Shown here in pieces: positions 1 through 64,000 of a DNA stretch of 64,000 nt. This DNA is from an uncultured Candidatus Saccharibacteria bacterium. GTDB taxonomy: Bacteria; Patescibacteriota; Saccharimonadia; Saccharimonadales; CAYUUR01. The notes beneath the pieces were generated by a model. That model had not been told where the DNA came from and did no database searches. It was given only the letters and a program-made list of their open reading frames with translations. The stretch covers positions 5,610 through 69,609 of the forward strand of contig CAYUUR010000003.1 in assembly GCA_964448075.1 (NCBI GenBank), written 5' to 3'. Each line of letters begins with the position of its first letter. Position 1 is the stretch's first letter. The position numbers and the translations under genes were made by a program.

Positions 1-491
1 TCGACACCGACAACAACACGATAGAGCGTCAACCCAAGACAGCTGTGATTCTTGCTGTAGAACGTACAACGAATGGCAAGAAAGAGTACCTTTTTCAGGA
101 ACGGCTTAAGCAACCGTATTTTGGCTTTTGGGGCTTCGCAACAGGGAAGATTCGATGGGGTGAGACGATTATCCAGACTGCCGAGCGCGAACTACTTGAG
201 GAAACAGGCTTAACAGCAGACCACCGCATAGCCGGCGTGTATCATGAGATGGTCTATCAACAAGAGACAGGAGACCAGCTTGAAGACAAGATATTCTTTG
301 TCATCCAGTGCACCAATCCTAAAGGTAAGCTCCTGGACCGATTTGAGGGTGGTAGAAATGCCTGGATGGATCGAGAAGAAGCGCTCTCGCAGCCCAAGAT
401 ATTCACGAGCTTTGATATAGAGATTGATATTGTTGAATCCGATACGCCATTCATTGAGCGTACGGTTGAATACACTAAAGATCTGTTTTAG
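1..491 (+). CDS. NUDIX hydrolase (5' end runs off the window)
   Basis: The frame stays open from the window edge, with no stop upstream of the ORF-track start at 45. Nudix box GKIRWGETIIQTAERELLEETGL fits GX5EX7REUXEEXGU. Confidence 0.8.
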   Translation, partial: DTDNNTIERQPKTAVILAVERTTNGKKEYLFQERLKQPYFGFWGFATGKIRWGETIIQTAERELLEETGLTADHRIAGVYHEMVYQQETGDQLEDKIFFVIQCTNPKGKLLDRFEGGRNAWMDREEALSQPKIFTSFDIEIDIVESDTPFIERTVEYTKDLF

Positions 492-560
492 CGTAATTGA
501 TATTGACATACGCTTACGCTTGTGTTAACATAAGCATAGTTTCGAAAGAAACAAACATAT

Positions 561-616
561 AAAGAGAGGGTAATCTGAAATCTCGCAAGAGATGAATGAG
601 CCCTCTTTTTTGTTTG
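561..616 (+). terminator. Two-level hairpin plus T-run downstream of the NUDIX gene
   Basis: aaagagaggg (561-570) pairs with ccctcttttt (601-610). An inner hairpin atctc-gcaa-gagat sits at 580-593. The structure is followed by ttttttgtttgttt. Confidence 0.4.
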
Positions 617-668
617 TTTCGTCGAGAGAGTGATGGTGGGAAGCTATCAATTAACGGAGGTCAATACA

Positions 669-866
669 ATGGCTGGAACAAAGATGGGCGGCAAAGCTGC
701 TGCTTCTACAAACAAAACTAAGTATGGTTCAGACTTCTACGCGAAGATCGGTGCAATGGGCGGCAAAAAAGGCACAACCGGTGGCTTTTATGCTAACCGT
801 GAGCTCGCTCGTGTAGCTGGTGCAAAGGGCGGCCGTATTAGCCGTCGCACTAAAAAGACCGTCTAA
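669..866 (+). CDS. KGG-repeat general stress protein (YciG/GsiB-like)
   Basis: GGAGG at 655-659 precedes ATG 669. The product is small, basic and glycine-rich, with repeated GGK/KGG motifs (MGGKAAAS, MGGKKGTTGG, GAKGGRISRR). Confidence 0.6.
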   Translation: MAGTKMGGKAAASTNKTKYGSDFYAKIGAMGGKKGTTGGFYANRELARVAGAKGGRISRRTKKTV

Positions 867-886
867 CCCATCAGGGCACAGACAAG

Positions 887-916
887 AAAAGCTCTGGCAA
901 AAGCCAGAGCTTTTTC
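887..916 (+). terminator. Rho-independent terminator
   Basis: Stem gctctggc (891-898) pairs with gccagagc (903-910) around loop aaaa, followed by tttttc. Confidence 0.75.
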
Positions 917-1020
917 ATTGCCTACTCTTGGCGTATTGCGGCGTTGTCTAGCTGCGGTACGTCTTCACCGTACGAAGCGTACGGCTCCAGGCGTTCCTCG
1001 CAGACGCCACCGCTCTACAC

Positions 1021-1506
1021 TCAAGCCTGAAGGGTTAGATCTCGTGATTCAGGTTCGAGCTTTTTCCGATAGGCTCGGCAATGTCGAGTTGCAGAAACTG
1101 TCCACTCGCTACCACAGTTAAAGCATTGATATGTCCGGGCATCTTGCTGCAAACTAACATTGCCACAGGTCGGGCAGGTGCTCCTTTGATGTAGCCAGTC
1201 GCGGTAGGTGTCTAGGCAATCCTGAATGTGGTCTTCGTCTATGGCGCAGTCAAATGTATGAGCAAGTTTTTTTGCTTGTTCCCAAGCTTCAACTTCCATT
1301 TGTAAGAGCGCAAAGTCGTTTTCATAGTTCGTGTGTTGCAGGGTGGCGTGGCCGAGTTCGTGTAGCAATGACCAGATACCCTGAGTAGACTCCGCATGGG
1401 CAATATAATAGACAGTTTGTTGTTGAGATGACCACGAAAAGACCGTACCTTCACTAAATGTAAGCTCAGGATAAGTTTTTCTGAGCTGGCTAAGTAGTGT
1501 TTTCAT
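1021..1506 (-). CDS. Putative zinc metallopeptidase (HExxH; ImmA/IrrE- or SprT-like) with C-terminal zinc ribbon
   Basis: LLHELGHATLQH motif, plus a CPTCG...CFNCG pair near the C-terminus. Its start overlaps the upstream kinase gene by 17 nt. Confidence 0.45.
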   Translation of the reverse strand: MKTLLSQLRKTYPELTFSEGTVFSWSSQQQTVYYIAHAESTQGIWSLLHELGHATLQHTNYENDFALLQMEVEAWEQAKKLAHTFDCAIDEDHIQDCLDTYRDWLHQRSTCPTCGNVSLQQDARTYQCFNCGSEWTVSATRHCRAYRKKLEPESRDLTLQA

Positions 1507-2308
1507 TGTGCTGTTTCATAAGCGTTAGGCAACCGTACACCACAGCTTCTTCCGAGCGCTTTGCTTCGATAATGGGAGGTATTGGCGTAAGAGGCGTGCT
1601 GAACTTTTTTAGCTCGGAAAGAAGGGGAGCTTTAAATTTGTCGTAATGCTGCCCAACGCCACCGCCTAGAATAACAATATCTGGGCGCACGATGACGATG
1701 TTATCGATCAGTCCAATGGCTATATTTCGTGCGATACTTTTCCATGATTCTGGATCAGTAATTTCACTAGCTAACATACCGTACTTTGCTTTGATTGCTT
1801 TACCAGAGGCAAACTTTTCCCAGCGCATAGGTTTACCGTCATGTTCAAGTACGATCTGTCCGCCTTCTGTGTCTTGAAAGTCAGGGTCAATTATACCGTT
1901 TGTGATAACACCAGTGCCGATACCGGTGCTGATTGTCACATAAAGCACTCGGTTATAATCATGTTTGACGTTTTGTGCTTCGTAAAGACCAGCAAGTTTT
2001 GCGTCGTTTTCTATAATTACATTTAGGTTGACTATTCGAGAGATGTCTCTTTGGATTGGTACGTTCTTCCAGGGGAGGTTGCCGCAGGCAATGACAATGC
2101 CTTTTTCGCGATCGAGTCGCCCGGGTACTGCGGTTACGCAGTGCGTAAAGGATGATTTGTTGATTGATCGTATTTGTGAGGAGAGTTCCTTAATGAAGTC
2201 ATCGTAATCAGGGGGTGTTGGAAACCGTTGCTCGGCTACAAGATGGCCCGTGTCATCAAACACGGCGAGTAAGGTCTTACTCCCTCCAATATCAACCGCC
2301 AACTTCAT
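1490..2308 (-). CDS. ROK-family / glucokinase-like sugar kinase
   Basis: N-terminal KLAVDIGGSKT phosphate-1 motif, ENDAKLAG, and ISTGIGTGVI. Start moved to ATG 2308 (MKLAVDIGG); the ORF track offers 2338. Confidence 0.7.
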   Translation of the reverse strand: MKLAVDIGGSKTLLAVFDDTGHLVAEQRFPTPPDYDDFIKELSSQIRSINKSSFTHCVTAVPGRLDREKGIVIACGNLPWKNVPIQRDISRIVNLNVIIENDAKLAGLYEAQNVKHDYNRVLYVTISTGIGTGVITNGIIDPDFQDTEGGQIVLEHDGKPMRWEKFASGKAIKAKYGMLASEITDPESWKSIARNIAIGLIDNIVIVRPDIVILGGGVGQHYDKFKAPLLSELKKFSTPLTPIPPIIEAKRSEEAVVYGCLTLMKQHNENTT

Positions 2309-2369
2309 GCTCTCTAGTATACAAACATGCCCGCGCAAAGCCTATAGAGTTTTCTGGTGCAATAGAGTT

Positions 2370-2398
2370 TTGACTTTCAGGGGTACAACAGATATAAT
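2370..2398 (+). promoter_or_regulatory. Sigma70-type promoter for rpsA
   Basis: TTGACT (2370-2375), 17-nt spacer, TATAAT (2393-2398). A direct repeat atagagtttt occurs at 2344 and 2362 just upstream. Confidence 0.6.
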
Positions 2399-2475
2399 AC
2401 CCGCTAACTAACAAACGCTTTTACGTGACTGTATTGGAGTTTGTCAGAATACACAACAAGGAGGACTTGGCCCTA

Positions 2476-3537
2476 ATGCCAAAAACAGCAATAACAATGG
2501 ATGACCTGTTAGCTCAGCATGAGATAGCTCAGCTGAAAACAGGCGAAGTAATAGAGGGGACTGTCACCTCAGTGCGCAAGCACGAAATCTGGATTGACCT
2601 CGGTGCAAACGGTATGGGAATCGTTATGCGACGTGAAGTTGGTCACGGACAGAAAATTGAGGAAGGACAGAAGGTTACCACTAGTGTAATCGATCCTGAG
2701 ATGGACGAAGGCTATGCGCTCCTAAGCATGCGTCGTGCCGCTAAGGACCGAGGTTGGGACGAATTACAAAAAGTATTCGAAGCCGGCGATATCATTGAGG
2801 TCGAACCTTATGACGCTAACCGTGGCGGACTACTTATCGAACTGGAAGGAATCCGCGGATTCTTGCCTGTTTCACAGTTATCAGCTGGTCACTACCCTCG
2901 AGTATCTGGCGCTGATAAGGATGAGATTCTGCAGAAGCTGAATGCTTTAACCAAGCAAAAACTTCGTGTACGGATTCTCGATGTGAGCCGCAAAGACAAC
3001 AAACTGATCTTCTCTGAAAAAGAAGCGATGAAGGACGACATGCAAGAGCGTTTCTCTGAGCTCAAGGTAGGAGACACAGTTAAGGGTGTCGTTACCGGTG
3101 TTATCGACTTCGGTGCATTCGTCAATGTTGACGGCATTGAAGGTCTCATTCACATCTCAGAAATTTCATGGGAACGTGTAGAAGACCCTCGTAAATACCT
3201 CAAGACTGGTGAAGAAGTGGAAGCAAAAATCATTGCTATCGACAAAGACCGCTTGAGCTTGAGTCTGAAGCAGATGCAAGAAGATCCATGGCTCCAGGAA
3301 GTTAAAGCCTTCAAAAAAGGCGATAGCGTCGAAGGCAAAGTCACTCGCATTACGCCGTTTGGTGCATTCGTACAGCTCAGTGCAGCTGTAGAGGCATTGG
3401 TACATGTATCTGAAATGGGTGATGGTGACGATACTAACCCAGAAGAAGTATTCCGACTGAACGAAAAGAAGCAGTTCAAGGTGCTCGATATCGACACTGA
3501 CAACCGCAAAATCGCGCTTAGTCTTAAAGACAAGTAA
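2476..3537 (+). CDS. rpsA: 30S ribosomal protein S1 (four S1 domains)
   Basis: Repeated S1 OB-fold modules (GxVxG.V..v...g.fVdl/GiEGliHiSE). AAGGAGGA lies upstream of ATG 2476. Confidence 0.85.
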   Translation: MPKTAITMDDLLAQHEIAQLKTGEVIEGTVTSVRKHEIWIDLGANGMGIVMRREVGHGQKIEEGQKVTTSVIDPEMDEGYALLSMRRAAKDRGWDELQKVFEAGDIIEVEPYDANRGGLLIELEGIRGFLPVSQLSAGHYPRVSGADKDEILQKLNALTKQKLRVRILDVSRKDNKLIFSEKEAMKDDMQERFSELKVGDTVKGVVTGVIDFGAFVNVDGIEGLIHISEISWERVEDPRKYLKTGEEVEAKIIAIDKDRLSLSLKQMQEDPWLQEVKAFKKGDSVEGKVTRITPFGAFVQLSAAVEALVHVSEMGDGDDTNPEEVFRLNEKKQFKVLDIDTDNRKIALSLKDK

Positions 3538-3575
3538 CAAAAAACCTAACGAACGAAAACGAAAGGAGTGCGTCA

Positions 3576-5336
3576 ATGGCTGAAAGAAGCATCGAAGTTG
3601 AGAGTATGATCACCGTTGGCGCGCTCGCTGAGCGTCTCCAGATACCGGCTACCAAGCTTATCGCTGAGCTCATGAAAAACGGCATCATGGCCACTATCAA
3701 TGAACGCATTGATTTTGAGACTGCTCAGATTATCGTTGAAGAGCTCGGTCTTGAAGTTGAACTGTCACGCAAGGCTGCCGAAACATCCAAGCCAGCTCGC
3801 GTTAAGCGTGTCGCCAGCGACAAAGCTGGCACGCGTCCGCCTGTCGTTGCGGTTATGGGTCATGTTGACCACGGTAAGACCTCGCTATTGGATGCAATCC
3901 GTAGTGCAGACGTCGCTAAGGGCGAAGCAGGTGGTATCACGCAACATATTTCTTCGTATCAGATTACGCATGATGGTCGCAAGATTACCTTTTTGGACAC
4001 ACCCGGACACGAGGCTTTTGCAGCACTCCGTGAGCACGGCGCTCAACTAACAGACCTCGTTATCATTGTTGTGGCTGCTGATGATGGTATTAAACCTCAA
4101 ACGCTTGAGGCGATTCGTTTTGCGCGCAAAGCTGGCGTCAAGATGATCGTTGCAATCAACAAAATCGACAAAGAAGGCGCTGACGCAAATCGCGTGAAGC
4201 AACAGCTTGCTGAAAACGACCTCATGATTGAAGAATGGGGTGGTGAGACCATTGCAGTTGAGGTATCCGCCAAGACTAAGCAGAATGTCCCTGAACTACT
4301 CGATATGGTACTTTTGCTGGCTGACGTCGAAGAACTCAAAGCGGATATTGATGTGCCCGCAAGGGGATTGGTTATTGAAGCGCATATGGAGCAAGGCCGT
4401 GGTTCTGTAGCGATCGCTCTAGTAGAAGAAGGTATCCTTAAGCCCGGTACGTTTGTTGTTGCCGGTAGTGCATATGGCAAAGTCCGTAATCTCGAAGCAA
4501 CTGATGGTACGCCACTCAAAGAAGCTGGTCCGTCTACCCCTGTAGTCCTGACAGGGTTCAAGGTATTGCCGGAGTTTGGCGATGAGTTCGCGGTTGTAAA
4601 GAATGAAAAAGAGGCCAAGCATCTGTCGGAGTTGGCCAAGCAGAATAAATCAATGAGCGGTGGCCTTCAGATGAGCGGTAACGAGCTCCTCAGGATTATT
4701 AATCGCAGTAACGAGCTTCAAGAACTCAACATCATTGTTAAAGCAGACGTCCAGGGTTCACTAACCTCAGTCATTGATAGCCTCAAGACCCTAGACACAG
4801 AAGAAGTCGCAATCCGCGTGGTTGGCTCCGGCGTTGGTGCTGTCAGCGACAGCGATGTGCACATGGCACACAGCAGTAATGCAATTATCTATGGATTCAA
4901 TGTCGAAGTTTCAACTGCCATCAAGCAAATAGCCAGTCGTGACAGGGTTTCGGTCCGACTTTATAAAGTGATATACGAACTCATCGACGACGCAAAAGAA
5001 GAACTCAGTCGCCTGTTGAGTCCAGAGATCGTCGAAACAGAACTTGGTCGCTTAGTGGTTAAGGGAATATTTAAAACATCCAAAACAGAAGTTATTTGTG
5101 GCGGTGAGGTTACAAAGGGTAAGCTGACCGTGCCTGCGCTGGCGCGCGTTATGCGTGGCAAGGAAAAGCTGGCCGAGGTAGAAGTCATTAACCTCAAGAA
5201 GGGCCCGCAGGATGCCAAAGAAGTCTTTGAAGGTGAAATGTGCGGTATGAGCCTCAAGACCACTGGTCGACTAGCACTTGAAGAAGGCGATCACATTGAA
5301 TTCTTCAGTCGAGAAGCCGTTACCCGTACACTCTAG
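3576..5336 (+). CDS. infB: Translation initiation factor IF-2 (short N-terminus)
   Basis: GTPase motifs GHVDHGKTSLLD, DTPGHEAF and NKID, followed by C-terminal IF-2 domains. Confidence 0.95.
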   Translation: MAERSIEVESMITVGALAERLQIPATKLIAELMKNGIMATINERIDFETAQIIVEELGLEVELSRKAAETSKPARVKRVASDKAGTRPPVVAVMGHVDHGKTSLLDAIRSADVAKGEAGGITQHISSYQITHDGRKITFLDTPGHEAFAALREHGAQLTDLVIIVVAADDGIKPQTLEAIRFARKAGVKMIVAINKIDKEGADANRVKQQLAENDLMIEEWGGETIAVEVSAKTKQNVPELLDMVLLLADVEELKADIDVPARGLVIEAHMEQGRGSVAIALVEEGILKPGTFVVAGSAYGKVRNLEATDGTPLKEAGPSTPVVLTGFKVLPEFGDEFAVVKNEKEAKHLSELAKQNKSMSGGLQMSGNELLRIINRSNELQELNIIVKADVQGSLTSVIDSLKTLDTEEVAIRVVGSGVGAVSDSDVHMAHSSNAIIYGFNVEVSTAIKQIASRDRVSVRLYKVIYELIDDAKEELSRLLSPEIVETELGRLVVKGIFKTSKTEVICGGEVTKGKLTVPALARVMRGKEKLAEVEVINLKKGPQDAKEVFEGEMCGMSLKTTGRLALEEGDHIEFFSREAVTRTL

Positions 5337-5378
5337 TTCTTCACTTCTGTTGTCAAAAATGTTATAGTGACCTCTGTT

Positions 5379-6821
5379 ATGGAAAATCGTATTCCGCAGA
5401 CAGAAAACAGAGATGACGAAGAAGTCTTTTCGCAGCCAAAACGACGCAAGCCGTTTGAAGTTCTGCGTGATTGGGTGCAGTACAAAGAACTCGACGAGCA
5501 TGTTGAGGACGACGAAGAAGATGATGATGACACCCCAGAAGCCGCTAAAAGGGGCAAAATTAGCCGTGTTTTTCGTACTTTCTTTAAAAAGAATGTAGAG
5601 AAAACAGCAGTTTCACCTGCTGATCAACAGCCACCAATAGAGGCTGGTATTATCGGTAACGTTGTTGAAGTAACACCGTCTTTTGATAGAATCGATGAAC
5701 TTTCTGAACAAGAAAGTGATTCGTTGCCACAAATTGAGTCTGCTCCGACTGATGAAGTTGCTGAGCAGGCATCAAATATCCCTGAGCAAGATGAGACCGA
5801 AGAGGACGAGGCTACAGTAATCACTGGATCCAAGCGTGCTGCCCCAGTAACGCCTGTTCCTCCCAACGTACTGAATGCTGCGCCAAACCAGAACTATAAC
5901 CAAGCGCCGCAACCCGTGACCGCTAACACAGTTGCTAACACGCCGCCAAACCCAGGGGCAGAGGCGAACAATACGTCTCCAGTAACAGGGGTAGGCTACA
6001 GTCCCGACCAGGCACCACAACAAACTTTTATTTCTTATGAACGCAAAAACGGAGCAGCTCTTGCCGCATTCATTGGTGCGGAATATCTCAGTCGACGCCG
6101 CGACCGCAAACAAAAAGAACGTATAAAAGACCTCGAAAAAAGCAGGAAGACGTCAGAGCGAACACAAAAGAAAGCTGCCGAACAGATAGCTCAGATGGAG
6201 CGAAAGATGAGAGAAACTGCTCTGAGGCAGCCGGTTGCGGAGAGAATCGTAACACCACCGCGCAGGCCAGAACAATCCTCAACACACACGGCTGAGCGAA
6301 GGCCAGTTATGCCCACAACGAAGCCAGAGCGCCCCCGTGCGCCAGAAAAGCAGCCTGAGCCTGAAGTATCTCATCCGCAGTCAATTAAGGAAGTGCTCGA
6401 AGCACGACAGCCTGTGCGCGCTGAAAGACCCCCAGAACCACCAAAGCTAGACTTTGAGCAACCTAAACCAGTCGAACGCCTAGACCAAGAGGATATTCTG
6501 GTAGCAGCAGAGAAGTTAGCCGAACGTGCCAACGACGGTACGACACATGAGATCTTTGATGAGCGCCGTCATGAGATCAAAGACGACAAAACATCGCCAT
6601 TAGCAGCGGCCGGAGTGGCTTCTCAGGGTATTATCGAGCCTCCCCAGCAACAAACATTTGTGAATCCGACGGCACAGGCTCCCACCAGGTTGGTCAACGC
6701 CCAGGGGTCGTCAGATACTAAGCCCGACTCTAAGGCGGGGCTCCTATCTCAACGCTCTGCTTTGTGGACAGCGCTTGTTATCGGCGTTGTTTTTGCAGTC
6801 ATGCTGATACTCTTCAGATAA
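5379..6821 (+). CDS. Hypothetical low-complexity protein: acidic N-terminus, P/Q/E/R-rich middle, C-terminal TM anchor
   Basis: Long ORF beginning 43 nt after the infB stop. EDDEEDDDDTPE acidic run, a K/R/E-rich helical stretch, PEPxxP repeats, and a terminal hydrophobic helix ALWTALVIGVVFAVMLILF. ATG 5379 is preferred over GTG 5367 because TGTTATAGT (5360-5368) reads as an extended -10. Confidence 0.55.
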   Translation: MENRIPQTENRDDEEVFSQPKRRKPFEVLRDWVQYKELDEHVEDDEEDDDDTPEAAKRGKISRVFRTFFKKNVEKTAVSPADQQPPIEAGIIGNVVEVTPSFDRIDELSEQESDSLPQIESAPTDEVAEQASNIPEQDETEEDEATVITGSKRAAPVTPVPPNVLNAAPNQNYNQAPQPVTANTVANTPPNPGAEANNTSPVTGVGYSPDQAPQQTFISYERKNGAALAAFIGAEYLSRRRDRKQKERIKDLEKSRKTSERTQKKAAEQIAQMERKMRETALRQPVAERIVTPPRRPEQSSTHTAERRPVMPTTKPERPRAPEKQPEPEVSHPQSIKEVLEARQPVRAERPPEPPKLDFEQPKPVERLDQEDILVAAEKLAERANDGTTHEIFDERRHEIKDDKTSPLAAAGVASQGIIEPPQQQTFVNPTAQAPTRLVNAQGSSDTKPDSKAGLLSQRSALWTALVIGVVFAVMLILFR

Positions 6822-6858
6822 GCGTTAGTTGTAATATCGCCAGAACATGGTTATATCG

Positions 6859-6887
6859 TTGACATTTTTAACTATTTATGCTTAAAT
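6859..6887 (+). promoter_or_regulatory. Sigma70-type promoter
   Basis: TTGACA (6859-6864), 17-nt spacer, TTAAAT (6882-6887). GAAAGGAAG SD lies before ATG 6932. Confidence 0.5.
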
Positions 6888-6931
6888 GTGTGGGTAAAAT
6901 TCATTATTGATTCGAAAGGAAGAATCGCGCG

Positions 6932-8665
6932 ATGACCAACTTAGATAAAGCTCCTCAGATTGACCCAGCTGCAACGCAGCAACAGTTTGCAGATGTCTAC
7001 AACCAGCTTGGTGTAGCCATGCAGACAGCAGTTGAAAACCAAGCCGATAAAGTAGAACAGGCGTATGTAGATGGTGTTGCCGATGGTAATGTCCCTGCAG
7101 AACTAGACAGCGATCATGTTCGTGGTCTTCACCAAGAAGTTCTCACTAACAAGAACGCTCAGGACGTAACAGAGGCAGCTTCTGAAGTTCAAAAACTTGA
7201 AGCAAAACTACAGAATCCACTACTCAGAACTGAAGAACGGACTAAGCTAGAAAACGAGCTTAATGAGTGGAAGGGTATACACGCTGACGTTCAGACAGAA
7301 CGACAGAAGGATGTAGACTCCTTTAGGGATCTAATTAATGCTGAAGCGCATGCCAAAGTAGAAGATGATATGTATGCTCGTGAAGACGAGTTCTGGGGCC
7401 CTGCATATGCTGGCGCAAACCCAACTGCCAAGCCAGAGAAACAGGTACAGACTGATGGCGTAAAAGTCAGCTTAGATAAAGCTGCTGAAGTACCAAAGTC
7501 TGGCTCTGCGGACAAAAAAGAGAAGAACTTCGACAATATGAGCCCATCTGAGAAGCTTGAGATGATTGCTAAGGCAGAAGCTATGCTCAAAGCAAGTATC
7601 GCTCAAGCAAATGAACGAGGCGATCAAAAAGAACTGGACGAGCTTAAGAAACAAAAAGAACAGATACATGATTTAAAGAACGAGGCGCTCGAAGCTAAGT
7701 TTAAGGATGTTTCAAACGAAGATTTGCGAGCTCAGCTTGAGAACTTAACTGCTGAAGCTGACATGGTTGAACATAACCAAGTTCGTGATGAGATGCAAAG
7801 ACGCTTCGCTGAAGCTCGTGCGCAAGATGAAGGTGCAGTGCAAGAAGGCGGACCAGTCGCTGCAGAAGGCAAAAAACTCTTCACCGAGATGAATCCTTCA
7901 GAGAAGCTTGTGAGAATTGCTGAAATGGAAGCAATGTTTGACGCAAACATTGCTCAAGCAACTGATCAAAGCGAACTTGACGCGCTTTATCACCAGAAGG
8001 CTCAGATGCAAGTACTAAGAAACGAAGCTCTAAAAGCAATGTTCGAAGGTGTTTCAGACGAAGATCTACAGAATAAGTACGATAGCTTAACTGATGAAGC
8101 TGATAAGGACGAGCGTGAGCAGGTTCGCTTGGAGATGTGGCGTCGCTATGGTGAAGCTAATGCACAGAATGACGGCTCACAGGCTACTCCTGAAGCACAG
8201 CCAGCGGGCAAAAAAGGTTGGATGAAGCGGATAAAAGACCGTGTTAAAGGGTCACGTGCAACTACTGCGGTGCTAACTGGTAACGTCGTAGATGGCGGTA
8301 ACGGTGGCGACGGCAACAACGACACACCAGAGCGCTCACGACGTCGTGGTTGTGGCCCAATACTTGGTGCAGCAGCACTTGTTGCTGCAGCCGTAGCCTT
8401 CGGTGTTGTAGCTAAGCAAAAAGGATGGGATATTAACCCGTTTGATGGCGATGGCTTCTCATTCGACAATGGTACTGGCATAAAGAGTCCTTACAACGAG
8501 AAGTTCTACGACTATATCAGTGGCACAGCTGAGTTCAAAGAGGCTAACCCAACCGTAACTTTGCCTAGCGGTGAAGTAGTGAGCTGGATCCCTGACGCTC
8601 CAAACTATGATCTTACGGCGTACGATCAGTACATGAATAGTCTTATTGACCAAATGAACAGCTAG
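6932..8665 (+). CDS. Hypothetical coiled-coil protein with TM helix near the C-terminus and a small extracytoplasmic tail domain
   Basis: E/K/Q/A-rich heptad-like sequence. TM helix ILGAAALVAAAVAFGVVA, then a ~95-aa aromatic/Gly/Asp-rich tail. Contains an internal tandem duplication. Confidence 0.55.
   Translation: MTNLDKAPQIDPAATQQQFADVYNQLGVAMQTAVENQADKVEQAYVDGVADGNVPAELDSDHVRGLHQEVLTNKNAQDVTEAASEVQKLEAKLQNPLLRTEERTKLENELNEWKGIHADVQTERQKDVDSFRDLINAEAHAKVEDDMYAREDEFWGPAYAGANPTAKPEKQVQTDGVKVSLDKAAEVPKSGSADKKEKNFDNMSPSEKLEMIAKAEAMLKASIAQANERGDQKELDELKKQKEQIHDLKNEALEAKFKDVSNEDLRAQLENLTAEADMVEHNQVRDEMQRRFAEARAQDEGAVQEGGPVAAEGKKLFTEMNPSEKLVRIAEMEAMFDANIAQATDQSELDALYHQKAQMQVLRNEALKAMFEGVSDEDLQNKYDSLTDEADKDEREQVRLEMWRRYGEANAQNDGSQATPEAQPAGKKGWMKRIKDRVKGSRATTAVLTGNVVDGGNGGDGNNDTPERSRRRGCGPILGAAALVAAAVAFGVVAKQKGWDINPFDGDGFSFDNGTGIKSPYNEKFYDYISGTAEFKEANPTVTLPSGEVVSWIPDAPNYDLTAYDQYMNSLIDQMNS
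7514..8177 (+). repeat. In-frame tandem duplication of a ~105-aa module inside the coiled-coil gene
   Basis: Copy 1 (7514-7834) reads KKEKNFDNMSPSEKLEMIAKAEAML...RRFAEARAQDEG. Copy 2 (7871-8177) reads KKLFTEMNPSEKLVRIAEMEAMF...RRYGEANAQNDG. The two are collinear by eye. Confidence 0.8.
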
Positions 8666-8756
8666 TAACGACCAGGTACTCTTACTCAGCACTGTTTGTA
8701 GTGGACTGATTAGCTACAAACGGCTACAATAGCAAACATAAAAAGGAACAATACCC

Positions 8757-9218
8757 ATGTTTAAACTCGATGACAATCTACTGCAGGAACTTGGCCTTGG
8801 AACACTTCCACCGGCAGAGAAGAACCGCATGCTCGCTCATATCTATGAAACACTGGAAATGCGCGTCGGTATGCGTCTCGCAGAACAGATGACAAATGAG
8901 CAGCTTGATGAGTTTGAGCGCTTCATTGACGCCAATGACGAAGCTGGCGCACTAAAGTGGCTTGAGACTAACTTTCCTAATTACAAGAATGTTGTAGCTG
9001 AAGAGCTTGAAAAGCTCAAGGCAGAGATAAAGACCGCTGCACCGCAGATTGTTGCAGCAAGTCAGCAAGCACAGGCTGCAATGCCTCCCGCCGGTGCTGT
9101 TCCGCCTGCACCAGCTGCAGATGCACAGCCAAACGCTCCGGTTCCGCCGCAGAATCCCGCTGACAATTGGCAGCAACCCCAGCCACCACAAGCACCACCC
9201 GCTGCACCGCAGCAATAA
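8757..9218 (+). CDS. Hypothetical protein: helical N-domain plus P/Q/A-rich tail
   Basis: AAAGGAA lies before the ATG. The N-terminal ~95 aa look globular and helical (from memory, reminiscent of DUF5663-type CPR proteins; unverified). The C-terminal ~55 aa are PQA low complexity. Confidence 0.5.
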   Translation: MFKLDDNLLQELGLGTLPPAEKNRMLAHIYETLEMRVGMRLAEQMTNEQLDEFERFIDANDEAGALKWLETNFPNYKNVVAEELEKLKAEIKTAAPQIVAASQQAQAAMPPAGAVPPAPAADAQPNAPVPPQNPADNWQQPQPPQAPPAAPQQ

Positions 9219-9222
9219 AGTT

Positions 9223-10182
9223 TTACAGTAGGTTACGATGACCGGCCAGGAATGCCTTGCCGGTCATTTCATTTTTGCCAGCTGGCTTGATACGATCGAT
9301 CCATAGCGTGCCAGAGCTCGTAGCAACACCGAACTCTTTTATTTCAGAAACAAGAGTGATGTCGCCAGGCTTCTGACCAGCACCGACAGTGGGTGTGGTG
9401 TGGGCTTTAGTAATAACAACGTCTTTGCCCGCAATGGTAGTGCGGCTTTTGGGCCATTCAATGAACGCGCGGATTTCCCGTTCTAATTGTACGGCGGGTT
9501 TGCTCCAGTCTAGAATACCGTCGTCTTTGGTGAGTTTGCGTGAATATGTTGCTCTGTCAGGGTGTGGCTGGCGTCGTGGGGTGATATTGCCAGAGATATA
9601 ACCCGGCAGGTAATCTCCTAGTAGCTTATCGCTAAGGCGGATGAGCTTCGTGGTTAGGCTAGGGGTGGTATCGTCAGGATTTATAGGCATTGATTTTTGA
9701 GCAATGAGCTTGCCTGTGTCGAGAGTGGGTTCTATGATCATAAGACTGACGCCAGTCTTCAGCTGACCTGATAGGATTGAGAATGATATCGGGTCGGCGC
9801 CACGCCACTCGGGCAATAGTGAAAAGTGACTATTTACGATGCCCAAAGGAAAGAAATCAATCACATCGTTGTTAATAATAATGCCGTAGTCAATTACAAC
9901 GCCAATCTGTGAATTCAGTGATACTGTTGTAAAAAGCTCACTGAGTTCTTGTTTATTAAGTGGTGTATAAAAAGGTAGGTTGCGTTCAATGCATAAATCC
10001 ACGACAGGTGTGTCGCCGCGGTGATGCGGCAAGCGCGGTTTTGTAATAACCGCCTCAATTTCAAACTTGTCGAGTAGCAGGCTAAGTGACTCTGCGGCCA
10101 CTGGGCCACTTCCAAAGAACACAAGCGAACTCGTGAGCGATTTAGCTCCAGAGGTCTTTATTGTTTTTGATGTCTTTTTCAT
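9223..10182 (-). CDS. fmt: Methionyl-tRNA formyltransferase
   Basis: LVFFGSGPVA N-terminus, formyltransferase core (NSHFSLLPEWRGADPI), C-terminal domain. ATG 10182 overlaps def by 41 nt; an alternative GTG at 10122 would remove the overlap. Confidence 0.85.
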   Translation of the reverse strand: MKKTSKTIKTSGAKSLTSSLVFFGSGPVAAESLSLLLDKFEIEAVITKPRLPHHRGDTPVVDLCIERNLPFYTPLNKQELSELFTTVSLNSQIGVVIDYGIIINNDVIDFFPLGIVNSHFSLLPEWRGADPISFSILSGQLKTGVSLMIIEPTLDTGKLIAQKSMPINPDDTTPSLTTKLIRLSDKLLGDYLPGYISGNITPRRQPHPDRATYSRKLTKDDGILDWSKPAVQLEREIRAFIEWPKSRTTIAGKDVVITKAHTTPTVGAGQKPGDITLVSEIKEFGVATSSGTLWIDRIKPAGKNEMTGKAFLAGHRNLL

Positions 10183-10723
10183 AGTCTAGCTTCTTAAGTT
10201 TTGCATCATCGGTAAGTTGATAGAAGGCACTTGGGTCATCTTTGATGCGATCCACAAACACTATACCATTGAGGTGATCGATCTCATGCTGCATCAAGCG
10301 TGCCGGGAAGCCAGATAGCTTCATGCGGAACTCTCGACCGCTGCTGTCCAGAGCCTTAATACGGACCTTTTCATAACGCGGAACGTTGCCGTAACAATCT
10401 TTTACGCTGAGGCAGCCCTCGTGATCTGATACTTCTTTGCCTTCAAACTTGGTTATCTCTGGGTTAATAAACTCAATGAAACGCTTGTCATCGTAGTCGT
10501 CGAAGTTGGCTCGTACAACAACCACACGGAGCGGTACGTCGATCTGGATTGCAGCCAGGCCAACGGTAATCTCGTGATTTCTTGAATCTTCCCAGTCAAT
10601 CGATGCTGCCGTCATATCCGCAATGAGTTCGCGAACTTCATCGGTGATAACGCCAACCTTTTTTGATTTTTGGCGTAAATGCGGGTTTGGTAGGGTGATG
10701 ATGTCTTCTTTTTTTGCGCTCAT
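10142..10723 (-). CDS. def: Peptide deformylase
   Basis: All three PDF motifs are present: GLAAIQI, EGCLS and HEIDHLNG. Confidence 0.95.
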   Translation of the reverse strand: MSAKKEDIITLPNPHLRQKSKKVGVITDEVRELIADMTAASIDWEDSRNHEITVGLAAIQIDVPLRVVVVRANFDDYDDKRFIEFINPEITKFEGKEVSDHEGCLSVKDCYGNVPRYEKVRIKALDSSGREFRMKLSGFPARLMQHEIDHLNGIVFVDRIKDDPSAFYQLTDDAKLKKLDYEKDIKNNKDLWS

Positions 10724-10760
10724 TGGGCACTATTATAACAGAGAATATAACAGTGATAGG

Positions 10761-12707
10761 TCAGAGGAGTGAGGTAGGGTCGAGGTCATACGTCCAGCCA
10801 CTCGGCAGGTCGGTAACGATATCGGTGAGAATCCGTCTTTGTTTACTCTTCACGGTGAGCTGCCAGAAGTACTTACCATTTTGCTTTTCTCTAAAGGCGG
10901 GGCTAGGTCCGCTAATAGAGACAGAGTAACCAGCCCGCTGTATGTCAGCGGCGAGCTTGAGGGCCGCGGATTCTGCGGAAGTGCTCTGAGCGCGGCCGCA
11001 TGTGAGCTGTAACAGATGGACAAAAGGGGGGAAGAGGAACTTTGAACGTTCATCCAACTGTTGTTGATAGAATTCTGGCCAGTCGTGATGGATAGCGGCT
11101 TGAATGCTTGGGCTGTCGGGTTGGTATGACTGAATTACGACCTTGCCGGCGACATGACCACGCCCGACTCGACCGATAACCTGTGTCAGTAGTTGGTAGG
11201 TTCGTTCCTCGGCGCTAAAATCCGGTAGGTATAACGAAGTATCCGCAATCACTACGCCGACAACTGCGAGCTTTGGCAAATCGAGCCCTTTGGCAATCAT
11301 CTGCGTACCGATGATGACGTCGACTTCTCCGGCGTGTATGTCAGTGAAGTGGCTCTCGAGTCTGTCCTCGGTGAGATTGTCGGTATCAAAGCGCTTAACA
11401 CGAGCATGTGGGAAGAGCTTCTTTATATCAGCTTCGATAGACTTTGTGCCGATACTTCGGAAGATGATATCGGCACCCCGGCAAGAAGGACAGCTTGAAG
11501 GTGTTTGCTCGTGGTAACCACATGTATGACAAAGCATACGGTGAGTGTCTCCGTGGTAGGTCAACGGTAGGTCGCAATGCGGGCACAGGGCGTTCCATCC
11601 GCAGGTCTGACAAAGAATGAGCCGTGCAGTGCCTCGCCGGTTTAGAAAGACTAATGATTGCTGCTTCTGTGCCAAAGCTGCTTCAATTGCCTGAATAAGT
11701 TGCTGAGAAAGGTAACTGCTTTTGGTGAATGAATCACGATCCTTGAGATTAACAAGCTCTATGGCACGGTCGATTGTTTTGCCTCCTGGCAGTTCGTCAA
11801 GGCGGATAATTGGTGTTTTGGTCTGTTCGGCCATCCAGTATTCGCTTATAGGTAATGTTGCTGAACCGATTATGAGCCGTGCATGGTGTTGGCGCGCGAG
11901 TGTGGCTGCTACGCGTAGCGCATGATAACGTGGCGCTTGTTCCTGTTTGTAGGCTTGCTCATGAGCTTCATCAACGATGATGACGCCCAAGTCGGCAATG
12001 GGCGCAAAAAGCGCAGAACGAGGGCCGATGATGATCTGAGGATGCTCAGCGTAGAGTACGCGCAACCATTGCTTCCGTCTCTGGGCCGGGGTCTGATGAG
12101 AGTGCATAACGATTACTTCTTCTGAGAAGTGACCTTCAAAACGCTCTACCAGCTGTGCGGTCAGGCCAATTTCTGGCGTGAGTATTAACGCTGAACGATT
12201 GTTGTTCAGGCAATCTTGCACGAGCTCAATATAGAGGCGGGTTTTGCCTGTGCCGGTGTCGCCATGAATGAGGACTGTTGAAGATTGTGTTGTGCTGATA
12301 GTTTGGAAGGCGGCTTGCTGTTGTGGACTTAACTCTGGAGTCTTATCGCTGGTTGCGTGCTTGGTAGGTGAAGCTTGCGTTGGTATATCAGCGGGTTTTG
12401 CCCGCAGCAAGCCGCTTGGCAACGCTTGCTGAGCGATGAGTCCGAGTGGTGATGGGTAGTATGATTGCATCCACTGCAGTGTTTCAAGGAGTTGTTGTGG
12501 CAAAGGCTTTTGCGTGAGCTGCAGCGTAATTGGTTTTGTGGCGTAGGGCGGTTTACTAACTTTATTTATGATAATAGCCAGCTGGCTTTTTGCGCGTAGC
12601 GGTACCGCGACGACGATACCTTTGGAAAGCGTTAAATCACTCTGGTAGGTGAGCATTTCGGTACCGTGGTATTGCGGTGAACTCACAAGCGTCTCGTAAT
12701 AGAACAT
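10761..12707 (-). CDS. priA: Primosomal protein N' (PriA helicase)
   Basis: Walker A GDTGTGKT, DEAH box, Cys-rich zinc module CQTCGWNALCPHCDLPLTYH...CHTCGY...CPSC, helicase C domain. Confidence 0.9.
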   Translation of the reverse strand: MFYYETLVSSPQYHGTEMLTYQSDLTLSKGIVVAVPLRAKSQLAIIINKVSKPPYATKPITLQLTQKPLPQQLLETLQWMQSYYPSPLGLIAQQALPSGLLRAKPADIPTQASPTKHATSDKTPELSPQQQAAFQTISTTQSSTVLIHGDTGTGKTRLYIELVQDCLNNNRSALILTPEIGLTAQLVERFEGHFSEEVIVMHSHQTPAQRRKQWLRVLYAEHPQIIIGPRSALFAPIADLGVIIVDEAHEQAYKQEQAPRYHALRVAATLARQHHARLIIGSATLPISEYWMAEQTKTPIIRLDELPGGKTIDRAIELVNLKDRDSFTKSSYLSQQLIQAIEAALAQKQQSLVFLNRRGTARLILCQTCGWNALCPHCDLPLTYHGDTHRMLCHTCGYHEQTPSSCPSCRGADIIFRSIGTKSIEADIKKLFPHARVKRFDTDNLTEDRLESHFTDIHAGEVDVIIGTQMIAKGLDLPKLAVVGVVIADTSLYLPDFSAEERTYQLLTQVIGRVGRGHVAGKVVIQSYQPDSPSIQAAIHHDWPEFYQQQLDERSKFLFPPFVHLLQLTCGRAQSTSAESAALKLAADIQRAGYSVSISGPSPAFREKQNGKYFWQLTVKSKQRRILTDIVTDLPSGWTYDLDPTSLL

Positions 12708-12855
12708 GCTACTAGTATAAGGTGTTTTTCAGCAAATTGCCGTTGGAAGTGTTGAAATCCAATCCGGGAACGTCTATACTTCATTTACGTTGTTTGAATA
12801 ACAATAGAGCTTATGTTCACAAGATCGAGGGTGCGGAGGGGAGAACCAAAGAATC

Positions 12856-13143
12856 ATGCTAGATGTTTTTATTACTTCACGAGTCAGGCGCAAAATTATT
12901 GTCGTGTATGCAAAGTACCCGGACTTTAAGACGCACGTTCGTGGGCTTGCTAAGCTGATTAAAGAGGACGCCGGTAATATTCAGCGTGAGCTTAAGCGTC
13001 TCGAGAAAATCGGCTTCCTTATATCTGAGAAACAGGGAAATACCAAGATATACCACACCAATAAGCACTTCCCGATCTTTAAGGAACTACAGAGTATCGT
13101 CCTTAAATCACAAAGGCATAACCAGAAACGACCAGGAATCTAG
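12856..13143 (+). CDS. Small winged-helix transcriptional regulator
   Basis: 95 aa. Segment HVRGLAKLIKEDAGNIQRELKRLEKIGFLISEKQGNTKIY has an HTH-plus-wing pattern. GGAGGGGAG SD lies upstream. Confidence 0.5.
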   Translation: MLDVFITSRVRRKIIVVYAKYPDFKTHVRGLAKLIKEDAGNIQRELKRLEKIGFLISEKQGNTKIYHTNKHFPIFKELQSIVLKSQRHNQKRPGI

Positions 13144-13150
13144 ACAATAG

Positions 13151-13179
13151 TTGCAAAAGCGCCTCTGTTGATATATAAT
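13151..13179 (+). promoter_or_regulatory. Sigma70-type promoter 7 nt from the rpsU start codon (leaderless candidate)
   Basis: TTGCAA (13151-13156), 17-nt spacer, TATAAT (13174-13179), ATG at 13187. There is no SD in between. Confidence 0.55.
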
Positions 13180-13186
13180 TACCGCA

Positions 13187-13402
13187 ATGATACAAGTTAC
13201 ACGAAAAGACGGCAAAGAATCCACTGAAAACATGCTTCGACGCTTTAACCGTAAGGTGCAGCAGTCTGGTGTTATCAGTGCAGCAAAGGCAAACCAGTTC
13301 TTTGAGAAACAGATGAGCAAGCGTGATCGACGTGAGAAGGCAATCATCCGTAAAGCACGCAAGGCTGAGAAGATGAAAAAGATCAAGCTCGGCATTCGCT
13401 AA
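13187..13402 (+). CDS. rpsU: 30S ribosomal protein S21
   Basis: 71 aa and basic. MIQVTRKDGKESTENMLRRFNRKVQQSG... is the typical S21 N-terminus. Confidence 0.85.
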   Translation: MIQVTRKDGKESTENMLRRFNRKVQQSGVISAAKANQFFEKQMSKRDRREKAIIRKARKAEKMKKIKLGIR

Positions 13403-13423
13403 CACACAGAGCTGGCTACCTTT

Positions 13424-13452
13424 AAACAACCGACATTAATCGGTTGTTTTTT
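13424..13452 (+). terminator. Rho-independent terminator
   Basis: aaacaaccg (13424-13432) pairs with cggttgttt (13441-13449), followed by a T-run. Confidence 0.75.
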
Positions 13453-13508
13453 ATTGCGCTCGGCTAAAGTTATGTTCAAACTCTAGGGGCTCTGCTACAC
13501 TGGTAGTG

Positions 13509-13958
13509 ATGATAAAACAACAGATAGAAGACGACTTAAAAGTTGCTATGTTAGCAGGAGACAAAACTCTCGTACAGACATTACGGGGACTCAAGAGTGC
13601 GCTTTTGTACGTCGAGGTTGCAGAGGGCAAGCGTGAACAGGGTCTGACAGACGATGAAGCCATAAAAGTTCTAAGCAAGGAAGCAAAGAAGCGAACAGAG
13701 AGCGCCGACATGTACGCCCAAGGCGGTGATGAAGCAAGGCAGCAGGCAGAACTTTCGGAGAAGCAAATTATTGAACGTTATTTGCCCAAGCAGCTGAGCG
13801 AGTCGGAGATTGCCTCAATTGTCGCGGAAGAGCACGAAAAGCTCGGCGTGAGCGGGCCGCAAGCCATGGGTCAGTTAATTGGTGCAGTTAAGGCGCGGAC
13901 TGCAGGCAGCGCCGACGGGGCAACCATTGCCCGCTTGGTCAAGGAGCGTTTGACATGA
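13509..13958 (+). CDS. GatB/YqeY domain protein
   Basis: MIKQQIEDDLKVAMLAGDKTLVQTLRGLKSAL... is the typical YqeY N-terminus. A GTG at 13506 is also possible. Confidence 0.75.
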   Translation: MIKQQIEDDLKVAMLAGDKTLVQTLRGLKSALLYVEVAEGKREQGLTDDEAIKVLSKEAKKRTESADMYAQGGDEARQQAELSEKQIIERYLPKQLSESEIASIVAEEHEKLGVSGPQAMGQLIGAVKARTAGSADGATIARLVKERLT

Positions 13959-14506
13959 TTATCTTTATGGGGGTCGCTGGCTCTGGTAAGAGTATGCAGG
14001 GTAAATTATTGGCCGATACGCTCGGTTTGCCGTGGCTGTCTACGGGTGAGTTTCTCCGTATGCTAATCTCGGGCGAAAAACGCAAGAATATGTTGAGTGG
14101 CAAGTTGCTTGAAGACCAAGAAATCATCGCACTTGTACAAAAGATATTTACGATTATTGATGTTGACGAGGAGTTTGTTCTGGATGGCTTTCCTCGAACT
14201 GTTGCACAGGCTGACTGGCTCCTGGGGCAAGTAAAACACGGCCAACTGGCGGTGAGCGCAGTAATACATCTCGTTGCCAGCCAAGAGGAAGTTATGCGTC
14301 GTCTCCATGCTCGAGGTCGACAAGACGATAATAAAGAGGCGATTACCGAACGGTTCCGTGAGTACGAAGAAGCGGCCCGGCCAATCCTAGAACATTTTAA
14401 GGATGCCGGCGTGGCTGTATTTGATGTTGATGGCGAGCAAAGCATTGAATCTGTGCAAGCATCGATATTGTCAGTAATAAGCGACGTTAAGCATGACACG
14501 CATTAA
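13955..14506 (+). CDS. adk: Adenylate kinase (short-lid type)
   Basis: P-loop GVAGSGKS, LDGFPRTVAQA, RGRQDDN. There is a 4-nt overlap with the upstream gene. Confidence 0.8.
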   Translation: MIIFMGVAGSGKSMQGKLLADTLGLPWLSTGEFLRMLISGEKRKNMLSGKLLEDQEIIALVQKIFTIIDVDEEFVLDGFPRTVAQADWLLGQVKHGQLAVSAVIHLVASQEEVMRRLHARGRQDDNKEAITERFREYEEAARPILEHFKDAGVAVFDVDGEQSIESVQASILSVISDVKHDTH

Positions 14507-15236
14507 AACACCCTCAGAAATAGAGGCTATGCGAGAAAGTGGTCGCATGCTTGCAATAGTGTTGCGTTTGTTACAGCAAAAAACTGAAATTGGGCTAACA
14601 CCAAAACAAATGTCAGCAATTGCTGCCGAGGAGTTGGCGAGATTGGGCGGTGAGCCTGCTTTTAAGGGGTATCACGGCTATCCTGATATCATATGCATCT
14701 CCGTAAATGATCAGGTGCAGCACAGTATCCCTGACAACAGACCATTTGAAAATGGGGACGTTGTTAATTATGACTTTGGAGTGCGTTACAAAGGGATGAT
14801 AACAGACGCTGGTGTGACTATTGGCGTTGGTAAGATCGGTGATGCGGAAAAACGTTTACTGAGCGGTACGGAGCAGGCGCTTGCTGCTGGAATTGCTGAA
14901 GTAAAGGCTGGTTGTCGGGTCGGCGATATCTCCAATGCTATTGAGACGGTGTTAAAACAACATCGTTTGGGTATTGTTCGTGAGCTTGTTGGTCATGGTG
15001 TTGGTCATGAGCTGCATGAAGATCCAAACATTCCCAACTACGGGCGATCAGGCAAAGGGCCAGTTCTCAAGGCCGGCATGACGATTGCTGTTGAGCCAAT
15101 TACAACGCTAGGTAGAGAAGATATTGTTGGGGACCCGAATGGCTGGACACTTTGGACGGTTGACGGAAGTAAATCGGCACAATTTGAACACACAATTTTG
15201 GTAACAGAAACAGGGGCAGAGATACTCACTGTCTGA
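14493..15236 (+). CDS. map: Type I methionine aminopeptidase
   Basis: Pita-bread fold metal ligands in context (DFGVRYKGMITDAG, GHGVGHELHE, VEP, EHT). Confidence 0.9.
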   Translation: MTRIKTPSEIEAMRESGRMLAIVLRLLQQKTEIGLTPKQMSAIAAEELARLGGEPAFKGYHGYPDIICISVNDQVQHSIPDNRPFENGDVVNYDFGVRYKGMITDAGVTIGVGKIGDAEKRLLSGTEQALAAGIAEVKAGCRVGDISNAIETVLKQHRLGIVRELVGHGVGHELHEDPNIPNYGRSGKGPVLKAGMTIAVEPITTLGREDIVGDPNGWTLWTVDGSKSAQFEHTILVTETGAEILTV

Positions 15237-15291
15237 TTAAGGATTAGCAAGATGCTTGCTGGATGGTGAGTATAAGCGTTATACTTTTCTC

Positions 15292-16518
15292 ATGCGTGAA
15301 TCTTCACCTAGTCATTTTATAGGGCTGGACATTGGCTCGAGCGCTGTTCGATGCGTTGTTGGTATGCTCGATGAATCTGAGAATAAGCTAGCCATTATTG
15401 GCCATGGAACATCTCAGAATATCGGCATGCGAAAAGGCGTGATCGTGCACGTTGATGAAGTTGTTGAAGCTGTAGTTCAAGCGGTTACTGAGGCTGAGCG
15501 TGTATCGGGAGTGTCAATTCAATCAGCGACAGTCAATATCAATGGCGCTCACGTCAGCGGTATGAATTCTAGGGGTGTTATTGCCATCAGTGCCGGCAAT
15601 CGTGAGATTACGCCCGAAGACAGAATGCGCGTCGAAGAAGCAGCAACAATCGTAAAGCTACCGCCAAACAGAGAGATCATTCAGGTTTTTGCCAAGAACT
15701 ATCGTCTCGATGGTCAAGATAATATTAAAGATCCTCTTGGTATGCATGGCGTCAGATTAGAAGTAGATACTCATATCGTAACGGCAGCAACGCCAAACAT
15801 GCGCAGTATGGATATGGTACTCGAAAAAGCACGTATTCATGCCTCTCACTACACCGTTTCAAGTCTGGCTGCCGCTGAGGCAGTTTTGCAACGACAACAG
15901 AAAGAGTCCGGCACAGTACTGCTCGACATCGGTGCGGGTACAACGAATTTAGTGGTTATTGAAGACGGCGAAGTTCAGCATGTAGCTGTGTTACCAATAG
16001 GCGGCATACATATTACGAACGATTTGGCGATTGGTCTTAAAACTGATTTAGACATTGCGGAACAAGTAAAGATCCAGCACGCGAACCTCGAGAAACCAAA
16101 AAAAGGGCGTGTGAGTATCCGTGCAAACAAGCGTGAGCACTACTTTGACGCCGATGATGTGCATATGATTGTCGAAGCAAGACTCGAAGAATTGTTTGAG
16201 TACGTTGATAAAGAGTTAAAGCGAGTGCATCGTTCTCAAAAGTTACCAGGTGGTGTAGTGCTCGTTGGCGGGACGGCAAAAGTGCCGGGTATTGCCGATC
16301 TCGCTAAAGAAAAGCTTCAGCTTGCATCGCGCGTGGGAAATCTCCAGGGCCTACTTGGTCTTGCCGATACGGTGCAGGATCCATCGTTTGCTTCTGCAGT
16401 TGGCTTGATGATGCTTGACATGTTGTTGCTGCCAGGTGGCGAACAGCAGTTTGCCGGTCAGCCAAATACGACCGTATTTGGCTTTATAGACGGTATTGTT
16501 AAGAAGTTCAAAAAGTAG
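15292..16518 (+). CDS. ftsA: Cell division protein FtsA
   Basis: Actin-fold FIGLDIGSSAVRCVVG, DIGAGTTNLVV, VLVGGTAKVPG. ATG 15292 is preferred over the TTG at 15256. Confidence 0.9.
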   Translation: MRESSPSHFIGLDIGSSAVRCVVGMLDESENKLAIIGHGTSQNIGMRKGVIVHVDEVVEAVVQAVTEAERVSGVSIQSATVNINGAHVSGMNSRGVIAISAGNREITPEDRMRVEEAATIVKLPPNREIIQVFAKNYRLDGQDNIKDPLGMHGVRLEVDTHIVTAATPNMRSMDMVLEKARIHASHYTVSSLAAAEAVLQRQQKESGTVLLDIGAGTTNLVVIEDGEVQHVAVLPIGGIHITNDLAIGLKTDLDIAEQVKIQHANLEKPKKGRVSIRANKREHYFDADDVHMIVEARLEELFEYVDKELKRVHRSQKLPGGVVLVGGTAKVPGIADLAKEKLQLASRVGNLQGLLGLADTVQDPSFASAVGLMMLDMLLLPGGEQQFAGQPNTTVFGFIDGIVKKFKK

Positions 16519-16672
16519 CGAGTACAAAAACTGATTACTAGACAAAATGGTGGTGAGTTTTTGTGTACGATGACGTAACGCGTCTCAAATGAGTAAATAA
16601 ACAAAACTTTGATTGAACTCTTTTTTTGCATGAGGTATACTTTTGCTTGTAATACGGAAGAGGGAACCAATA

Positions 16673-17992
16673 ATGCCACAAGTTAATCCAGCAGTTGAAA
16701 CGTTTGCTCGTATAAAAGTAGTGGGCGTGGGCGGTGCCGGCGGTGCAGCAGTTAATCGAATGATTGAAGCTGGAGTTGAAGGCGTAGAATTTATTGTAGT
16801 TAATACTGATGCACAAGCATTGCACCACTCTAAAGCGCAGAAAAAAATACACATTGGCAAAGACACAACGCGCGGACTCGGTGCCGGCGCTGATCCTAAT
16901 GTGGGCCAGAATGCCGCGCAAGAATCGCGTGACGAGATTAAGCAAGCTCTAGAAAACGCCGACATGGTGTTTGTAACAATTGGTGCTGGTGGCGGTACCG
17001 GAAGCGGTGCGGGTCATGTGGTTGCTAAGGTTGCCAAAGAGATGGATGCGTTGGTTGTTGGCTTTGCGACCAAGCCGTTCGCTTTTGAAGGTGAGAAGCG
17101 TCGCAGAAACGCTGAAACGGCCATAGCAAACCTACGTGAGTCTGTAGATACACTTATAACTATTCCAAATGACCGTTTATTACAGACTATTGACCGTAAC
17201 ACGCCTCTACTTGAAGCATTCAAGGTAGCAGATGATGTATTGCGCCAGGGCGTCCAAGGCATCTCTGATCTAATCACGGTGCATGGTCTGATAAACCTTG
17301 ACTTTGCTGATGTCAAAACAGTTATGAGCAATGCGGGTTCAGCCTTGATGGGCATCGGTCGTGCCAGTGGTGATGATCGTGCTGTACAAGCTGCTCAGCA
17401 GGCAATTGAATCGCCACTACTTGAAGTATCGATTGACGGTGCGCGCGGTATTCTGTTCAACGTCATCGGTGGCAACGACATGTCTATGCACGAGATTAAT
17501 GCAGCGGCTGAAACAATCACCGCAGCAGCTGACCCCGACGCGAACATTATATTCGGTGCAACTATTAGCCCAGATCTAGAAGGTGAAGTTATCATTACTG
17601 TGGTGGCCACCGGCTTTGACGCGGCATACTATACGCAAAAACCGCTTACACCGGTACAGTCCGCTGATGAGTCAACAGACAGCGACAACACGTCTCGTGA
17701 CACTAATGAAGAACACCAAGAGGACGAAAAGCAGCTATCAACGCTAGATCTTAACATCGATACTCCAACCTCTACCATTATGGGATCAGAAGAATTCAAT
17801 GCCGAACACCCCGTACCAAATATCTGGACTATCGAACCAGACAACAAAGATAATCACGACGAGCAAGATAGTCAGGCGGCCGACGACCATAAGTCAGAAG
17901 ACGGCATGGATAGCGAGCTAGAAAAGCCATCTTTCTTGCGACGACTTAAGAAACTTCGTGATAACTCTGACAAAACAGATAAAAAAGACTAG
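16673..17992 (+). CDS. ftsZ: Cell division protein FtsZ with long acidic C-terminal extension
   Basis: [13 protein letters not shown] and tubulin signature [12 protein letters not shown] 16673 is preferred over the TTG at 16643. The last ~110 aa are D/E/S/T-rich and end in a basic patch. Confidence 0.95.
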
Positions 17993-18023
17993 TTTTGTAC
18001 TAAATAATACACCATAATTATAC

Positions 18024-18052
18024 TTGCAAAGCGCTATAGATAGAGCTATGAT
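18024..18052 (+). promoter_or_regulatory. Sigma70-type promoter for nrdR-nrdJ with an AGCGCT palindrome in the spacer
   Basis: TTGCAA (18024-18029), 17-nt spacer, TATGAT (18047-18052). The motif aagcgctata is repeated at 18029 and 18062. Confidence 0.5.
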
Positions 18053-18224
18053 TCTAACTACAAGCGCTATATGTGGGGACATACGAGCGCTCGCACGTTC
18101 AAACAAACATACGAGCAAAAAAGAGGGTACAAACATAGCGTAGGAAAAGTCTTCAGTCTTTGGCTGGGGTGTCTATGAAGGCCTCTGAATTTGTCAGTAA
18201 CAATAATAGGAGGTGTCACAAGAC

Positions 18225-18695
18225 ATGAAATGCAGCCAATGTCAGCATCTCGACACAAAAGTTATTGAATCTCGCGATGTCGCGGAAGGTCAAGCCATCC
18301 GTCGACGACGAGAATGCATTAACTGTGATTATCGTTTTACGACCTACGAGCGGATGGAACGACCTCAGCTCATCGTAGTCAAAAACAACGGTAATCGTGA
18401 ACTGTTTAACAGAAGTAAACTGTTAGCGGGATTGTATCGAGCGTGCGAGAAAACACCTATTACGAATATTCAGCTTGAACAGTTGGTATCAGATGTCGAG
18501 CAGCAGCTATACGAATGCGGCGAACCAGAAGTATCATCGGGCAAAGTTGGACAACTCGTAATGGAACAGCTAGCAGCGCTCAATGAAGTAGCATATGTCC
18601 GTTTTGCAAGCGTCTATCGCCGGTTTAAAGATATTGCCGGGTTCGAACAAGAGCTTTCGCAGATCCGCCATATGAAGGCTGTAAAACTCAAATAA
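18225..18695 (+). CDS. nrdR: Transcriptional repressor NrdR
   Basis: MKCSQCQHLDTKVIESR...CINCDYRFTTYE zinc ribbon followed by an ATP-cone. TAGGAGG SD lies before ATG 18225. Confidence 0.9.
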   Translation: MKCSQCQHLDTKVIESRDVAEGQAIRRRRECINCDYRFTTYERMERPQLIVVKNNGNRELFNRSKLLAGLYRACEKTPITNIQLEQLVSDVEQQLYECGEPEVSSGKVGQLVMEQLAALNEVAYVRFASVYRRFKDIAGFEQELSQIRHMKAVKLK

Positions 18696-18762
18696 AAACA
18701 CTAATAACGAGAGACATTATTAAATAAAAGCCATCGGTGCGTGGCAAAAAAGTGAGGGTACA

Positions 18763-21549
18763 ATGGGGCAAACAACACTAGGGGTAACACGATTTTTTAC
18801 AAAGCCGAACACGAAAGGCTATGATGCGCTGAAGTGGGTGGTGCGAGATTCTTTGATTGAGAATCCAATGACAAAGAAGCCAGTCTTTGAGCAGAAGGGC
18901 ATTGATTTTCCAGAAGGCTGGTCACAGAATGCCATAAACATCGTAGCGCAAAAGTACTTTACCGGTACGCCTGGCTCAGCAGAACGAGAAGACAGCTTAA
19001 AGAAACTGATCAACCGTGTTGTAGACACAGTAACTCGTCAGGGGCAACAAGAGGGTTACTTTGAGTCTGACACGGAAGCGGAAGACTTTCGTGAAGAGCT
19101 CAAGTACATTTTGGCGACTCAGCGTGCAGCGTTTAACTCGCCTGTGTGGTTTAACATCGGCGCACCAGAACGCGCACAGCAGGCCAGTGCGTGCTTTATC
19201 CTGGGTATTTCTGACACTATGACTGCGATCCTGAACTGGTACCGAGAAGAAGGTATGATCTTTAAGGGTGGCTCAGGTTCAGGTATTAACTTGAGTGGTA
19301 TCCGCTCATCTGTAGAAACGCTTGGTAAGAGCGCTGGTACTGCGTCCGGTCCTATGAGCTTTATGCGCGGTGCTGATGCATCTGCTGGGGCTATTAAGAG
19401 TGGCGGCAAGACGCGACGCGCTGCCAAGATGGTTATCCTGAATGTTGATCACCCAGATATCGAAGAGTTTATCTGGTGTAAAGCAATTGAAGAGCGCAAA
19501 GCTCGAGTACTTGAAGAAGCTGGTTACGATATGTCATTGGACGGTAAGGATATCTTCTCTGTCCAGTATCAGAACGCCAATAACTCTGTACGTGTAACTG
19601 ATGACTTCATGAAGGCAGTAGAGGCTGATGAAGAATGGGAACTACGTGAGGTTAAGACCGGCAAGGTTGTTCGACGAGTGCGTGCACGGGATCTGTTCCG
19701 TCAGATTAACCAGGCAGCGTGGGAATGTGCTGATCCTGGCATGCAGTTTGATACGACCATTAATAAGTGGCACACAGCGCCAAACGCAGGTCGTATTAAT
19801 GCGTCCAACCCTTGTTCTGAGTACATGCACCTCGATAACTCAGCCTGTAACCTCGCAAGCATAAACTTACTGAAGTACCTGAAAGAAGACGGAAGCTTTG
19901 ATGTACAAGCTTACATCCATACCATCGAGTTAATCTTTACGGCGCAAGAGATCTTGGTTGGCTACTCGGAGTATCCAACCGAATCAATCGGTAAAACGGC
20001 ACGAGCTTATCGTGAGCTCGGACTTGGCTATGCCAACCTTGGTGCAATGCTTATGGCGCAGGGTCTGCCATATGATTCAGATGAGGGTCGCGCACAAGCT
20101 GCAGCGGTAACTGCGCTCATGACCGGCCAAGCTTATGCGACAAGCGCCAAACTAGCGCGTCGAGTCGGACCATTTGCTGGCTACCACAAGGACAAGGAAG
20201 CCATGCAGCGTGTTCTAAAGATGCACCGCGATGAAGTATCAAAGATTGATGCTGGATTGGTCTCAGAGGAGCTCTTGAGCGCGGCAGCAGCAGCGTGGGA
20301 CGAGGCAGTCGAGCTTGGTGCACGCTACGGTGTACGTAACTCTCAGGCGAGTGTGCTTGCGCCAACAGGTACCATCGGCCTGATGATGGACTGCGATACT
20401 ACTGGTATCGAACCAGACCTTGGGCTTGTTAAGGTCAAGAAGTTGGTCGGCGGTGGCACGATGCACATCGTCAACCAGACAGTGCCGCGTGCGTTGAAGT
20501 CACTTGGCTATACAAAGCCACAAATTGACGACATTATTAACTACATTGATGTCGAAAAAACAATACTTGGCGCACCCCACCTCAAGAAAGAACACGAGAA
20601 CGTCTTTGCTTGTTCAATGGGTGACAACTCGATCCACTACATGGGTCACGTCAAAATGATGTCCGCCGTACAGCCGTTCCTCTCTGGAGCTATCAGTAAG
20701 ACGGTCAACATGCCAGAAGATGCAACGGTTGAAGATGTTGAGCAATTGCATATCGAAGCTTGGAAGATGGGGCTTAAGGCAGTGGCGATCTATAGAGATA
20801 ACTGTAAAGTTGCACAGCCGCTCTCAATGGCCAAGAAAGCTGGTGCAGAGAAAGAAACCACGACCACCACTGTTACTGAAGTAGTAGAAACCATCAGTGA
20901 TCGAATTGTAGTGAAGGGTGCTATCAGGCGCGCAATGCCAAAGACACGTACTGCAAAGACCTTCTCATTCCGCGTTGCTGATAGTCACGGCTACATGACC
21001 GTTGGTGAGTATGAGGATGGTACTCCGGGCGAAATCTTTGTAAATGTGAGCAAGCAGGGCTCAACGCTACGTGGTATCCTTGACGCCTTTGCAATCAGCG
21101 TGAGCCACGGTTTGCAGTTTGGTGTACCACTGAAGGACTACGTTAAGTCACTCACTAGCATGAGCTTTGCGCCATCTGGTATTACCGATGACCCAGAGGT
21201 TCGCACGGCAACATCAATTGTTGACTACATCGCTCGTCGCTTAGCGCTCTCGTACCTGTCATTTGACGATAGACTTGAGCTTGGTCTGGCGTCGATTGAC
21301 GATATGCCAGAGGAGCAGACGAGTCTTCTCGAAGACGGCCAGTTGCAGCAGTCTATTCAGGAACAGGTTACGACTGAAGTTGTACAAGAAGTCACCACTG
21401 TTTCTGAGAAGGTCACAAATCCTACGCCAGCTAAGAGTGCAAAGGCTGACGAGGCAGCACCAATGTGCTTCAACTGTGGCAACCAGACTCAACGTGCTGG
21501 CAGCTGCTATGTTTGCACCGCCTGCGGTTCAACGACCGGCTGCAGCTAG
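18763..21549 (+). CDS. nrdJ: Class II (adenosylcobalamin-dependent) ribonucleotide reductase NrdJ with C-terminal zinc-ribbon tail
   Basis: 928-aa RNR large-subunit fold (SNPCSEY...ACNLASINL). No beta subunit gene is adjacent. The C-terminus reads CFNCG...CYVCTACG. Confidence 0.85.
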   Translation: MGQTTLGVTRFFTKPNTKGYDALKWVVRDSLIENPMTKKPVFEQKGIDFPEGWSQNAINIVAQKYFTGTPGSAEREDSLKKLINRVVDTVTRQGQQEGYFESDTEAEDFREELKYILATQRAAFNSPVWFNIGAPERAQQASACFILGISDTMTAILNWYREEGMIFKGGSGSGINLSGIRSSVETLGKSAGTASGPMSFMRGADASAGAIKSGGKTRRAAKMVILNVDHPDIEEFIWCKAIEERKARVLEEAGYDMSLDGKDIFSVQYQNANNSVRVTDDFMKAVEADEEWELREVKTGKVVRRVRARDLFRQINQAAWECADPGMQFDTTINKWHTAPNAGRINASNPCSEYMHLDNSACNLASINLLKYLKEDGSFDVQAYIHTIELIFTAQEILVGYSEYPTESIGKTARAYRELGLGYANLGAMLMAQGLPYDSDEGRAQAAAVTALMTGQAYATSAKLARRVGPFAGYHKDKEAMQRVLKMHRDEVSKIDAGLVSEELLSAAAAAWDEAVELGARYGVRNSQASVLAPTGTIGLMMDCDTTGIEPDLGLVKVKKLVGGGTMHIVNQTVPRALKSLGYTKPQIDDIINYIDVEKTILGAPHLKKEHENVFACSMGDNSIHYMGHVKMMSAVQPFLSGAISKTVNMPEDATVEDVEQLHIEAWKMGLKAVAIYRDNCKVAQPLSMAKKAGAEKETTTTTVTEVVETISDRIVVKGAIRRAMPKTRTAKTFSFRVADSHGYMTVGEYEDGTPGEIFVNVSKQGSTLRGILDAFAISVSHGLQFGVPLKDYVKSLTSMSFAPSGITDDPEVRTATSIVDYIARRLALSYLSFDDRLELGLASIDDMPEEQTSLLEDGQLQQSIQEQVTTEVVQEVTTVSEKVTNPTPAKSAKADEAAPMCFNCGNQTQRAGSCYVCTACGSTTGCS

Positions 21550-21567
21550 GATTAAAGCTGGCCCACT

Positions 21568-21600
21568 AAAAGAGGCGAATAAAATCGCCTCTTTTTTATT
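21568..21600 (+). terminator. Rho-independent terminator
   Basis: agaggcga (21571-21578) pairs with tcgcctct (21585-21592), followed by tttttt. Confidence 0.8.
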
Positions 21601-21626
21601 CTGCTTATGCTTGGTACACTTTTGAT

Positions 21627-21890
21627 ATGAAAATTATCGCCCTATATCACCCATCATCGGAATGGGCGAGAGACGTTGAAATGTATGCTCGCGACATGGA
21701 GCGTTCTCAGGGAGCCAAGGTAGAGTTGGTCAGTCTGGAGACGCGAGACGGGGCGGCAATGGCATCTATGTATGACATCGTGAGGTATCCAGCGATTGTG
21801 GTCCTCAAAGAAGATGGGCAGGTTCAACAGCAATGGCAGGGAGAACGGTTACCTCTGATGAATGAAGTAGCTGGCTTTGTTCGGGCGTAA
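21627..21890 (+). CDS. Thioredoxin-fold-like small protein lacking the CxxC pair
   Basis: 87 aa. KIIALYHPSSEW sits where Trx/NrdH carry CxxC. RYPAIVVLKEDGQ resembles the cis-Pro strand. The protein has no cysteine at all. Confidence 0.4.
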   Translation: MKIIALYHPSSEWARDVEMYARDMERSQGAKVELVSLETRDGAAMASMYDIVRYPAIVVLKEDGQVQQQWQGERLPLMNEVAGFVRA

Positions 21891-21891
21891 C

Positions 21892-21920
21892 TTGCGCTAG
21901 AATTGATAATCGGATAAAAT
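21892..21920 (+). promoter_or_regulatory. Sigma70-type promoter for ileS, giving a ~200-nt 5' UTR
   Basis: TTGCGC (21892-21897), 17-nt spacer, TAAAAT (21915-21920). Confidence 0.45.
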
Positions 21921-21926
21921 TACAAC

Positions 21927-22125
21927 GTGCAACTAGAAAAGCCGTTTGAGCAGCTATCAACTGCGAGGCGCAGGAAGAACAGGGAAACCTTACTAGAACC
22001 TGACGTGTCGAACCGACGTTACCGGTGTAATAAAGAGCTTCTACATGAGGCAGCAGGATGGAACCTTCGGTCACACACCGGATCCCGCAGCAAAAGTAGA
22101 AGCTTTTTATATTGAAAGGAAAGTC
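21927..22125 (+). promoter_or_regulatory. ileS leader RNA (candidate T-box-like riboswitch, unproven)
   Basis: Long untranslated leader. Hairpin GCAG-CUAUCAA-CUGC (21950-21964) displays AUC followed by A. GGAUGGAACC (22056-22065) sits in a bulged helix. Details are in the findings. Confidence 0.35.
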
Positions 22126-25065
22126 ATGAAGTTTAAGGCAGGCACACGGCGCAAAGCCATCGAATACGAAAAGGACTTAGTCCAGCAGTGGAAGAAGAAC
22201 AAGACATTTGAGAAATCGGTTGAGCAGCGACCGGAAGACAATGCCTATGTGTTCTATGACGGACCGCCGTTCATCACAGGTGTGCCACACGTCGGAACTC
22301 TACTTACTTCTATCGTAAAAGACGCTGTGCCACGTTACTGGACAATGAAGGGTAAGCGAGTTGAGCGTCGTTGGGGCTGGGATTGCCATGGATTGCCTGC
22401 AGAAGTGTTCACAGAGAAGAAGCTAGGCATTCAAGATAAGCGAGATATTGGCACGAAGATCAGTCTTGAAGAGTACATAACTACCTGCCGCAACAATATG
22501 GTTCAAACTGGATCACTCTGGGAAGACACTATCGATCGGATTGGCCGCTGGGTGAACTTTAAGGGCGCCTACAGAACCATGGACAAGGATTACATGGAGT
22601 CTGTTTGGTGGGCGTTTAAGGAGCTGTACGAAAAGGGCAAGATTTACGAGGGCGAGAAGGTGCTTTTGTACTGCACTCGTGACGCCACCCCTCTCAGTAA
22701 GGCAGAAATCGCCATGGATAATAGCTACAAAGACGACACTGACCCATCGGTATATGTGAAGTTTAAGCTTAAAGATGAAGATGTATATCTATTAGCTTGG
22801 ACGACAACTCCGTGGACATTACCAAGTAACTCCGCAATCGCAGTCAATCAAGATCTCGAATACGCCGAAGTAGAGGTGGGCGATGAGCACTTCGTCATCG
22901 CTAAAGATCTTGTCGCAAAGGTCTTAACAGATGAGAAGCATCAGCCAGTTGCACACAAAGTGCTACGTACCTTTAAAGGGCAGGAGCTTGTCGGAAAAGA
23001 CTATGAGCCGTTGTTTGATGATCACAAAAACCTTGGTGCCAAGGCTTTCAAGATCTGGCATGCTGATTTTGTGCATGCGGACGACGGTACGGGTATTGCC
23101 CATGAATCACCAGCATATGGCGAAGAAGATTATCAACTTAGCCGAGATAATGGCTTTCCGTGGGTGCTAAATACGGACGAGAATGGCTTCTATACCTCTG
23201 GTGAATGGAAGGGCCAGAACATATGGGATGTGAACAAAGAAATCGCCAAAACGTTGCTCGAGCGCGGTGTTGTATGGAAGATAGACTACATCCGTCACTC
23301 GTACCCGCACTGTTTCCGTTGCGACACTAAGCTGATGTACCGAGCTCACCCGAGCTGGTTCATGGATATAGATGGTCAGCGCACAGAGATGCTTGAAGGC
23401 AACAGTGAGGTTAATTGGCGGCCCGAACATCTTAAACATGGTCGTTCAGAGAAGACAATTCAGACTGCGCCAGATTGGAACTTGAGCCGTGATCGCTTCT
23501 GGGCTACGGCAATGCCGGTTTGGAAAGCAACCGACAAGAGCGGCAAAGTTAACGTCAAAGTAATAGGTAGCTACGCCGAACTCAAAGAATTGAGTGGTGT
23601 TGAGCTAGAAGATTACCACCGTCCTTGGGTAGATGATGTTACATTTACAATAGACGGGCTTGAATATCGACGTATTGATAAAGTGATGGACTGTTGGTTT
23701 GAGTCCGGCAGTATGCCATTTGCACAGTTCCACTATCCGTTTGAGAACAAGGAAAAATTCGAAGCAAGCTTCCCTGGAGACTTCGTAGTTGAGTATACGC
23801 CACAGGTTAGAGCTTGGTTCTACTATATGGCGGCAGTGTCGAACGGCTTGTTTGGCGGCAAGGCCTTCAAGAATGCTCTCGTCCATGGAACTTTGGCAGG
23901 CAACGATGGTCGAAAGATGAGTAAGTCTTTCGGTAACTACACCGATCCAAACGTACTGATGGATGAATACAGCGTGGATGCCCTGCGATTTCTACTGCTA
24001 AGTTCTACCCTCCTCAATGGCGAAGATTTTTCACTTCAGGACAAAGACGTATCAGATGTAAACCGCAAATTGGCTATGATTTGGAATATGTACGACTTCT
24101 TCACCATGTACGCCGATGTAGATGGCTGGAAATGGGACGGTATGCTGGAAGATCCTCTGGATAAGTTGGCAAATCCACTCGACCAGTGGGTAGTGTCACG
24201 TGTCCATCAGTTAACCCACGAAGTCGACGAGCATATGCAGCGATATGATCTGCCAAATGCACTCAAGCCCGTTCTTGAGTTTGTAGATGATGCTAGTAAC
24301 TGGTATGTGCGGCGTTCGCGCAAGCGTTTCTGGAAGAGCGAGGACGATGGCGACAAGAACGATGCCTACAAGACGCTTCACTACGTGCTGGTGCGGCTTA
24401 GTATGGTTATGGCGCCATTTACGCCATTCTTGGCCGAAGAGCTCTACCAGAAGCTTACAGGCGGTGAATCGGTACACTTACTTGACTGGCCAGAAGGTGG
24501 CCAAGTGAACGAGATGATGATTGGTCGCATGAAAGCCGTTCGCCACCTAATTAACATTGGGCTCAGTGTCCGTGCTGAAAACGGCATAAAAGTTCGTCAG
24601 CCACTTGCATCGGCAACTCTAAAGGGTAGTTACAAAGATTTTGAGCCTGAATTAATCGAGATCATAAAAGATGAACTTAACATTAAAGAAGTCACCGTAA
24701 GTGACAAGCAGCTCAAAGTAGAGAAATCATTTTTGGAAAACTGGGAAGAAGGCAATCTCTCGCAGCATTACCAGATAGAAGTTAATCTCGAGCTTACCCC
24801 TGCATTGAAACGTGAAGGCATGATGCGCGAGGTCGTGCGCAACGTTCAGAGTGCGCGAAAGGCCGCTGGGCTTAACGTTGATGACCGCATCAAGCTCAGT
24901 TTGGTGACTAAAGATAATGAGCTAGCAAAAGCAATCGACGAACATACAGATACGATCAAGCAAGAAACTCTAGCCAAGACGTTAGTTGCTGAAGGTGGGT
25001 ATGCTCATGCGCAAGCAGTTAAGATTGACGGATCCGATCTAGCCATAGGACTAGAGAGAGTCTAG
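22126..25065 (+). CDS. ileS: Isoleucyl-tRNA synthetase
   Basis: Class I signatures PHVGT (a HIGH variant) and KMSKS, with a CP1 editing insertion. ATG 22126 follows GAAAGGAAAG; the ORF-track start at 22045 lies in the leader. Confidence 0.95.
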   Translation: MKFKAGTRRKAIEYEKDLVQQWKKNKTFEKSVEQRPEDNAYVFYDGPPFITGVPHVGTLLTSIVKDAVPRYWTMKGKRVERRWGWDCHGLPAEVFTEKKLGIQDKRDIGTKISLEEYITTCRNNMVQTGSLWEDTIDRIGRWVNFKGAYRTMDKDYMESVWWAFKELYEKGKIYEGEKVLLYCTRDATPLSKAEIAMDNSYKDDTDPSVYVKFKLKDEDVYLLAWTTTPWTLPSNSAIAVNQDLEYAEVEVGDEHFVIAKDLVAKVLTDEKHQPVAHKVLRTFKGQELVGKDYEPLFDDHKNLGAKAFKIWHADFVHADDGTGIAHESPAYGEEDYQLSRDNGFPWVLNTDENGFYTSGEWKGQNIWDVNKEIAKTLLERGVVWKIDYIRHSYPHCFRCDTKLMYRAHPSWFMDIDGQRTEMLEGNSEVNWRPEHLKHGRSEKTIQTAPDWNLSRDRFWATAMPVWKATDKSGKVNVKVIGSYAELKELSGVELEDYHRPWVDDVTFTIDGLEYRRIDKVMDCWFESGSMPFAQFHYPFENKEKFEASFPGDFVVEYTPQVRAWFYYMAAVSNGLFGGKAFKNALVHGTLAGNDGRKMSKSFGNYTDPNVLMDEYSVDALRFLLLSSTLLNGEDFSLQDKDVSDVNRKLAMIWNMYDFFTMYADVDGWKWDGMLEDPLDKLANPLDQWVVSRVHQLTHEVDEHMQRYDLPNALKPVLEFVDDASNWYVRRSRKRFWKSEDDGDKNDAYKTLHYVLVRLSMVMAPFTPFLAEELYQKLTGGESVHLLDWPEGGQVNEMMIGRMKAVRHLINIGLSVRAENGIKVRQPLASATLKGSYKDFEPELIEIIKDELNIKEVTVSDKQLKVEKSFLENWEEGNLSQHYQIEVNLELTPALKREGMMREVVRNVQSARKAAGLNVDDRIKLSLVTKDNELAKAIDEHTDTIKQETLAKTLVAEGGYAHAQAVKIDGSDLAIGLERV

Positions 25066-25070
25066 CAAAC

Positions 25071-25105
25071 TTACCGTTTCCAAGGCCCGGCCTTGGAAAC
25101 GGTAA
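25071..25105 (+). terminator. Perfect 15-17 bp hairpin after ileS with no U-tract
   Basis: ttaccgtttccaagg (25071-25085) pairs with ccttggaaacggtaa (25091-25105). Confidence 0.5.
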
Positions 25106-25202
25106 TGGTCAGTCTAGAGAAAGCAACCTAAGACTTTTGACAACAGAGGCCAGATCTGGTAAGCTCTATCGGTAACTATAAATAAAGGTAATCGGATAAG
25201 TC

Positions 25203-25511
25203 ATGAAAAAAGCAGTCATCGCTACAGGTGGTAAGCAGTACCTCGTAGCCGAAGGGGAAACCCTTGAAGTAGAGCTTTTGCAGACAGAAGGCAAAACTGC
25301 AACTTTTGTACCCCTTCTCGTCATCGATGGTGATAAAACTACCGTTGGTACTCCAGAGGTCAGTGGCGCTAAAGTCACTGCTGAAGTTGTTGAAGCAGAC
25401 AAACAAGGTGACAAAGTCACCGCCATTCGCTACAAAGCAAAGAAGCGCGTACATACCGTACATGGCCATCGCCAACGGCACGCGATTATCAAGATCTCCA
25501 AGATCTCATAA
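25203..25511 (+). CDS. rplU: 50S ribosomal protein L21
   Basis: MKKAVIATGGKQYLVAEGETLEVE... is the canonical L21 N-terminus. No rpmA follows it. Confidence 0.9.
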   Translation: MKKAVIATGGKQYLVAEGETLEVELLQTEGKTATFVPLLVIDGDKTTVGTPEVSGAKVTAEVVEADKQGDKVTAIRYKAKKRVHTVHGHRQRHAIIKISKIS

Positions 25512-25536
25512 GCAAGCCTTCGGCTTGCAAGCGTTA

Positions 25537-25570
25537 AAGAGACACCTTCCGTGAAGGTGTCTCTTATTTC
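25537..25570 (+). terminator. Rho-independent terminator
   Basis: aagagacacctt (25537-25548) pairs with aaggtgtctctt (25554-25565), followed by atttc. Confidence 0.7.
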
Positions 25571-25608
25571 TCGGTAGCATAGATGCTATAGTTAAATGCA
25601 TAAGAGTT

Positions 25609-26409
25609 ATGCGTATAACAAAGATTTTTGCCGCTACGATAGCCGTTTTGGTACTTGCACCTGCAAGTGTACTGGCATTGACGGCGCAAGGCTACAAGAG
25701 CGAAACGCCAATTTCTGTCGGCTTTGCTGTGGCTCATAGTGACAACCAAAGCGGTTCTGACAATGTCGTAGAGCTGGCAACTCCTTCAAACAGTGAGCGC
25801 TTTGCTGGCATTACCGTAGGGCAGAACGAGGCTACAGTAACAACTGCTGACGATGCCAGCAATGTATTTGTTGTAAATAACGGCGAAGTCAGGGCTGCTG
25901 TGTCTGACATTAACGGTAGAATAACAAAGGGTGACAACCTAGTTCTATCAGCGCTTAAAGGTGTGCTCATGAAGGCCAATGTCGAGGAAACTGCAGCTAT
26001 TGGCACTGCTTTGGAAGATCAAACTGATGTGAACAGCACAACAGAAAAGGTAAATAACAGAGGGAATAGTGAATACGAAGTAAAAGTGAGTACAATTTTA
26101 GTCGACATTAGCCCGAAGGCGATTGAACCAACTACGCAGCGTCAATCTTTCCTGGTTTTGTTCGGTAGCTCGCTTACTGGTAAGGATGTGAGTGCCGTTC
26201 AGGTTGCAGTTGCGTTTGTGATTTTCTTCTTGATACTTATCATCGAAGGTAGCATAATCTACGGATCAATTTATAGCAGCATTATCTCGCTTGGCCGTAA
26301 TCCGCTATCAAGATCAGCAGTGTATAAGGATCTTTTACAGGTTACAGTACTTGCGATAGTGATTCTCGTAGCCGGCGTGTTTGCGATGTACTTGATTTTA
26401 TGGGCTTAA
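25609..26409 (+). CDS. Hypothetical exported protein with C-terminal double TM anchor
   Basis: Signal-like N-terminus ITKIFAATIAVLVLAPASVLALTA, a ~170-aa soluble domain, then two hydrophobic helices (VAVAFVIFFLILIIEG..., VTVLAIVILVAGVFAMYLILW). It lies directly upstream of the giant ORF. Confidence 0.55.
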   Translation: MRITKIFAATIAVLVLAPASVLALTAQGYKSETPISVGFAVAHSDNQSGSDNVVELATPSNSERFAGITVGQNEATVTTADDASNVFVVNNGEVRAAVSDINGRITKGDNLVLSALKGVLMKANVEETAAIGTALEDQTDVNSTTEKVNNRGNSEYEVKVSTILVDISPKAIEPTTQRQSFLVLFGSSLTGKDVSAVQVAVAFVIFFLILIIEGSIIYGSIYSSIISLGRNPLSRSAVYKDLLQVTVLAIVILVAGVFAMYLILWA

Positions 26410-26436
26410 ATAGCCAAAAAATGTATACAAAAATGC

Positions 26437-26465
26437 TTGTGTTTATAGGGGTAAAAGCCTACAAT
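26437..26465 (+). promoter_or_regulatory. Sigma70-type promoter for the giant ORF
   Basis: TTGTGT (26437-26442), 17-nt spacer, TACAAT (26460-26465). Confidence 0.4.
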
Positions 26466-26503
26466 AATCGGTAGTAGTAAGTTTAAAAAACAGAAAATCA
26501 AAA

Positions 26504-29500
26504 ATGGACGGAAAAAACACGTCGAATCCTTACGGTCCTACCTCTGTAATTGAGCCGAACAATATCGGTACGGTTCAAGACGTGCCGATACAGCCGCCGT
26601 CCCCAAGTGCTACCGAAATGTATACACAACCTGTTGTGAACGCGACGATTTCTGACGCTAAACTACCTCTTAATTCTCAAGTTGAGCAAATATCTTCCTC
26701 TTATGAATCGCTTGATGGTAGCCCAGAAGTCACTACATCTCTGGTGTCTGCACCGACAGTGCGTGGTAACCCTGCGCCGCTGACTGAATCCACTCCGTCG
26801 GGTGACGCTAGTCGGGCAAAGCCACCTGTCTTTCGCGACAAAGACACCAACAAGCTTTTATTCCGCCTGATCGCAGGAGCATCAGTCGTATTCTTTGTGT
26901 TATTTGGCGCCGGACTGATATCGAGTCGGTTATCTGATAATCGGCCGGTTGACCCAGTTGCCCAGTTAGAGGAGCAAGAGATCAGCGGTTTAACAGATCA
27001 GCAGTCTACGTTGGGTGTGCAAACCAGTGGGTCTACTTTGTTGGTCAACGGTAATGTCTTAGCGACTGACTCTCTGCAAGTCAGCTCGGATGGGGTTATT
27101 GGGTCGATTGTTTTGACCGAAGGGGCAGGCTCGCAGACTTACACGTTGCCGAACAGTTCCGGGGTATTTTGTCTTGATATTAACAACTGTAACTATCTGC
27201 AGGCTGATGACGTTACGACGACCAGTGTTGCAGGCGTAGATGGTGCTCTTTCGTTGGGTGCGGGGCTGACAATTAACGGTACAGAGATATCGAGTACCAT
27301 TACACAAACGATTCAGACGAGCGTGAATGGATCGGTAGGATCGATCGTCATACAGGGGACAACCAACCAGGTAGGCGTTTCCAGGGATGGCAACACTATC
27401 ACGCTTACATCACCCCAAGACATTGGCCTAGAAAGCTCGCCGACTTTCAGCAGCATTACACTCTCTGGTATTGGAACTCAGAACGGTAACGTACTCTGCG
27501 ATATCTCTAACAACTGTGGATACGCTGGCGGTACAGGAGCATACATTCAGGATGGGAATTCGTTTGGGGTAGCGGCAGTGCTTGGCACTAACGACAATTT
27601 CTCGCTCGCTTTTGAAACAAACGGAGTAACTCAAGCCACACTGGCTGTTGGTGGCGCATTTACTTTACAGAATAGTGTTGATTCGACGAGTGGATTCCGG
27701 GTCATGGATGCAGACGGCGGCAATCCAGTTCTGAATGTTGACACATCGAACGAGAGAGTTGGAATTGGTACGGCAGCACCGTCAGTTGAGCTCGACGTGG
27801 CAGGAGATACGGTTATATCAAATCGCTTACAAGTAGGGCCGACGGGCAACAGTATTGACCAGTGTACGACGGTGTTCTTTGGTGCAATAGGTTGCGACGT
27901 GGCAATTGATGTGGCAAATACAGCAACAGATCCAAATTTGGCTGTTTACGGAATATATAACAACACTACCATTAGTCCCACTGGTGCAAATATCGCTACT
28001 AATTACGGTTCTTCGAGTAACCTTCTCTTGAATGGGACGAATAATTTCACCGCAAGCAACATTGGGGTTAGCGGTGCGGCCGTGGTAGCAAGCACCGCCG
28101 GGACGGTCTCTCGCATTATCGGTGTGGATGCAACTGCTGCCATACTCACTACTACCAGTACCGCAACAGTTACCGATGCCATAGGTATGCAGACGGGAGT
28201 TGGGGTGTTTAGTACGGTAAGCGGTGGCACAATCACTACCGGTTATGGCTTGCAGGTTGCCTCTGCTTCAGTGTCTGGTGCTGGGGCGAGTATAGGCACA
28301 AACTACGGTATTTACGTGAACCCGCAAACTGCTGGTACAACAGACTATGGGGTGGCGATAGGTGCTGCAGATACGCAAACCCTTTGGTTGTCATCCAATG
28401 CCGATAATACTTCTGCATCAGCGGGCATTGCCTTTGGCTCGTCACGAGATACAAACCTCTATCGTTCTGCTGCCAATACTTTGAGGACAGATGATGCCTT
28501 AAGTGTCGGTGATGACATTACGGTAACTGGTGATATTCTGCCAAGTGCCGATGACACCTATGATCTTGGCTCAAACAGCAATCGCTGGCGTGATCTGTAT
28601 CTTGGCCCGGCTACGCTATCTATCGGTACCAGCGCAACGGATTATAAGATTAGTTATGATACTGGCAACAACGCGCTGCTCTTCAATAACGACCAAGATG
28701 ACCGCGATTTCCGGATTGCCGGTGATACTCAAGCCAATCTCCTCTATGTAGACGCTGGTAACAATCGCATTGGTATCGGCACAAGTACGCCAGGCTACGA
28801 ACTTGATGTCGTTGGCACCATCAACGCATCTACTGGAATTAACGTGAATGGAACGCAAGTTTGTACGGCATCTGGCTGTATAGCCGCACCCGGGTCGGGA
28901 AACTATATCCAGAACGGCACCTCTATCCAAACCAACACCAACTTTGCTATTCAATCAGCCGCCACCGGTTCAGTCGGCGCTGTCATCCGTGGTGCTTCTG
29001 GCCAAACAGCTGCGCTGCAGGAATGGCAGAACAGTAGCGGTACGGTTTTGGCCAGTGTTCTCGCGAACGGCACGGTTGCTCTCGGAACCACTAATGTCGG
29101 GGCACTGCTTAATCTAAGAAGTGCCACTACCCCAACCGGTACCCCGACGGAAGCGGCCGCAACTATTAGGTTGAACACTGTCTACACTGATCTGGGAAGC
29201 GGCAATAACTCGACTGGGGCAATTGAGTTCGGTAACAACACAGTGCGTATCTGGAGAAGCGATAACAATCTGCGTGTCTCTGCTTATGACGGGGTTACTA
29301 TTGATACAAATGCAAGCAGCCTGGCCGCAGTTTCTCTCAAGGTGAAGGCGGTTGCATCACAGAGTGGAGACCTCCAGCAGTGGCAGAACAGTAGCGGTAC
29401 GCGGCTTACATCTATAGAATCGACAGGTAGCTTGTATTCACCAACTGCACCGATCAAGCTTGGTTTCAATGTTGCACTTCAGGGCGAGCATAGTAGTGGC

Positions 29501-32500
29501 GGTGGTTTTGTCGATCTAATTAAACGTGGTGGCGGTAACTCAGTGGTTGTCGGGAACGGCACAGCTGATACAACAGTTAATGCGGTAACTTATTTAGATC
29601 TAGTAGTTGGTGGCGCTAACGGAGTAAGGTTGGGTAGCTATAATGTCAATAAATACGGCGCCATTGGTTATCTCGGCTCATCAAGCGCATTCTGGAACGC
29701 TCTCTGGCTACAACCGGTGAATGCCACTAGCGTAGCCGGAACGATACGGGCACAAGCATCGCAGTCCGCAAACCTGATGGAGTGGCAGAGTAGTGCTGGG
29801 ACTGTACTGACCGCAGTGGATGCGTCGGGTAACCTGCTCTTTGACTCGGGCAAGGGAATCTCTACAACGGCAGCCGATGGTAACTTATATATTGGCCAGT
29901 CAAGCCGAGCGGGCGGGACGGGCGGCAAAAACCGGTACTATGGCTCGGCATATTATGGCGGCTATGCTCATGAATTCTTTGGCGGTAGTGCTTCCAACAT
30001 GACGGGGGTGATGCTGGTTACTTCATCGCAGGCTTCAAAGATAGGTTTAACTGTCAAAGGTGCGGCCAGTCAGACAGGTAATCTGCAAGAGTGGCAGGAT
30101 AGTAGCGGTACGGTTCTCGCATACCTAAGTGCGAGCGGCAACCTAGCGATTAATCACACAGGCAACAACTACCTTACTATCAACTCTACAAACTCAGGTT
30201 CTGCTAACTTGCAATTAGGCACAGCAGGCACCGGGCCGCTCTTGCTATATGACCCGGTAGATACATCTTTGCAGTTCCAGATGAGCGGAGCGACACGAAT
30301 GCAGCTGACGCAAGCAGGTGTTCTGAAGCTGAACAACACGGGGCTAGACGATCGTTTGGAGTTTGTGAACAGCGGTATAAGTGCGGCTAATATAATTTGG
30401 GGGTCTGGTAGTACAACAGGTTACAGACTCGGCAAAGATGCGAGTGGTTACTTCCGGCTGGCTAATTCAAGCCTTGTTTCTACTCGGAATCTCTCTTTTA
30501 ACGGAGCAGATGGTCTGTTTGGTATCAACACGCAGTATCCAACAACAGCCGCCCTTGAAATCAATGTGCCATCGGCAGCTAACCTTGGTCTTATTGTCCG
30601 TGGGGCAGCCAGCCAAACTGCGAGCCTTCAAGAATGGCAGAACTCATCCGGCACAACCCTACTACGAGTAAACCAAAACGGAACGATCCAAAACATTACC
30701 GGTAATGCGAATGCGTTTCTATCAAGCACGACGCTTGGGCTTGCTGGCGGCGGCGGGATACAGGTGCAGAGTGGCAGTGACTTGAATCTGACCACGAGTG
30801 GTGTCGGGCAAATCGTGCTAACTACTGGGGGCTCAGCAAGATTCCGGGTTACAGATGGTGGAGTGGCTATGGTTGGGTCTTCTGGCACGGCCGGAACCGT
30901 AGAAAAATTCCGCGTTAATACACCAACAACAGTCGATAACTTAGCGGCCACAATACTTAGTACGGGCGCAACGACTTCAAAGGGTCTGGTTGTGCAAGGC
31001 GCTGCCTCCCAGACTGCCAACCTCCAAGAGTGGCAGGATAGCAGCGGTACCATTCTTACGAGGGTTAATGCTGATGGAAGTATTGCCCTTGGTGGTGTAA
31101 ATACAGCAAGCACAGGAGCCTTACGGCTTGCCAACAATACGTACATATACGCGAGAAATGCGGCAAACACTGGCAATAAGCAATTGCTAGGATATGATTC
31201 TGCTGACAATGTCGTACTCGGCGGGAGTGGAACGAGCGTTAATGTGTATATTATGAACGCTATAGGCAGTGGTATTGGTGTTTCAACAACCGCGATATCC
31301 TCTGGGCCTGGCAAAGGGATATATCAGACAGGCTCAGCCTTAGGCCTTTATCATTACAATGGTAATATTACCTTGACGCCTGGGGCTAGCTCAAGCTTTG
31401 CTAGTGTTTTGACTGCAGCACGCAGCGGTACGAATATCACCGTACAGACTGCGGCTACAACTGATATTGGCCTTGTGGTAAAGGGGACCGCGTCACAAAC
31501 GGCCAACCTCCAGGAATGGCAGGATAGCACCGGGTCCGTACTTGCGAGCGTTGGCGCGACGGGCAACATATCAATCACAAATGCCGATACTCCAGGGACT
31601 AGGATAATGCTCAATCAAACGAACCCGAATTTCCAGGCCTATTTACAAACCAATTATACTGGAAATAGCCAAGGATACCGTATCGGTCAGTCAAATAGTA
31701 CTGGACCAGAATTCTTCGTGCAGAGCACGCAAAGTAACAACTACTTTATCCGGGGTGGCTATAATAACATGGCAGTTGTGATTGGACCATCAGCTGATCA
31801 GAGGGCGGCAATAAGTGACTATGGCTCAAACAGCGCCGCGACGCTTATCGTTCAAGATTCAAGGGCATCCGTCGGTGCGACCAGGCTTGTTGTTCGTGCC
31901 GGAGCTGGGCAATCCACAACAAACCTCCAAGAGTGGCAGAACTCGGCTGGTACAGTCCTTACAAGCATTAGTGCAAACGGGATACTGAATGTATCAAGTT
32001 CAGCAAGTGGTACTGAGCATGATTTGGGTGTGAATCAAGGGGTAAGAATTGGTACCTTTGCAAGATTTGGCAGCGGGAGCGGTGGTGCTAGTGCTGGCGC
32101 CATCAGACTATTCAATAACACGTTTGTGAACTGGCGCAACGCGGCCAACTCTGCAGATATCGGTATTCGGGTAGATACGAACAATACCTTACAGCTTGGT
32201 GCGGCTGCGACGACACTCGATACCGTGGCGGATACGACTATTGGTACCAGTGGCACGACCCGCAAAGGTCTGGTTATTCAAGGCGTCGCTTCACAAACTG
32301 CCAGTCTTCAAGAGTGGCAAAGCTCAACCGGTACAGTGCTGGCAAGCATTGCAGCCGATGGCGACCTAGAGGTGGTTGACGCTACCGTGAACGGCAATCT
32401 CGTGGTTGATGGCACGGCGACATTTAACGGCAACATCACCGTCAATGGACACGTGATTACGGGGAATACGAGCGGCTCTACTACAGTTACAGTCAATACC

Positions 32501-32788
32501 ACAGGTGCGGGTACTGGTGCGTCAGCAAGTATCAGCGGTAATGATACGGCAGGTGTAATCACGATAAATACGGGTACTGGGGCGGCTGCCGGCACGCTGG
32601 CCACCGTTACCTTCGCCAATGCATTTGGTAGCGCACCAGAGGTCATCATTACACCGAAGTCGATCCCAGGTGGTGGCACATTCCCACAGTATCATTTTGA
32701 TAGCGCTACGACGACGTTTGATCTAAAGGCATTCAACGCGCTCACTGACAGCTCAACCTACACCTTCACGTACATGATCGTCGAGTAG
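26504..32788 (+). CDS. Giant (2094 aa) membrane-anchored, tail-fibre-like repeat protein; putative surface fibre or adhesin
   Basis: Single uninterrupted ORF. It opens with a P/S/T-rich N-terminus and one TM helix (26855-26926). A G/S/T/N/A-rich extracellular region of more than 1900 aa follows. That region carries C-x5-C loops, N-x-R-[VI]-G-I-G-T...LDV-x-G motifs, nine LQEWQ motifs and a distinct C-terminal domain. Confidence 0.85.
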   Translation: MDGKNTSNPYGPTSVIEPNNIGTVQDVPIQPPSPSATEMYTQPVVNATISDAKLPLNSQVEQISSSYESLDGSPEVTTSLVSAPTVRGNPAPLTESTPSGDASRAKPPVFRDKDTNKLLFRLIAGASVVFFVLFGAGLISSRLSDNRPVDPVAQLEEQEISGLTDQQSTLGVQTSGSTLLVNGNVLATDSLQVSSDGVIGSIVLTEGAGSQTYTLPNSSGVFCLDINNCNYLQADDVTTTSVAGVDGALSLGAGLTINGTEISSTITQTIQTSVNGSVGSIVIQGTTNQVGVSRDGNTITLTSPQDIGLESSPTFSSITLSGIGTQNGNVLCDISNNCGYAGGTGAYIQDGNSFGVAAVLGTNDNFSLAFETNGVTQATLAVGGAFTLQNSVDSTSGFRVMDADGGNPVLNVDTSNERVGIGTAAPSVELDVAGDTVISNRLQVGPTGNSIDQCTTVFFGAIGCDVAIDVANTATDPNLAVYGIYNNTTISPTGANIATNYGSSSNLLLNGTNNFTASNIGVSGAAVVASTAGTVSRIIGVDATAAILTTTSTATVTDAIGMQTGVGVFSTVSGGTITTGYGLQVASASVSGAGASIGTNYGIYVNPQTAGTTDYGVAIGAADTQTLWLSSNADNTSASAGIAFGSSRDTNLYRSAANTLRTDDALSVGDDITVTGDILPSADDTYDLGSNSNRWRDLYLGPATLSIGTSATDYKISYDTGNNALLFNNDQDDRDFRIAGDTQANLLYVDAGNNRIGIGTSTPGYELDVVGTINASTGINVNGTQVCTASGCIAAPGSGNYIQNGTSIQTNTNFAIQSAATGSVGAVIRGASGQTAALQEWQNSSGTVLASVLANGTVALGTTNVGALLNLRSATTPTGTPTEAAATIRLNTVYTDLGSGNNSTGAIEFGNNTVRIWRSDNNLRVSAYDGVTIDTNASSLAAVSLKVKAVASQSGDLQQWQNSSGTRLTSIESTGSLYSPTAPIKLGFNVALQGEHSSGGGFVDLIKRGGGNSVVVGNGTADTTVNAVTYLDLVVGGANGVRLGSYNVNKYGAIGYLGSSSAFWNALWLQPVNATSVAGTIRAQASQSANLMEWQSSAGTVLTAVDASGNLLFDSGKGISTTAADGNLYIGQSSRAGGTGGKNRYYGSAYYGGYAHEFFGGSASNMTGVMLVTSSQASKIGLTVKGAASQTGNLQEWQDSSGTVLAYLSASGNLAINHTGNNYLTINSTNSGSANLQLGTAGTGPLLLYDPVDTSLQFQMSGATRMQLTQAGVLKLNNTGLDDRLEFVNSGISAANIIWGSGSTTGYRLGKDASGYFRLANSSLVSTRNLSFNGADGLFGINTQYPTTAALEINVPSAANLGLIVRGAASQTASLQEWQNSSGTTLLRVNQNGTIQNITGNANAFLSSTTLGLAGGGGIQVQSGSDLNLTTSGVGQIVLTTGGSARFRVTDGGVAMVGSSGTAGTVEKFRVNTPTTVDNLAATILSTGATTSKGLVVQGAASQTANLQEWQDSSGTILTRVNADGSIALGGVNTASTGALRLANNTYIYARNAANTGNKQLLGYDSADNVVLGGSGTSVNVYIMNAIGSGIGVSTTAISSGPGKGIYQTGSALGLYHYNGNITLTPGASSSFASVLTAARSGTNITVQTAATTDIGLVVKGTASQTANLQEWQDSTGSVLASVGATGNISITNADTPGTRIMLNQTNPNFQAYLQTNYTGNSQGYRIGQSNSTGPEFFVQSTQSNNYFIRGGYNNMAVVIGPSADQRAAISDYGSNSAATLIVQDSRASVGATRLVVRAGAGQSTTNLQEWQNSAGTVLTSISANGILNVSSSASGTEHDLGVNQGVRIGTFARFGSGSGGASAGAIRLFNNTFVNWRNAANSADIGIRVDTNNTLQLGAAATTLDTVADTTIGTSGTTRKGLVIQGVASQTASLQEWQSSTGTVLASIAADGDLEVVDATVNGNLVVDGTATFNGNITVNGHVITGNTSGSTTVTVNTTGAGTGASASISGNDTAGVITINTGTGAAAGTLATVTFANAFGSAPEVIITPKSIPGGGTFPQYHFDSATTTFDLKAFNALTDSSTYTFTYMIVE
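28982..32374 (+). repeat. Nine dispersed in-frame copies of a ~33-35 aa conserved motif (consensus v-[vi]-[rkq]-G-a-A-S-Q-T-A-n-L-Q-E-W-Q-[nd]-S-s-G-T-v-L-a-s-v-x-a-x-G)
   Basis: Copies lie at 28982-29086, 29336-29437, 29741-29842, 30050-30151, 30593-30691, 30989-31093, 31475-31576, 31889-31993 and 32273-32374. Start-to-start spacing is irregular: 103 to 181 aa. Confidence 0.9.
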
Positions 32789-32853
32789 TTATTTACTGTT
32801 TAACAGATTAGTGTTAGGCTAAAGGGTATAAGCACGAGGGTAATAAACAGCTA

Positions 32854-33612
32854 ATGGGGCATATCATATCGGTCCTGAACCAAAAGGGTGGCGTGGGCAA
32901 AACAACCACGGCTATTAACGTGGCCGCGCAACTGGCTAAAACGGGGAAGAGTGTACTGCTGATTGACCTCGATCCGCAGGGTAATGCCACGAGTGGGCTG
33001 GGGTTTGATAAGCATGTGACAGAGAACGGTACCTATGAAGTGCTGCTCGGAACGCAAGATTTTGCGACATGCGTATTAGAAACACAAGTTGATAACTTAT
33101 ACCTCCTGCCAACCAACGAAAATCTTGCTGCGGCCGAGATTGAACTTGTTTCCGTGCTCGAGCGTGAACGCGCGTTGCAGCGAGCACTGGATGCCAGTGC
33201 CTACGACGTAATCCTGATTGACTGTCCGCCATCGCTCAGTTTGCTGACTATAAATGCTTTAACGGCTTCTAAATTTGTTTTGATACCAGTACAGTCTGAA
33301 TATTACGCTCTGGAAGGCCTGGGTCAATTACTTCAAGTCATCCAGCAAGTTCGCCAAGGATTGAATACACATTTGGAAATCCTAGGCGTAATACTAACGA
33401 TGTTTGATAGCCGAACTACATTGTCTGACCAAGTGAAGGAAGAAGTCAAAAAGCACTTCGGTGATAAAGTATTCAAAACTGTTATACCGCGTAATGTCCG
33501 TTTGGCTGAAGCGCCAAGTCATGGCAAGACAATATTCGAACACGACAAATGGTCAAAGGGCGCTCGAGCATACAAACAACTGACAAAAGAAATATTAGAA
33601 AGGGAACGATGA
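32854..33612 (+). CDS. parA: Chromosome partitioning ATPase ParA/Soj
   Basis: Deviant Walker A NQKGGVGKTTTAINVA; ParA-type DLDPQGN. Confidence 0.9.
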   Translation: MGHIISVLNQKGGVGKTTTAINVAAQLAKTGKSVLLIDLDPQGNATSGLGFDKHVTENGTYEVLLGTQDFATCVLETQVDNLYLLPTNENLAAAEIELVSVLERERALQRALDASAYDVILIDCPPSLSLLTINALTASKFVLIPVQSEYYALEGLGQLLQVIQQVRQGLNTHLEILGVILTMFDSRTTLSDQVKEEVKKHFGDKVFKTVIPRNVRLAEAPSHGKTIFEHDKWSKGARAYKQLTKEILERER

Positions 33613-34508
33613 TGGCAAACACAAATAGCAGCAAAAACAGCAAAAGCGGCAAGGGCGGGCTCGGGCGAGGCTTTGACTCGCTAATCCCGACAAACTTTGA
33701 CTCTTCTCTGTTAGTAGACGAGCAAGACCGAGTACAAAAATTACTCATTTCTGACATTTTGCCTAATGCTGGTCAGCCAAGACGTTCGTTTGACGACGCA
33801 CAGTTAAGTGAACTGGCGCATTCTATAAAAGAACACGGAATCCTGCAGCCCGTTGTTGTAAGGCAAATGCCTGACGGTACATATAGTATAGTTGCTGGCG
33901 AGCGTCGCTGGCGGGCCGCGCAAATTGCTGGGCTAGACCGGATTCCGGCAATCGTCAGAACCATGGAAGAGTTACAGCAGCTCGAGATCGCGCTTGTGGA
34001 AAACGTGCAACGTGTCGATCTGTCGCCACTAGAACAAGCATTGTCCATCCAGCGACTTCATGATCAATTCAGTATTGCCTACGCTGATATTGCGCAAAGA
34101 CTTGGAAAAGCTCTCGCTACCGTCACAAACATTGTGAGGTTACTACAGCTACCTGACGACGCACGTGAGGCTTTGGAACAAAAAAAGATCACTGAAGGCC
34201 ACGCTCGTGCGATCTTATCACTAAAAGATATGCCTGATAAACAAACTGAACTACTCCAGTTCATAGTGAAGAATAGATGGTCTGTTCGACAAGCTGAGCA
34301 ATTTGCTGTGGCTTGCAAAAACAGCCCCACATCAACGACTACAGCAAAACAGCAAACACAAAAAGTTACACCAGAAACACGGCAGCTTAGTAAGTACTTG
34401 GGCGTACCTGTAAGCATTCGCCGTACCGCAAAAGGCGGTAAGTTAGAGCTTGGATTTACCTCTGACGAAGAGCTAGAAAAGATACTCGATAGACTTAAGA
34501 AAGCCTGA
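33609..34508 (+). CDS. parB: Chromosome partitioning protein ParB/Spo0J
   Basis: GLGRGFDSLIP box, GERRWRAA arginine patch, HTH. ATG 33609 overlaps the parA stop (ATGATG); the ORF-track start at 33549 is rejected. Confidence 0.9.
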   Translation: MMANTNSSKNSKSGKGGLGRGFDSLIPTNFDSSLLVDEQDRVQKLLISDILPNAGQPRRSFDDAQLSELAHSIKEHGILQPVVVRQMPDGTYSIVAGERRWRAAQIAGLDRIPAIVRTMEELQQLEIALVENVQRVDLSPLEQALSIQRLHDQFSIAYADIAQRLGKALATVTNIVRLLQLPDDAREALEQKKITEGHARAILSLKDMPDKQTELLQFIVKNRWSVRQAEQFAVACKNSPTSTTTAKQQTQKVTPETRQLSKYLGVPVSIRRTAKGGKLELGFTSDEELEKILDRLKKA

Positions 34509-34522
34509 GTAGCAAGTTATTT

Positions 34523-35164
34523 TTAGAAGCGTTGAGCCTTATCAAACGGGAAGACGCGATATGTGAGGTGCCCGACAATATCTTGTGCTTTGACTGGTCC
34601 AAAACTGCGAGAATCAAGTGAGTTTGAGCGATTATCTCCGCTTACAAAAACTGCGTTATCCGGGACGGTCAGGTCGACATTGCCCTGCGTATCACCTATG
34701 ACAGCGCCGTATTCCATAGTCTTGTCGGGTTGAAAGCCATTAGGGTACTCAGTATTGAATACTGTGAGTGTGCCGTTTTTTACTACTACGCGTTCGCCAG
34801 GTAAAGCGATAACTCTTTTGATGAGTTGTTTGTCGCCACCGCCGAAGTCTTGCACGCTCTTGCGATGAAAAATAATGATCTCACCACGTTCAGGTATATA
34901 CGGATTGCCCGTTATCTTTGACCACGTTCGAGGTATCTTCGAAACAATTAGTCTATCCTGATTTTGCAGTGTTGTTTCCATGCTTGGTCCGTCAACTTGA
35001 TAAGACTGGAAGACAAATGCAGTTAAGATAAGTGCCGTCAGTGGTGCCAACACAAGAATAAACAGCAATGAAGCTATGTTTTTGGCGCCTTCGTGCTTAG
35101 GAGAAGCAACTTTATGATGGTGCACGGTTGGTTCAGATTGTTGTGTAGTTGTTTGATGATCCAT
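34523..35164 (-). CDS. lepB: Signal peptidase I
   Basis: TM anchor, catalytic-Ser box GPSMETTL, Lys box, GDNRSNSLDSR. Confidence 0.9.
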   Translation of the reverse strand: MDHQTTTQQSEPTVHHHKVASPKHEGAKNIASLLFILVLAPLTALILTAFVFQSYQVDGPSMETTLQNQDRLIVSKIPRTWSKITGNPYIPERGEIIIFHRKSVQDFGGGDKQLIKRVIALPGERVVVKNGTLTVFNTEYPNGFQPDKTMEYGAVIGDTQGNVDLTVPDNAVFVSGDNRSNSLDSRSFGPVKAQDIVGHLTYRVFPFDKAQRF

Positions 35165-35249
35165 TACAGCACTTAACTATACGTGAAATGAACAATAATG
35201 CACATGTTTACGCGGGCAAATGAAAAGGTTATACTAGAATCCACGTGTT

Positions 35250-36962
35250 ATGTATAATTTCAAAACCGTAAAAAAGCAGCCCTCTGGTAAGGCGGTCGAT
35301 GGTATTATTCGTCCCGCACGACAGCCCCGTACTACTGATACAGGTGGCCAGTTTAGGCGTGTAAAGTCATATCGGCCGGAACCTGCACCGCCGCGTGCAC
35401 GCAAAACACCAATTGGTGACTTTCGTCAGCCAACTGCACGCTCCATCACAGACCGTGCCCGACCACTAAGCGTGAGTGGATCCACGGTGGCACTTGAGCA
35501 GCCCTGGGACAAGAGAACAATGAATAACGATAACGAAAAACCAAACAAAAAAACTGGCAAACGCCGTTTATGGCCATTTGGCAAGGGAAAAGACAAGACA
35601 AAGAAAAAACCCCGGACCAAAAAGCAAAAGATACGACGGGCATTGCTGATATTCCTGCTCCTGGGAATTGTGGCCGGCGGTTATATGTTCGGCAAAACAT
35701 ATTGGAATGCACGTAAGGTTCTCTCTGGAGGTGGTGGTTCACCTGCACTGCAGCAAGACTGTGAAGATTTGTCTCAGCTCAAGGTTGAAGGTGATTGCCG
35801 CGTCAATATTATGATTCTCGGTAAGGGTGGCGGGTCACACGAGGCGCCTGATCTGACAGATACGATTATTATTGCTAGTATCGACCCAATCCATAAGGAA
35901 GCAGCCTTAGTGAGTATTCCTCGCGATCTTTATGTACAAGCTGACGGCGGCTATGGTTACACTAAGATCAACGCCGTCTATGCAAATGCCAAGAGCGCTT
36001 CGTTTGCGCAGAGTAACAGATCTAACGCTGCAAAGAAACGTGCTGATCAGGCCGGACTCGTAGCAATCGAGAAAACTCTCGAAAATAAACTCGGCATACC
36101 GATCCATTACTACGGCATGATTGACTTCGAAGGCTTCAGGCGTGCTATCGATACAGTAGGCGGGATTACTATCGATGTAAAAGAACCATTGATTGATCCA
36201 TCGGTTGCTTGGGAAAACAACTGGAATGCAACAATTGCCACAAAGGGTGTCCAGAAGTTTGATGGTAAGAAAGCACTCCTCTACGCCCGATCTCGTCAGA
36301 GCAGCCCACGTGGTGACTTTGATCGCTCGCAGCGCCAGCGTGAAGTGATTGTTGCATTGAAGGACAAGATATTCTCTGCTGGCACGTACAGCAACCCTGT
36401 AAAGGTATCTCAGCTTATCGACACCTTTGGCAATCGGGTTAGTACTAACTTTAGTATCGATGAGATTATGAAGCTCTACGGTATTGGCAAAGATATGCCG
36501 AGTACGAGCATTAAGTCGATTGGACTGTCCGATCCGCCAAATGATTATCTGACGACCGACACCTACAATGGCCAATCAGTAGTTGTACCAAAAGCTGGAC
36601 TGGATAATTACGATGGCATCCGCAAATACATCCGTAAGGTTTTGGTAGATCCGCGTATTCGTCAAGAGAATGCACAGGTTGTCGTGCTCAATGGCACATC
36701 GACTGCAGGATTGGCCACTAAGAAGGCGGCAGTACTCAAATCCTTTGGCTATAACGTTGGTGAAGTCAAAGATGCACCAACCAAAGATTACCAAAAGACA
36801 GTCATTGTAGACTTACGCAGCGGAAACAAGAAATACACCAAACATTACCTTGAGCGACGCTTTGGTGTGAGCGTGACCGACAAGCTTCCTTCCGGCATCG
36901 TTGCCCCAGAAACAGCAGACTTTGTTATAATACTGGGACAGAATGAAACAAGTACTCAGTAA
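35250..36962 (+). CDS. LytR-CpsA-Psr (LCP) family cell-envelope phosphotransferase
   Basis: Basic N-terminus, one TM, LCP core (NIMILGKGG...DLTDTIIIASIDP...LVSIPRDLYV...NAVYA), C-terminal LytR_C-like domain. Confidence 0.8.
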   Translation: MYNFKTVKKQPSGKAVDGIIRPARQPRTTDTGGQFRRVKSYRPEPAPPRARKTPIGDFRQPTARSITDRARPLSVSGSTVALEQPWDKRTMNNDNEKPNKKTGKRRLWPFGKGKDKTKKKPRTKKQKIRRALLIFLLLGIVAGGYMFGKTYWNARKVLSGGGGSPALQQDCEDLSQLKVEGDCRVNIMILGKGGGSHEAPDLTDTIIIASIDPIHKEAALVSIPRDLYVQADGGYGYTKINAVYANAKSASFAQSNRSNAAKKRADQAGLVAIEKTLENKLGIPIHYYGMIDFEGFRRAIDTVGGITIDVKEPLIDPSVAWENNWNATIATKGVQKFDGKKALLYARSRQSSPRGDFDRSQRQREVIVALKDKIFSAGTYSNPVKVSQLIDTFGNRVSTNFSIDEIMKLYGIGKDMPSTSIKSIGLSDPPNDYLTTDTYNGQSVVVPKAGLDNYDGIRKYIRKVLVDPRIRQENAQVVVLNGTSTAGLATKKAAVLKSFGYNVGEVKDAPTKDYQKTVIVDLRSGNKKYTKHYLERRFGVSVTDKLPSGIVAPETADFVIILGQNETSTQ

Positions 36963-37692
36963 ACTCAAACCAAAGAAGGGTGTTGCCCACGTTCTCCATA
37001 TTGGCTTCAATGTGCTATTGCCAGCATTGCTGTATATTTTTGTACGGATTGAGCTTGTACCGATCGCCCTGGCGCTCGTAATTGTCAGTAAGTGGCGCAT
37101 GTTTGCCGTCAAACCTCGCCATTGGCCTGCTAATATTCGCGCTAACGGTGTTGACCTGATGGTCGGGCTGTCAATCGTGATATTTATGTCAAATAGTGGC
37201 ACACAGCTCTGGCAAGTAATTTGGACGTTGCTGTACTTGCTATGGTTACTATTTGTTAAGCCACGTTCTGATGTGATATCAGTATCGCTGCAAGCACTGA
37301 TTGGTCAATTTGCTGGCCTAACGGCGTTGTTTTTGGCATTTGGTGAAGCGGCCACCTTTTGGCTTGTACTTGGAGCTTGGGCGGTTACATATGCTGCAGC
37401 ACGGCACTTTATGACGAGTTTTGACGAACCAATGACACGTTTGTTTTCGCATATTTGGGCGTACTTTGCGGCTTCGCTGACTTGGGTGTTGGCTCATTGG
37501 CTGTTGTTTTATGGTCCGATTGCGCAACCCACCTTGCTGCTTTCCATCATCGGCTTTAGTTTGGCGACGTTGTACTACCTTGATGAGACAGATAAGCTTT
37601 CGGTGTTTTACCGGCGACAGATCCTATTCATTATGCTGACAATTGTCACCATTGTGATCTTACTGGCCGATTGGCAAGATAAAACCAGTTAA
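36943..37692 (+). CDS. Hypothetical polytopic membrane protein
   Basis: About 7 hydrophobic helices. Overlaps the LCP gene end by 20 nt. I recognise no motif. Confidence 0.5.
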   Translation: MKQVLSKLKPKKGVAHVLHIGFNVLLPALLYIFVRIELVPIALALVIVSKWRMFAVKPRHWPANIRANGVDLMVGLSIVIFMSNSGTQLWQVIWTLLYLLWLLFVKPRSDVISVSLQALIGQFAGLTALFLAFGEAATFWLVLGAWAVTYAAARHFMTSFDEPMTRLFSHIWAYFAASLTWVLAHWLLFYGPIAQPTLLLSIIGFSLATLYYLDETDKLSVFYRRQILFIMLTIVTIVILLADWQDKTS

Positions 37693-37717
37693 CAGAGTAA
37701 TTACCAAGGAGGGGATT

Positions 37718-38917
37718 ATGGACGAGGGGACAGCACCGGTAACGGCAGTAAAGGAACAGGCGCCAAAAAAACAGCCTGCACCACAGGCGCGGCTGCGAAC
37801 ACTCGGCATTGTAACCATATTATTCGTGAGTACTGCAATGGGGTTTTTGGGTGGTTGGCTTGGTGCAGAAAATAAACTGAGCAATGGTGAACTCAGTCAG
37901 AACTCGCAGCAGCAGATTGTCTCGAGTGAGAGCGACCTCATTAGTACTATTGCCAAAGAAGTCGGACCATCAGTGGTGTCTGTTAATGTGACGGCCAATG
38001 TGCGCAATGATAGCTTTTTTGGTACCCAGCAATTAGAACAGGCCAGTGCGGGTACTGGCTTTGTGATCGAAGATAACATCATTGTTACAAATCGTCACGT
38101 GGTGCCGAGCAGTGCGACGGCCGTAAGTGTTACGCTCTCTGATGGTACGGAACTTACAGACGTAGAGGTGATTGGTCGGACAAATAGTGATGACCCGCTT
38201 GATGTCGCGTTCTTGAAGGTAAAGGACACTAAAGACAAAAAGCTTGTGCCAGTAAAGTTGGGTGACTCCAGCAAGATGCAAGTTGGCGCCAAGGTCGTTG
38301 CTATCGGCAATGCGCTTGGTCAGTTCCAGAATACTGTCACATCGGGGATTATCTCTGGCTATAGTCGTAGTGTTGATGCGCAGGGTGAAAATGGCGTTGA
38401 GAGTCTGCAGAATCTCTTCCAGACAGATGCGGCAATTAACCAAGGTAACTCTGGTGGGCCACTGGTCAATATGGCAGGCGAGGTAATAGGCATTAATACG
38501 GCGGTTGCTGCTGATTCTGAGAACATCGGCTTCTCTATTCCGATTAATGACGTTAAAGGGCTGATATCTGGCGTACTTAAGACCGGAAAATTAGAACGTC
38601 CATATCTTGGGGTTCGCTACGTATCGATTACCGATGACTATGCCTACGAGTACAACTTGCCAGTCAAACGCGGTGCCTACATCGTGCCTGCAGAGCCTGG
38701 TCAGCCAAGTGTACTCAAGGATAGTCCTGCAGCAAAAGCTGGTTTGAAAGAAAAAGACATCATCGTAAGCATAAACGACACCAAGATTGATGAGAACAAT
38801 AGCCTAACATCAGTGCTTGGCCGTTCGGCAGTTGGTGAGACCGTGTCAGTTACATATTTGCGTGACGGCAAAGAGCAGACAGTGCAGGTTAAGCTCGAGG
38901 CCCTCCCACAAGAGTAG
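37718..38917 (+). CDS. htrA: HtrA/DegP-family serine protease with PDZ domain
   Basis: TM anchor. Trypsin-fold triad context (TNRHV, D in DVAFLKV, GNSGGPL). C-terminal PDZ (GAYIV...SPAAKAGLKEKDIIVSIND). Confidence 0.9.
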   Translation: MDEGTAPVTAVKEQAPKKQPAPQARLRTLGIVTILFVSTAMGFLGGWLGAENKLSNGELSQNSQQQIVSSESDLISTIAKEVGPSVVSVNVTANVRNDSFFGTQQLEQASAGTGFVIEDNIIVTNRHVVPSSATAVSVTLSDGTELTDVEVIGRTNSDDPLDVAFLKVKDTKDKKLVPVKLGDSSKMQVGAKVVAIGNALGQFQNTVTSGIISGYSRSVDAQGENGVESLQNLFQTDAAINQGNSGGPLVNMAGEVIGINTAVAADSENIGFSIPINDVKGLISGVLKTGKLERPYLGVRYVSITDDYAYEYNLPVKRGAYIVPAEPGQPSVLKDSPAAKAGLKEKDIIVSINDTKIDENNSLTSVLGRSAVGETVSVTYLRDGKEQTVQVKLEALPQE

Positions 38918-39485
38918 TCACTCTTACCAGCTAATGCTGGATGTGAGGAACTCACTATGTCTGCCAAGCATAGCTTGGCGAGCCACATACCTTTTTGTGT
39001 CAGCAAAAAGGTATGCCAAAAACAGACACGCGGCTGAAGCCACACGGTTGTCTGGACAGAACTAAAAAGCCGCACCAAAAGAACACCCTTTCAGGGTGGT
39101 CTTCACTGTTCTCTTTGAGTTGTGGAGTTCAGACCGCCTTTTGGTTGGACTCGGCTTTTTAGTGCTGCCACCCACCGGTGTTTCAGAGCGTGACCCCCGC
39201 CCGAACGCCTGTAACTGAAGAGTGTAGTTGTTGCTAAACGCGTCCGGGCGTGGAAGCCGGCATAGAGTGCAAGGCCCTGATTGAGATGTTGTATTGTTTC
39301 ACAATAGAACGGGCAGGTCGTGTTTGAAGCTTGCTTTAAAAAAGCAAGCAAGTTGGCCTAGCCATTGTGAACAATATCAACAGCTCAGTTAAGGACATGT
39401 GCTGCCGGGAGTTTTTGGTTACTTTTGGCGGACCAAAAGTAACAAGAGCGCCAGCTTTAGCTGGTACGAAAGTCCTCGAATTGCC
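38918..39485. ncRNA. Unassigned hairpin-dense noncoding region between convergent genes (candidate structured RNA or RNAs; strand uncertain, weak hint for minus)
   Basis: About 570 nt with no credible ORF and at least 10 perfect or near-perfect hairpins. It also holds a 104-nt domain closed by a 12+8 bp long-range helix (39061-39081 with 39138-39163). It does not fit the RNase P, SRP or tmRNA signatures I know. Confidence 0.35.
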
Positions 39486-40316
39486 CTAAATATGGTTGGC
39501 GGCAACAAACAGTTGGATGAAGTCTGAGGTGTGCTGGAGATTGTAGTCTTGTAGTTTGGCTATTAGAGCCAGTTCCTCATGTTGGAATGGAAGAGATTCT
39601 GTAAGGATGTATTTTGGTTTGCTTTGGAGCTGACTGATTTGTGTAAAGAGTTCACGGTAGAGATCTAAACCGTCTGTGCCACCAAAAATGGCGATGCGAG
39701 GTTCAAACATGGCAGCTTTGTTGATGGTGTGGCTATCAGGGACGTAGGGTAGATTACAGAGCAGGGTGTAGGGTCTAGAGCTAAGGGGTAAGGAATCTAA
39801 CAAGTTGCCCTGGTTGAAAGTAATGTCTGTCTGATGATTCTGTGCGTTCCGTTTTGCAATCGCTATACATTCAGCGCTAACGTCAGTAGCAAATACTGAA
39901 GCATTGGGTAATTCCAGCTTCGCACTAATCGCAATCGCTCCCGAACCAGTACCTACGTCAATAAGCGCAATCCCTTGACCTTGTTTCCTGAACCCTAACC
40001 CCTTGAGCTCATCGATCATTGTCTCGGTCTCTGGTCGTGGTTCGAGTGTGTGAGCGTTGACGATAAATTCTCGCCCGTAGAATTCTGTTTTACCACGTAT
40101 GTAGGCGAGTGGTTCGTGTTTGGCTCGTCTCGCTACTTGTTCGTTCAGTACTTCTTCTTGTTCGCTCGCGAGCTCAATCTCAGGGTGTGCCAGCAAATGA
40201 GCACGATCTTTGCCCAAAAGGTCCTCCAGCAGTACCAAACAATCTAGCCGTGCGGTCGGTACGTCTGTGTGTCGTAAGTGGCTCTCTGCCGATGTAAGCC
40301 AGTCTCGAACAGTCAT
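39486..40316 (-). CDS. prmC: Release-factor glutamine N5-methyltransferase PrmC (HemK)
   Basis: SAM motif DVGTGSGAIA and an NLPY variant of the NPPY motif. Shares one base with prfA at 40316. Confidence 0.85.
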   Translation of the reverse strand: MTVRDWLTSAESHLRHTDVPTARLDCLVLLEDLLGKDRAHLLAHPEIELASEQEEVLNEQVARRAKHEPLAYIRGKTEFYGREFIVNAHTLEPRPETETMIDELKGLGFRKQGQGIALIDVGTGSGAIAISAKLELPNASVFATDVSAECIAIAKRNAQNHQTDITFNQGNLLDSLPLSSRPYTLLCNLPYVPDSHTINKAAMFEPRIAIFGGTDGLDLYRELFTQISQLQSKPKYILTESLPFQHEELALIAKLQDYNLQHTSDFIQLFVAANHI

Positions 40317-41368
40317 TATTCTTGCGTTAATAGTTCGTGTTCGGCGGCTTGGAGGGCTTCGATGAGGTCGTCTATCTGGCCATCGAGCGCACTTGGGATG
40401 TTGCTGCGGGAGTAGCCAATGCGGTGGTCCGTGATGCGGTCTTGCGGGAAGTTATAGGTACGGATTTTTTCTGAGCGGTCACCAGAACCAATCAGTTTGC
40501 GGCGGGCGTCACTGTGTTTTTGGTTTTCTTCATCGATTTTAGCCTGTAACAGACGTGAACGTAGCACGCTCATAGCTTTGAGTTTGTTCTTGATCTGCGA
40601 TTTTTCATCTTGGTTGGTGACCACAATACCCGTTGGTACATGGGTGATACGGACTGCAGAATCAGTCGTGTTCACCGATTGGCCACCATGACCACCAGCG
40701 CGGTAGACGTCAATGCGTAGATCTTGCGGGCTTATCTCTACGTCTGTTTCTTCAGCTTCTGGCATGACGGCAACGGTCACGGTACTGGTGTGGATACGGC
40801 CTTGTGATTCGGTGGCAGGCACACGCTGGACGCGGTGCACACCAGCTTCAAACTTATAGGTGCGGTATGCGTCGGCACCACGGATAACAAAGACGATTTC
40901 TTTATAGCCGCCGGCTTCTGACGGGCTTTCGTTGATAAGTTCAGCCTTGAGGCCGCGATTTTCTGCCAAGCGCACGTACATGCGGTACAGCTCACCACCA
41001 AACAGCGCCGCTTCATCACCACCAGCAGCAGCGCGGATCTCTATAATGCAGTCACGGTCGTCGTTGGGGTCTTTTTCAGTTAGCGCCTCAGCTAATCGAG
41101 CTTCTATGACGGCGAGTTTGGCTTCTGTTTCTTGCATTTCTTCCTGTGCCATTGAAGCCAGCTCATCACCACCTTGAGCAAGTTCTGTCGCCTGTGCAAA
41201 CGAACTCCGTAGGGCGGCACGTTCGTCGAACAAATTAACGATATGCTCAAGCTCCGATTGGCGCTTGGCGAGGCGAGGGTAGTTTTTGTCAGAATAAATA
41301 GCCGGATCTTCCAGTTGCTTCTGGAGGTCGGCGTATTCTTGGCGTAGGTTTTGTTCTTTTGCTTCCAT
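40316..41368 (-). CDS. prfA: Peptide chain release factor 1
   Basis: PAT tripeptide (VPATESQGRIHTS) and GGQ loop (GGHGGQSVNT). Confidence 0.95.
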   Translation of the reverse strand: MEAKEQNLRQEYADLQKQLEDPAIYSDKNYPRLAKRQSELEHIVNLFDERAALRSSFAQATELAQGGDELASMAQEEMQETEAKLAVIEARLAEALTEKDPNDDRDCIIEIRAAAGGDEAALFGGELYRMYVRLAENRGLKAELINESPSEAGGYKEIVFVIRGADAYRTYKFEAGVHRVQRVPATESQGRIHTSTVTVAVMPEAEETDVEISPQDLRIDVYRAGGHGGQSVNTTDSAVRITHVPTGIVVTNQDEKSQIKNKLKAMSVLRSRLLQAKIDEENQKHSDARRKLIGSGDRSEKIRTYNFPQDRITDHRIGYSRSNIPSALDGQIDDLIEALQAAEHELLTQE

Positions 41369-41434
41369 AGTTGTCGTTTCTAGTATATATAAAAACCGCC
41401 AGTAATAGATACTGACGGCTTAATACAAGCGAAG

Positions 41435-41845
41435 TTATTTATCTTCTGTTGCTTCTTTGTTCTCAGCTACTTCTGTTTTTGCTTCAGTTTTGGCTTTGGC
41501 CTTTACAGGAGCTGCTGGCTTTTCATCAGCTTCGTCTTGATCGTCTTTTTTGGCACGAGTCTTGCCGGCGGCCTTCATGCGCTCATCGCGAGCTTTCTTG
41601 GCGGCTTCTGCACGAGCCTTAAACTTATCAACACGACCTTCAATGTCCATAATACGCTCTTCACCAGTAAAGAATGGGTGAGAACTGCTGCTGATGTGTA
41701 CTTTGACAAGCGGGTATTCGTTGCCGTCTTCCCATTTGATTTTGTCTTCTGTTGCGATAGTCGAACGGGTCAGGATCTTAGTTCCGTTATTGAGGTCTTC
41801 AAAGACCACAACGCGGTAGTTATCTGGGTGGATATCTTTTTTCAT
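41435..41845 (-). CDS. rpmE: 50S ribosomal protein L31 (type B, Cys-less) with a ~60-aa K/A/E-rich C-terminal tail
   Basis: [10 protein letters not shown]...HPFFTG core with no CxxC, then [42 protein letters not shown]... Confidence 0.85.
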
Positions 41846-41989
41846 GATTTCTCTTCTGCTCGTTTGATTGATAGTTTGCCCTCGTAGTGGCTGGTTAGCG
41901 GCGAGCGACCGCAGTCAGGGATTCCACACTAAGGAACGTTATTAACTCGGACAAGTATACACCCCTGTTAGCTTTTGGTCAACATCTGC

Positions 41990-42018
41990 TTGCGTATCTT
42001 TGCTACCTCTGGTAAAAT
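41990..42018 (+). promoter_or_regulatory. Sigma70-type promoter for rpsB-tsf
   Basis: TTGCGT (41990-41995), 17-nt spacer, TAAAAT (42013-42018). It leaves a ~110-nt 5' UTR. Confidence 0.45.
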
Positions 42019-42132
42019 AGACGAGTCACAAAATTAAGCAGTTTGGGAAACATATTCTCTCTAACTTGAACCCGTGTAGGGCAGATAGAGCACCCAAATG
42101 AAGGTCAAGAATATGACGAAAGGAACAACATC

Positions 42133-42849
42133 ATGGCAGATGTAGATATTAAACAATTGCTTGAGGCCGGAGCCCACTTTGGTCACAAAAGCAGCCGTTG
42201 GCACCCTAAAATGGCGCCATACATCCACTCAAAACGAGATGGTACGCACATTATTGACCTCACCAAAACTGTTGAGGAACTAGAGCGAGCACTGAGTTTT
42301 ATTCAGAAAACTTCTAGCGAAGGCAAGCAAATCTTGTTTGTTGGCACAAAGCGCCAAGCCCAAGACATTATCAAAAAATCGGCTGAGTCTGTCTCGATGC
42401 CATACGTAACTGAGCGTTGGCTTGGCGGTATGCTTACCAATCGCAACACCATGAGCGGTCGGATCAAGCACCTCAAAGATCTCGAAGAAAAAATGGCGAG
42501 CGGTGCACTTGAATCTAAGTACAACAAGCTCGAAGTACAGCGCTTCCAAGAAGAAATTGACGAAATGAACCGTGTCTATGGCGGTATCAAAGACATGAAC
42601 GCCAAACTTGGCGCAGTGTTTATCGTCGATATTATTGCTGAAGATAACGCCGTACGTGAAGCCAACAAGCTCGGCGTACCAATCGTGGCTATTGTTGACA
42701 CCAACACCGACCCAACCAAGATTGACTACCCAGTACCAGCTAACGACGACGCTCTCAAGACTATCCAGTTGATTACCGACTACGTGGTCAAAGCAGTTGA
42801 AGCAGGTAAGAGCAAAGCGACCAAAGCAGTCGATAAAGACGAAAAATAA
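42133..42849 (+). CDS. rpsB: 30S ribosomal protein S2
   Basis: LLEAGAHFGHKSSRWHPKM and the conserved S2 core. Confidence 0.95.
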   Translation: MADVDIKQLLEAGAHFGHKSSRWHPKMAPYIHSKRDGTHIIDLTKTVEELERALSFIQKTSSEGKQILFVGTKRQAQDIIKKSAESVSMPYVTERWLGGMLTNRNTMSGRIKHLKDLEEKMASGALESKYNKLEVQRFQEEIDEMNRVYGGIKDMNAKLGAVFIVDIIAEDNAVREANKLGVPIVAIVDTNTDPTKIDYPVPANDDALKTIQLITDYVVKAVEAGKSKATKAVDKDEK

Positions 42850-42881
42850 ACCTAAATCTCATCACGACTAAGGAGTGAACA

Positions 42882-43478
42882 ATGGCAGTAAACATTGAAG
42901 ATGTAAAACGACTTAAGAACCTAACTGGCGTTGGCTTGACTGACGCAAAAGCGGCACTTGACGAGGTCAACGGTGACTTTGACAAGGCCCTCGAAGCTAT
43001 GCGCAAAAAGGGTCTGACCAAGGCTGACAAGCGCGGCGAGCGCGAGGCACGCTCAGGTGTAATTAGTAGCTACTTGCACGATGGCCGCATCGGCGTCCTG
43101 CTAGAAGTTAACTGTGAAACCGACTTTGTAGCGCGCACAGATGACTTCAACGATATCGTTAAAGACGTCGCCATGCACATTGCTGCATCTGCACCACAGT
43201 ACGTCAGTTCTGATGCTATCCCAGCTGCAGACCAAGAAAAGGTCAAGGCTGAGTTTGTAGAAAAGGCCAAAGCTGACGGCAAGCCTGCAGAGATGATCGA
43301 AAAGATTGTCGAAGGCATGGTAAAGAAGCACTTTGCAGAACGCTGCTTGCTAGACCAGCCATTCATTAAGAATCCTGACCAAACAGTCAACGACCACATC
43401 AAAACCTACATTGCGAAGCTTGGCGAAAACATCGTTGTCCGCCGTTTTGAGCGCATGCAACTTGGCGAAGTCGCCTAG
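42882..43478 (+). CDS. tsf: Elongation factor Ts (short form)
   Basis: UBA-like N-terminus VKRLKNLTGVGLTDAKAAL; LLEVNCETDFVA. Confidence 0.9.
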   Translation: MAVNIEDVKRLKNLTGVGLTDAKAALDEVNGDFDKALEAMRKKGLTKADKRGEREARSGVISSYLHDGRIGVLLEVNCETDFVARTDDFNDIVKDVAMHIAASAPQYVSSDAIPAADQEKVKAEFVEKAKADGKPAEMIEKIVEGMVKKHFAERCLLDQPFIKNPDQTVNDHIKTYIAKLGENIVVRRFERMQLGEVA

Positions 43479-43569
43479 ACAAACTCTTCTGAGTCGATTT
43501 ATAGTCTGCTGATCGTCAGTGGCTACGTTTGGGTGTACAATATAGGCGTTAATCAAAAGAGGGCATTAC

Positions 43570-43785
43570 ATGGGCTCCAGAGAGACGCAATCAGACCGCA
43601 ATCGTGAATTTTGGGACCGTAAGCTCGGCGATAGAATTGCCCGGCCGCTGAGTCCAAACGACGCAATTCGTGATGCGCTGGCGAGTGAAGACCCCCGGCA
43701 GCGTGCACTTTTTGGAGTAGAAACAGTAGTTATCGAAAGAGAAGATCCATCAGTAGCAGAAAATAGTAACGAAGGAGAAGTATGA
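43570..43785 (+). CDS. Hypothetical 71-aa protein in the slot where pyrH usually sits
   Basis: AGAGGG lies before the ATG. Its stop overlaps the frr start (ATGA), which suggests translational coupling. The product is charged with no recognisable motif. Confidence 0.4.
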   Translation: MGSRETQSDRNREFWDRKLGDRIARPLSPNDAIRDALASEDPRQRALFGVETVVIEREDPSVAENSNEGEV

Positions 43786-44345
43786 GTCCGAGTGAAGTAG
43801 TAAACCAAGCCAAGAGTAAGTTCAATCAAGCAGTTGAGCATTTCCAGGAAGAGTCAAAAAAGATTAGAACCGGACGAGCTCATCCAGGTATGCTAGATGG
43901 CCTTATGGTAGAAGCATACGGTGTCCCGACGCCAATTGTGCAGGTCGCGAATGTGACTGCACCGGAGGCTCAGCTGCTACAGATTACTCCCTTTGACCCA
44001 GCCAACTTGGCAACGATATCAGCTGCTATTCGTGACAATCCGAGCCTTGGCCTTAACCCAAGCGACGACGGTCGGATTGTGCGCGTACCGATCCCACCAC
44101 TAAACGAAGAGCGTCGTCGTGACTACGTCAAAGTACTCAGCGGCAAGGTTGAAGATAGCATGGTGAGTTTACGAAACGTTCGTCACGAAGCACTCAAAAC
44201 CGTCGATGAGGCCAAAAAGGATAAAGACATTAGTGAAGACGAAGCAAAACGCATGACTGCCCAAGTTGACGAAGCATTGAACGCAGCAAAAAACGAGATA
44301 GAGGCGATTGCCAAGGCTAAAGAAGCCGAAATCATGACAGTCTAG
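43782..44345 (+). CDS. frr: Ribosome recycling factor
   Basis: Length and sequence are typical of RRF (TGRAHPGMLD, PIPPLNEERR). Confidence 0.9.
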   Translation: MSPSEVVNQAKSKFNQAVEHFQEESKKIRTGRAHPGMLDGLMVEAYGVPTPIVQVANVTAPEAQLLQITPFDPANLATISAAIRDNPSLGLNPSDDGRIVRVPIPPLNEERRRDYVKVLSGKVEDSMVSLRNVRHEALKTVDEAKKDKDISEDEAKRMTAQVDEALNAAKNEIEAIAKAKEAEIMTV

Positions 44346-44451
44346 AGTCTGGGTCTCAGGGACTAGGCCATAGAAGGATACTCCCTAATCCCTTGCCCCT
44401 AATCCCTTGTAGCCGTTATACTGGTTAAACAATGATGAAAGTGAAGCGGAA

Positions 44452-45126
44452 GTGATCCCCAAACATGTAGGCATTATTCTCGATGGTAACCGAAGATGGG
44501 CAAAAGCTCAGGGGCTGCCAGCAGTCGAGGGTCATCGCAAGGGCATGGAAGTCTTCAAGGATGTTTCCTTGGCGGCATTTGATCGTGGTGTGCATTACGT
44601 ATCGGCGTACATATTTTCGACCGAAAACTGGAAGCGTACCGAAGAAGAAGTCTCATATCTTATGGGTCTGGTAGTAAAGGCTGTCGAGAAGCATCTCGAC
44701 ACATTTCATGACGCCGGTATCCGTTTAGTACATATGGGAAGTCGTGAAAACTTGAATGCAAAAGTTTTGGAAGCAATCGATAGAAGCGTGGCTAAAACGG
44801 CGGAAAACAAGCGTGGAACGCTGGCATTGTGCTTCAACTACGGCGGCCACCAAGAGATTGTCGATGCAGTTCAATCAATTGTTGATTCTGGTGAAACATC
44901 AATCAGCAAAGAAACGATTAGTGCAGCGATATATGTACCCGAAGTGCCGCCGTGCGACATGATCATTAGAACGTCAGGCGAACAACGTTTGAGTGGGTTT
45001 ATGCTGTGGCGCAGTGAATATGCAGAGCTGAAGTTTGTCGACAAACATTGGCCAGATTTTTCTGTTGATGACCTTGACGACGCTCTAGAAGAATACAAGA
45101 ACCGCGAAAGACGGGTGGGTAAGTAA
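44452..45126 (+). CDS. uppS: Undecaprenyl diphosphate synthase
   Basis: HVGIILDGNRRWA; RTSGEQRLSGFMLW. GTG start. Confidence 0.9.
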   Translation: MIPKHVGIILDGNRRWAKAQGLPAVEGHRKGMEVFKDVSLAAFDRGVHYVSAYIFSTENWKRTEEEVSYLMGLVVKAVEKHLDTFHDAGIRLVHMGSRENLNAKVLEAIDRSVAKTAENKRGTLALCFNYGGHQEIVDAVQSIVDSGETSISKETISAAIYVPEVPPCDMIIRTSGEQRLSGFMLWRSEYAELKFVDKHWPDFSVDDLDDALEEYKNRERRVGK

Positions 45127-46250
45127 TGCCACTGGCTTTGCTTATCTTTGGGCTGTTGATGTTTGTGGCCTTGGTTGTGGTCCATGAATGGGGACACTAC
45201 ATTGCAGCGCGGCGGAATGGTATTGAAGTAGAAGAGTTTGGCATCGGCTTTCCGCCAAAGGCCAAGACAATCACCAAACGCCACGGTACAGAATTCACCC
45301 TAAACTGGTTGCCGCTTGGCGGCTTTGTAAAACTCAAAGGTGAGCACGACGCTGACACAGAACCCGGTACATATGGCGCAGCGCGCTTGTCTGCAAAGGT
45401 AAAAGTCATGCTGGCTGGCGTGGGTATGAACCTGCTCGTGGCATTTGTGCTTCTGACAATCCTGGCTGCGACTGGCATGCCAAAGATCATCGATAATCAG
45501 TTTACCGTTTCGTCCGACACAAAAGTTGTAAACCAAACGGTTTTGGTTGGAGCAGTCGCCGATGATTCTCCCGCTGCCAAGGCTGGCTTGGAGCAAGACG
45601 ATGAACTAGTATCTGTTGGAACGCCGGGTGAAACGCCGGTAAATGTTGTCTCATCCAGCGAATTCCCTGGCGTGACCAAACAGTTTGCCGGTCAAACAGT
45701 CGACGTGACGTATGTTCGTGATGGCCAGCAGCGTGTTGCTCGCGCCACACTAGAAAGCGCTGCAGCCGTTGAAGCGAGTCGCTCTACTGACGATCCAAAG
45801 GGCTACCTAGGGATTATCCCGTCAGATTATGTGATACAACGGTCGACGTGGTCAGCGCCAGTGGTCGCAGTTGGTTTTATCGGTCAGGCAACTGTACAGA
45901 CTCTTGATGGCTTGGGTTCAGCGCTTGGCAATCTACTAATGGGCAACGCCTCCAAGGCTGGTGAGCAAGTCTCAGGACCCGTGGGTATATTCGGCGTGCT
46001 CAAGCGCGGTAGTGAACTGGGTATGGGTTTTGTGCTGATGATTATCGCGCTTATTTCACTCACACTTGCCATCATGAATGCTTTGCCAATACCAGCGCTG
46101 GACGGTGGTCGACTGTTTGTAACGCTCCTGTACCGCGCACTTCGTAAGCCGCTGACTCCTAAGGCAGAAGAACGCATTCATGGGACTGGTTTTGCGCTGC
46201 TGATGATCCTGTTTTTGGTGATTACTATTGTAGACGTGAAGCGGTTATAA
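45126..46250 (+). CDS. rseP: RIP zinc metalloprotease RseP (site-2 protease)
   Basis: HEWGHY, central PDZ-like region, NALPIPALDGG. Confidence 0.9.
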   Translation: MPLALLIFGLLMFVALVVVHEWGHYIAARRNGIEVEEFGIGFPPKAKTITKRHGTEFTLNWLPLGGFVKLKGEHDADTEPGTYGAARLSAKVKVMLAGVGMNLLVAFVLLTILAATGMPKIIDNQFTVSSDTKVVNQTVLVGAVADDSPAAKAGLEQDDELVSVGTPGETPVNVVSSSEFPGVTKQFAGQTVDVTYVRDGQQRVARATLESAAAVEASRSTDDPKGYLGIIPSDYVIQRSTWSAPVVAVGFIGQATVQTLDGLGSALGNLLMGNASKAGEQVSGPVGIFGVLKRGSELGMGFVLMIIALISLTLAIMNALPIPALDGGRLFVTLLYRALRKPLTPKAEERIHGTGFALLMILFLVITIVDVKRL

Positions 46251-46251
46251 G

Positions 46252-47076
46252 ATGAACATGGTCTGGTTGCTGCTTGCAAACGTCGTGCTCTTTGGGCTGA
46301 TTCGTTATATCTCGCAGTCCAAACGGCACAAAACCAATAAAGGCGTTGTTAACTGGGATGGCTACGACGCAGTATCAATTACCGTTGCCATTTATTTGGT
46401 CTCACAACTCGTTGCCATTCTAATTTATGGTCTGTATTTGGCAGCTACTGGGGCAACATCCGGTGCGAGTGAGTTGCTTGGCTCTTCGGTATCTCACCAA
46501 TTCTTCTACATATTACTGGTAGAGGTGATAACACTTGCGAGTCTACAAGCGCTGTTGAAGCTACGCGGCAATAGTCTCCGTGTACTTGGTCTTGGAAAGC
46601 CTAACTGGAAGGATCTTGGGTATGTACTGGTTGGGTTTGGCATGTATTTGCCACTATTGGTCATATCGCTCAAAGCGGTGGAAGTACTGGCTCCGACCAT
46701 CAATCTTGATCAGCAACAACAGATTGGTTTTGAAAACGCCCAGGGGCCGCTGCAGCTGTTGTTAGTATTCTTTAGCTTAGTCATTCTGCCTCCAATTACT
46801 GAGGAAATTCTAGCGCGTGGGTATTTGTATCTTGGCCTCAGGAAGCAATTGCCCAAAATCTGGGCGGCGCTGATTACGAGTGCACTGTTTGCTATTGCAC
46901 ACTTGCAGTTTGGCAATGGGGCACCACTGCTTTGGACTGCTGCCGTTGATACATTTGTCCTGTCGCTCGTACTCATCTATATTCGCAATGCCACGGGCAA
47001 ACTATGGGCGCCGATTGGTCTGCATATGCTCAAAAATTTCATCGCCTTCTTGGCGTTGTTTGTTTTTGTGTCGTAA
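46252..47076 (+). CDS. CPBP-family intramembrane glutamic endopeptidase (CAAX protease-like)
   Basis: EEILARGY (EExxxR) and FAIAH motifs in a polytopic membrane protein. Confidence 0.8.
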   Translation: MNMVWLLLANVVLFGLIRYISQSKRHKTNKGVVNWDGYDAVSITVAIYLVSQLVAILIYGLYLAATGATSGASELLGSSVSHQFFYILLVEVITLASLQALLKLRGNSLRVLGLGKPNWKDLGYVLVGFGMYLPLLVISLKAVEVLAPTINLDQQQQIGFENAQGPLQLLLVFFSLVILPPITEEILARGYLYLGLRKQLPKIWAALITSALFAIAHLQFGNGAPLLWTAAVDTFVLSLVLIYIRNATGKLWAPIGLHMLKNFIAFLALFVFVS

Positions 47077-47096
47077 TGTTGTATAATCTAGGTATT

Positions 47097-47153
47097 ATGA
47101 AGATTACATTTGAAATCGACGTACCAAAGCCCAGCACGTTCCCGCGGGGCTAG
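47097..47153 (+). promoter_or_regulatory. Candidate 18-codon leader ORF (MKITFEIDVPKPSTFPRG) downstream of a TATAAT box
   Basis: TATAAT at 47082-47087 and ATG at 47097. Three Pro codons sit in the last nine codons. The stop is 30 nt before the terminator stem. Confidence 0.3.
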
Positions 47154-47182
47154 TTTGTTTGCGATAAAAATGTAAATCTAAC

Positions 47183-47205
47183 ACCCCTCACCAGAGGGGT
47201 TTTTC
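47183..47205 (+). terminator. Textbook intrinsic terminator ending 2 nt before the next start codon (attenuator candidate)
   Basis: acccctc (47183-47189), loop acca, gaggggt (47194-47200), T-run to 47204, then ATG at 47207. Confidence 0.7.
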
Positions 47206-47206
47206 A

Positions 47207-47986
47207 ATGGAGAAGATAATGAGCGAGTTAATAGTAAAGAAGTTTAGTAGCGGTCTTGTAACAAATGAAGACGGCATTGATCATGACGCCATACGACAGT
47301 ACACGGCTGGGATGGCGCAAACGTACCTTCGTCAGGGCAAGGGGCTTATTGTGGTGACGTCTGGTGCTATTGCAGCAGGGCGACAACGCGCAGAAGCCAT
47401 TAATGGCCGAGAAGCGATGCTGAAAATGACAACCCAGCAGTTAGCAACATGCGGCACGATAGCTATGTTTGGCGCCTGGGAGGCTGCCTGGGAAGAGCAA
47501 GGAGTGCTATCCGGAAGTGTCGCAGTGACACATCGTCAATTGGCAGGCCGTTCACTATGGAAACGGTTTTCAAACCGACACGAGAAGCGCGTGTTTGCTC
47601 AGGCTCTAACAGATAATCGTGAATCTGGCATAGTGACGAATACTAACGAATCTGATGCAATTAGCATTGCTGAGCTATTCAAAGAAAATGATGGGCTTGG
47701 TTGCCACGTGTCAATAAGTGCCGAAGCCGACGAATATCAAATGTTCACTAAACATGGTGGCTTGGTTGATGAAAACGGTCAGCTGGTTAAAGTAATTAGC
47801 AATGGGAATATTGATTGGGCACGAGAACTGGTTGCCTCACGAGAGACGAGCGTAACTGGTCGCGGTGGCTTTTCTGCAAAGATAGAAGCTGGTTGGGAAG
47901 CGGCGCAGGCTGGCATCGCGTCGAGTATTGCCGCCGTTAACCAAGATATGACAGGCGAGCGCGTGACGCGCTTTGTGGTAGGATAA
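47207..47986 (+). CDS. Amino-acid kinase family protein (divergent glutamate 5-kinase-like)
   Basis: IVKKFSSGLV start, VVTSGAIAAG, TNTNESDAISIAE (compare the NDxL region of ProB). An alternative ATG lies at 47219. Confidence 0.5.
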   Translation: MEKIMSELIVKKFSSGLVTNEDGIDHDAIRQYTAGMAQTYLRQGKGLIVVTSGAIAAGRQRAEAINGREAMLKMTTQQLATCGTIAMFGAWEAAWEEQGVLSGSVAVTHRQLAGRSLWKRFSNRHEKRVFAQALTDNRESGIVTNTNESDAISIAELFKENDGLGCHVSISAEADEYQMFTKHGGLVDENGQLVKVISNGNIDWARELVASRETSVTGRGGFSAKIEAGWEAAQAGIASSIAAVNQDMTGERVTRFVVG

Positions 47987-47990
47987 AGGA

Positions 47991-49247
47991 ATGAAAATAT
48001 CCCAGTTGTTTACCCGTACGCGCAAAGATGCACCAGCCGATGAGACCGCCAAGAATGCTCAGCTACTTATAAGAGCAGGTTATATCCATAAAGAAATGGC
48101 AGGTGTGTATGCGTATCTACCGCTTGGGGTGCGCGTGCTTGAGAATATCAAAAAAATTGTACGAGAAGAGATGAACGGGGTTGGCGGGCAAGAAGTCCAG
48201 ATGACAGTGCTGCAGCCAAAGGAAATATTTGAGAAAACTGATCGTTGGGATGATAAAAAAGTCGATAACTGGTTCAAGACAAAGCTCGTTAATGGCACGG
48301 AACTTGGTATGGGCCTGACGCATGAAGAACCAATTGTCGACATGCTGGCTGATTATTTAAAGTCCTACAAGGATTTGCCAATATTGACGTATCAGATCCA
48401 AGGAAAGTTCAGGAACGAACTTCGCGCACAGGCTGGACTCTTACGCGGACGCGAGTTCGTAATGAAAGATATGTATAGTTTTGCGCGCGACCAAAAAGAG
48501 CATGAGCAAATCTACGAAAAGGTTGCAGATGCGTACGCACGCGTGTATCAACGGCTTGGAATAGGCGACATAACGTTCCGGACATATGCTGACGGCGGTA
48601 TCTTTACCCCTCGTTTTAGCGATGAGTTTCAGATGTTAAGCGAAATAGGTGAAGACACAATCTACGTAGATGAAGCGCGCAAACTTGCGGTCAACAAAGA
48701 AGTCCTTGATGACAAAAGATTAGACGATACTGACATAGATAAAACGGCTCTCAAAGAATATAGGGCGATAGAGGTGGGCAATATCTTTCCGCTTGAAAGC
48801 AAGTATACTGACGCACTTGGAGTTTTTTATAACGATGAAGAAGGTAAGCAACAGAAGATTATTGCTGGCTGTTACGGTATCGGCGTGAGTCGGCTGATGG
48901 GCGCGCTTGCAGAGCATTTTTCTGATGAGCGTGGTCTTGTATGGCCAGAGAATGTCGCGCCTGCAAATGTATACTTGGCGAGTGTAGGCAATAGCGTGGC
49001 AGTCGTTAAGGCAAGTGATGAGCTGTACGAAAGCCTGCAAAAGCTTGGCATCGAGGTATTGTACGACGACCGTGATGTTCGGCCAGGTGAAAAATTTGCA
49101 GATGCTGATCTGGTCGGTATTCCTTATCGCGTGGTGATTAGTGAAAAAACCCTTGAACAGGGCAAGATTGAGCTCAAGAAACGCACCGATAAAGAGTCAA
49201 AACTTGTTACAAAAGACGAACTTACAAAGGTGCTAGGAGTTAATTAA
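47991..49247 (+). CDS. proS: Prolyl-tRNA synthetase (compact, no INS editing domain)
   Basis: Class II motif 2 KFRNELRAQAGLLRGREF and motif 3 region GCYGIGVSRL, with a C-terminal anticodon-binding domain. 418 aa. Confidence 0.9.
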   Translation: MKISQLFTRTRKDAPADETAKNAQLLIRAGYIHKEMAGVYAYLPLGVRVLENIKKIVREEMNGVGGQEVQMTVLQPKEIFEKTDRWDDKKVDNWFKTKLVNGTELGMGLTHEEPIVDMLADYLKSYKDLPILTYQIQGKFRNELRAQAGLLRGREFVMKDMYSFARDQKEHEQIYEKVADAYARVYQRLGIGDITFRTYADGGIFTPRFSDEFQMLSEIGEDTIYVDEARKLAVNKEVLDDKRLDDTDIDKTALKEYRAIEVGNIFPLESKYTDALGVFYNDEEGKQQKIIAGCYGIGVSRLMGALAEHFSDERGLVWPENVAPANVYLASVGNSVAVVKASDELYESLQKLGIEVLYDDRDVRPGEKFADADLVGIPYRVVISEKTLEQGKIELKKRTDKESKLVTKDELTKVLGVN

Positions 49248-49253
49248 CAGTCT

Positions 49254-49262
49254 TGATATAAT
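49254..49262 (+). promoter_or_regulatory. Extended -10 promoter element for greA
   Basis: TGATATAAT at 49254-49262. GAGAGGA SD lies before ATG 49321. Confidence 0.4.
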
Positions 49263-49320
49263 GGGGCTGAAACCGGACGACATACCCTGGTGAACTACCA
49301 ACAACGAGAGGATTTAACAG

Positions 49321-49782
49321 ATGAAAAAACTATTCCACCTGACCAAAGACGGCGTAAGCGAACTCCAGGCAGAACTGGCAGATTTGATTGCTATGCGACC
49401 TGAACTTGCTGAGCGCATTAAAAGCGCCCGTGAGTTTGGCGACCTATCAGAGAACGCCGAATATTCATCAGCACGTCAAGAGCAAGAAAAGGCCGAAAGC
49501 CGCATTGCTGAAATAGAACACATCTTACAGAACGTAGACGTTATCAAGAAGCCAAAGGGCGACAGTAAGGTCCAACTCGGCTCTAAGATTACTCTGAAGG
49601 CCAGCGACAGCAAGACCAAAGAGTTCCAGGTTGTGGGCACTGTAGAGGCAGATCCTCTGAATGGCAAAATCTCAGACGAATCACCAATCGGTAAAGCGCT
49701 CATGAACAAAAAAGTCGGCGACGACGTCGAGATCATAACTCCTGCTGAGACAGCAACCTATAAAGTCGTAGAAATTAGCTAA
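49321..49782 (+). CDS. greA: Transcription elongation factor GreA
   Basis: Coiled-coil N-domain with the acidic tip context (GDLSENAEY) and a C-terminal FKBP-like domain. Confidence 0.9.
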   Translation: MKKLFHLTKDGVSELQAELADLIAMRPELAERIKSAREFGDLSENAEYSSARQEQEKAESRIAEIEHILQNVDVIKKPKGDSKVQLGSKITLKASDSKTKEFQVVGTVEADPLNGKISDESPIGKALMNKKVGDDVEIITPAETATYKVVEIS

Positions 49783-49783
49783 T

Positions 49784-50050
49784 ATGCTCGAGAGTGAGTC
49801 TCGATTGTTTATATCGGCGGAAGCTGATCTTTGCACAGGCTGTGGACGGTGCGTAGAGCATGCGCCCGACCTCTTTGGGCACGCTGATGACGGGCTTGTA
49901 CGGGTCAAGATAGGTGAGACGTTGCTTAATAACATGGAAGAAGTACCTGTGCCAAAAGATAGAGAACACGCTGCGGTGCTTGCTGCGGAAGATTGCCAAG
50001 GTGAGATTATTTACATTGACAGTCACGTCGTGCGTGTATTCGAAGACTAA
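49784..50050 (+). CDS. Small ferredoxin (single Fe-S cluster type)
   Basis: CTGCGRC followed by a distal Cys (EDCQGE). 88 aa. Confidence 0.65.
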   Translation: MLESESRLFISAEADLCTGCGRCVEHAPDLFGHADDGLVRVKIGETLLNNMEEVPVPKDREHAAVLAAEDCQGEIIYIDSHVVRVFED

Positions 50051-50121
50051 CGAGTCACTCTAACTACCGTAAACCGGCAAAATCCTATACAATAACCCCA
50101 GATTTTTGAAAAAGGAACAAA

Positions 50122-51630
50122 ATGGCAACACTCAAAGAACTGCGCGATGAGCGCCTGCGCAAACTAGAGGAACTACAAAAACTTGGCGTCAATCCGTACC
50201 CAGCTAAAGCTACGCGTACGCATGCCGCTGCCGAGGTGACAGAAAAATTTGCGGAGTTAGAAGGTAAGTCTGTTTCTGTGGCTGGTCGCGTTCAATCCAT
50301 CCGTAAGTTTGGCAAGATTGCTTTTGTGGTTATCAAAGATGATGCGCATGAGCTACAACTCTTCTGGCGATCAAACGACAAAAAGCCAGACTTCACAAAC
50401 AGTGAGCTTGGCATGGATCAGATTAGTTTGCTTGATAGCGGTGACTTTGTAGAATGTGCCGGAAAAGTCATAAAAACCCAGACTGGTGAGATCTCGGTCG
50501 AGGTTGAGACGCTACGCTTGCTTACCAAAAGCCTTCGACCAATGCCAACCAAACAAGATGGCTTCACTAACAAAGAGGAGCGCCTGCGCCGTCGCTATAT
50601 AGATACTAATGTGAACGAGGACGTTCGCCAGCGCTATATCCGTCGTAGTAAATTCTGGCAAGCAACCCGCGATTTTCTGAACCAAAAAGGCTTTTTAGAA
50701 ATAAACGTACCGGTGCTGGAGCATACCACTGGTGGCGCTGACGCAAACCCATTTGTGACGCACATGGATGCAATTGACCAAGATTTTTATTTGCGCATCA
50801 GCCATGAACTACCCCTGAAACGACTGCTTGGCGGCGGGTATGAAAAAGTCTATGACATCGGCCCGCGCTTTCGGAATGAAAACTACACTGACGAACATTT
50901 GCCAGAGCACATCGCTATGGAGTGGTACTGGGCGTACGCTGACTGGCGTGATGGTATGGAGTTTATGACCGAGATGTATCGACATGTGCTGAAAGAGACC
51001 TTTGGTACGCTCAAGTTCAAGCTTGGAGATTTTGACATTGACCTCAGTAAGCCATGGGAAGAGTGGGATTACTGCGAAACGATTCAAAAAAAGTACGGCC
51101 TCAATCCGCTTGATTGTACGATCGACCAAGTCAAAAAGGCCCTTAAGGACAATAACCTCGAAGTCGAAAAGACCGAGAACATCGCTCGTGGTGTCGACAA
51201 ACTCTGGAAGAATATTCGCAAAGACGTGGCTGGCCCAATCTGGCTCATCAACACACCACTGTTTATTAGTCCGCTTGCAAAGGCCAATACTGATAATCCA
51301 CAGACGGTGCAGCGTTTCCAACCAGTGATGGCCGGTTCTGAACTTGGCAACGGCTTCTCCGAACTGAATAATCCATTAGAGCAATTACAGCGATTTGTTG
51401 AGCAGCAGCAGATGCGTGACGCTGGCGACGACGAAGCCATGATGCTTGATATCGATTTTGTAGAGATGCTGGAATACGGCATGCCACCTGCCTGTGGCTG
51501 GGGTTATTCTGAGCGCGTATTCTGGATCTTTGAAGGCGTGACAGCGCGTGAAGGCGTCCCATTCCCACAACTTCGCGCAGAGGTAGACAACGTAACAAAA
51601 AGCATCTATCCCGACATCAAACTATCATGA
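50122..51630 (+). CDS. lysS: Lysyl-tRNA synthetase (class II)
   Basis: N-terminal OB fold; motif 2 GPRFRNE; motif 3 region. 502 aa. Confidence 0.95.
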   Translation: MATLKELRDERLRKLEELQKLGVNPYPAKATRTHAAAEVTEKFAELEGKSVSVAGRVQSIRKFGKIAFVVIKDDAHELQLFWRSNDKKPDFTNSELGMDQISLLDSGDFVECAGKVIKTQTGEISVEVETLRLLTKSLRPMPTKQDGFTNKEERLRRRYIDTNVNEDVRQRYIRRSKFWQATRDFLNQKGFLEINVPVLEHTTGGADANPFVTHMDAIDQDFYLRISHELPLKRLLGGGYEKVYDIGPRFRNENYTDEHLPEHIAMEWYWAYADWRDGMEFMTEMYRHVLKETFGTLKFKLGDFDIDLSKPWEEWDYCETIQKKYGLNPLDCTIDQVKKALKDNNLEVEKTENIARGVDKLWKNIRKDVAGPIWLINTPLFISPLAKANTDNPQTVQRFQPVMAGSELGNGFSELNNPLEQLQRFVEQQQMRDAGDDEAMMLDIDFVEMLEYGMPPACGWGYSERVFWIFEGVTAREGVPFPQLRAEVDNVTKSIYPDIKLS

Positions 51631-51998
51631 TGCAGGTGCCGACTGACGAAGAGTTCGATGCGTTGATATCCAGAGCACTCGATAGCTTGCCTGATAAATA
51701 CACGTCGCGGCTTAAGAATGTGCTAATTACGTATGAGGACGAGCCAAGTATGGAGCAGCGCACACGGCTCAAACTGCACTGTAACCAAACTTTGTTTGGA
51801 CTGTACGAAGGCGTACCTCTACCAGCTCGCAACGGCATTGAGCCGCTTCTGCCAGATAGAATCACGATTTTTAAAGTTCCGATGGCGCACGCTACGAACA
51901 CGCCAGAAGAACTCTATGCGCAAGTTCGCCACACGCTGTGGCACGAGATGGCGCACTACTTTGGCCTCGACCACAAGCGTATCCATGAGTTAGAGTAA
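51627..51998 (+). CDS. Small zinc metallopeptidase-family protein (HExxH, COG3824-like)
   Basis: HEMAHYFG near the C-terminus. 4-nt overlap with lysS. Confidence 0.6.
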   Translation: MMQVPTDEEFDALISRALDSLPDKYTSRLKNVLITYEDEPSMEQRTRLKLHCNQTLFGLYEGVPLPARNGIEPLLPDRITIFKVPMAHATNTPEELYAQVRHTLWHEMAHYFGLDHKRIHELE

Positions 51999-52020
51999 GA
52001 GTACAAAAGGAAGGTTTTTC

Positions 52021-52323
52021 ATGAAAGCAGTCTGGAATGATCAAGTAATTGCCGAGGCAGACAAAGACGATTTGATTTATATTGAAGGGAACTGGTACTT
52101 TCCCCCGGACAAAGTAAAGTCTGAGTTTTTAGAAAATAGTCCAACACCGTATACCTGCCCATGGAAAGGCGACTGCCAGTACTTTAACGTAGTGCAAGGT
52201 GACAAAAAGAGTGAAGACGTGGCTTGGAGCTACCCTGAGCCAAAGGCGTCCGCTATCGACACTGTCAAAAAAGATTTCTCTAACTATGTCGCGTTCTACC
52301 GCGACGTCCAAGTAACGGAGTAA
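52021..52323 (+). CDS. DUF427-like small protein
   Basis: VWNDQVIAEADKDDLIYIEGNWYFP...CPWKGDCQYFNV is the pattern I associate with DUF427. Confidence 0.55.
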   Translation: MKAVWNDQVIAEADKDDLIYIEGNWYFPPDKVKSEFLENSPTPYTCPWKGDCQYFNVVQGDKKSEDVAWSYPEPKASAIDTVKKDFSNYVAFYRDVQVTE

Positions 52324-52325
52324 GT

Positions 52326-52805
52326 ATGCATCAGGCGATATTTGCTGCCGGTTGCTTCTGGGGAGTGCAGTATTATTTTGACCAAGTGCCGGGCGTCAAG
52401 AAGACTTCTGTGGGCTACACAGGCGGCAAGACCAAGAACCCAACGTATGAGCAAGTCAGTTACGAAGCAACTGGTCACGCAGAGGCGGTGTTGGTAGAGT
52501 TTGAGCCGAAAGAAGTCAACTATGAAACATTGGTCCGGCAATTCTTTCGCATGCACGACCCAACGCAGCTCAATCGCCAAGGCCCAGATGTGGGTGATCA
52601 GTATCGTTCAGCAATCTTTACCATGGATGACACGCAAACGGCGATTGCTGAAAATGTCCGCGACGAACTGCAGGAATCATCTGATCAGCCTATTGCGACC
52701 ATAATTGAGCGAGCTGGCGAATTCTACGCAGCCGAAGCCTGCCATCAAAAATACACACAACGCACCGGCCGCGGCATGTGCCACATTCCGTTTAAAGCGA
52801 TCTAG
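52326..52805 (+). CDS. msrA: Peptide methionine sulfoxide reductase MsrA
   Basis: Catalytic GCFWG motif at the N-terminus; HAEAV; DPTQLNRQG. Confidence 0.9.
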   Translation: MHQAIFAAGCFWGVQYYFDQVPGVKKTSVGYTGGKTKNPTYEQVSYEATGHAEAVLVEFEPKEVNYETLVRQFFRMHDPTQLNRQGPDVGDQYRSAIFTMDDTQTAIAENVRDELQESSDQPIATIIERAGEFYAAEACHQKYTQRTGRGMCHIPFKAI

Positions 52806-52866
52806 TTGTTGGCAGTAAATTTACATGTTATAATATATCTAAGTAATTGAGTAAAGAGGATATTCT

Positions 52867-53322
52867 GTGGCAGAAGTAATGTACCCTGACGTGCGCGATA
52901 TAGATTTCGATGTAGATACCAGTCCGTTGAGTACTGAACGTAAGTTGGCTATCCTGTCTGTTGCTGCTTGTGCAGTAGGTGCGATCGGTTTGAGCTATTT
53001 TTTGCCACAGATTGATATCGAAATGCAATATTACCGCAGTATGGACGCTACGGAATACATTAATGCAGATGGTTTTGTGATTCAGCGCGATGCCATTAAG
53101 CAGCTAGATGTGTCTACTCAAAGCGTCAAGTTCGACGCGGCGATATCAAGAGCATGTGAAGTTCCAATAACGGCTGAGCTGACTATGGATAGTGAAGATC
53201 GGGTCCGTGATGTCTCGGGCTATACAATTGATGGTTACGGGATGGAAGGCATTGTTTACTTTGATGAACAGCCAGAACTAGCTGCGTACGTTGCTATTCA
53301 TCAGCAAGATATCTGTAACTGA
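52867..53322 (+). CDS. Hypothetical single-pass membrane protein
   Basis: AAAGAGGA lies before GTG 52867. TM helix LAILSVAACAVGAIGLSYFL followed by a ~100-aa acidic domain. Confidence 0.45.
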   Translation: MAEVMYPDVRDIDFDVDTSPLSTERKLAILSVAACAVGAIGLSYFLPQIDIEMQYYRSMDATEYINADGFVIQRDAIKQLDVSTQSVKFDAAISRACEVPITAELTMDSEDRVRDVSGYTIDGYGMEGIVYFDEQPELAAYVAIHQQDICN

Positions 53323-53370
53323 GCCCAATAAATCCTTCGGGTGCAGAGCAGCTTGTGCTAAAGTGAGCAC

Positions 53371-54192
53371 ATGGTAAAAACAACTAAATCTTCAAAAAAT
53401 TCTCCCGCAAAATCAAAAATAACTCTAGAAAACCTGCACAAATGGAACATCTGGATGGCAGTCTTGCACTTTGTCCAGGGAGTTGCTGTACTCATTCTCA
53501 GTACTTCAGCAACCCTACCAGTTATCACGAACTATCTGTCACTCGATACATTGGCTAGTGAGGCGTCCGGTCAGCCAGTCTTGGCATTGGCGCAACGGAC
53601 AGTCTTCAATATCAATCTTGCATACCTCGTGGTAGCATTCTTCTTTATGTCAGCTATTGCACATGCTTTGATTGCAACGGTATATCGTGCACGTTATGAG
53701 GCAAACCTAAAGCAAGGTATCAACAAGGCCCGTTGGATTGAGTATTCACTAAGTGCCAGCACCATGATGGTGGCCATAGCATTGCTGAGTGGCGTGTATG
53801 ATCTCTCGAGCTTGATTATGATCTTTGCGTTGGATGCCATCATGAACCTGATGGGTCTAGCAATGGAAGTGACCAACCAGGGCAAAAAGAAGCCAAGCTG
53901 GCTAACATATTGGATAGGCTGCCTGGCGGGAATTATCCCATGGGTTGTATTTGGTATTTACGTCTGGGGCGCCAGTGTATACGGCGCGGGCAACATCCCG
54001 ACTTTTGTTTACTGGATCTACGCAAGCATCTTTGTCTTCTTCAACAGCTTTGCCATCAATATGTACTTGCAGTACAAGAAAACCGGCAAGTGGTCAGACT
54101 ACCTGTACGGCGAAAAGGTGTATATGATTTTGAGCTTAGTTGCTAAGTCGGCGCTCGCGTGGCAAGTTTTTGCTGGCACGCTTCGCCCGTAA
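53371..54192 (+). CDS. Heliorhodopsin
   Basis: Seven hydrophobic helices. The ORF carries family-signature stretches as I recall them from prototype 48C12. These are RWIEYSLSAS (counterion Glu), IGCLAGIIPWV, FFNSFAINMYLQYKKTGKWSDYLYGEKVYMILSLVAKSALAWQVFAGTL (Schiff-base Lys at 54145-54147), and His residues in VLHFVQ and IAHALI. Confidence 0.85.
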   Translation: MVKTTKSSKNSPAKSKITLENLHKWNIWMAVLHFVQGVAVLILSTSATLPVITNYLSLDTLASEASGQPVLALAQRTVFNINLAYLVVAFFFMSAIAHALIATVYRARYEANLKQGINKARWIEYSLSASTMMVAIALLSGVYDLSSLIMIFALDAIMNLMGLAMEVTNQGKKKPSWLTYWIGCLAGIIPWVVFGIYVWGASVYGAGNIPTFVYWIYASIFVFFNSFAINMYLQYKKTGKWSDYLYGEKVYMILSLVAKSALAWQVFAGTLRP

Positions 54193-54204
54193 ATGTAGCA
54201 AGAC

Positions 54205-55668
54205 ATGAGAAGGATTACGCTTTCGACCAGGGTACTAGAAGTAGGCGTCTTTGCTGTACTTCTCGGTCTTCTGTTAATCAAGTACGTGCTAATCGTGCAC
54301 ATTACCAGTAGCCCAGACGAACTACTGCGTACATACAAATTTGTATACACCGATAGTTTTGATTGGTTTGCAAATGGCTTACGGCTTTTTGATAACCCAA
54401 GCGTTACCATGCGTAACCCTGGGCTTCCATTGGTGATTAGGCTTTTGTCTGAAGCGGGTGCTATATATCTCTTGCCGCTACTCAACCAAATGGCATTTCT
54501 CAGTATGGTGATAGCGATCTATTATAGCCTTAAAGTCTTAACAAAACATACTCTGGTTTCAATGGGCACTGCATTGCTGGTGTTCGCGAACTTTACCTGG
54601 GCTACTTTTGCTAACTACCTCATGGCAGATATTTATGCAATCACTGCGTTCTCGTGGGCTATATACTTTACACTTACCAAACGCTATAAGGCATCCTTTG
54701 CATTACTCGGCGTTTCGATGCTATTTCAAAACTTCGGGTACTTACTCTATCCATTTTGGGTAGCGTGGTATTTGCTTCAACAGCGCACAGAATTGAAACT
54801 ATGCTTCAAAGACAGTCCACTAAATCATTACAAAAGATACTTCAATCTATTCCTCCCAATCATATTGCCGGTCATAATTATTCTGCCTTGGCATGTCTAT
54901 AAATGGGTGAATTTTGCAAACCCACTATATACAAAGATTGATCAAATGGCCTTGTTGCGGTTTCAAACGAAGTTGCTCTCATATTATTCGCATGTTGCAC
55001 TCAGGACGCTCGGCGTACTACTGGTACTCACGCTAATACTTGTTGTCTATGCCGTCGTCAAGCGGCGGTTTGTGCTTAATGATAGGTCGCTTCTATTTGT
55101 GATGATTGGCTTCCTATTATCTGCCGGATTCTGGTTTACATTCTATGACTGGCCAGACGTAAGGTTCATGCTATACGTTACGCCGTGGTTCTACTTGCTG
55201 GCAGGCTATCTAATCTTTGTCACGCTCGGAAAGGTACGCCCACTACTACTTGTCTGTATTTTTGGAGTGCTTTTTTATCACGCATCGCTTCCGAGTACAG
55301 CAAAGGTAACAACGAAACAACTACCGTTAATAGATGATTACTACGTTGCATATCGGGACTACGGAAGTATGTTGCATGCAAAGATTGCACGCAATAAAGA
55401 CTACCGATACCCAACTATGAATATCTCTCCAATACTATACGATGCATATAAAAAACGCGCATATTATCGCTCTGAATACGGCGGAAAATATACTAATGCT
55501 GTGGCATATATTGATGCTAACTATGATTTTTCTCGACAATGCTTTAGAGTGTTAGCAGGCGAAACATACACCATTAACGCAGTGTTACAAATCCGCTATA
55601 ATAGCGACATTGATAGGCATGCAAAAGTATGCAAACAGAATACGACAGGAGACTATGAAAACGACTGA
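54205..55668 (+). CDS. Polytopic membrane protein, probable GT-C-fold glycosyltransferase (ArnT/PMT/YfhO-like)
   Basis: About 11-12 TM helices. An Asp-containing first loop (YTDSFDWFANG) and a C-terminal soluble ~110 aa. The call rests on topology plus genomic context. Confidence 0.4.
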   Translation: MRRITLSTRVLEVGVFAVLLGLLLIKYVLIVHITSSPDELLRTYKFVYTDSFDWFANGLRLFDNPSVTMRNPGLPLVIRLLSEAGAIYLLPLLNQMAFLSMVIAIYYSLKVLTKHTLVSMGTALLVFANFTWATFANYLMADIYAITAFSWAIYFTLTKRYKASFALLGVSMLFQNFGYLLYPFWVAWYLLQQRTELKLCFKDSPLNHYKRYFNLFLPIILPVIIILPWHVYKWVNFANPLYTKIDQMALLRFQTKLLSYYSHVALRTLGVLLVLTLILVVYAVVKRRFVLNDRSLLFVMIGFLLSAGFWFTFYDWPDVRFMLYVTPWFYLLAGYLIFVTLGKVRPLLLVCIFGVLFYHASLPSTAKVTTKQLPLIDDYYVAYRDYGSMLHAKIARNKDYRYPTMNISPILYDAYKKRAYYRSEYGGKYTNAVAYIDANYDFSRQCFRVLAGETYTINAVLQIRYNSDIDRHAKVCKQNTTGDYEND

Positions 55669-56377
55669 AAAAGTGCGTCATTACGAAGGTGCTGACCTTG
55701 AATCTATGGCTGAAGCCAAAAACTACTACCAGTGGATGACAGAGGAATTCAAGCCGTTTATAAAGGGAACGGTCGTCGAAGTCGGAGCTGGCGTGGGCAC
55801 GTTTACAGAGCATCTTGCTGACTTAAAGCCAAAACAGCTCTATGCCTTTGAGCCAACAGAAGAAATGGGCCCCAAACTCGCCCAAAACATGAAGCGTCGC
55901 AAGAACGTTGTAGTTGTACAGGATTACCTCAAGTCACAGCTCAAGCAGCTGAAGGGCAAAGCTGACGTGGTGATTTATATAAACGTTCTAGAGCACGTCG
56001 AACGTGATGCTGAAGAGTTAAAGACGGTGTTTGAAGTCCTCAAACCAGGCGGTTCGCTGCTCATCTACGTGCCGGCGCTACAGGGTTTGTATGGTAGTTT
56101 TGACGAGCAAGTGGGCCATTATCGCCGTTATAGTAAACAAGAAATGCGTGACAAGCTGGAGGCAGCTGGCTTTAATGTAAAGCAGCTGTATTATTCAGAC
56201 ATTTACGGCATGCTGCCGTGGTTTGTTAACTTTAGAATACTGAAACAGCGCCGTTTGAATCAAACGTCTATCCGAATCTATGATCGCTTTGCAATTCCTG
56301 TAATCAGATTCCAAGAAAAGCTATTCAAGCCGCCAGTTGGTAAAAACCTCTGGGCTATTGCTAAAAAGCCAAAGTAA
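55655..56377 (+). CDS. Class I SAM-dependent methyltransferase
   Basis: Motif I VVEVGAGVGTF. CAGGAG lies before ATG 55655, which overlaps the upstream gene by 14 nt. Confidence 0.75.
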   Translation: MKTTEKVRHYEGADLESMAEAKNYYQWMTEEFKPFIKGTVVEVGAGVGTFTEHLADLKPKQLYAFEPTEEMGPKLAQNMKRRKNVVVVQDYLKSQLKQLKGKADVVIYINVLEHVERDAEELKTVFEVLKPGGSLLIYVPALQGLYGSFDEQVGHYRRYSKQEMRDKLEAAGFNVKQLYYSDIYGMLPWFVNFRILKQRRLNQTSIRIYDRFAIPVIRFQEKLFKPPVGKNLWAIAKKPK

Positions 56378-56378
56378 A

Positions 56379-57128
56379 TTACTTAGCAAGCAAGTTGTAG
56401 TAGAAGATTTCCCTGAGTGCTTTTGCGCCGTCACGGAAGGCATGCATTTTTTTGCCTTCTTCGAGTGTGCGGGCGTGGTAGCTGATTGGCACAATGCCAA
56501 ATTTCAAACGCCGGCCATCTAGCTTGTAGCGTGAAAGTCGTGCCGTTATCTCTGGTTCGAGTCCAAAACTGCTTGTTGCAGTTATCTTTGCGGCAATTTC
56601 ACGGGCGACATCACCACGAATCATCTTATAACAAACTTCCATGTCAGGGATTTTGACGCGGATGCGCGGGTACGTGAAAAGGTTTGATGTGCATGATAGG
56701 AACCGATTCCCAAAATAGTTTTGCCAATATATGACTTTGTTCTTTTCGCCAAAACGGTTACCGTACACAACATCGAGCTTCATTGACTCCATGAGTTTAA
56801 GAAGGCGAAGGATCTCTTGGGGGTCGTATTCAAAGTCAGCGTCCTGGATGACCACAATATCACCAGTTGATTGCAGCAGACCGTTGCGAACAGTTTGTGA
56901 TTTACCGGAGTTCTGCTTGTTGTTAAGCAGGCTTACGTTTTTGTACTGCTTGCTGAGTTTGCTTGCAATTGTTTTGGTTTTGTCGGCAGAACCGTCGTTA
57001 ACGATGATTATCTCTGTAGAAATGTGACTCGGAAACTTCACTGCCAGAACACGGCCGATGAGTTCCGCCAGAGTTTTTTCCTCGTTATAGGCAGGTACGA
57101 TGATTGATAAAGTTTTGTTTTTTGCCAT
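56379..57128 (-). CDS. GT2-family polyprenyl-phosphate glycosyltransferase (GtrB/DPM1-like)
   Basis: LSIIVPAYNEE, NDGSADKT, DxD in IQDADFEYDP. Soluble GT-A of 249 aa. Confidence 0.8.
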   Translation of the reverse strand: MAKNKTLSIIVPAYNEEKTLAELIGRVLAVKFPSHISTEIIIVNDGSADKTKTIASKLSKQYKNVSLLNNKQNSGKSQTVRNGLLQSTGDIVVIQDADFEYDPQEILRLLKLMESMKLDVVYGNRFGEKNKVIYWQNYFGNRFLSCTSNLFTYPRIRVKIPDMEVCYKMIRGDVAREIAAKITATSSFGLEPEITARLSRYKLDGRRLKFGIVPISYHARTLEEGKKMHAFRDGAKALREIFYYNLLAK

Positions 57129-57129
57129 G

Positions 57130-57573
57130 CTAGACTCCTTCGGGTGATGATTTGTGAAAAATTAGAAAACGCATACATAGGTAACTACTGACCATTTGCA
57201 CGGCAGCCACGATAATCTTTGAAACCGGAATTGGCGCGTGCGAATTATTGACAAGGAAGTTAAATACAAGCGTGTTATAGACCACAAGGTTAAAGCCCTG
57301 CAATGCAACGAACGACACGAACTGGCGCTTACGGCGGTGACTATCAGTAATCTGGAACGTCCAGCGTTTCTGTAGAATAAAGGCATAGACTACTGCCGTA
57401 ACTGTCGAAATAACATTGGCCACGAGAATATTACCAAAGAGCATAACGCGAAAATCGCAGACATAGACGAGGAAGTTGAGGATGCCAAAGTCAATAAAAA
57501 ATGCTGACAGACCAACAAAAGCAAAGCGCATCGGCTGAAAGTTAAGTCGTAACGTCGCGGTAGTTATTTTCAT
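57130..57573 (-). CDS. GtrA-family membrane protein (putative lipid-linked sugar flippase)
   Basis: Four TM helices and RFAFVGLSAFFIDFGILN N-terminus. There is a 1-nt gap to the GT2 gene. ATG 57573 is preferred over 57609. Confidence 0.7.
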   Translation of the reverse strand: MKITTATLRLNFQPMRFAFVGLSAFFIDFGILNFLVYVCDFRVMLFGNILVANVISTVTAVVYAFILQKRWTFQITDSHRRKRQFVSFVALQGFNLVVYNTLVFNFLVNNSHAPIPVSKIIVAAVQMVSSYLCMRFLIFHKSSPEGV

Positions 57574-57685
57574 GCAATGTGTGTTTATGTGTGCGCAGCA
57601 GCGCAGCAAACAGTACTCTCGTTAGTTTGTATTAGTTCCTACATATACTACCAGATTCTGTAGTTATTGCGTACACTGACTATAG

Positions 57686-58960
57686 ATGAAAACACCATTA
57701 GTCCACGAAGTTACTATAGAAAAGCTTGTACATGGCGGACAAGGCCTTGGTGTCTTGCCCGACGGACGCAAAGTGTTTGTGTGGAATGCGCTGCCTGACG
57801 AGAAGCTTACCGTTCAGGTCACTAAGTCACGCAAGGACTATGCTGAGGGCATTGCTGTTGATGTGCTTGACGCTTCTTCTGAGCGTATTGAGCCAGTCGA
57901 CGATGCCTACATGAGTACGAGCCCCTGGCAAATTATGAATTTCGCTGCAGAAAACACGCATAAAGCATCAATACTAGAAGAGACATTCGCGCGCGAAAAG
58001 CTAACCATGCCTAAGCTAACATTTGAGTCAGCCGGTTCTGAACTGCATTATCGTAATAAGATGGAATATAGCTTTTGGGCTGATGACGATGGCTTGCATT
58101 TGGCACTGTTCAACCGTGGAACTCACGGTAAGCGTATCGTAACGGGCAGTAGCATTGCTCGCCCAGAAGTCGATGAAACGGCTGTAAATATATGCAAAGC
58201 GCTCAACGATGCTAAGATCCGCGGTAGTCAACTGAAGACCGTTATCGTCCGCTGTAATCAAGCTGGCGATACGGTTGCGGCGTTGTTTGTTAAAGACGAA
58301 GCATTTCCTAAAATTCCTGCACTAGAAAGTCTAGCTAAAGGTGTTGGCGTGTATTACTCGACGCCAAAAAGCCCAGCAAGTGTGCTTACCAAAAAGCTCT
58401 ACCAATACGGTGACGTTAGCTTGGAAGACAAGGTACTGGGAACGACAATCCGTTATGATGTGAATTCGTTCTTTCAGGTGAATCTACCGGTATTTGACGT
58501 GGCTTTGGAGCGTATTAAGCAGCTTACCGATGGAGCAAAGCAGAAGATTGATATGTACAGCGGCGTCGGAACCATTGGCGTACCAATCGGTGACACTACT
58601 ACATTAGTAGAACTCGATCCTCATAATATAGTGATGGCTAAGCAGAATGTTGGAGACCTGCCGATTGAAGTGGTGCAGGCAAGCAGCGAACAAGCGCTCG
58701 AGTTTGTCACATCTGAGGCGACTATCATTGTAGATCCGCCGCGGGCAGGTTTGCATGCCAAGCTGGTCGATAGATTGCTTGAACAAAAGCCAAAGTTGCT
58801 TGTTTACCTCAGTTGCAACCCAGTGACGCAGGCTCGCGATGTTGCTGCGCTACAGAATACTTATGAAGTTACTGAATTTGCTGGCTACAACTTTTTCCCA
58901 CGGACACCGCATATAGAGTCACTTGTTGCTCTACGACTAAAGGACGATAGGAGCAAATAA
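57686..58960 (+). CDS. TrmA/RlmD-family RNA (uracil-5)-methyltransferase
   Basis: TRAM-like N-terminus, DPPRAGL, and catalytic Cys in YLSCNP. Confidence 0.8.
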   Translation: MKTPLVHEVTIEKLVHGGQGLGVLPDGRKVFVWNALPDEKLTVQVTKSRKDYAEGIAVDVLDASSERIEPVDDAYMSTSPWQIMNFAAENTHKASILEETFAREKLTMPKLTFESAGSELHYRNKMEYSFWADDDGLHLALFNRGTHGKRIVTGSSIARPEVDETAVNICKALNDAKIRGSQLKTVIVRCNQAGDTVAALFVKDEAFPKIPALESLAKGVGVYYSTPKSPASVLTKKLYQYGDVSLEDKVLGTTIRYDVNSFFQVNLPVFDVALERIKQLTDGAKQKIDMYSGVGTIGVPIGDTTTLVELDPHNIVMAKQNVGDLPIEVVQASSEQALEFVTSEATIIVDPPRAGLHAKLVDRLLEQKPKLLVYLSCNPVTQARDVAALQNTYEVTEFAGYNFFPRTPHIESLVALRLKDDRSK

Positions 58961-59580
58961 TGGCGCGGCTTGTTTTTGACTTTGATGGCACGCTGGCAGA
59001 TAGCCTGACTGTTGCGTTGGAAGTTGTGAACAGTATGGAGTTTACGCGCCCATTAACGCTCGATGATTACTACGCGCTGCGCAATCTGCCAACTCGCCTT
59101 ATTCTCAAAGATTTGGGCGTGCCTGTATGGAAGGTGCCTAAACTCGCCGCGCGTGGCAAGCAGCTACTGAATAAACAAGCCCATCGCCTGACGCCGTACC
59201 CGGGAATCCAGACGCTTATCACCCAGTTGCACAAGGATGGTCATCAACTATCGATTGTGAGCTCAAATAGTCCAGAGATTGTGCATAATTTTCTGGAACG
59301 CTACAAGCTAGAGAAGTACTTTGAATCTGTGACTGGCAATGTTGGTGTATTTGGCAAGACAGCAATTCTCAAAAAGCTGCGCAAGCAGTTTGAAAGCGAC
59401 GAAACGGCATACTACATTGGTGACGAAACCCGTGACATTGATGCGGCCCGCAAGTCGGGTCTACAGATGATCGCTGTCGGTTGGGGATATAACGGGGTTG
59501 AAGTTTTACGTAAACGCATGCCAGAGTATTTAGTTATGAAACCGCAAGAGATTCGCGACATAGCGAAGGGTAACGGATGA
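58960..59580 (+). CDS. HAD-superfamily hydrolase (phosphatase)
   Basis: Motif I FDFDGTLADS; motif IV GDETRD. Confidence 0.8.
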   Translation: MARLVFDFDGTLADSLTVALEVVNSMEFTRPLTLDDYYALRNLPTRLILKDLGVPVWKVPKLAARGKQLLNKQAHRLTPYPGIQTLITQLHKDGHQLSIVSSNSPEIVHNFLERYKLEKYFESVTGNVGVFGKTAILKKLRKQFESDETAYYIGDETRDIDAARKSGLQMIAVGWGYNGVEVLRKRMPEYLVMKPQEIRDIAKGNG

Positions 59581-60269
59581 GATTGCATCGCTTTTACGTG
59601 GGGCCAGAGCAAGAGCTCGATCATTACATCTGGCTCAAAGACGAGCGGATATTATATCAATGGCAAAAGGTACTGCGATACCGAGCTGGCCAGCAGGTTA
59701 TTTTGTTTGACGGCGTCATTCACGATCGCCTGTATGTGATTACAGAAATCAAAAAAGACGCGGCGCACCTAGAACTAATCACTGACTTTGAACGTAAACT
59801 GCCTGCTAAAAATGTCTATCTGCTATGGGCGCTACTCAAAAAAGACAAGAATGACTGGGTGCTGCAGAAATGTACCGAGCTCGGTGTTAGTCACTTTGTT
59901 CCAGTCCTGGCTGAACGCTCTGAAAAAACCGGCTTTAACCTTGAACGTGCCCAGAAAATTGTGATAGAAGCCGCCGAACAGTGTGGTCGCAGCGATATCC
60001 CTAAAGTGCGCGAACCTGTGCTGTTGCCAGCCGCAGTGCATCAATATGCCCAAAAAGTTCCGTTGTTTATGTGTGAGCAAGAATCATTGGGTAAGAAGAA
60101 GCAGCCAAACTACGCTGATGTAGGCGTGCTCATAGGTCCCGAAGGTGGCTGGTCAGATAATGAGAAGCAACTTTTCCTGAGCGCCGAACTACCGCGTTTA
60201 TCCCTCGGCGACTTCACCCTCCGTGCTGAAACAGCTGCAGTCGCAGCAAGCACAAAGCTGCTACAATAG
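59577..60269 (+). CDS. rsmE: 16S rRNA (uracil1498-N3)-methyltransferase RsmE
   Basis: MRLHRFYV start; SPOUT C-terminus IGPEGGWS. Confidence 0.85.
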   Translation: MRLHRFYVGPEQELDHYIWLKDERILYQWQKVLRYRAGQQVILFDGVIHDRLYVITEIKKDAAHLELITDFERKLPAKNVYLLWALLKKDKNDWVLQKCTELGVSHFVPVLAERSEKTGFNLERAQKIVIEAAEQCGRSDIPKVREPVLLPAAVHQYAQKVPLFMCEQESLGKKKQPNYADVGVLIGPEGGWSDNEKQLFLSAELPRLSLGDFTLRAETAAVAASTKLLQ

Positions 60270-60275
60270 GAGCAC

Positions 60276-61049
60276 ATGAATTATTGGAGGGAACGGAGCC
60301 AGCCGTATCAACCTGGTCAAACTACGCCGTTTAAGGTGTCACGCAGCAAGATAGAGCTGTTCGTGCAGTGCCCGCGCTGTTTTTGGCTAGACACGCGCCT
60401 CAAGATAACTCGGCCCAACACACCGCCATTCAACATCAATAAGACTATCGATGAACTCTATAAAAAAGAATTCGATGCGCATCGTGAAGCCGGCACGCCA
60501 CACCCAATCATGACAGATAATCAGATAAAAGCTGTGCCAATGCAGCACGAAAACATGGAAACCTGGCGCCATAACTTTACGGGCATCGTGACGATTCACA
60601 AACCAACCAACCTCCACGTCTTTGGGGCGATTGATGATTTGTGGGTGGGTGACGATGGCAAAGCGATTGTGGTAGATTACAAAGCAACCTCTAAAGACAA
60701 AGAAGTCTCCATCGACTCTGATTGGCAGATGAGCTACAAGCGCCAGCTAGAAGTCTACCAATGGTTGCTCCGCCAGAACGGTCTTGATGTCAGTGACACC
60801 GGATACTTTGTCTATACTAACGCCCGGATTGACTTAGATGGTTTTAACGATCGACTCGAATTCAAAACCAAACTGATTCCATACACGGGCAGTGACGCTT
60901 GGGTCGAGCCGACGCTTCAAAAAATGAAAGACTGTATGGAAGGCGACATGCCGCCTGTCGGCCAAGCAGCCATGGGTGGCGACTGTGATTATTGTACCTA
61001 TGCTCGCAAACGCACCGAACTCACGCTAAAACATCTCAAGAAAAACTAG
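60276..61049 (+). CDS. PD-(D/E)XK nuclease-family protein with Cas4/AddB-like Cys motifs
   Basis: GAIDDLWV...VVDYKAT core and RQLEVYQWLL. CPRC lies near the N-terminus and CDYC near the C-terminus. Confidence 0.6.
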   Translation: MNYWRERSQPYQPGQTTPFKVSRSKIELFVQCPRCFWLDTRLKITRPNTPPFNINKTIDELYKKEFDAHREAGTPHPIMTDNQIKAVPMQHENMETWRHNFTGIVTIHKPTNLHVFGAIDDLWVGDDGKAIVVDYKATSKDKEVSIDSDWQMSYKRQLEVYQWLLRQNGLDVSDTGYFVYTNARIDLDGFNDRLEFKTKLIPYTGSDAWVEPTLQKMKDCMEGDMPPVGQAAMGGDCDYCTYARKRTELTLKHLKKN

Positions 61050-61057
61050 CCTACGCC

Positions 61058-61066
61058 TGTTATAAT
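61058..61066 (+). promoter_or_regulatory. Extended -10 element 6 nt from the serS start codon (leaderless candidate)
   Basis: TGTTATAAT at 61058-61066, ATG at 61073, and no SD. Confidence 0.5.
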
Positions 61067-61072
61067 ATAAGT

Positions 61073-62401
61073 ATGATAGATATACAGTTCATCCGTGAAA
61101 ATGCCGACTTGGTCCAGGAAAAATCAGAACAAAAAGGCTACAAAGTAGACGTCAAAAAACTGCTCCAGCTGGATGAGCAACGCCGCCAGTTACTTACTGA
61201 AGTAGAAGCCTTGCGTGCGGAACGTAACGAACTGACAGCTGCCGCAAAAGGCAGCAAACCCTCCTCAGAACAGATAGAAAAAGGCAAGTCACTCAAAGAA
61301 AAAATCGCCAAACTAGAGTCAGAGGCTGAAACTGTTGGCCACGATTTTCTAGAGCTCCATAAAGCAGTACCAAACATGCCGCTTACAGAAGTGCCTATCG
61401 GCAAGACTGAGGATGAGAACGTGGTTACCAAGAAAGTTGGCGAACCTACCAAGTTTGATTTTGAGCCGAAAACTCACGCTGAGATAGCCGAAGCAAAAGG
61501 TTGGCTTGATAAAGAGCGGGCCGCCAAAGTGACTGGCGCACGTTTTGCGTACCTGAAAGGCGACTTAGTAAAACTACAGTTTGCCATTGTACAGTTTGTG
61601 ATGGATAAGCTGTCTGACGAGGCATTTCTTGAACAGGTCATTAAAGAGAATAACCTTAAGGTGAGCAGCAAGCCATTCGTGCCCGTCTTGCCTCCATACA
61701 TGATTCGTACTGAACTGTATGATGCGATGGATCGGCTAGAACCTAGAGATGACCGTTACAAAATTGAGGATGAAGATTTATGGCTGCAGGGCAGTGCCGA
61801 ACATGTGCTAGGCAGCATGTATGCCAACGAGATCTTGGACGAGAAAGAACTGCCGCTGCGCTTTATCGGCTACGCAACCAGTTTTCGTCGTGAAGCAGGC
61901 ACGTATGGCAAGGATATGGAAGGTATGTTCCGTATGCATCAGTTCGACAAACTCGAGATGGAAAGTTTGGGACGTGCAGAAGACGGGCTTGAAGAACATA
62001 AGTTTATGATTGCTATTCAAGAAAAGATCATGCAGCTTCTAGAAGTCCCATATCAAGTGTTAACCAAATGTACTGCAGACATTGGTAAGCCAAATGCGAG
62101 TGGTGTTGATATTGAAGCGTGGCTGCCAGGACAGAGTAAATACCGCGAAACGCACACTGCTGACTATATGACAGACTATCAGACACGAAGACTAAATACG
62201 AAGGTGCGTAAGATGGCGAGCATGGGTGAGGTTACCTTAGGTCAGAGTCATAAACTAGAACTAATTCATACAAATGATGCGACGGCCTTGCCACTTAGCC
62301 GTGGACCGATCGCTATCATCGAAAACCATCAGACCAAAGACGGGCACGTAGGAATCCCAGCGGCTCTACAGCCGTATATGGGCGGAAAGACACAAATCTA
62401 A
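61073..62401 (+). CDS. serS: Seryl-tRNA synthetase
   Basis: N-terminal coiled-coil tRNA arm; class II motif 2 SFRREAG. The ORF-track start at 60992 lies inside the upstream gene and is rejected. Confidence 0.95.
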   Translation: MIDIQFIRENADLVQEKSEQKGYKVDVKKLLQLDEQRRQLLTEVEALRAERNELTAAAKGSKPSSEQIEKGKSLKEKIAKLESEAETVGHDFLELHKAVPNMPLTEVPIGKTEDENVVTKKVGEPTKFDFEPKTHAEIAEAKGWLDKERAAKVTGARFAYLKGDLVKLQFAIVQFVMDKLSDEAFLEQVIKENNLKVSSKPFVPVLPPYMIRTELYDAMDRLEPRDDRYKIEDEDLWLQGSAEHVLGSMYANEILDEKELPLRFIGYATSFRREAGTYGKDMEGMFRMHQFDKLEMESLGRAEDGLEEHKFMIAIQEKIMQLLEVPYQVLTKCTADIGKPNASGVDIEAWLPGQSKYRETHTADYMTDYQTRRLNTKVRKMASMGEVTLGQSHKLELIHTNDATALPLSRGPIAIIENHQTKDGHVGIPAALQPYMGGKTQI

Positions 62402-62413
62402 GGAGGTATTACT

Positions 62414-62776
62414 ATGATCCAAAAACTCGAAATCACCGGTGTGCATGCTGAACTTGGCGATGATATCAAGAAGTATACCCGCAAGAAAATCGGCAAACTC
62501 GACAAATATATGACGCGTAATGTCGCCAAGTCTGCGCATGCAGACGTCAAACTCAAAGAAGCAATGCGCAAAACGCGCAAAGAATGCACCGCCGAGGTCG
62601 TGCTCTATTTGCCAAAAGAAACCATCACAACTAAAGAAACAACAATCAATATGTTTGCCGCAGTCGATATCGTTGAGGCCAAACTCAAAAACCAGCTCAA
62701 AAAGTACAAAGAAAAGCACGGCAATCCGCGCCAGATCAGGCACTTGCTTGGTCGGCTCGGCAAAAAACGATCATAA
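62414..62776 (+). CDS. hpf: Ribosome hibernation factor (short HPF/RaiA family)
   Basis: AAGGAGG SD. ~120 aa with IQKLEITGVHAELGDDIKKY...; typical YfiA/HPF pattern. Confidence 0.8.
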   Translation: MIQKLEITGVHAELGDDIKKYTRKKIGKLDKYMTRNVAKSAHADVKLKEAMRKTRKECTAEVVLYLPKETITTKETTINMFAAVDIVEAKLKNQLKKYKEKHGNPRQIRHLLGRLGKKRS

Positions 62777-62884
62777 TTCTGTAGTAATTTTATAGTGCTG
62801 CACCTGAATTTTTACTCAGAATGCGGTACACTATGGTCTGATACCGAACTTGAATACAGCTTTAGCAAAACAGAGGGGAACTAG

Positions 62885-64000
62885 GTGAAGAAGATTCTGA
62901 AAAGGGTGCTGGGCGATCCGCAGGCCAAAACAATCAAGCGAATGCGCAAGCGCGTCCGAGACATCAATAACTTGGCGCCAAAGTATGAAAAAATGAACGC
63001 AAAGGATCTGCGCGCTCAGACCGATAAGCTACAAGTCAGACTCAAAAAAGAATCACTCGATAAGCTACTACCAGAAGCTTTTGCATTAGTACGCGAGGCA
63101 GCCACACGAACAATAAAGCAGCGGCACTTTGATGTGCAGCTCATTGGTGGCATGGTCCTGCACGAAGGCAAAGTAGCAGAGATGAAAACAGGTGAAGGTA
63201 AGACGCTGATGTCAACTTTGCCGGTATACCTCAACGCACTGACCAAAAAGGGCGTGCATGTTGTCACTGTCAACGATTACCTTGCACAGCGCGATGCCGG
63301 CTGGATGGGTGAAATCTTTGATTACTTAGGCATGACCACAGGCGTCATTATCGCGGACGAATCATATATATACGACAAAAAATTCAAGAACGAAAAGCAC
63401 GATGACCCGCGGATGCAAAAGCTCAAGCCGTGTACTCGCCAAGAAGCGTATGCAGCAGATATTACCTACGGAACCAACAACGAATTTGGCTTTGATTACT
63501 TGCGTGACAACATGGTTAAAGAAACTGACCAGCTCCGCCAGCGTGATCTGCACTACACCATTGTTGACGAAGTCGACTCAATCCTAATTGACGAAGCCCG
63601 TACGCCGCTAATTATCTCTGCACCGTCAGTCACCAGTGGTAGCTCATATCGCCAGTTCTCAAAAGTGGCTCGTAATTTACGCAAAGACGATCACTACGAC
63701 GTTGACGAAAAGCAAAAGGCTGTTGTACTGACCGATGAAGGTGTTGAAGAAGTCGAACGGATCCTCGGTATAGAAAACCTCTACGGCACAGACAACATTC
63801 GTACCATCTATCACCTCGAGCAAGCATTACGCGCTCAGGCACTCTTCCTACGTGACAAAGATTACGTGGTGACCAACGATGGCGAGATTGTAATCGTCGA
63901 CGAGTTCACTGGTCGCTTGCTGAAAGGGCGCCGCTATAGCGAAGGCTTGCACCAAGCGATAGAAGCCAAGGAGAACGTTGAAGTCCAGGAAGAATCAATG
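62885..64000 (+). CDS. secA: Preprotein translocase ATPase SecA (3' end runs off the window)
   Basis: GTG 62885 follows GAGGGG. I translated this frame by hand: VKKILKRVLGDPQAKTIKRM...HFDVQLIGGMVLHEGKVAEMKTGEGKTL...TVNDYLAQRDA. It stays open to position 64000. It is absent from the ORF track because it has no stop in the window. Confidence 0.9.
   Translation, partial: MKKILKRVLGDPQAKTIKRMRKRVRDINNLAPKYEKMNAKDLRAQTDKLQVRLKKESLDKLLPEAFALVREAATRTIKQRHFDVQLIGGMVLHEGKVAEMKTGEGKTLMSTLPVYLNALTKKGVHVVTVNDYLAQRDAGWMGEIFDYLGMTTGVIIADESYIYDKKFKNEKHDDPRMQKLKPCTRQEAYAADITYGTNNEFGFDYLRDNMVKETDQLRQRDLHYTIVDEVDSILIDEARTPLIISAPSVTSGSSYRQFSKVARNLRKDDHYDVDEKQKAVVLTDEGVEEVERILGIENLYGTDNIRTIYHLEQALRAQALFLRDKDYVVTNDGEIVIVDEFTGRLLKGRRYSEGLHQAIEAKENVEVQEESM

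Follow-up and report, generated by a model that had tools for sequence, protein, structure and literature searches.

Few bacterial non-coding RNAs combine a length of more than about 400 nt with a complex conserved structure, and to our knowledge the large classes described so far (RNase P, group I and II introns, OLE, GOLLD, ROOL and HEARO or omega RNA) have all proved to be ribozymes, guide RNAs or unusual assemblies. MITEs and palindromic repeats are multi-copy and dispersed and are mostly 30 to 300 nt in length. Saccharibacteria are ultra-small, host-dependent bacteria whose genomes of about 1 Mb contain almost no spare DNA. ROOL, GOLLD and OLE are reported to assemble into RNA-only homo-oligomers through kissing loops and A-minor contacts (PMC12286853). 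The element described here resembles OLE, ROOL, GOLLD, raiA and HEARO in its length of >500 nt, in its many covarying helices with interspersed invariant nucleotides and in a narrow phylogenetic range, the lack of an obvious cis-regulatory logic and hints of an association with mobility. It differs from these ornate RNAs in having no match to their Rfam models, in occurring in a CPR lineage whose genome is tiny, in not being seen in phage or IMG/VR data, and in an architecture where two long rods, and end modules related in inverted orientation, predominate; no covarying self-complementary loops were identified in it. With MITEs and with REP, BIME, ERIC, Correia and palindrome-associated elements it shares an intergenic location of the kind often found between convergent genes, a richness in hairpins, the absence of an ORF, inverted-repeat-like ends and a presence that varies between relatives. 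In contrast to these repeats, it is about 520 nt long and single-copy in the analysed DNA and in the loci of relatives, and it exhibits strong purifying selection throughout, long-range helices and strand-biased wobbles. There is also a likeness to 3′-untranslated and terminator structures, as the element directly follows stop codons, places the prmC stop in a hairpin and contains a minus-strand hairpin with a U-tract; however, its size is ten times that of a terminator, it stays conserved as a unit when relocated beside a promoter region, and it is missing from the same junction in related genomes.

The window, a stretch of 64,000 nucleotides from an uncultured Candidatus Saccharibacteria bacterium (TM7, Patescibacteria/CPR; GCA_964448075.1) whose nearest PrmC relatives are likewise labelled Saccharibacteria by their sources, contains a single large stretch without a plausible gene, located between htrA and prmC (38918-39485; Table 1). 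A preliminary description of the sequence had singled out this gap as an outlier, and its length of 568 nt, against a median of 37 nt between long ORFs, bears this out. All of the stems listed in that description were located at their coordinates, and a repeat finder recovered the perfect stems at 38986-39015 (12 bp), 39418-39443 (11 bp) and 39329-39349 (9 bp) as well as the twin CCAGC-N4-GCTGG hairpins at 38927-38940 and 39451-39464. The CCAGC-N4-GCTGG pattern matched twice in 64 kb (0.07 matches expected), once at each end of the element. Folding of 38918-39485 gave -245.3 kcal/mol for the plus strand (z = -11.7 relative to dinucleotide shuffles) and -234.7 kcal/mol for the minus strand (z = -9.8), and none of 100 shuffles folded as well. 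The sole gap of comparable size, at 492-1020 (529 nt, fold z = -8), is explained by a small protein gene inside it, an ORF at 630/669-866 on the plus strand with a match to the family of KGG stress-induced repeats (PF10685, 22.5 bits) and with strong hairpins on either side.

Table 1. Genes and predicted RNA features at the htrA-prmC junction of the window (coordinates counted from the first nucleotide of the window)
Feature	Position	Strand	Remarks
LytR-family gene, then 249-aa gene without Pfam match			5′ of htrA
htrA	37718-38917	+	Pfam
htrA-stop hairpin, AAGAGU-AGUC-ACUCUU	38910-38925	+	htrA 3′ end, outside the conserved element
Upstream twin of H5, CCAGC-UAAU-GCUGG	38927-38940	+	
P1, 5′ strand, AACUC	38949-38953	+	pairs with 39409-39413 (GAGUU)
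H1 hairpin, GUCUGCCAAGC-AUA-GCUUGGCGAGC	38959-38983	+	helix 2
H2 hairpin, ACCUUUUUGU.UCAGCAAAAAGGU	38986-39015	+	helix 3, 13 pairs
J linker, CCAAAAAC(A/U)GA	39016-39026	+	invariant, single-stranded, A-rich
Domain D1	39027-39192	+	long rod, helices 4-8
H3 long hairpin, CCCCCGCCCGAACGCC ... GGCGUCCGGGCGUGG	39194-39254	+	helices 9-10, tip variable
Domain D2	39257-39408	+	second long rod, helices 11-15, variable tip hairpin 39329-39349
P1, 3′ strand, GAGUU	39409-39413	+	overlaps G(U/C)UUUUGG, the inverted counterpart of J
H4 hairpin, GUUACUUUUGG-CGGA-CCAAAAGUAAC	39418-39443	+	helix 16, 11 pairs, highly conserved
H5 hairpin, GCCAGC-UUUA-GCUGGU	39450-39465	+	helix 17, 3′ limit of the conserved unit
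prmC	39486-40316	-	Pfam
prfA, rpmE		-	beyond prmC; rpsB next

Relatives were sought on contigs encoding PrmC proteins 62 to 83% identical to that of the window. At the htrA-prmC position, elements of the same length were detected in L083 and L084 (JGI 3300056788; nhmmer E of 9e-71, whole length) and in L085 to L088 (GCA_964267615.1 and others; nhmmer E of 1e-61 to 1e-62 for L085 and L086). A profile search located the element of L108 (GCA_018001115.1; E of 6e-118) between rpmE and prfA, with its orientation relative to prfA-prmC unchanged, antisense to both rpmE and prfA, and the 5′ ends of elements were found at contig ends beside prfA, the same second position, in L111 and L089. As the element lies between rpmE and prfA in these three lineages, antisense to both genes, it is not an htrA 3′-untranslated region there. 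Two copies were reduced: L110 contains only D2, H4 and H5, while L094, recognized with a 5′-module covariance model (E = 0.003), has a shortened form, about 230 nt in length, that retains H1, H2, the linker, a single rod and H5. The collection comprises four full-length and two reduced copies, and the covariation statistics given below therefore rest on few lineages. The element was present at neither position in L116 (62% PrmC identity) or in more distant Saccharibacteria, where the gaps measure 0 to 250 nt, and a scan of genome collections by PrmC alignment found it to be missing from the Saccharibacteria among the matches listed (46 to 59% PrmC identity). A 750-nt gap in L011 was unrelated (z = -3). 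This pattern of carriers and noncarriers makes the element look restricted to a small clade, and the reduced copies of L110 and L094, together with the absence from both positions in L116 and the more distant Saccharibacteria, indicate that the RNA is dispensable or modular.

The unit keeps its identity at the two genomic positions. The part common to both begins with (U)AGCUC at window position 38948 and ends with the H5 hairpin at 39465, which defines a conserved element of about 520 nt with a core at 38949-39465. It starts at the htrA stop codon in L085 and 17 nt from the prfA start codon in L108. The prmC stop codon falls within the H5 loop in L083, L085, L110, L094 and L111 and lies 21 nt further on in the window. 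Upstream of the element, the twin of H5 is clear in the window only, being degenerate in L083 and missing from L085 and L108; its origin lies either in the duplication of a target or terminator hairpin or in a local duplication. A hairpin equivalent to that at the htrA stop codon (CAAGAG..CUCUUG) also marks the htrA stop of L111, where the element is otherwise missing from this junction.

A consensus structure was derived with RNAalifold from the four full copies (window, L083, L085 and L108; alignment A4). It contains 17 helices with 168 pairs, and 93.8% of the cells are standard pairs. The parts would be arranged in the order of a closing helix, P1, enclosing hairpins H1 and H2, the A-rich linker, D1, H3 and D2, with H4 and H5 following. 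Helix 1 (P1), whose 5′ strand coincides with the 5′ limit of conservation between the two genomic positions, is weakly supported: a single pair shows compensation, being A-U in the window but G-C in L083 and L108, and pairing is poor in L085. A long-range pairing of CCAAAAAC with GUUUUUGG, which competes with P1 and its one compensation, was rejected; it is perfect in the window and degrades uncompensated in the other lineages. All 10 pairs of H1 are formed in 100% of the copies, three with compensatory changes (CCAAG/CUUGG to CUCGG/CCGAG), while H2 is almost invariant in sequence with covariation of its two outer pairs. D1 is closed by the 19 pairs of helix 4 (39027-39047 with 39172-39192), which exhibits no variation on either side, and continues through helices 5 and 6 into a fork of two hairpins; compensatory pairs number five, seven and four in helices 5, 6 and 8, respectively. 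Compensatory changes affect 23 pairs of D2, and the truncated copy of L110 has compensatory changes of its own in this domain.

Selection on the element was evident from its conservation between lineages that have diverged to saturation. At the four-fold degenerate positions of prmC and htrA, identity between the carrier lineages is only 30 to 46%, a distance at which neutral intergenic DNA is unalignable, and the element retains 55 to 77% identity, similar to the surrounding coding DNA. Changes on both sides were observed for 50 of the 168 pairs, compared with 6 to 16 when the partners were slid by one to three columns, and none of 500 column shuffles matched the observed pairing measures. 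Many of the compensatory changes reside in long-range helices spanning about 165 nt (A4 columns 97-262 and 329-498) and were detected across the four lineages. Whole helix segments have been rewritten on both sides, as in the changes from CUAAAAAGCCG/CGGCUUUUUAG to CUGGCUGGCCG/CGGCCAUCCAG and from CCAAAAG/CUUUUGG to CUGCAG/CUGCAG; hence, the A/U-tract cores noted earlier in D1 are not conserved as sequence, in contrast to those of H2, H4 and the linker, which are invariant. The structure is thus conserved through compensatory change and the sequence is under purifying selection, and by the generic test of compensated pairs beyond controls combined with purifying selection the element is a conserved structured RNA. 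The comparison of syntenic relatives advocated in the preliminary description consequently argues against junk sequence. That description had offered two explanations for the reuse of stem cores, a single large structured RNA or a family of palindromic elements. The covarying long-range helices in four lineages, and the conservation and relocation of the element as a whole, uphold the former; the latter finds no backing, as neither the element nor its hairpins recur within the 64 kb or in the remainder of the relatives' loci. Since Saccharibacteria have almost no spare DNA, half a kilobase of strongly constrained non-coding sequence implies a real function.

The element was compared with catalogued RNAs, genes and repeats. 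Rfam 15, which covers RNase P, tmRNA, SRP, 6S, OLE, ROOL, GOLLD, HEARO, raiA, group I and II introns and riboswitches, yielded no match at gathering scores in the whole 64-kb window, so that the routine annotation foreseen as one outcome of this search did not materialize. At E values up to 10, scattered matches of 14 to 18 bits were obtained for the region, the best scoring 17.8 against a threshold of 75, and the three homologous loci gave weak sub-threshold matches that were different from those of the window. ARAGORN detected no tRNA or tmRNA gene in the 64 kb. Short resemblances to RNase P, SRP RNA and tmRNA had been noted and dismissed earlier, rightly in view of these searches. A test for a conserved ORF in the four copies found stop-free stretches that differ in frame and extent; these differences and the indels of 1 to 2 nt inside conserved blocks indicate that the element does not code for protein. 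Tandem Repeats Finder (minimum score of 30) returned no rows, and the direct repeats in the element are short two-copy matches, unlike CRISPR or TIGR-type guide arrays. A second copy was not found by blastn, by an nhmmer profile or by a covariance model of H1 and H2 in the window and in unrelated parts of the relatives' loci, and the blastn check for dispersed repeats suggested earlier was likewise negative within the 64 kb. REP- or BIME-type repeats were accordingly rejected, with no dispersed copies in the window or in the relatives' loci and with CCAGC-N4-GCTGG confined to the ends of the element. A JGI metagenome scan with the invariant 18-mer CACCGGTGTTTCAGAGCG gave 13 matches, all due to chance, and pattern scans of IMG/VR and a blastn search of 50,697 phage records gave no true match. 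A cis-regulatory leader or riboswitch was also rejected, as at neither position is the plus-strand element followed by a co-directional gene; read on the minus strand, it precedes prfA in the L108-type arrangement only, and a likely prfA -10 box lies between them. Literature searches, extended to papers on the discovery of bacterial non-coding RNAs and on large RNAs, turned up no account of an RNA of this kind from Saccharibacteria or Patescibacteria.

Several measures distinguished the two strands. Cells of the consensus fold include 47 G-U and 5 A-C combinations on the plus strand, compared with 24 G-U and 18 A-C on the minus strand, and when helices were defined by Watson-Crick pairs only, the departing cells on the plus strand were 13 G-U versus 3 A-C. 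The base composition is nearly even and, hence, this wobble bias is not an effect of composition. The consensus energy was -182 kcal/mol for the plus strand versus -155 kcal/mol for the minus strand, and in single-sequence folds the four full copies and L110 were 6 to 21 kcal/mol better on the plus strand, with L094 being better on the minus strand. Variants of H5 in L111, L094 and L110 are G-U on the plus strand and A-C on the minus strand, and the internal loops and junctions of the plus strand contain 36% A versus 23% U. The functional strand is, therefore, probably the plus strand. A hint of minus-strand expression had previously been drawn from the hairpin at 39023-39054, in which G-U pairs on the minus strand correspond to A-C mismatches on the plus strand. 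This is correct for that hairpin, which is terminator-like on the minus strand, but does not extend to the whole element, for which the G-U and A-C counts, both sets of energies and the A-rich junctions point the other way. Against the plus strand, scans for sigma-70-like promoters on it (window, L083 and L108) detected none, inspection by eye upstream of P1 revealed no convincing -35/-10 pair, and a hairpin with a U-tract was not found at the end of the plus-strand RNA; the organism does use canonical terminators, that of rpmE being an example.

On the basis of these sequence comparisons, we put at about even the chance that the region specifies a putative, uncatalogued and clade-restricted structured non-coding RNA of about 520 nt, made from the plus strand and free-standing rather than the untranslated end of a neighbour. 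Function of the minus strand, which we consider unlikely, would make the element a structured extension co-transcribed with the upstream gene (prmC or rpmE), whether as an RNA derived from a 3′-untranslated region or as an elaborate terminator or stabilizer, beginning at the prmC-stop hairpin and ending at a conserved hairpin and U-tract (reverse complement of 39016-39046). The upstream gene is co-directional at both positions, so that a promoter of its own would be unneeded, and the placement of the prmC stop codon in the H5 loop of five lineages fits such a transcript. The invariant segment 39027-39046 and the linker, whose complement supplies the U-tract, form on this strand a textbook-like terminator, CGUGUGGCUUCAGCCGCGUG followed by UC(U/A)GUUUUUGG in the window, L083 and L108; in L085 a GG-to-AA change preserves the local hairpin by means of G-U pairs, and L094, as noted, folds better in this direction. 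Set against this are the wobble counts, energies and A-rich junctions favouring the plus strand, the location of H1 and H2, which are among the most conserved modules, beyond the terminator where they are left unexplained, and the finding that L110, without the terminator-bearing domain, is still structurally constrained in what remains. A bidirectional terminator or insulator, which would stop read-through and protect mRNA 3′ ends between convergent genes with no discrete RNA implied, is in our judgement very unlikely. It would suit the location between convergent 3′ ends in the window, L083, L085 and L110, the three terminator-like sites on the minus strand of the window (1.2 expected), one of which is invariant in all lineages, and the replacement in L108 of the rpmE terminator seen at empty sites. 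However, gaps of 0 to 135 nt suffice at the same junction in related genomes, 520 nt of constraint with long-range helices and invariant single-stranded segments far exceed what termination needs, and at the rpmE-prfA position one flank is a promoter region and not a converging gene.

Signs of mobility and recombination were also observed. The ends of the element, of about 70 nt each, are alike in inverted orientation, with H1, H2 and CCAAAAAC corresponding to the reverse complement of GUUUUUGG, H4 and H5. A model of the 5′ module matched the opposite strand of the 3′ module (E of 7e-5 in L083 and 0.04 in the window), and local alignment of the inverted ends scored 3 to 7 standard deviations above shuffles, although hairpin modules look alike on both strands in any case. 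The twin CCAGC hairpins bracket the element in the window, and L111 keeps a single one at its otherwise empty htrA-prmC junction. D1 occurs as two types, one in the window and L085 and the other in L083 and L108 (83 to 89% identity within and 61 to 66% between types), which conflicts with the relatedness of the PrmC and HtrA proteins, by which L083 groups with L085; the 3′ half of the L085 element is divergent. Taken together, the inverted ends, the twin hairpins, the mosaic of D1, the two positions and the reduced variants suggest that the unit, or modules of it, have been exchanged or relocated. These same features, with the two insertion positions lying in one neighbourhood and with the patchy occurrence and truncated copies, could be accommodated by an element that moves or recombines as DNA, non-autonomous and of a MITE-like or palindrome-associated kind. 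Its hairpins and inverted-repeat-like ends would then function in transposition or recombination, perhaps in the form of folded single-stranded DNA, and any transcript would be a by-product or cargo. We regard this as distinctly unlikely. The element is single-copy in the 64 kb and in the loci of relatives, no transposase gene is located nearby, the rpmE-prfA position contains vague similarities only and no clean target-site duplication, and the phage, IMG/VR and JGI scans were without a match; furthermore, purifying selection throughout the interior, strand-biased wobbles and long-range helices would be unexpected for a passive repeat. It is exceedingly improbable that the element is a very divergent member of a known family missed by Rfam (RNase P, tmRNA, 6S, SRP, a group I or II intron, an IscB or TnpB guide RNA, OLE, ROOL or GOLLD). 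CPR bacteria often carry divergent RNAs, and short strings are reminiscent of RNase P. However, the string concerned, GUCCGGGC, is one arm of the H3 hairpin and is not conserved in L085, which reads GUACGGGC there; the Rfam and ARAGORN results are as described above, with sub-threshold matches that differ between homologues; an essential housekeeping RNA would not be expected to be truncated, as in L110 and L094, or missing from these positions in nearby lineages; and no IscB, TnpB or reverse transcriptase gene is located in the neighbourhood.

For a free-standing plus-strand RNA, the invariant helices (helix 4, H2, H4 and H5) and the linker may be recognition surfaces for a protein or another RNA, and the freely covarying rods may act as structural spacers. 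The invariance of helix 4 on both sides suggests recognition at the level of sequence. By analogy with other orphan large bacterial RNAs, the putative role would be that of a scaffold or of a ribonucleoprotein component. A bolder reading, which we advance tentatively and with less than even confidence, is that of a large ornate RNA class specific to one lineage within the Saccharibacteria: a modular 520-nt RNA of two rods and symmetric end modules that could move or recombine between lineages in the absence of a protein gene and is perhaps a ribozyme or a self-assembling scaffold. The element provides a compact test case for a structured RNA gene that is relocated, trimmed by module and recombined between lineages, and mobility of this protein-less kind, if true, would be of interest in its own right.

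Some features of the neighbouring genes were noted. Distant Saccharibacteria have tRNA-gene hallmarks (GGGGCGUUAGCUCAGC...UCCACCA) downstream of prmC (L020 3775-4032 and L026 3766-4076), with terminator-like hairpins on the flanks; these are unrelated to the element. In the two lineages closest by PrmC (83% and 74%), htrA does not follow prmC; the gene found there instead specifies a protein rich in threonine and aspartate that has a hydrophobic anchor at its C terminus (L082 970-1521, L090 2005-2436 and L091 1444-2100, all on short contigs). The spacer between rpmE and prfA in the window (41369-41434) contains a canonical minus-strand rpmE terminator, GCCGUCAG...CUGGCGG followed by UUUUU, and a conserved TAGTATATA, the likely -10 box of prfA on the minus strand. 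Both are also conserved in L085 and L116, and this spacer represents the empty version of the second position. An extra gene intervenes between prfA and prmC in several relatives, encoding either an AAA_18/shikimate-kinase-like protein of 171 to 175 amino acids (L083 3490-4017, L093 2499-3014, L108 2490-3017 and L110 2499-3014) or, on the opposite strand, an ORF of 182 to 203 amino acids without a Pfam match (L085 3402-3950 and L111 1137-1748); in the window prfA abuts prmC at 40316 with no gene between them. The prmC 3′ end and the downstream DNA are identical in L089 and L108, though their PrmC identities to the window differ. The PrfA proteins of the window (40316-41368) and L108 (1436-2488) are 98% identical, with 64% identity at four-fold sites, compared with 68% and 40%, respectively, for the adjacent prmC; strong codon constraint or a recent exchange of this segment may be responsible. 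Ribosomal protein L31 of the window (41435-41845) has 136 amino acids, of which only residues 1 to 78 are covered by the Pfam domain, and its relatives have 118 to 133 amino acids, with the length of the C-terminal extension varying among them.

Follow-up and report, generated by a model that had tools for sequence, protein, structure and literature searches.

The ORF at 53371..54192 on the plus strand (273 aa plus stop) is a genuine, intact and canonical prokaryotic heliorhodopsin gene of Saccharibacteria (CPR/Patescibacteria), and nothing was found that speaks against this family assignment. It lies in a 64-kb stretch of DNA, here called the window. Considering all lines of evidence jointly, we regard it as very probable that the gene encodes a canonical heliorhodopsin which uses scavenged retinal, acts as a non-pumping sensor or regulator, and is expressed from a leaderless mRNA under control of an extended −10 promoter.

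The first-pass annotation had named the ORF a heliorhodopsin, and HMM searches bear this out. The Pfam family PF18761 matches with E=4.3e-94 and 314.8 bits (cut-off 26.7) over model positions 1–242 of 242, and the NCBIfam model NF038020 (HeR equivalog) scores 315.2 bits (cut-off 100). Heliorhodopsins from the PDB are found with E=6e-72 to 4e-48. The exact 273-aa sequence is absent from public assemblies as revealed by exact look-up, the nearest relative being 97–98% identical. Identity ranges from 64% to 98% among the 120 database matches listed and from 57% to 97% in 80 related genome loci. The closest relatives are MAGs of the Saccharimonadales, among them locus L001 with 97% amino acid identity and 86% nucleotide identity across 18 kb; the CPR genome context that had been proposed is thereby substantiated and is that of Saccharibacteria. 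Because dN/dS against L001 is 0.016, the gene is considered functional and under strong purifying selection, and a pseudogene or relic was dismissed on this value. Horizontal acquisition was likewise dismissed, GC and GC3 of the gene being those of the adjoining genes. No phage-borne relatives were found in IMG/VR.

The AlphaFold2 model of the 273-aa product (pLDDT 88) consists of seven long helices, the number originally claimed, including helix A (residues 19–43), helix C (119–139) and the last one, helix G (244–270). The A–B loop forms a beta-hairpin (strands 49–58 and 71–81). In Foldseek comparisons, the model matched TaHeR from the Thermoplasmatales archaeon SG8-52-1 (6IS6, 7U55) with TM 0.84/0.91 for 6IS6, the value of 0.91 being normalised to the target. 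For structures of 48C12, the founding member from an actinobacterial fosmid (6SU3, 6UH3), TM was ~0.81/0.86 (0.86–0.88 when target-normalised), and for type-1 rhodopsins just 0.5–0.7 at 11–16% identity. Sequence identity is 50% to TaHeR over the whole protein and ~40% to 48C12, which is more distant than TaHeR. The window protein has D155 where 48C12 has N138, and Tyr instead of Phe at position 162 (48C12 numbering). TaHeR and the window protein have in common the Glu counterion, the Lys of SxxxK, the His pair, the A–B hairpin, the fenestration and Tyr at 162. TaHeR is archaeal, however, whereas the host of the window is a CPR bacterium, and the window protein has a longer Lys-rich N-terminal tail, small insertions in the A–B loop and five residues (~199–203) after helix E.

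The three sequence motifs pointed out in the first-pass annotation were all located. RWIEYSLS (residues 121–128, nt 53731–53754) contains the counterion Glu, E124, in helix C; IGCLAGIIPWV spans residues 182–192 (nt 53914–53946); and SLVAKSALAWQ (residues 255–265, nt 54133–54165) carries the Schiff-base Lys in helix G, encoded by AAG. Alignment to 48C12 and TaHeR confirmed both the Lys in helix G and the counterion Glu, with E107, K241, H23 and H80 of 48C12 corresponding to E124, K259, H33 and H98 (the pair H80/H98 matched by eye). Across 38 relatives, E124, K259, S255, H33, H98 and R121 are invariant. As judged in silico, K259 is positioned for Schiff-base formation with retinal and E124 for the role of counterion. 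SLVAK is the commonest motif of CPR heliorhodopsins (PMC9166423).

Six positions have been described as defining the fenestration, namely aromatic residues at 162 and 206, small residues at 166 and 210, G169 and N207 in 48C12 numbering (preprint 10.1101/2025.11.27.691015). All six are filled in the window heliorhodopsin when residues are mapped by alignment, which indicates that the TaHeR-like lateral opening beside the retinal ring is conserved. The loops on the side of the N-terminus contain 13 Lys and Arg residues, those on the opposite side 2. From the positive-inside rule, we predict an inverted topology with the N-terminus in the cytoplasm and the C-terminus outside. The features of the locus are compiled in Table 1.

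Table 1. Features of the heliorhodopsin locus, with coordinates in the window.
Feature	Position	Strand	Remarks
DUF427	52021-52323	+	Pfam
msrA	52326-52805	+	Pfam
Lineage-specific 151-aa ORF	52867..53322	+	Between msrA and heliorhodopsin; no family match; homologue in L001 only
Predicted extended −10 box TGcTAAAGT	53356..53364	+	Last T 7 nt before A of ATG (6-nt spacer)
Heliorhodopsin CDS, start ATG 53371	53371..54192	+	In-frame stop 3 codons upstream; sole other ATG is M29 (53455), inside helix A
Lys-rich N-terminal tail, predicted cytoplasmic	53371..53424	+	Residues 1–18, 5 Lys, 0 acidic; disordered, pLDDT <50 for residues 1–12
H33 codon	53467..53469	+	H23 of 48C12/TaHeR (proton-accepting His pair) by alignment; invariant in 38 sequences
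H98 codon	53662..53664	+	Taken as H80 of 48C12, matched by eye in alignment; invariant in 38 sequences
E124 codon, Schiff-base counterion, helix C	53740..53742	+	E107 of 48C12, E108 of TaHeR (alignment)
Helix E side of lateral retinal fenestration	53908..53931	+	Y180, C184, G187 = F162, C166, G169 of 48C12 (alignment)
Helix F side of fenestration	54040..54054	+	F224, N225, A228 = F206, N207, A210 of 48C12; F224 and A228 invariant (38 sequences)
SLVAK motif, helix G	54133..54147	+	S255 and Schiff-base K259 (codon 54145-54147); K259 = K241 of 48C12 by alignment, invariant
Four genes from heliorhodopsin to rumA	54205..57609	.	487-aa protein (no family match), methyltransferase, GT2 glycosyltransferase, GtrA (Pfam)

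Transcription of the heliorhodopsin gene most probably begins with the first base of the start codon at 53371, and the mRNA is thus predicted to be leaderless, as the first-pass annotation had proposed; the support is comparative. The box TGCTAAAGT (53356–53364) is unique within the window; 6 nt (GAGCAC) separate it from the ATG. If transcription starts at the A of this codon, the box occupies the canonical position −12 to −7. In 81 loci (80 related ones and the window), TANNNT is found with a spacer of exactly 6 nt in 43 cases (TG extension in 40) and with a spacer of 5–7 nt in 63. At most other offsets it occurs in ~1–9 of the 81 loci, with secondary peaks of 14 (spacer 7) and 17 (spacer 11). 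A position matrix over the heliorhodopsin loci reads T-15 G-14 n T-12 A-11 t A-9 g T-7 ... T-1 A+1, where T at −1 and A at +1 agree with the pyrimidine/purine preference of start sites. The 22 nt preceding the ATG are identical between the window and L001, the remaining spacer having diverged.

No Shine–Dalgarno (SD) 4-mer was found at −16 to −4 of the heliorhodopsin ATG in the window, and SD-like motifs precede the heliorhodopsin start in just five of the 81 loci. Control genes from the same loci do have an SD motif (GreA 47 of 50, HPF 44 of 47), while fixed-distance −10 boxes are seen in one of 50 and none of 47, respectively. Divergent genes begin just ~40–60 nt upstream of the heliorhodopsin gene in 19 loci, so that there is no space for a leader. 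A consensus promoter scan of positions 52700–55800 did not call the heliorhodopsin promoter because its −35 region is weak, and a terminator scan of the same region found none between the 151-aa ORF, the heliorhodopsin gene and the gene for the 487-aa protein. The extended −10 promoter (TGcTAAAGT, 6-nt spacer) would drive synthesis of a leaderless mRNA that is translated without a Shine–Dalgarno site. We found no description of leaderless expression in Patescibacteria in the literature searched.

A 5-bp inverted repeat, GTGCT/AGCAC, extends across the −10 box and the start. This repeat, which could be an operator, is shared by no relatives other than the closest ones (L001 and, imperfectly, L002).

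Gene callers gave the nearest relatives 245-aa products beginning with MAVLHF, which would correspond to a start at M29 and would turn the box into an ordinary promoter with an 84-nt leader. We consider this start extremely improbable. M29 sits within helix A of the model, the alignment with TaHeR begins at residue 18 already, and three residues ahead of M29 (L22, W25 and N26) show no or almost no variation across 38 relatives. Further, visual inspection revealed no SD-like motif in front of M29, and for most relatives the long form of 262–300 aa has been called. With the start at ATG 53371, several database entries of the closest relatives lack 28 residues at the N-terminus, a start without an SD motif having been passed over in gene calling. 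The truncated forms matter for gene synthesis and expression of these heliorhodopsins.

The window contains no recognizable genes for retinal supply. Pfam scans of ~58 window ORFs, repeated with permissive E values (up to 5) for most of the ORFs without a family, revealed no BCD/blh, phytoene synthase, desaturase, lycopene cyclase or bacteriorhodopsin family in the 64 kb, and the earlier statement that blh and crt genes are missing from the window holds at this level. In rhodopsin-bearing Saccharibacteria no blh was found, and retinal scavenging was proposed for them (Jaffe 2022, PMC9296517). Heliorhodopsin takes up external retinal rapidly via a small opening and is used by microorganisms without a retinal pathway (PMC9296517). 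The apoprotein would be loaded with all-trans retinal which is not made by the cell itself; the source of this retinal would be the host or nearby cells, and the fenestration its way in. The type-1 DTS rhodopsins of Saccharibacteria (SacR) share with the window protein the phylum, a sunlit freshwater niche and the use of external retinal without blh (PMC9296517). They differ from it in belonging to the Pfam family bac_rhodopsin, in having the N-terminus outside and a DxxxK motif, and in being outward proton pumps; none is encoded in the window. Heliorhodopsin and type-1 rhodopsin have both been reported from the same MAGs (Chiriac 2022, PMC9166423).

The heliorhodopsin gene has native composition and lies within a conserved block of housekeeping genes. 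All Pfam-annotated genes of the window are of the housekeeping type and Saccharibacteria-like; scanning all of it for tRNA genes and Rfam families found nothing. The annotated heliorhodopsins of other Saccharimonadia/Saccharibacteria MAGs share the SLVAK motif, the syntenic block and the promoter architecture. Unlike these, the window and L001 have the 151-aa ORF upstream and a four-gene insertion downstream, whereas elsewhere rumA directly follows the heliorhodopsin gene. From its GT2 and GtrA hits, the insertion may represent a surface-glycosylation cassette. The window also encodes an LCP (LytR_cpsA_psr) protein, and a sortase-like neighbour was noticed by eye in related loci, which is consistent with an envelope of Gram-positive type. 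To our knowledge, heliorhodopsins have been reported to be absent from diderms.

By analogy with 48C12 and TaHeR, the window heliorhodopsin would not pump ions, would have a slow photocycle lasting seconds, and may serve as a light sensor or regulator, altering the activity of a partner in the cytoplasm or the membrane. These properties, and retinal binding as well, are extrapolated from homologues that have been characterised; tests of retinal binding, transport, photocycle or signalling were not found for any Saccharibacteria heliorhodopsin. That the protein is instead a light-driven or light-gated ion transporter which energises the membrane of a fermentative cell is highly improbable, as its closest relatives are TaHeR and 48C12, and we know of no ion transport by either. 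A proton-transporting heliorhodopsin does exist in the viral V2HeR3 (PMC9448325), CPR cells have few routes to a proton gradient, and the type-1 rhodopsins of Saccharibacteria pump protons (PMC9296517). However, the fenestration motif of the window heliorhodopsin is complete, while the mostly viral subfamily with several ion-transporting members falls wholly into the fenestration-lacking group (10.1101/2025.11.27.691015). Through its outward-facing fenestration, of which all six positions are filled (Y180/F224, C184/A228, G187 and N225), the protein could also take up an exogenous xanthophyll, from host or environment, as an antenna besides retinal and work as a two-chromophore light harvester, as has been proposed for heliorhodopsins in general. 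Such pigments would be within reach of an epibiont living on carotenoid-producing Actinobacteria (PMC9296517). The antenna hypothesis is based on docking and sequence statistics in a preprint, which cites no carotenoid-bound heliorhodopsin structure or energy-transfer measurement (10.1101/2025.11.27.691015), and we regard an antenna in the window protein as unlikely. It would account for light capture but not for output, and it is compatible with the non-pumping sensor that we favour rather than exclusive of it.

A candidate for the output is methionine sulfoxide reductase. Upstream of heliorhodopsin in Saccharimonadia loci, no genes are seen more often than DUF427 and msrA: within 3 kb, msrA occurs in 37 of the 80 related loci, on the same strand with one exception, and DUF427 in 26. 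Unbiased clustering of 81 sequences including the window also puts msrA at the top of the upstream neighbours (38, followed by DUF427 with 30), and two forms of msrA, ~60% and ~38% identical to the window copy, fill the same slot. Other heliorhodopsins directly regulate neighbouring enzymes (PMC9529153, PMC9769723, PMC11109279), and an oxidative-stress role of CPR heliorhodopsins has already been proposed (PMC9166423). The heliorhodopsins in the pairs AbHeR–glutamine synthetase, TfHeR–photolyase and OcHeR–OmrDE ABC transporter belong to the same family as the window protein, and their light-dependent binding to a partner protein is the likely mode of action here too. By analogy with the glutamine synthetase and photolyase pairs, heliorhodopsin and the adjacent msrA (and DUF427) could form a light/oxidative-stress module in which light-induced binding stimulates the reductase. 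We consider such a module quite unlikely. msrA is not linked more strongly than unrelated genes which lie in synteny downstream (PD-(D/E)XK nuclease in 49 loci, RsmE in 35, RumA in 30), and other genes often intervene, such as the 151-aa ORF in the window and the divergent sortase-like gene in 19 loci. The partners of AbHeR, TfHeR and OcHeR share an operon with the heliorhodopsin, whereas the window gene has its own predicted promoter. Outside Saccharimonadia, msrA is not near heliorhodopsin in CPR loci. It is also missing from the ten frequent neighbour classes (e.g. glutamine synthetase, photolyase, ABC multidrug transporter, MerR and TerC) reported by Shim et al. (2024, PMC11109279), none of which adjoins the window heliorhodopsin, and no paper linking msrA and heliorhodopsin was found in the literature searched. 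Functional linkage to msrA was dropped as a firm claim because it is no stronger than that of syntenic genes, absent outside Saccharimonadia and unreported in the literature searched. Still less probable is the full proposal that Saccharimonadia heliorhodopsin provides the light input to a minimal photo-oxidative-stress module which includes msrA (perhaps also DUF427), being constitutively expressed from a leaderless extended −10 promoter, loaded with host retinal and possibly a host xanthophyll antenna, and directly activating methionine sulfoxide repair upon illumination. If it were true, the physiological output of heliorhodopsin would be defined, in a genome whose size permits an exhaustive partner search. 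For the favoured sensor or regulator, the partner is not identifiable from the heliorhodopsin locus, and the foremost guess in the literature is protection from oxidative damage linked to light.

The main points are already known: the presence of the gene in the phylum and its SLVAK motif, as well as missing retinal synthesis and the idea of scavenging. Heliorhodopsins of Saccharimonadia have been published with 80 occurrences (Chiriac 2022, PMC9166423), as has retinal scavenging for Saccharibacteria rhodopsins (PMC9296517); the interest ascribed to the gene in the first-pass annotation was thus set too high, and the locus brings no new kind of biology. Two small additions are made here. A leaderless-type promoter appears to be conserved in the heliorhodopsin genes of this lineage, as predicted from the aligned upstream regions, and the start calls in the closest database relatives are truncated to 245 aa. 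Related contigs reach 480–780 kb, and OY970356.1 (778 kb) is a related complete genome. With a genome well below 1 Mb and roughly 800 proteins there are therefore very few candidate partners, and a Saccharibacterium which carries heliorhodopsin and can be cultivated would lend itself well to work on the partly resolved role of this protein.

The open reading frame (ORF) reported as a heliorhodopsin gene in the first-pass annotation matches the Pfam heliorhodopsin family PF18761 end to end (E = 4.3e-94; 314.8 bits, cut-off 26.7) and reaches 315 bits with the NCBI HeR equivalog model (cut-off 100); the proposed profile search thus gave scores far above cut-off. The solved heliorhodopsins all match the ORF: TaHeR from Thermoplasmatales archaeon SG8-52-1 (PDB 6IS6; E = 6e-72), the founding member 48C12 (E = 2e-52) and Chromera Cv06 (9VFC; E = 4e-48). 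The motifs RWIEYSLS (residues 121–128), IGCLAGIIPWV (182–192) and SLVAKSALAWQ (255–265) are present as described. In the alignment to 48C12 and TaHeR, which had also been proposed, the key residues are in place: pairwise alignments equate the counterion E107, K241 and H23 of 48C12 with E124, K259 and H33, and H80 was matched by eye to H98. E124, K259, H33, H98, S255, R121, G187, P190 and W191 are invariant across 38 aligned relatives. The observation is confirmed and its interpretation supported.

An AlphaFold2 model built from the 38-relative alignment (pLDDT 88.4) contains the seven predicted helices, all of them long (residues 19–43, 83–102, 119–139, 145–168, 178–204, 211–236 and 244–270), and the A–B loop beta-hairpin typical of heliorhodopsins. 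K259 lies in the seventh helix, where the Schiff-base Lys had been assigned (helix G), and E124, named earlier as counterion, in the third. The top Foldseek matches are TaHeR (TM 0.84/0.91) and 48C12 (TM about 0.81/0.86), with type-1 rhodopsins ranking far lower (11–16% identity). The loops carry 13 Lys and Arg residues on the N-terminal side versus two on the opposite side, which by the positive-inside rule predicts the inverted, N-terminus-inside orientation, the topology noted before for heliorhodopsins. All six positions by which a 2025 preprint (10.1101/2025.11.27.691015) recognises the lateral fenestration and carotenoid site (162, 166, 169, 206, 207 and 210 in 48C12 numbering) are conserved, as Y180, C184, G187, F224, N225 and A228.

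Almost all of the closest database proteins listed and of the 80 related genomic loci come from Saccharibacteria/Saccharimonadales MAGs. The closest locus, L001 from a Patescibacteria MAG, encodes a heliorhodopsin with 97% protein identity and matches the window collinearly over 18 kb (86% nucleotide identity); it therefore represents a close relative and not the same organism. The two genes differ by 102 synonymous and nine non-synonymous codons (dN/dS = 0.016), and GC content (46%) and GC3 (55%) are like those of the neighbouring genes. Judged by these sequence properties, the gene is functional and native. It belongs to a block conserved throughout Saccharimonadia (GreA, ferredoxin, LysRS, Zincin_1, DUF427, MsrA, heliorhodopsin, then RumA, HAD, RsmE, PD-(D/E)XK nuclease, SerRS, HPF), which is interrupted by two insertions in the window and L001 only. 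The second insertion, slightly lower in GC, can be read as a surface-glycosylation set of the GtrABC type. L001 has about 2 kb (6653–8643) separating Zincin_1 from DUF427 that are missing from the window (51997–52021), the rest being collinear. Among the about 58 window ORFs, Pfam identifies only genes for translation, replication, division and the envelope; seven ORFs, one of them 2094 aa long, match no family.

Features of the window (empty cells, not given)
Feature	Position	Strand	Remarks
Heliorhodopsin ORF	53371–54192	+	273 aa
Box TGCTAAAGT	53356–53364		six bases, then ATG; as first annotated
Inverted repeat	53355–53370		GTGCT-aaagtg-AGCAC, 5 bp; spans −10 box, ends at start codon
Schiff-base Lys codon	54145–54147		AAG; as first annotated
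Insertion 1	between msrA and heliorhodopsin gene		151-aa ORF
Insertion 2	54205–57609, heliorhodopsin gene to rumA		487-aa protein without family match, methyltransferase, GT2, GtrA
MsrA slot	52326–52805		compared between loci
PD-(D/E)XK nuclease	start 60276		TANNNT box 6–8 nt before ATG; region 60262–60278
priA	start 12707	−	TANNNT box 6–8 nt before ATG
def	start 10723	−	TANNNT box 6–8 nt before ATG
Small ORF	13187–13402		TANNNT box 6–8 nt before ATG at 13187
ORF	26504–32788		2094 aa; no Pfam match at E up to 0.001
ORF	5367–6821		484 aa; no significant family match at E up to 5
ORF	6932–8665		577 aa; no significant family match at E up to 5
ORF	25609–26409		266 aa; no significant family match at E up to 5
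ORF	36943–37692		249 aa; no significant family match at E up to 5

The start codon at 53371 is preceded by an in-frame stop three codons before, and the sole alternative start, M29 (53455), falls within helix A of the AlphaFold2 model. The nearest database relatives (P0001, P0002, P0006) are called from the Met corresponding to M29, giving 245-aa proteins (beginning MAVLHF) from which the N-terminal tail and about half of helix A are missing. These calls look like a gene-caller artefact, probably caused by the lack of a ribosome-binding site at the true start. The tail comprises only 18 residues here, whereas some Saccharimonadia orthologues (L034, L035, L043, L055, L068, L075, L041 and L056) have an apparent cytoplasmic, Lys/Ala/Ser/Thr-rich extension of ~50–70 extra residues (e.g. 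MATTKKKSTSKKKNSKSSSAKAASKSKKKT...).

A leaderless transcript predicts a −10 hexamer at −12 to −7 from the A of the ATG and a pyrimidine at −1. Upstream regions of 81 loci (the 80 related ones and the window), with start codons chosen without regard to promoter motifs, were aligned at the start codon. The consensus is T-15 G-14 n T-12 A-11 t A-9 g T-7, five variable bases, T-1 A+1 TG. A TANNNT box is spaced exactly 6 nt from the ATG in 43/81 loci, of which 40 carry the TG extension, and 5–7 nt in 63/81; at most other offsets it occurs in about 1–9/81, with secondary peaks of 14 (spacer 7) and 17 (spacer 11). SD-like 4-mers precede only five of the 81 starts, compared with 47/50 for GreA and 44/47 for HPF, the SD-led control genes of the same loci. 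The box-at-start pattern is shared by the PD-(D/E)XK nuclease (27/31 loci, 24 with TG extension) and LysRS (17/31). Given this difference from the SD-led genes, leaderless initiation seems to be a gene-specific feature conserved in the Saccharimonadia lineage. The window and L001 agree in all 22 nt preceding the ATG; in the remaining spacer no similarity can be recognised. A divergent, sortase-like gene begins about 40–60 nt upstream in 19 loci, too close for a leader to fit. We infer that the heliorhodopsin mRNA is probably leaderless, as the first-pass annotation had proposed; the fixed box spacing and the scarcity of SD sequences argue for it. No description of leaderless expression in Saccharibacteria or Patescibacteria was found in the literature searched. 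The inverted repeat at the start codon, identical in L001, imperfect in L002 and missing from more distant loci, could be an operator or a chance occurrence.

By analogy with characterised homologues, retinal would be bound at K259, the photocycle would be slow and without ion pumping, and the protein may signal to a partner. No bacteriorhodopsin-type gene, Blh dioxygenase or carotenoid gene was detected by Pfam among the about 58 window ORFs, in line with the earlier remark on crt and blh. Jaffe et al. (2022; PMC9296517) described rhodopsin-bearing Saccharibacteria without blh, suggested actinobacterial hosts as the retinal source, and noted rapid retinal uptake by heliorhodopsin through a small opening. 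Together with the absence of synthesis genes from the window, this indirectly supports retinal scavenging by the cell hosting this heliorhodopsin.

As to a partner, the ten classes of neighbour listed for heliorhodopsin operons (PMC11109279) are all absent next to the window gene. The commonest upstream neighbour is msrA, within 3 kb in 37/80 loci, and a functional link would fit the oxidative-stress hypothesis for CPR heliorhodopsins (PMC9166423). Such a link was not adopted: the association is no stronger than for unrelated downstream genes, the adjacency is broken by insertions, msrA is missing near heliorhodopsin in the WWE3, Dojkabacteria and Berkelbacteria loci examined, and the literature searched is silent on it. 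For these reasons, the adjacency is treated as synteny within the lineage, and a functional link keeps only a small probability. Two MsrA forms share the slot between DUF427 and the heliorhodopsin gene (−1260 to −730 from its start; L003, L004, L010, L013, L029 and others): a window-like form (AAGCFWGVQ..., about 60% identity) and a 176-aa form (GGGCFWC..., about 38% identity), the latter usually followed by a divergent 222–226-aa gene, sortase-like by eye, abutting the heliorhodopsin promoter. Outside Saccharimonadia, homologous 167-aa proteins (MKK..VND..Q.GYVY.LTE...) adjoin the heliorhodopsin stop in two CPR lineages (WWE3, Dojkabacteria) in opposite orientations (L040, 784–1287, minus; L073, 780–1286, plus), and could be lineage-specific partner candidates.

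Chiriac et al. (2022; PMC9166423) screened 1326 CPR genomes, reported 80 heliorhodopsins from Saccharimonadia and SLVAK as the most frequent motif, and discussed an oxidative-stress role; retinal scavenging by Saccharibacteria rhodopsins was treated by Jaffe et al. (2022; PMC9296517), and NCBI already names related proteins 'heliorhodopsin HeR'. The finding thus holds but is not new; the present analysis makes two modest additions, a conserved promoter of leaderless type and the truncation of gene models in databases.
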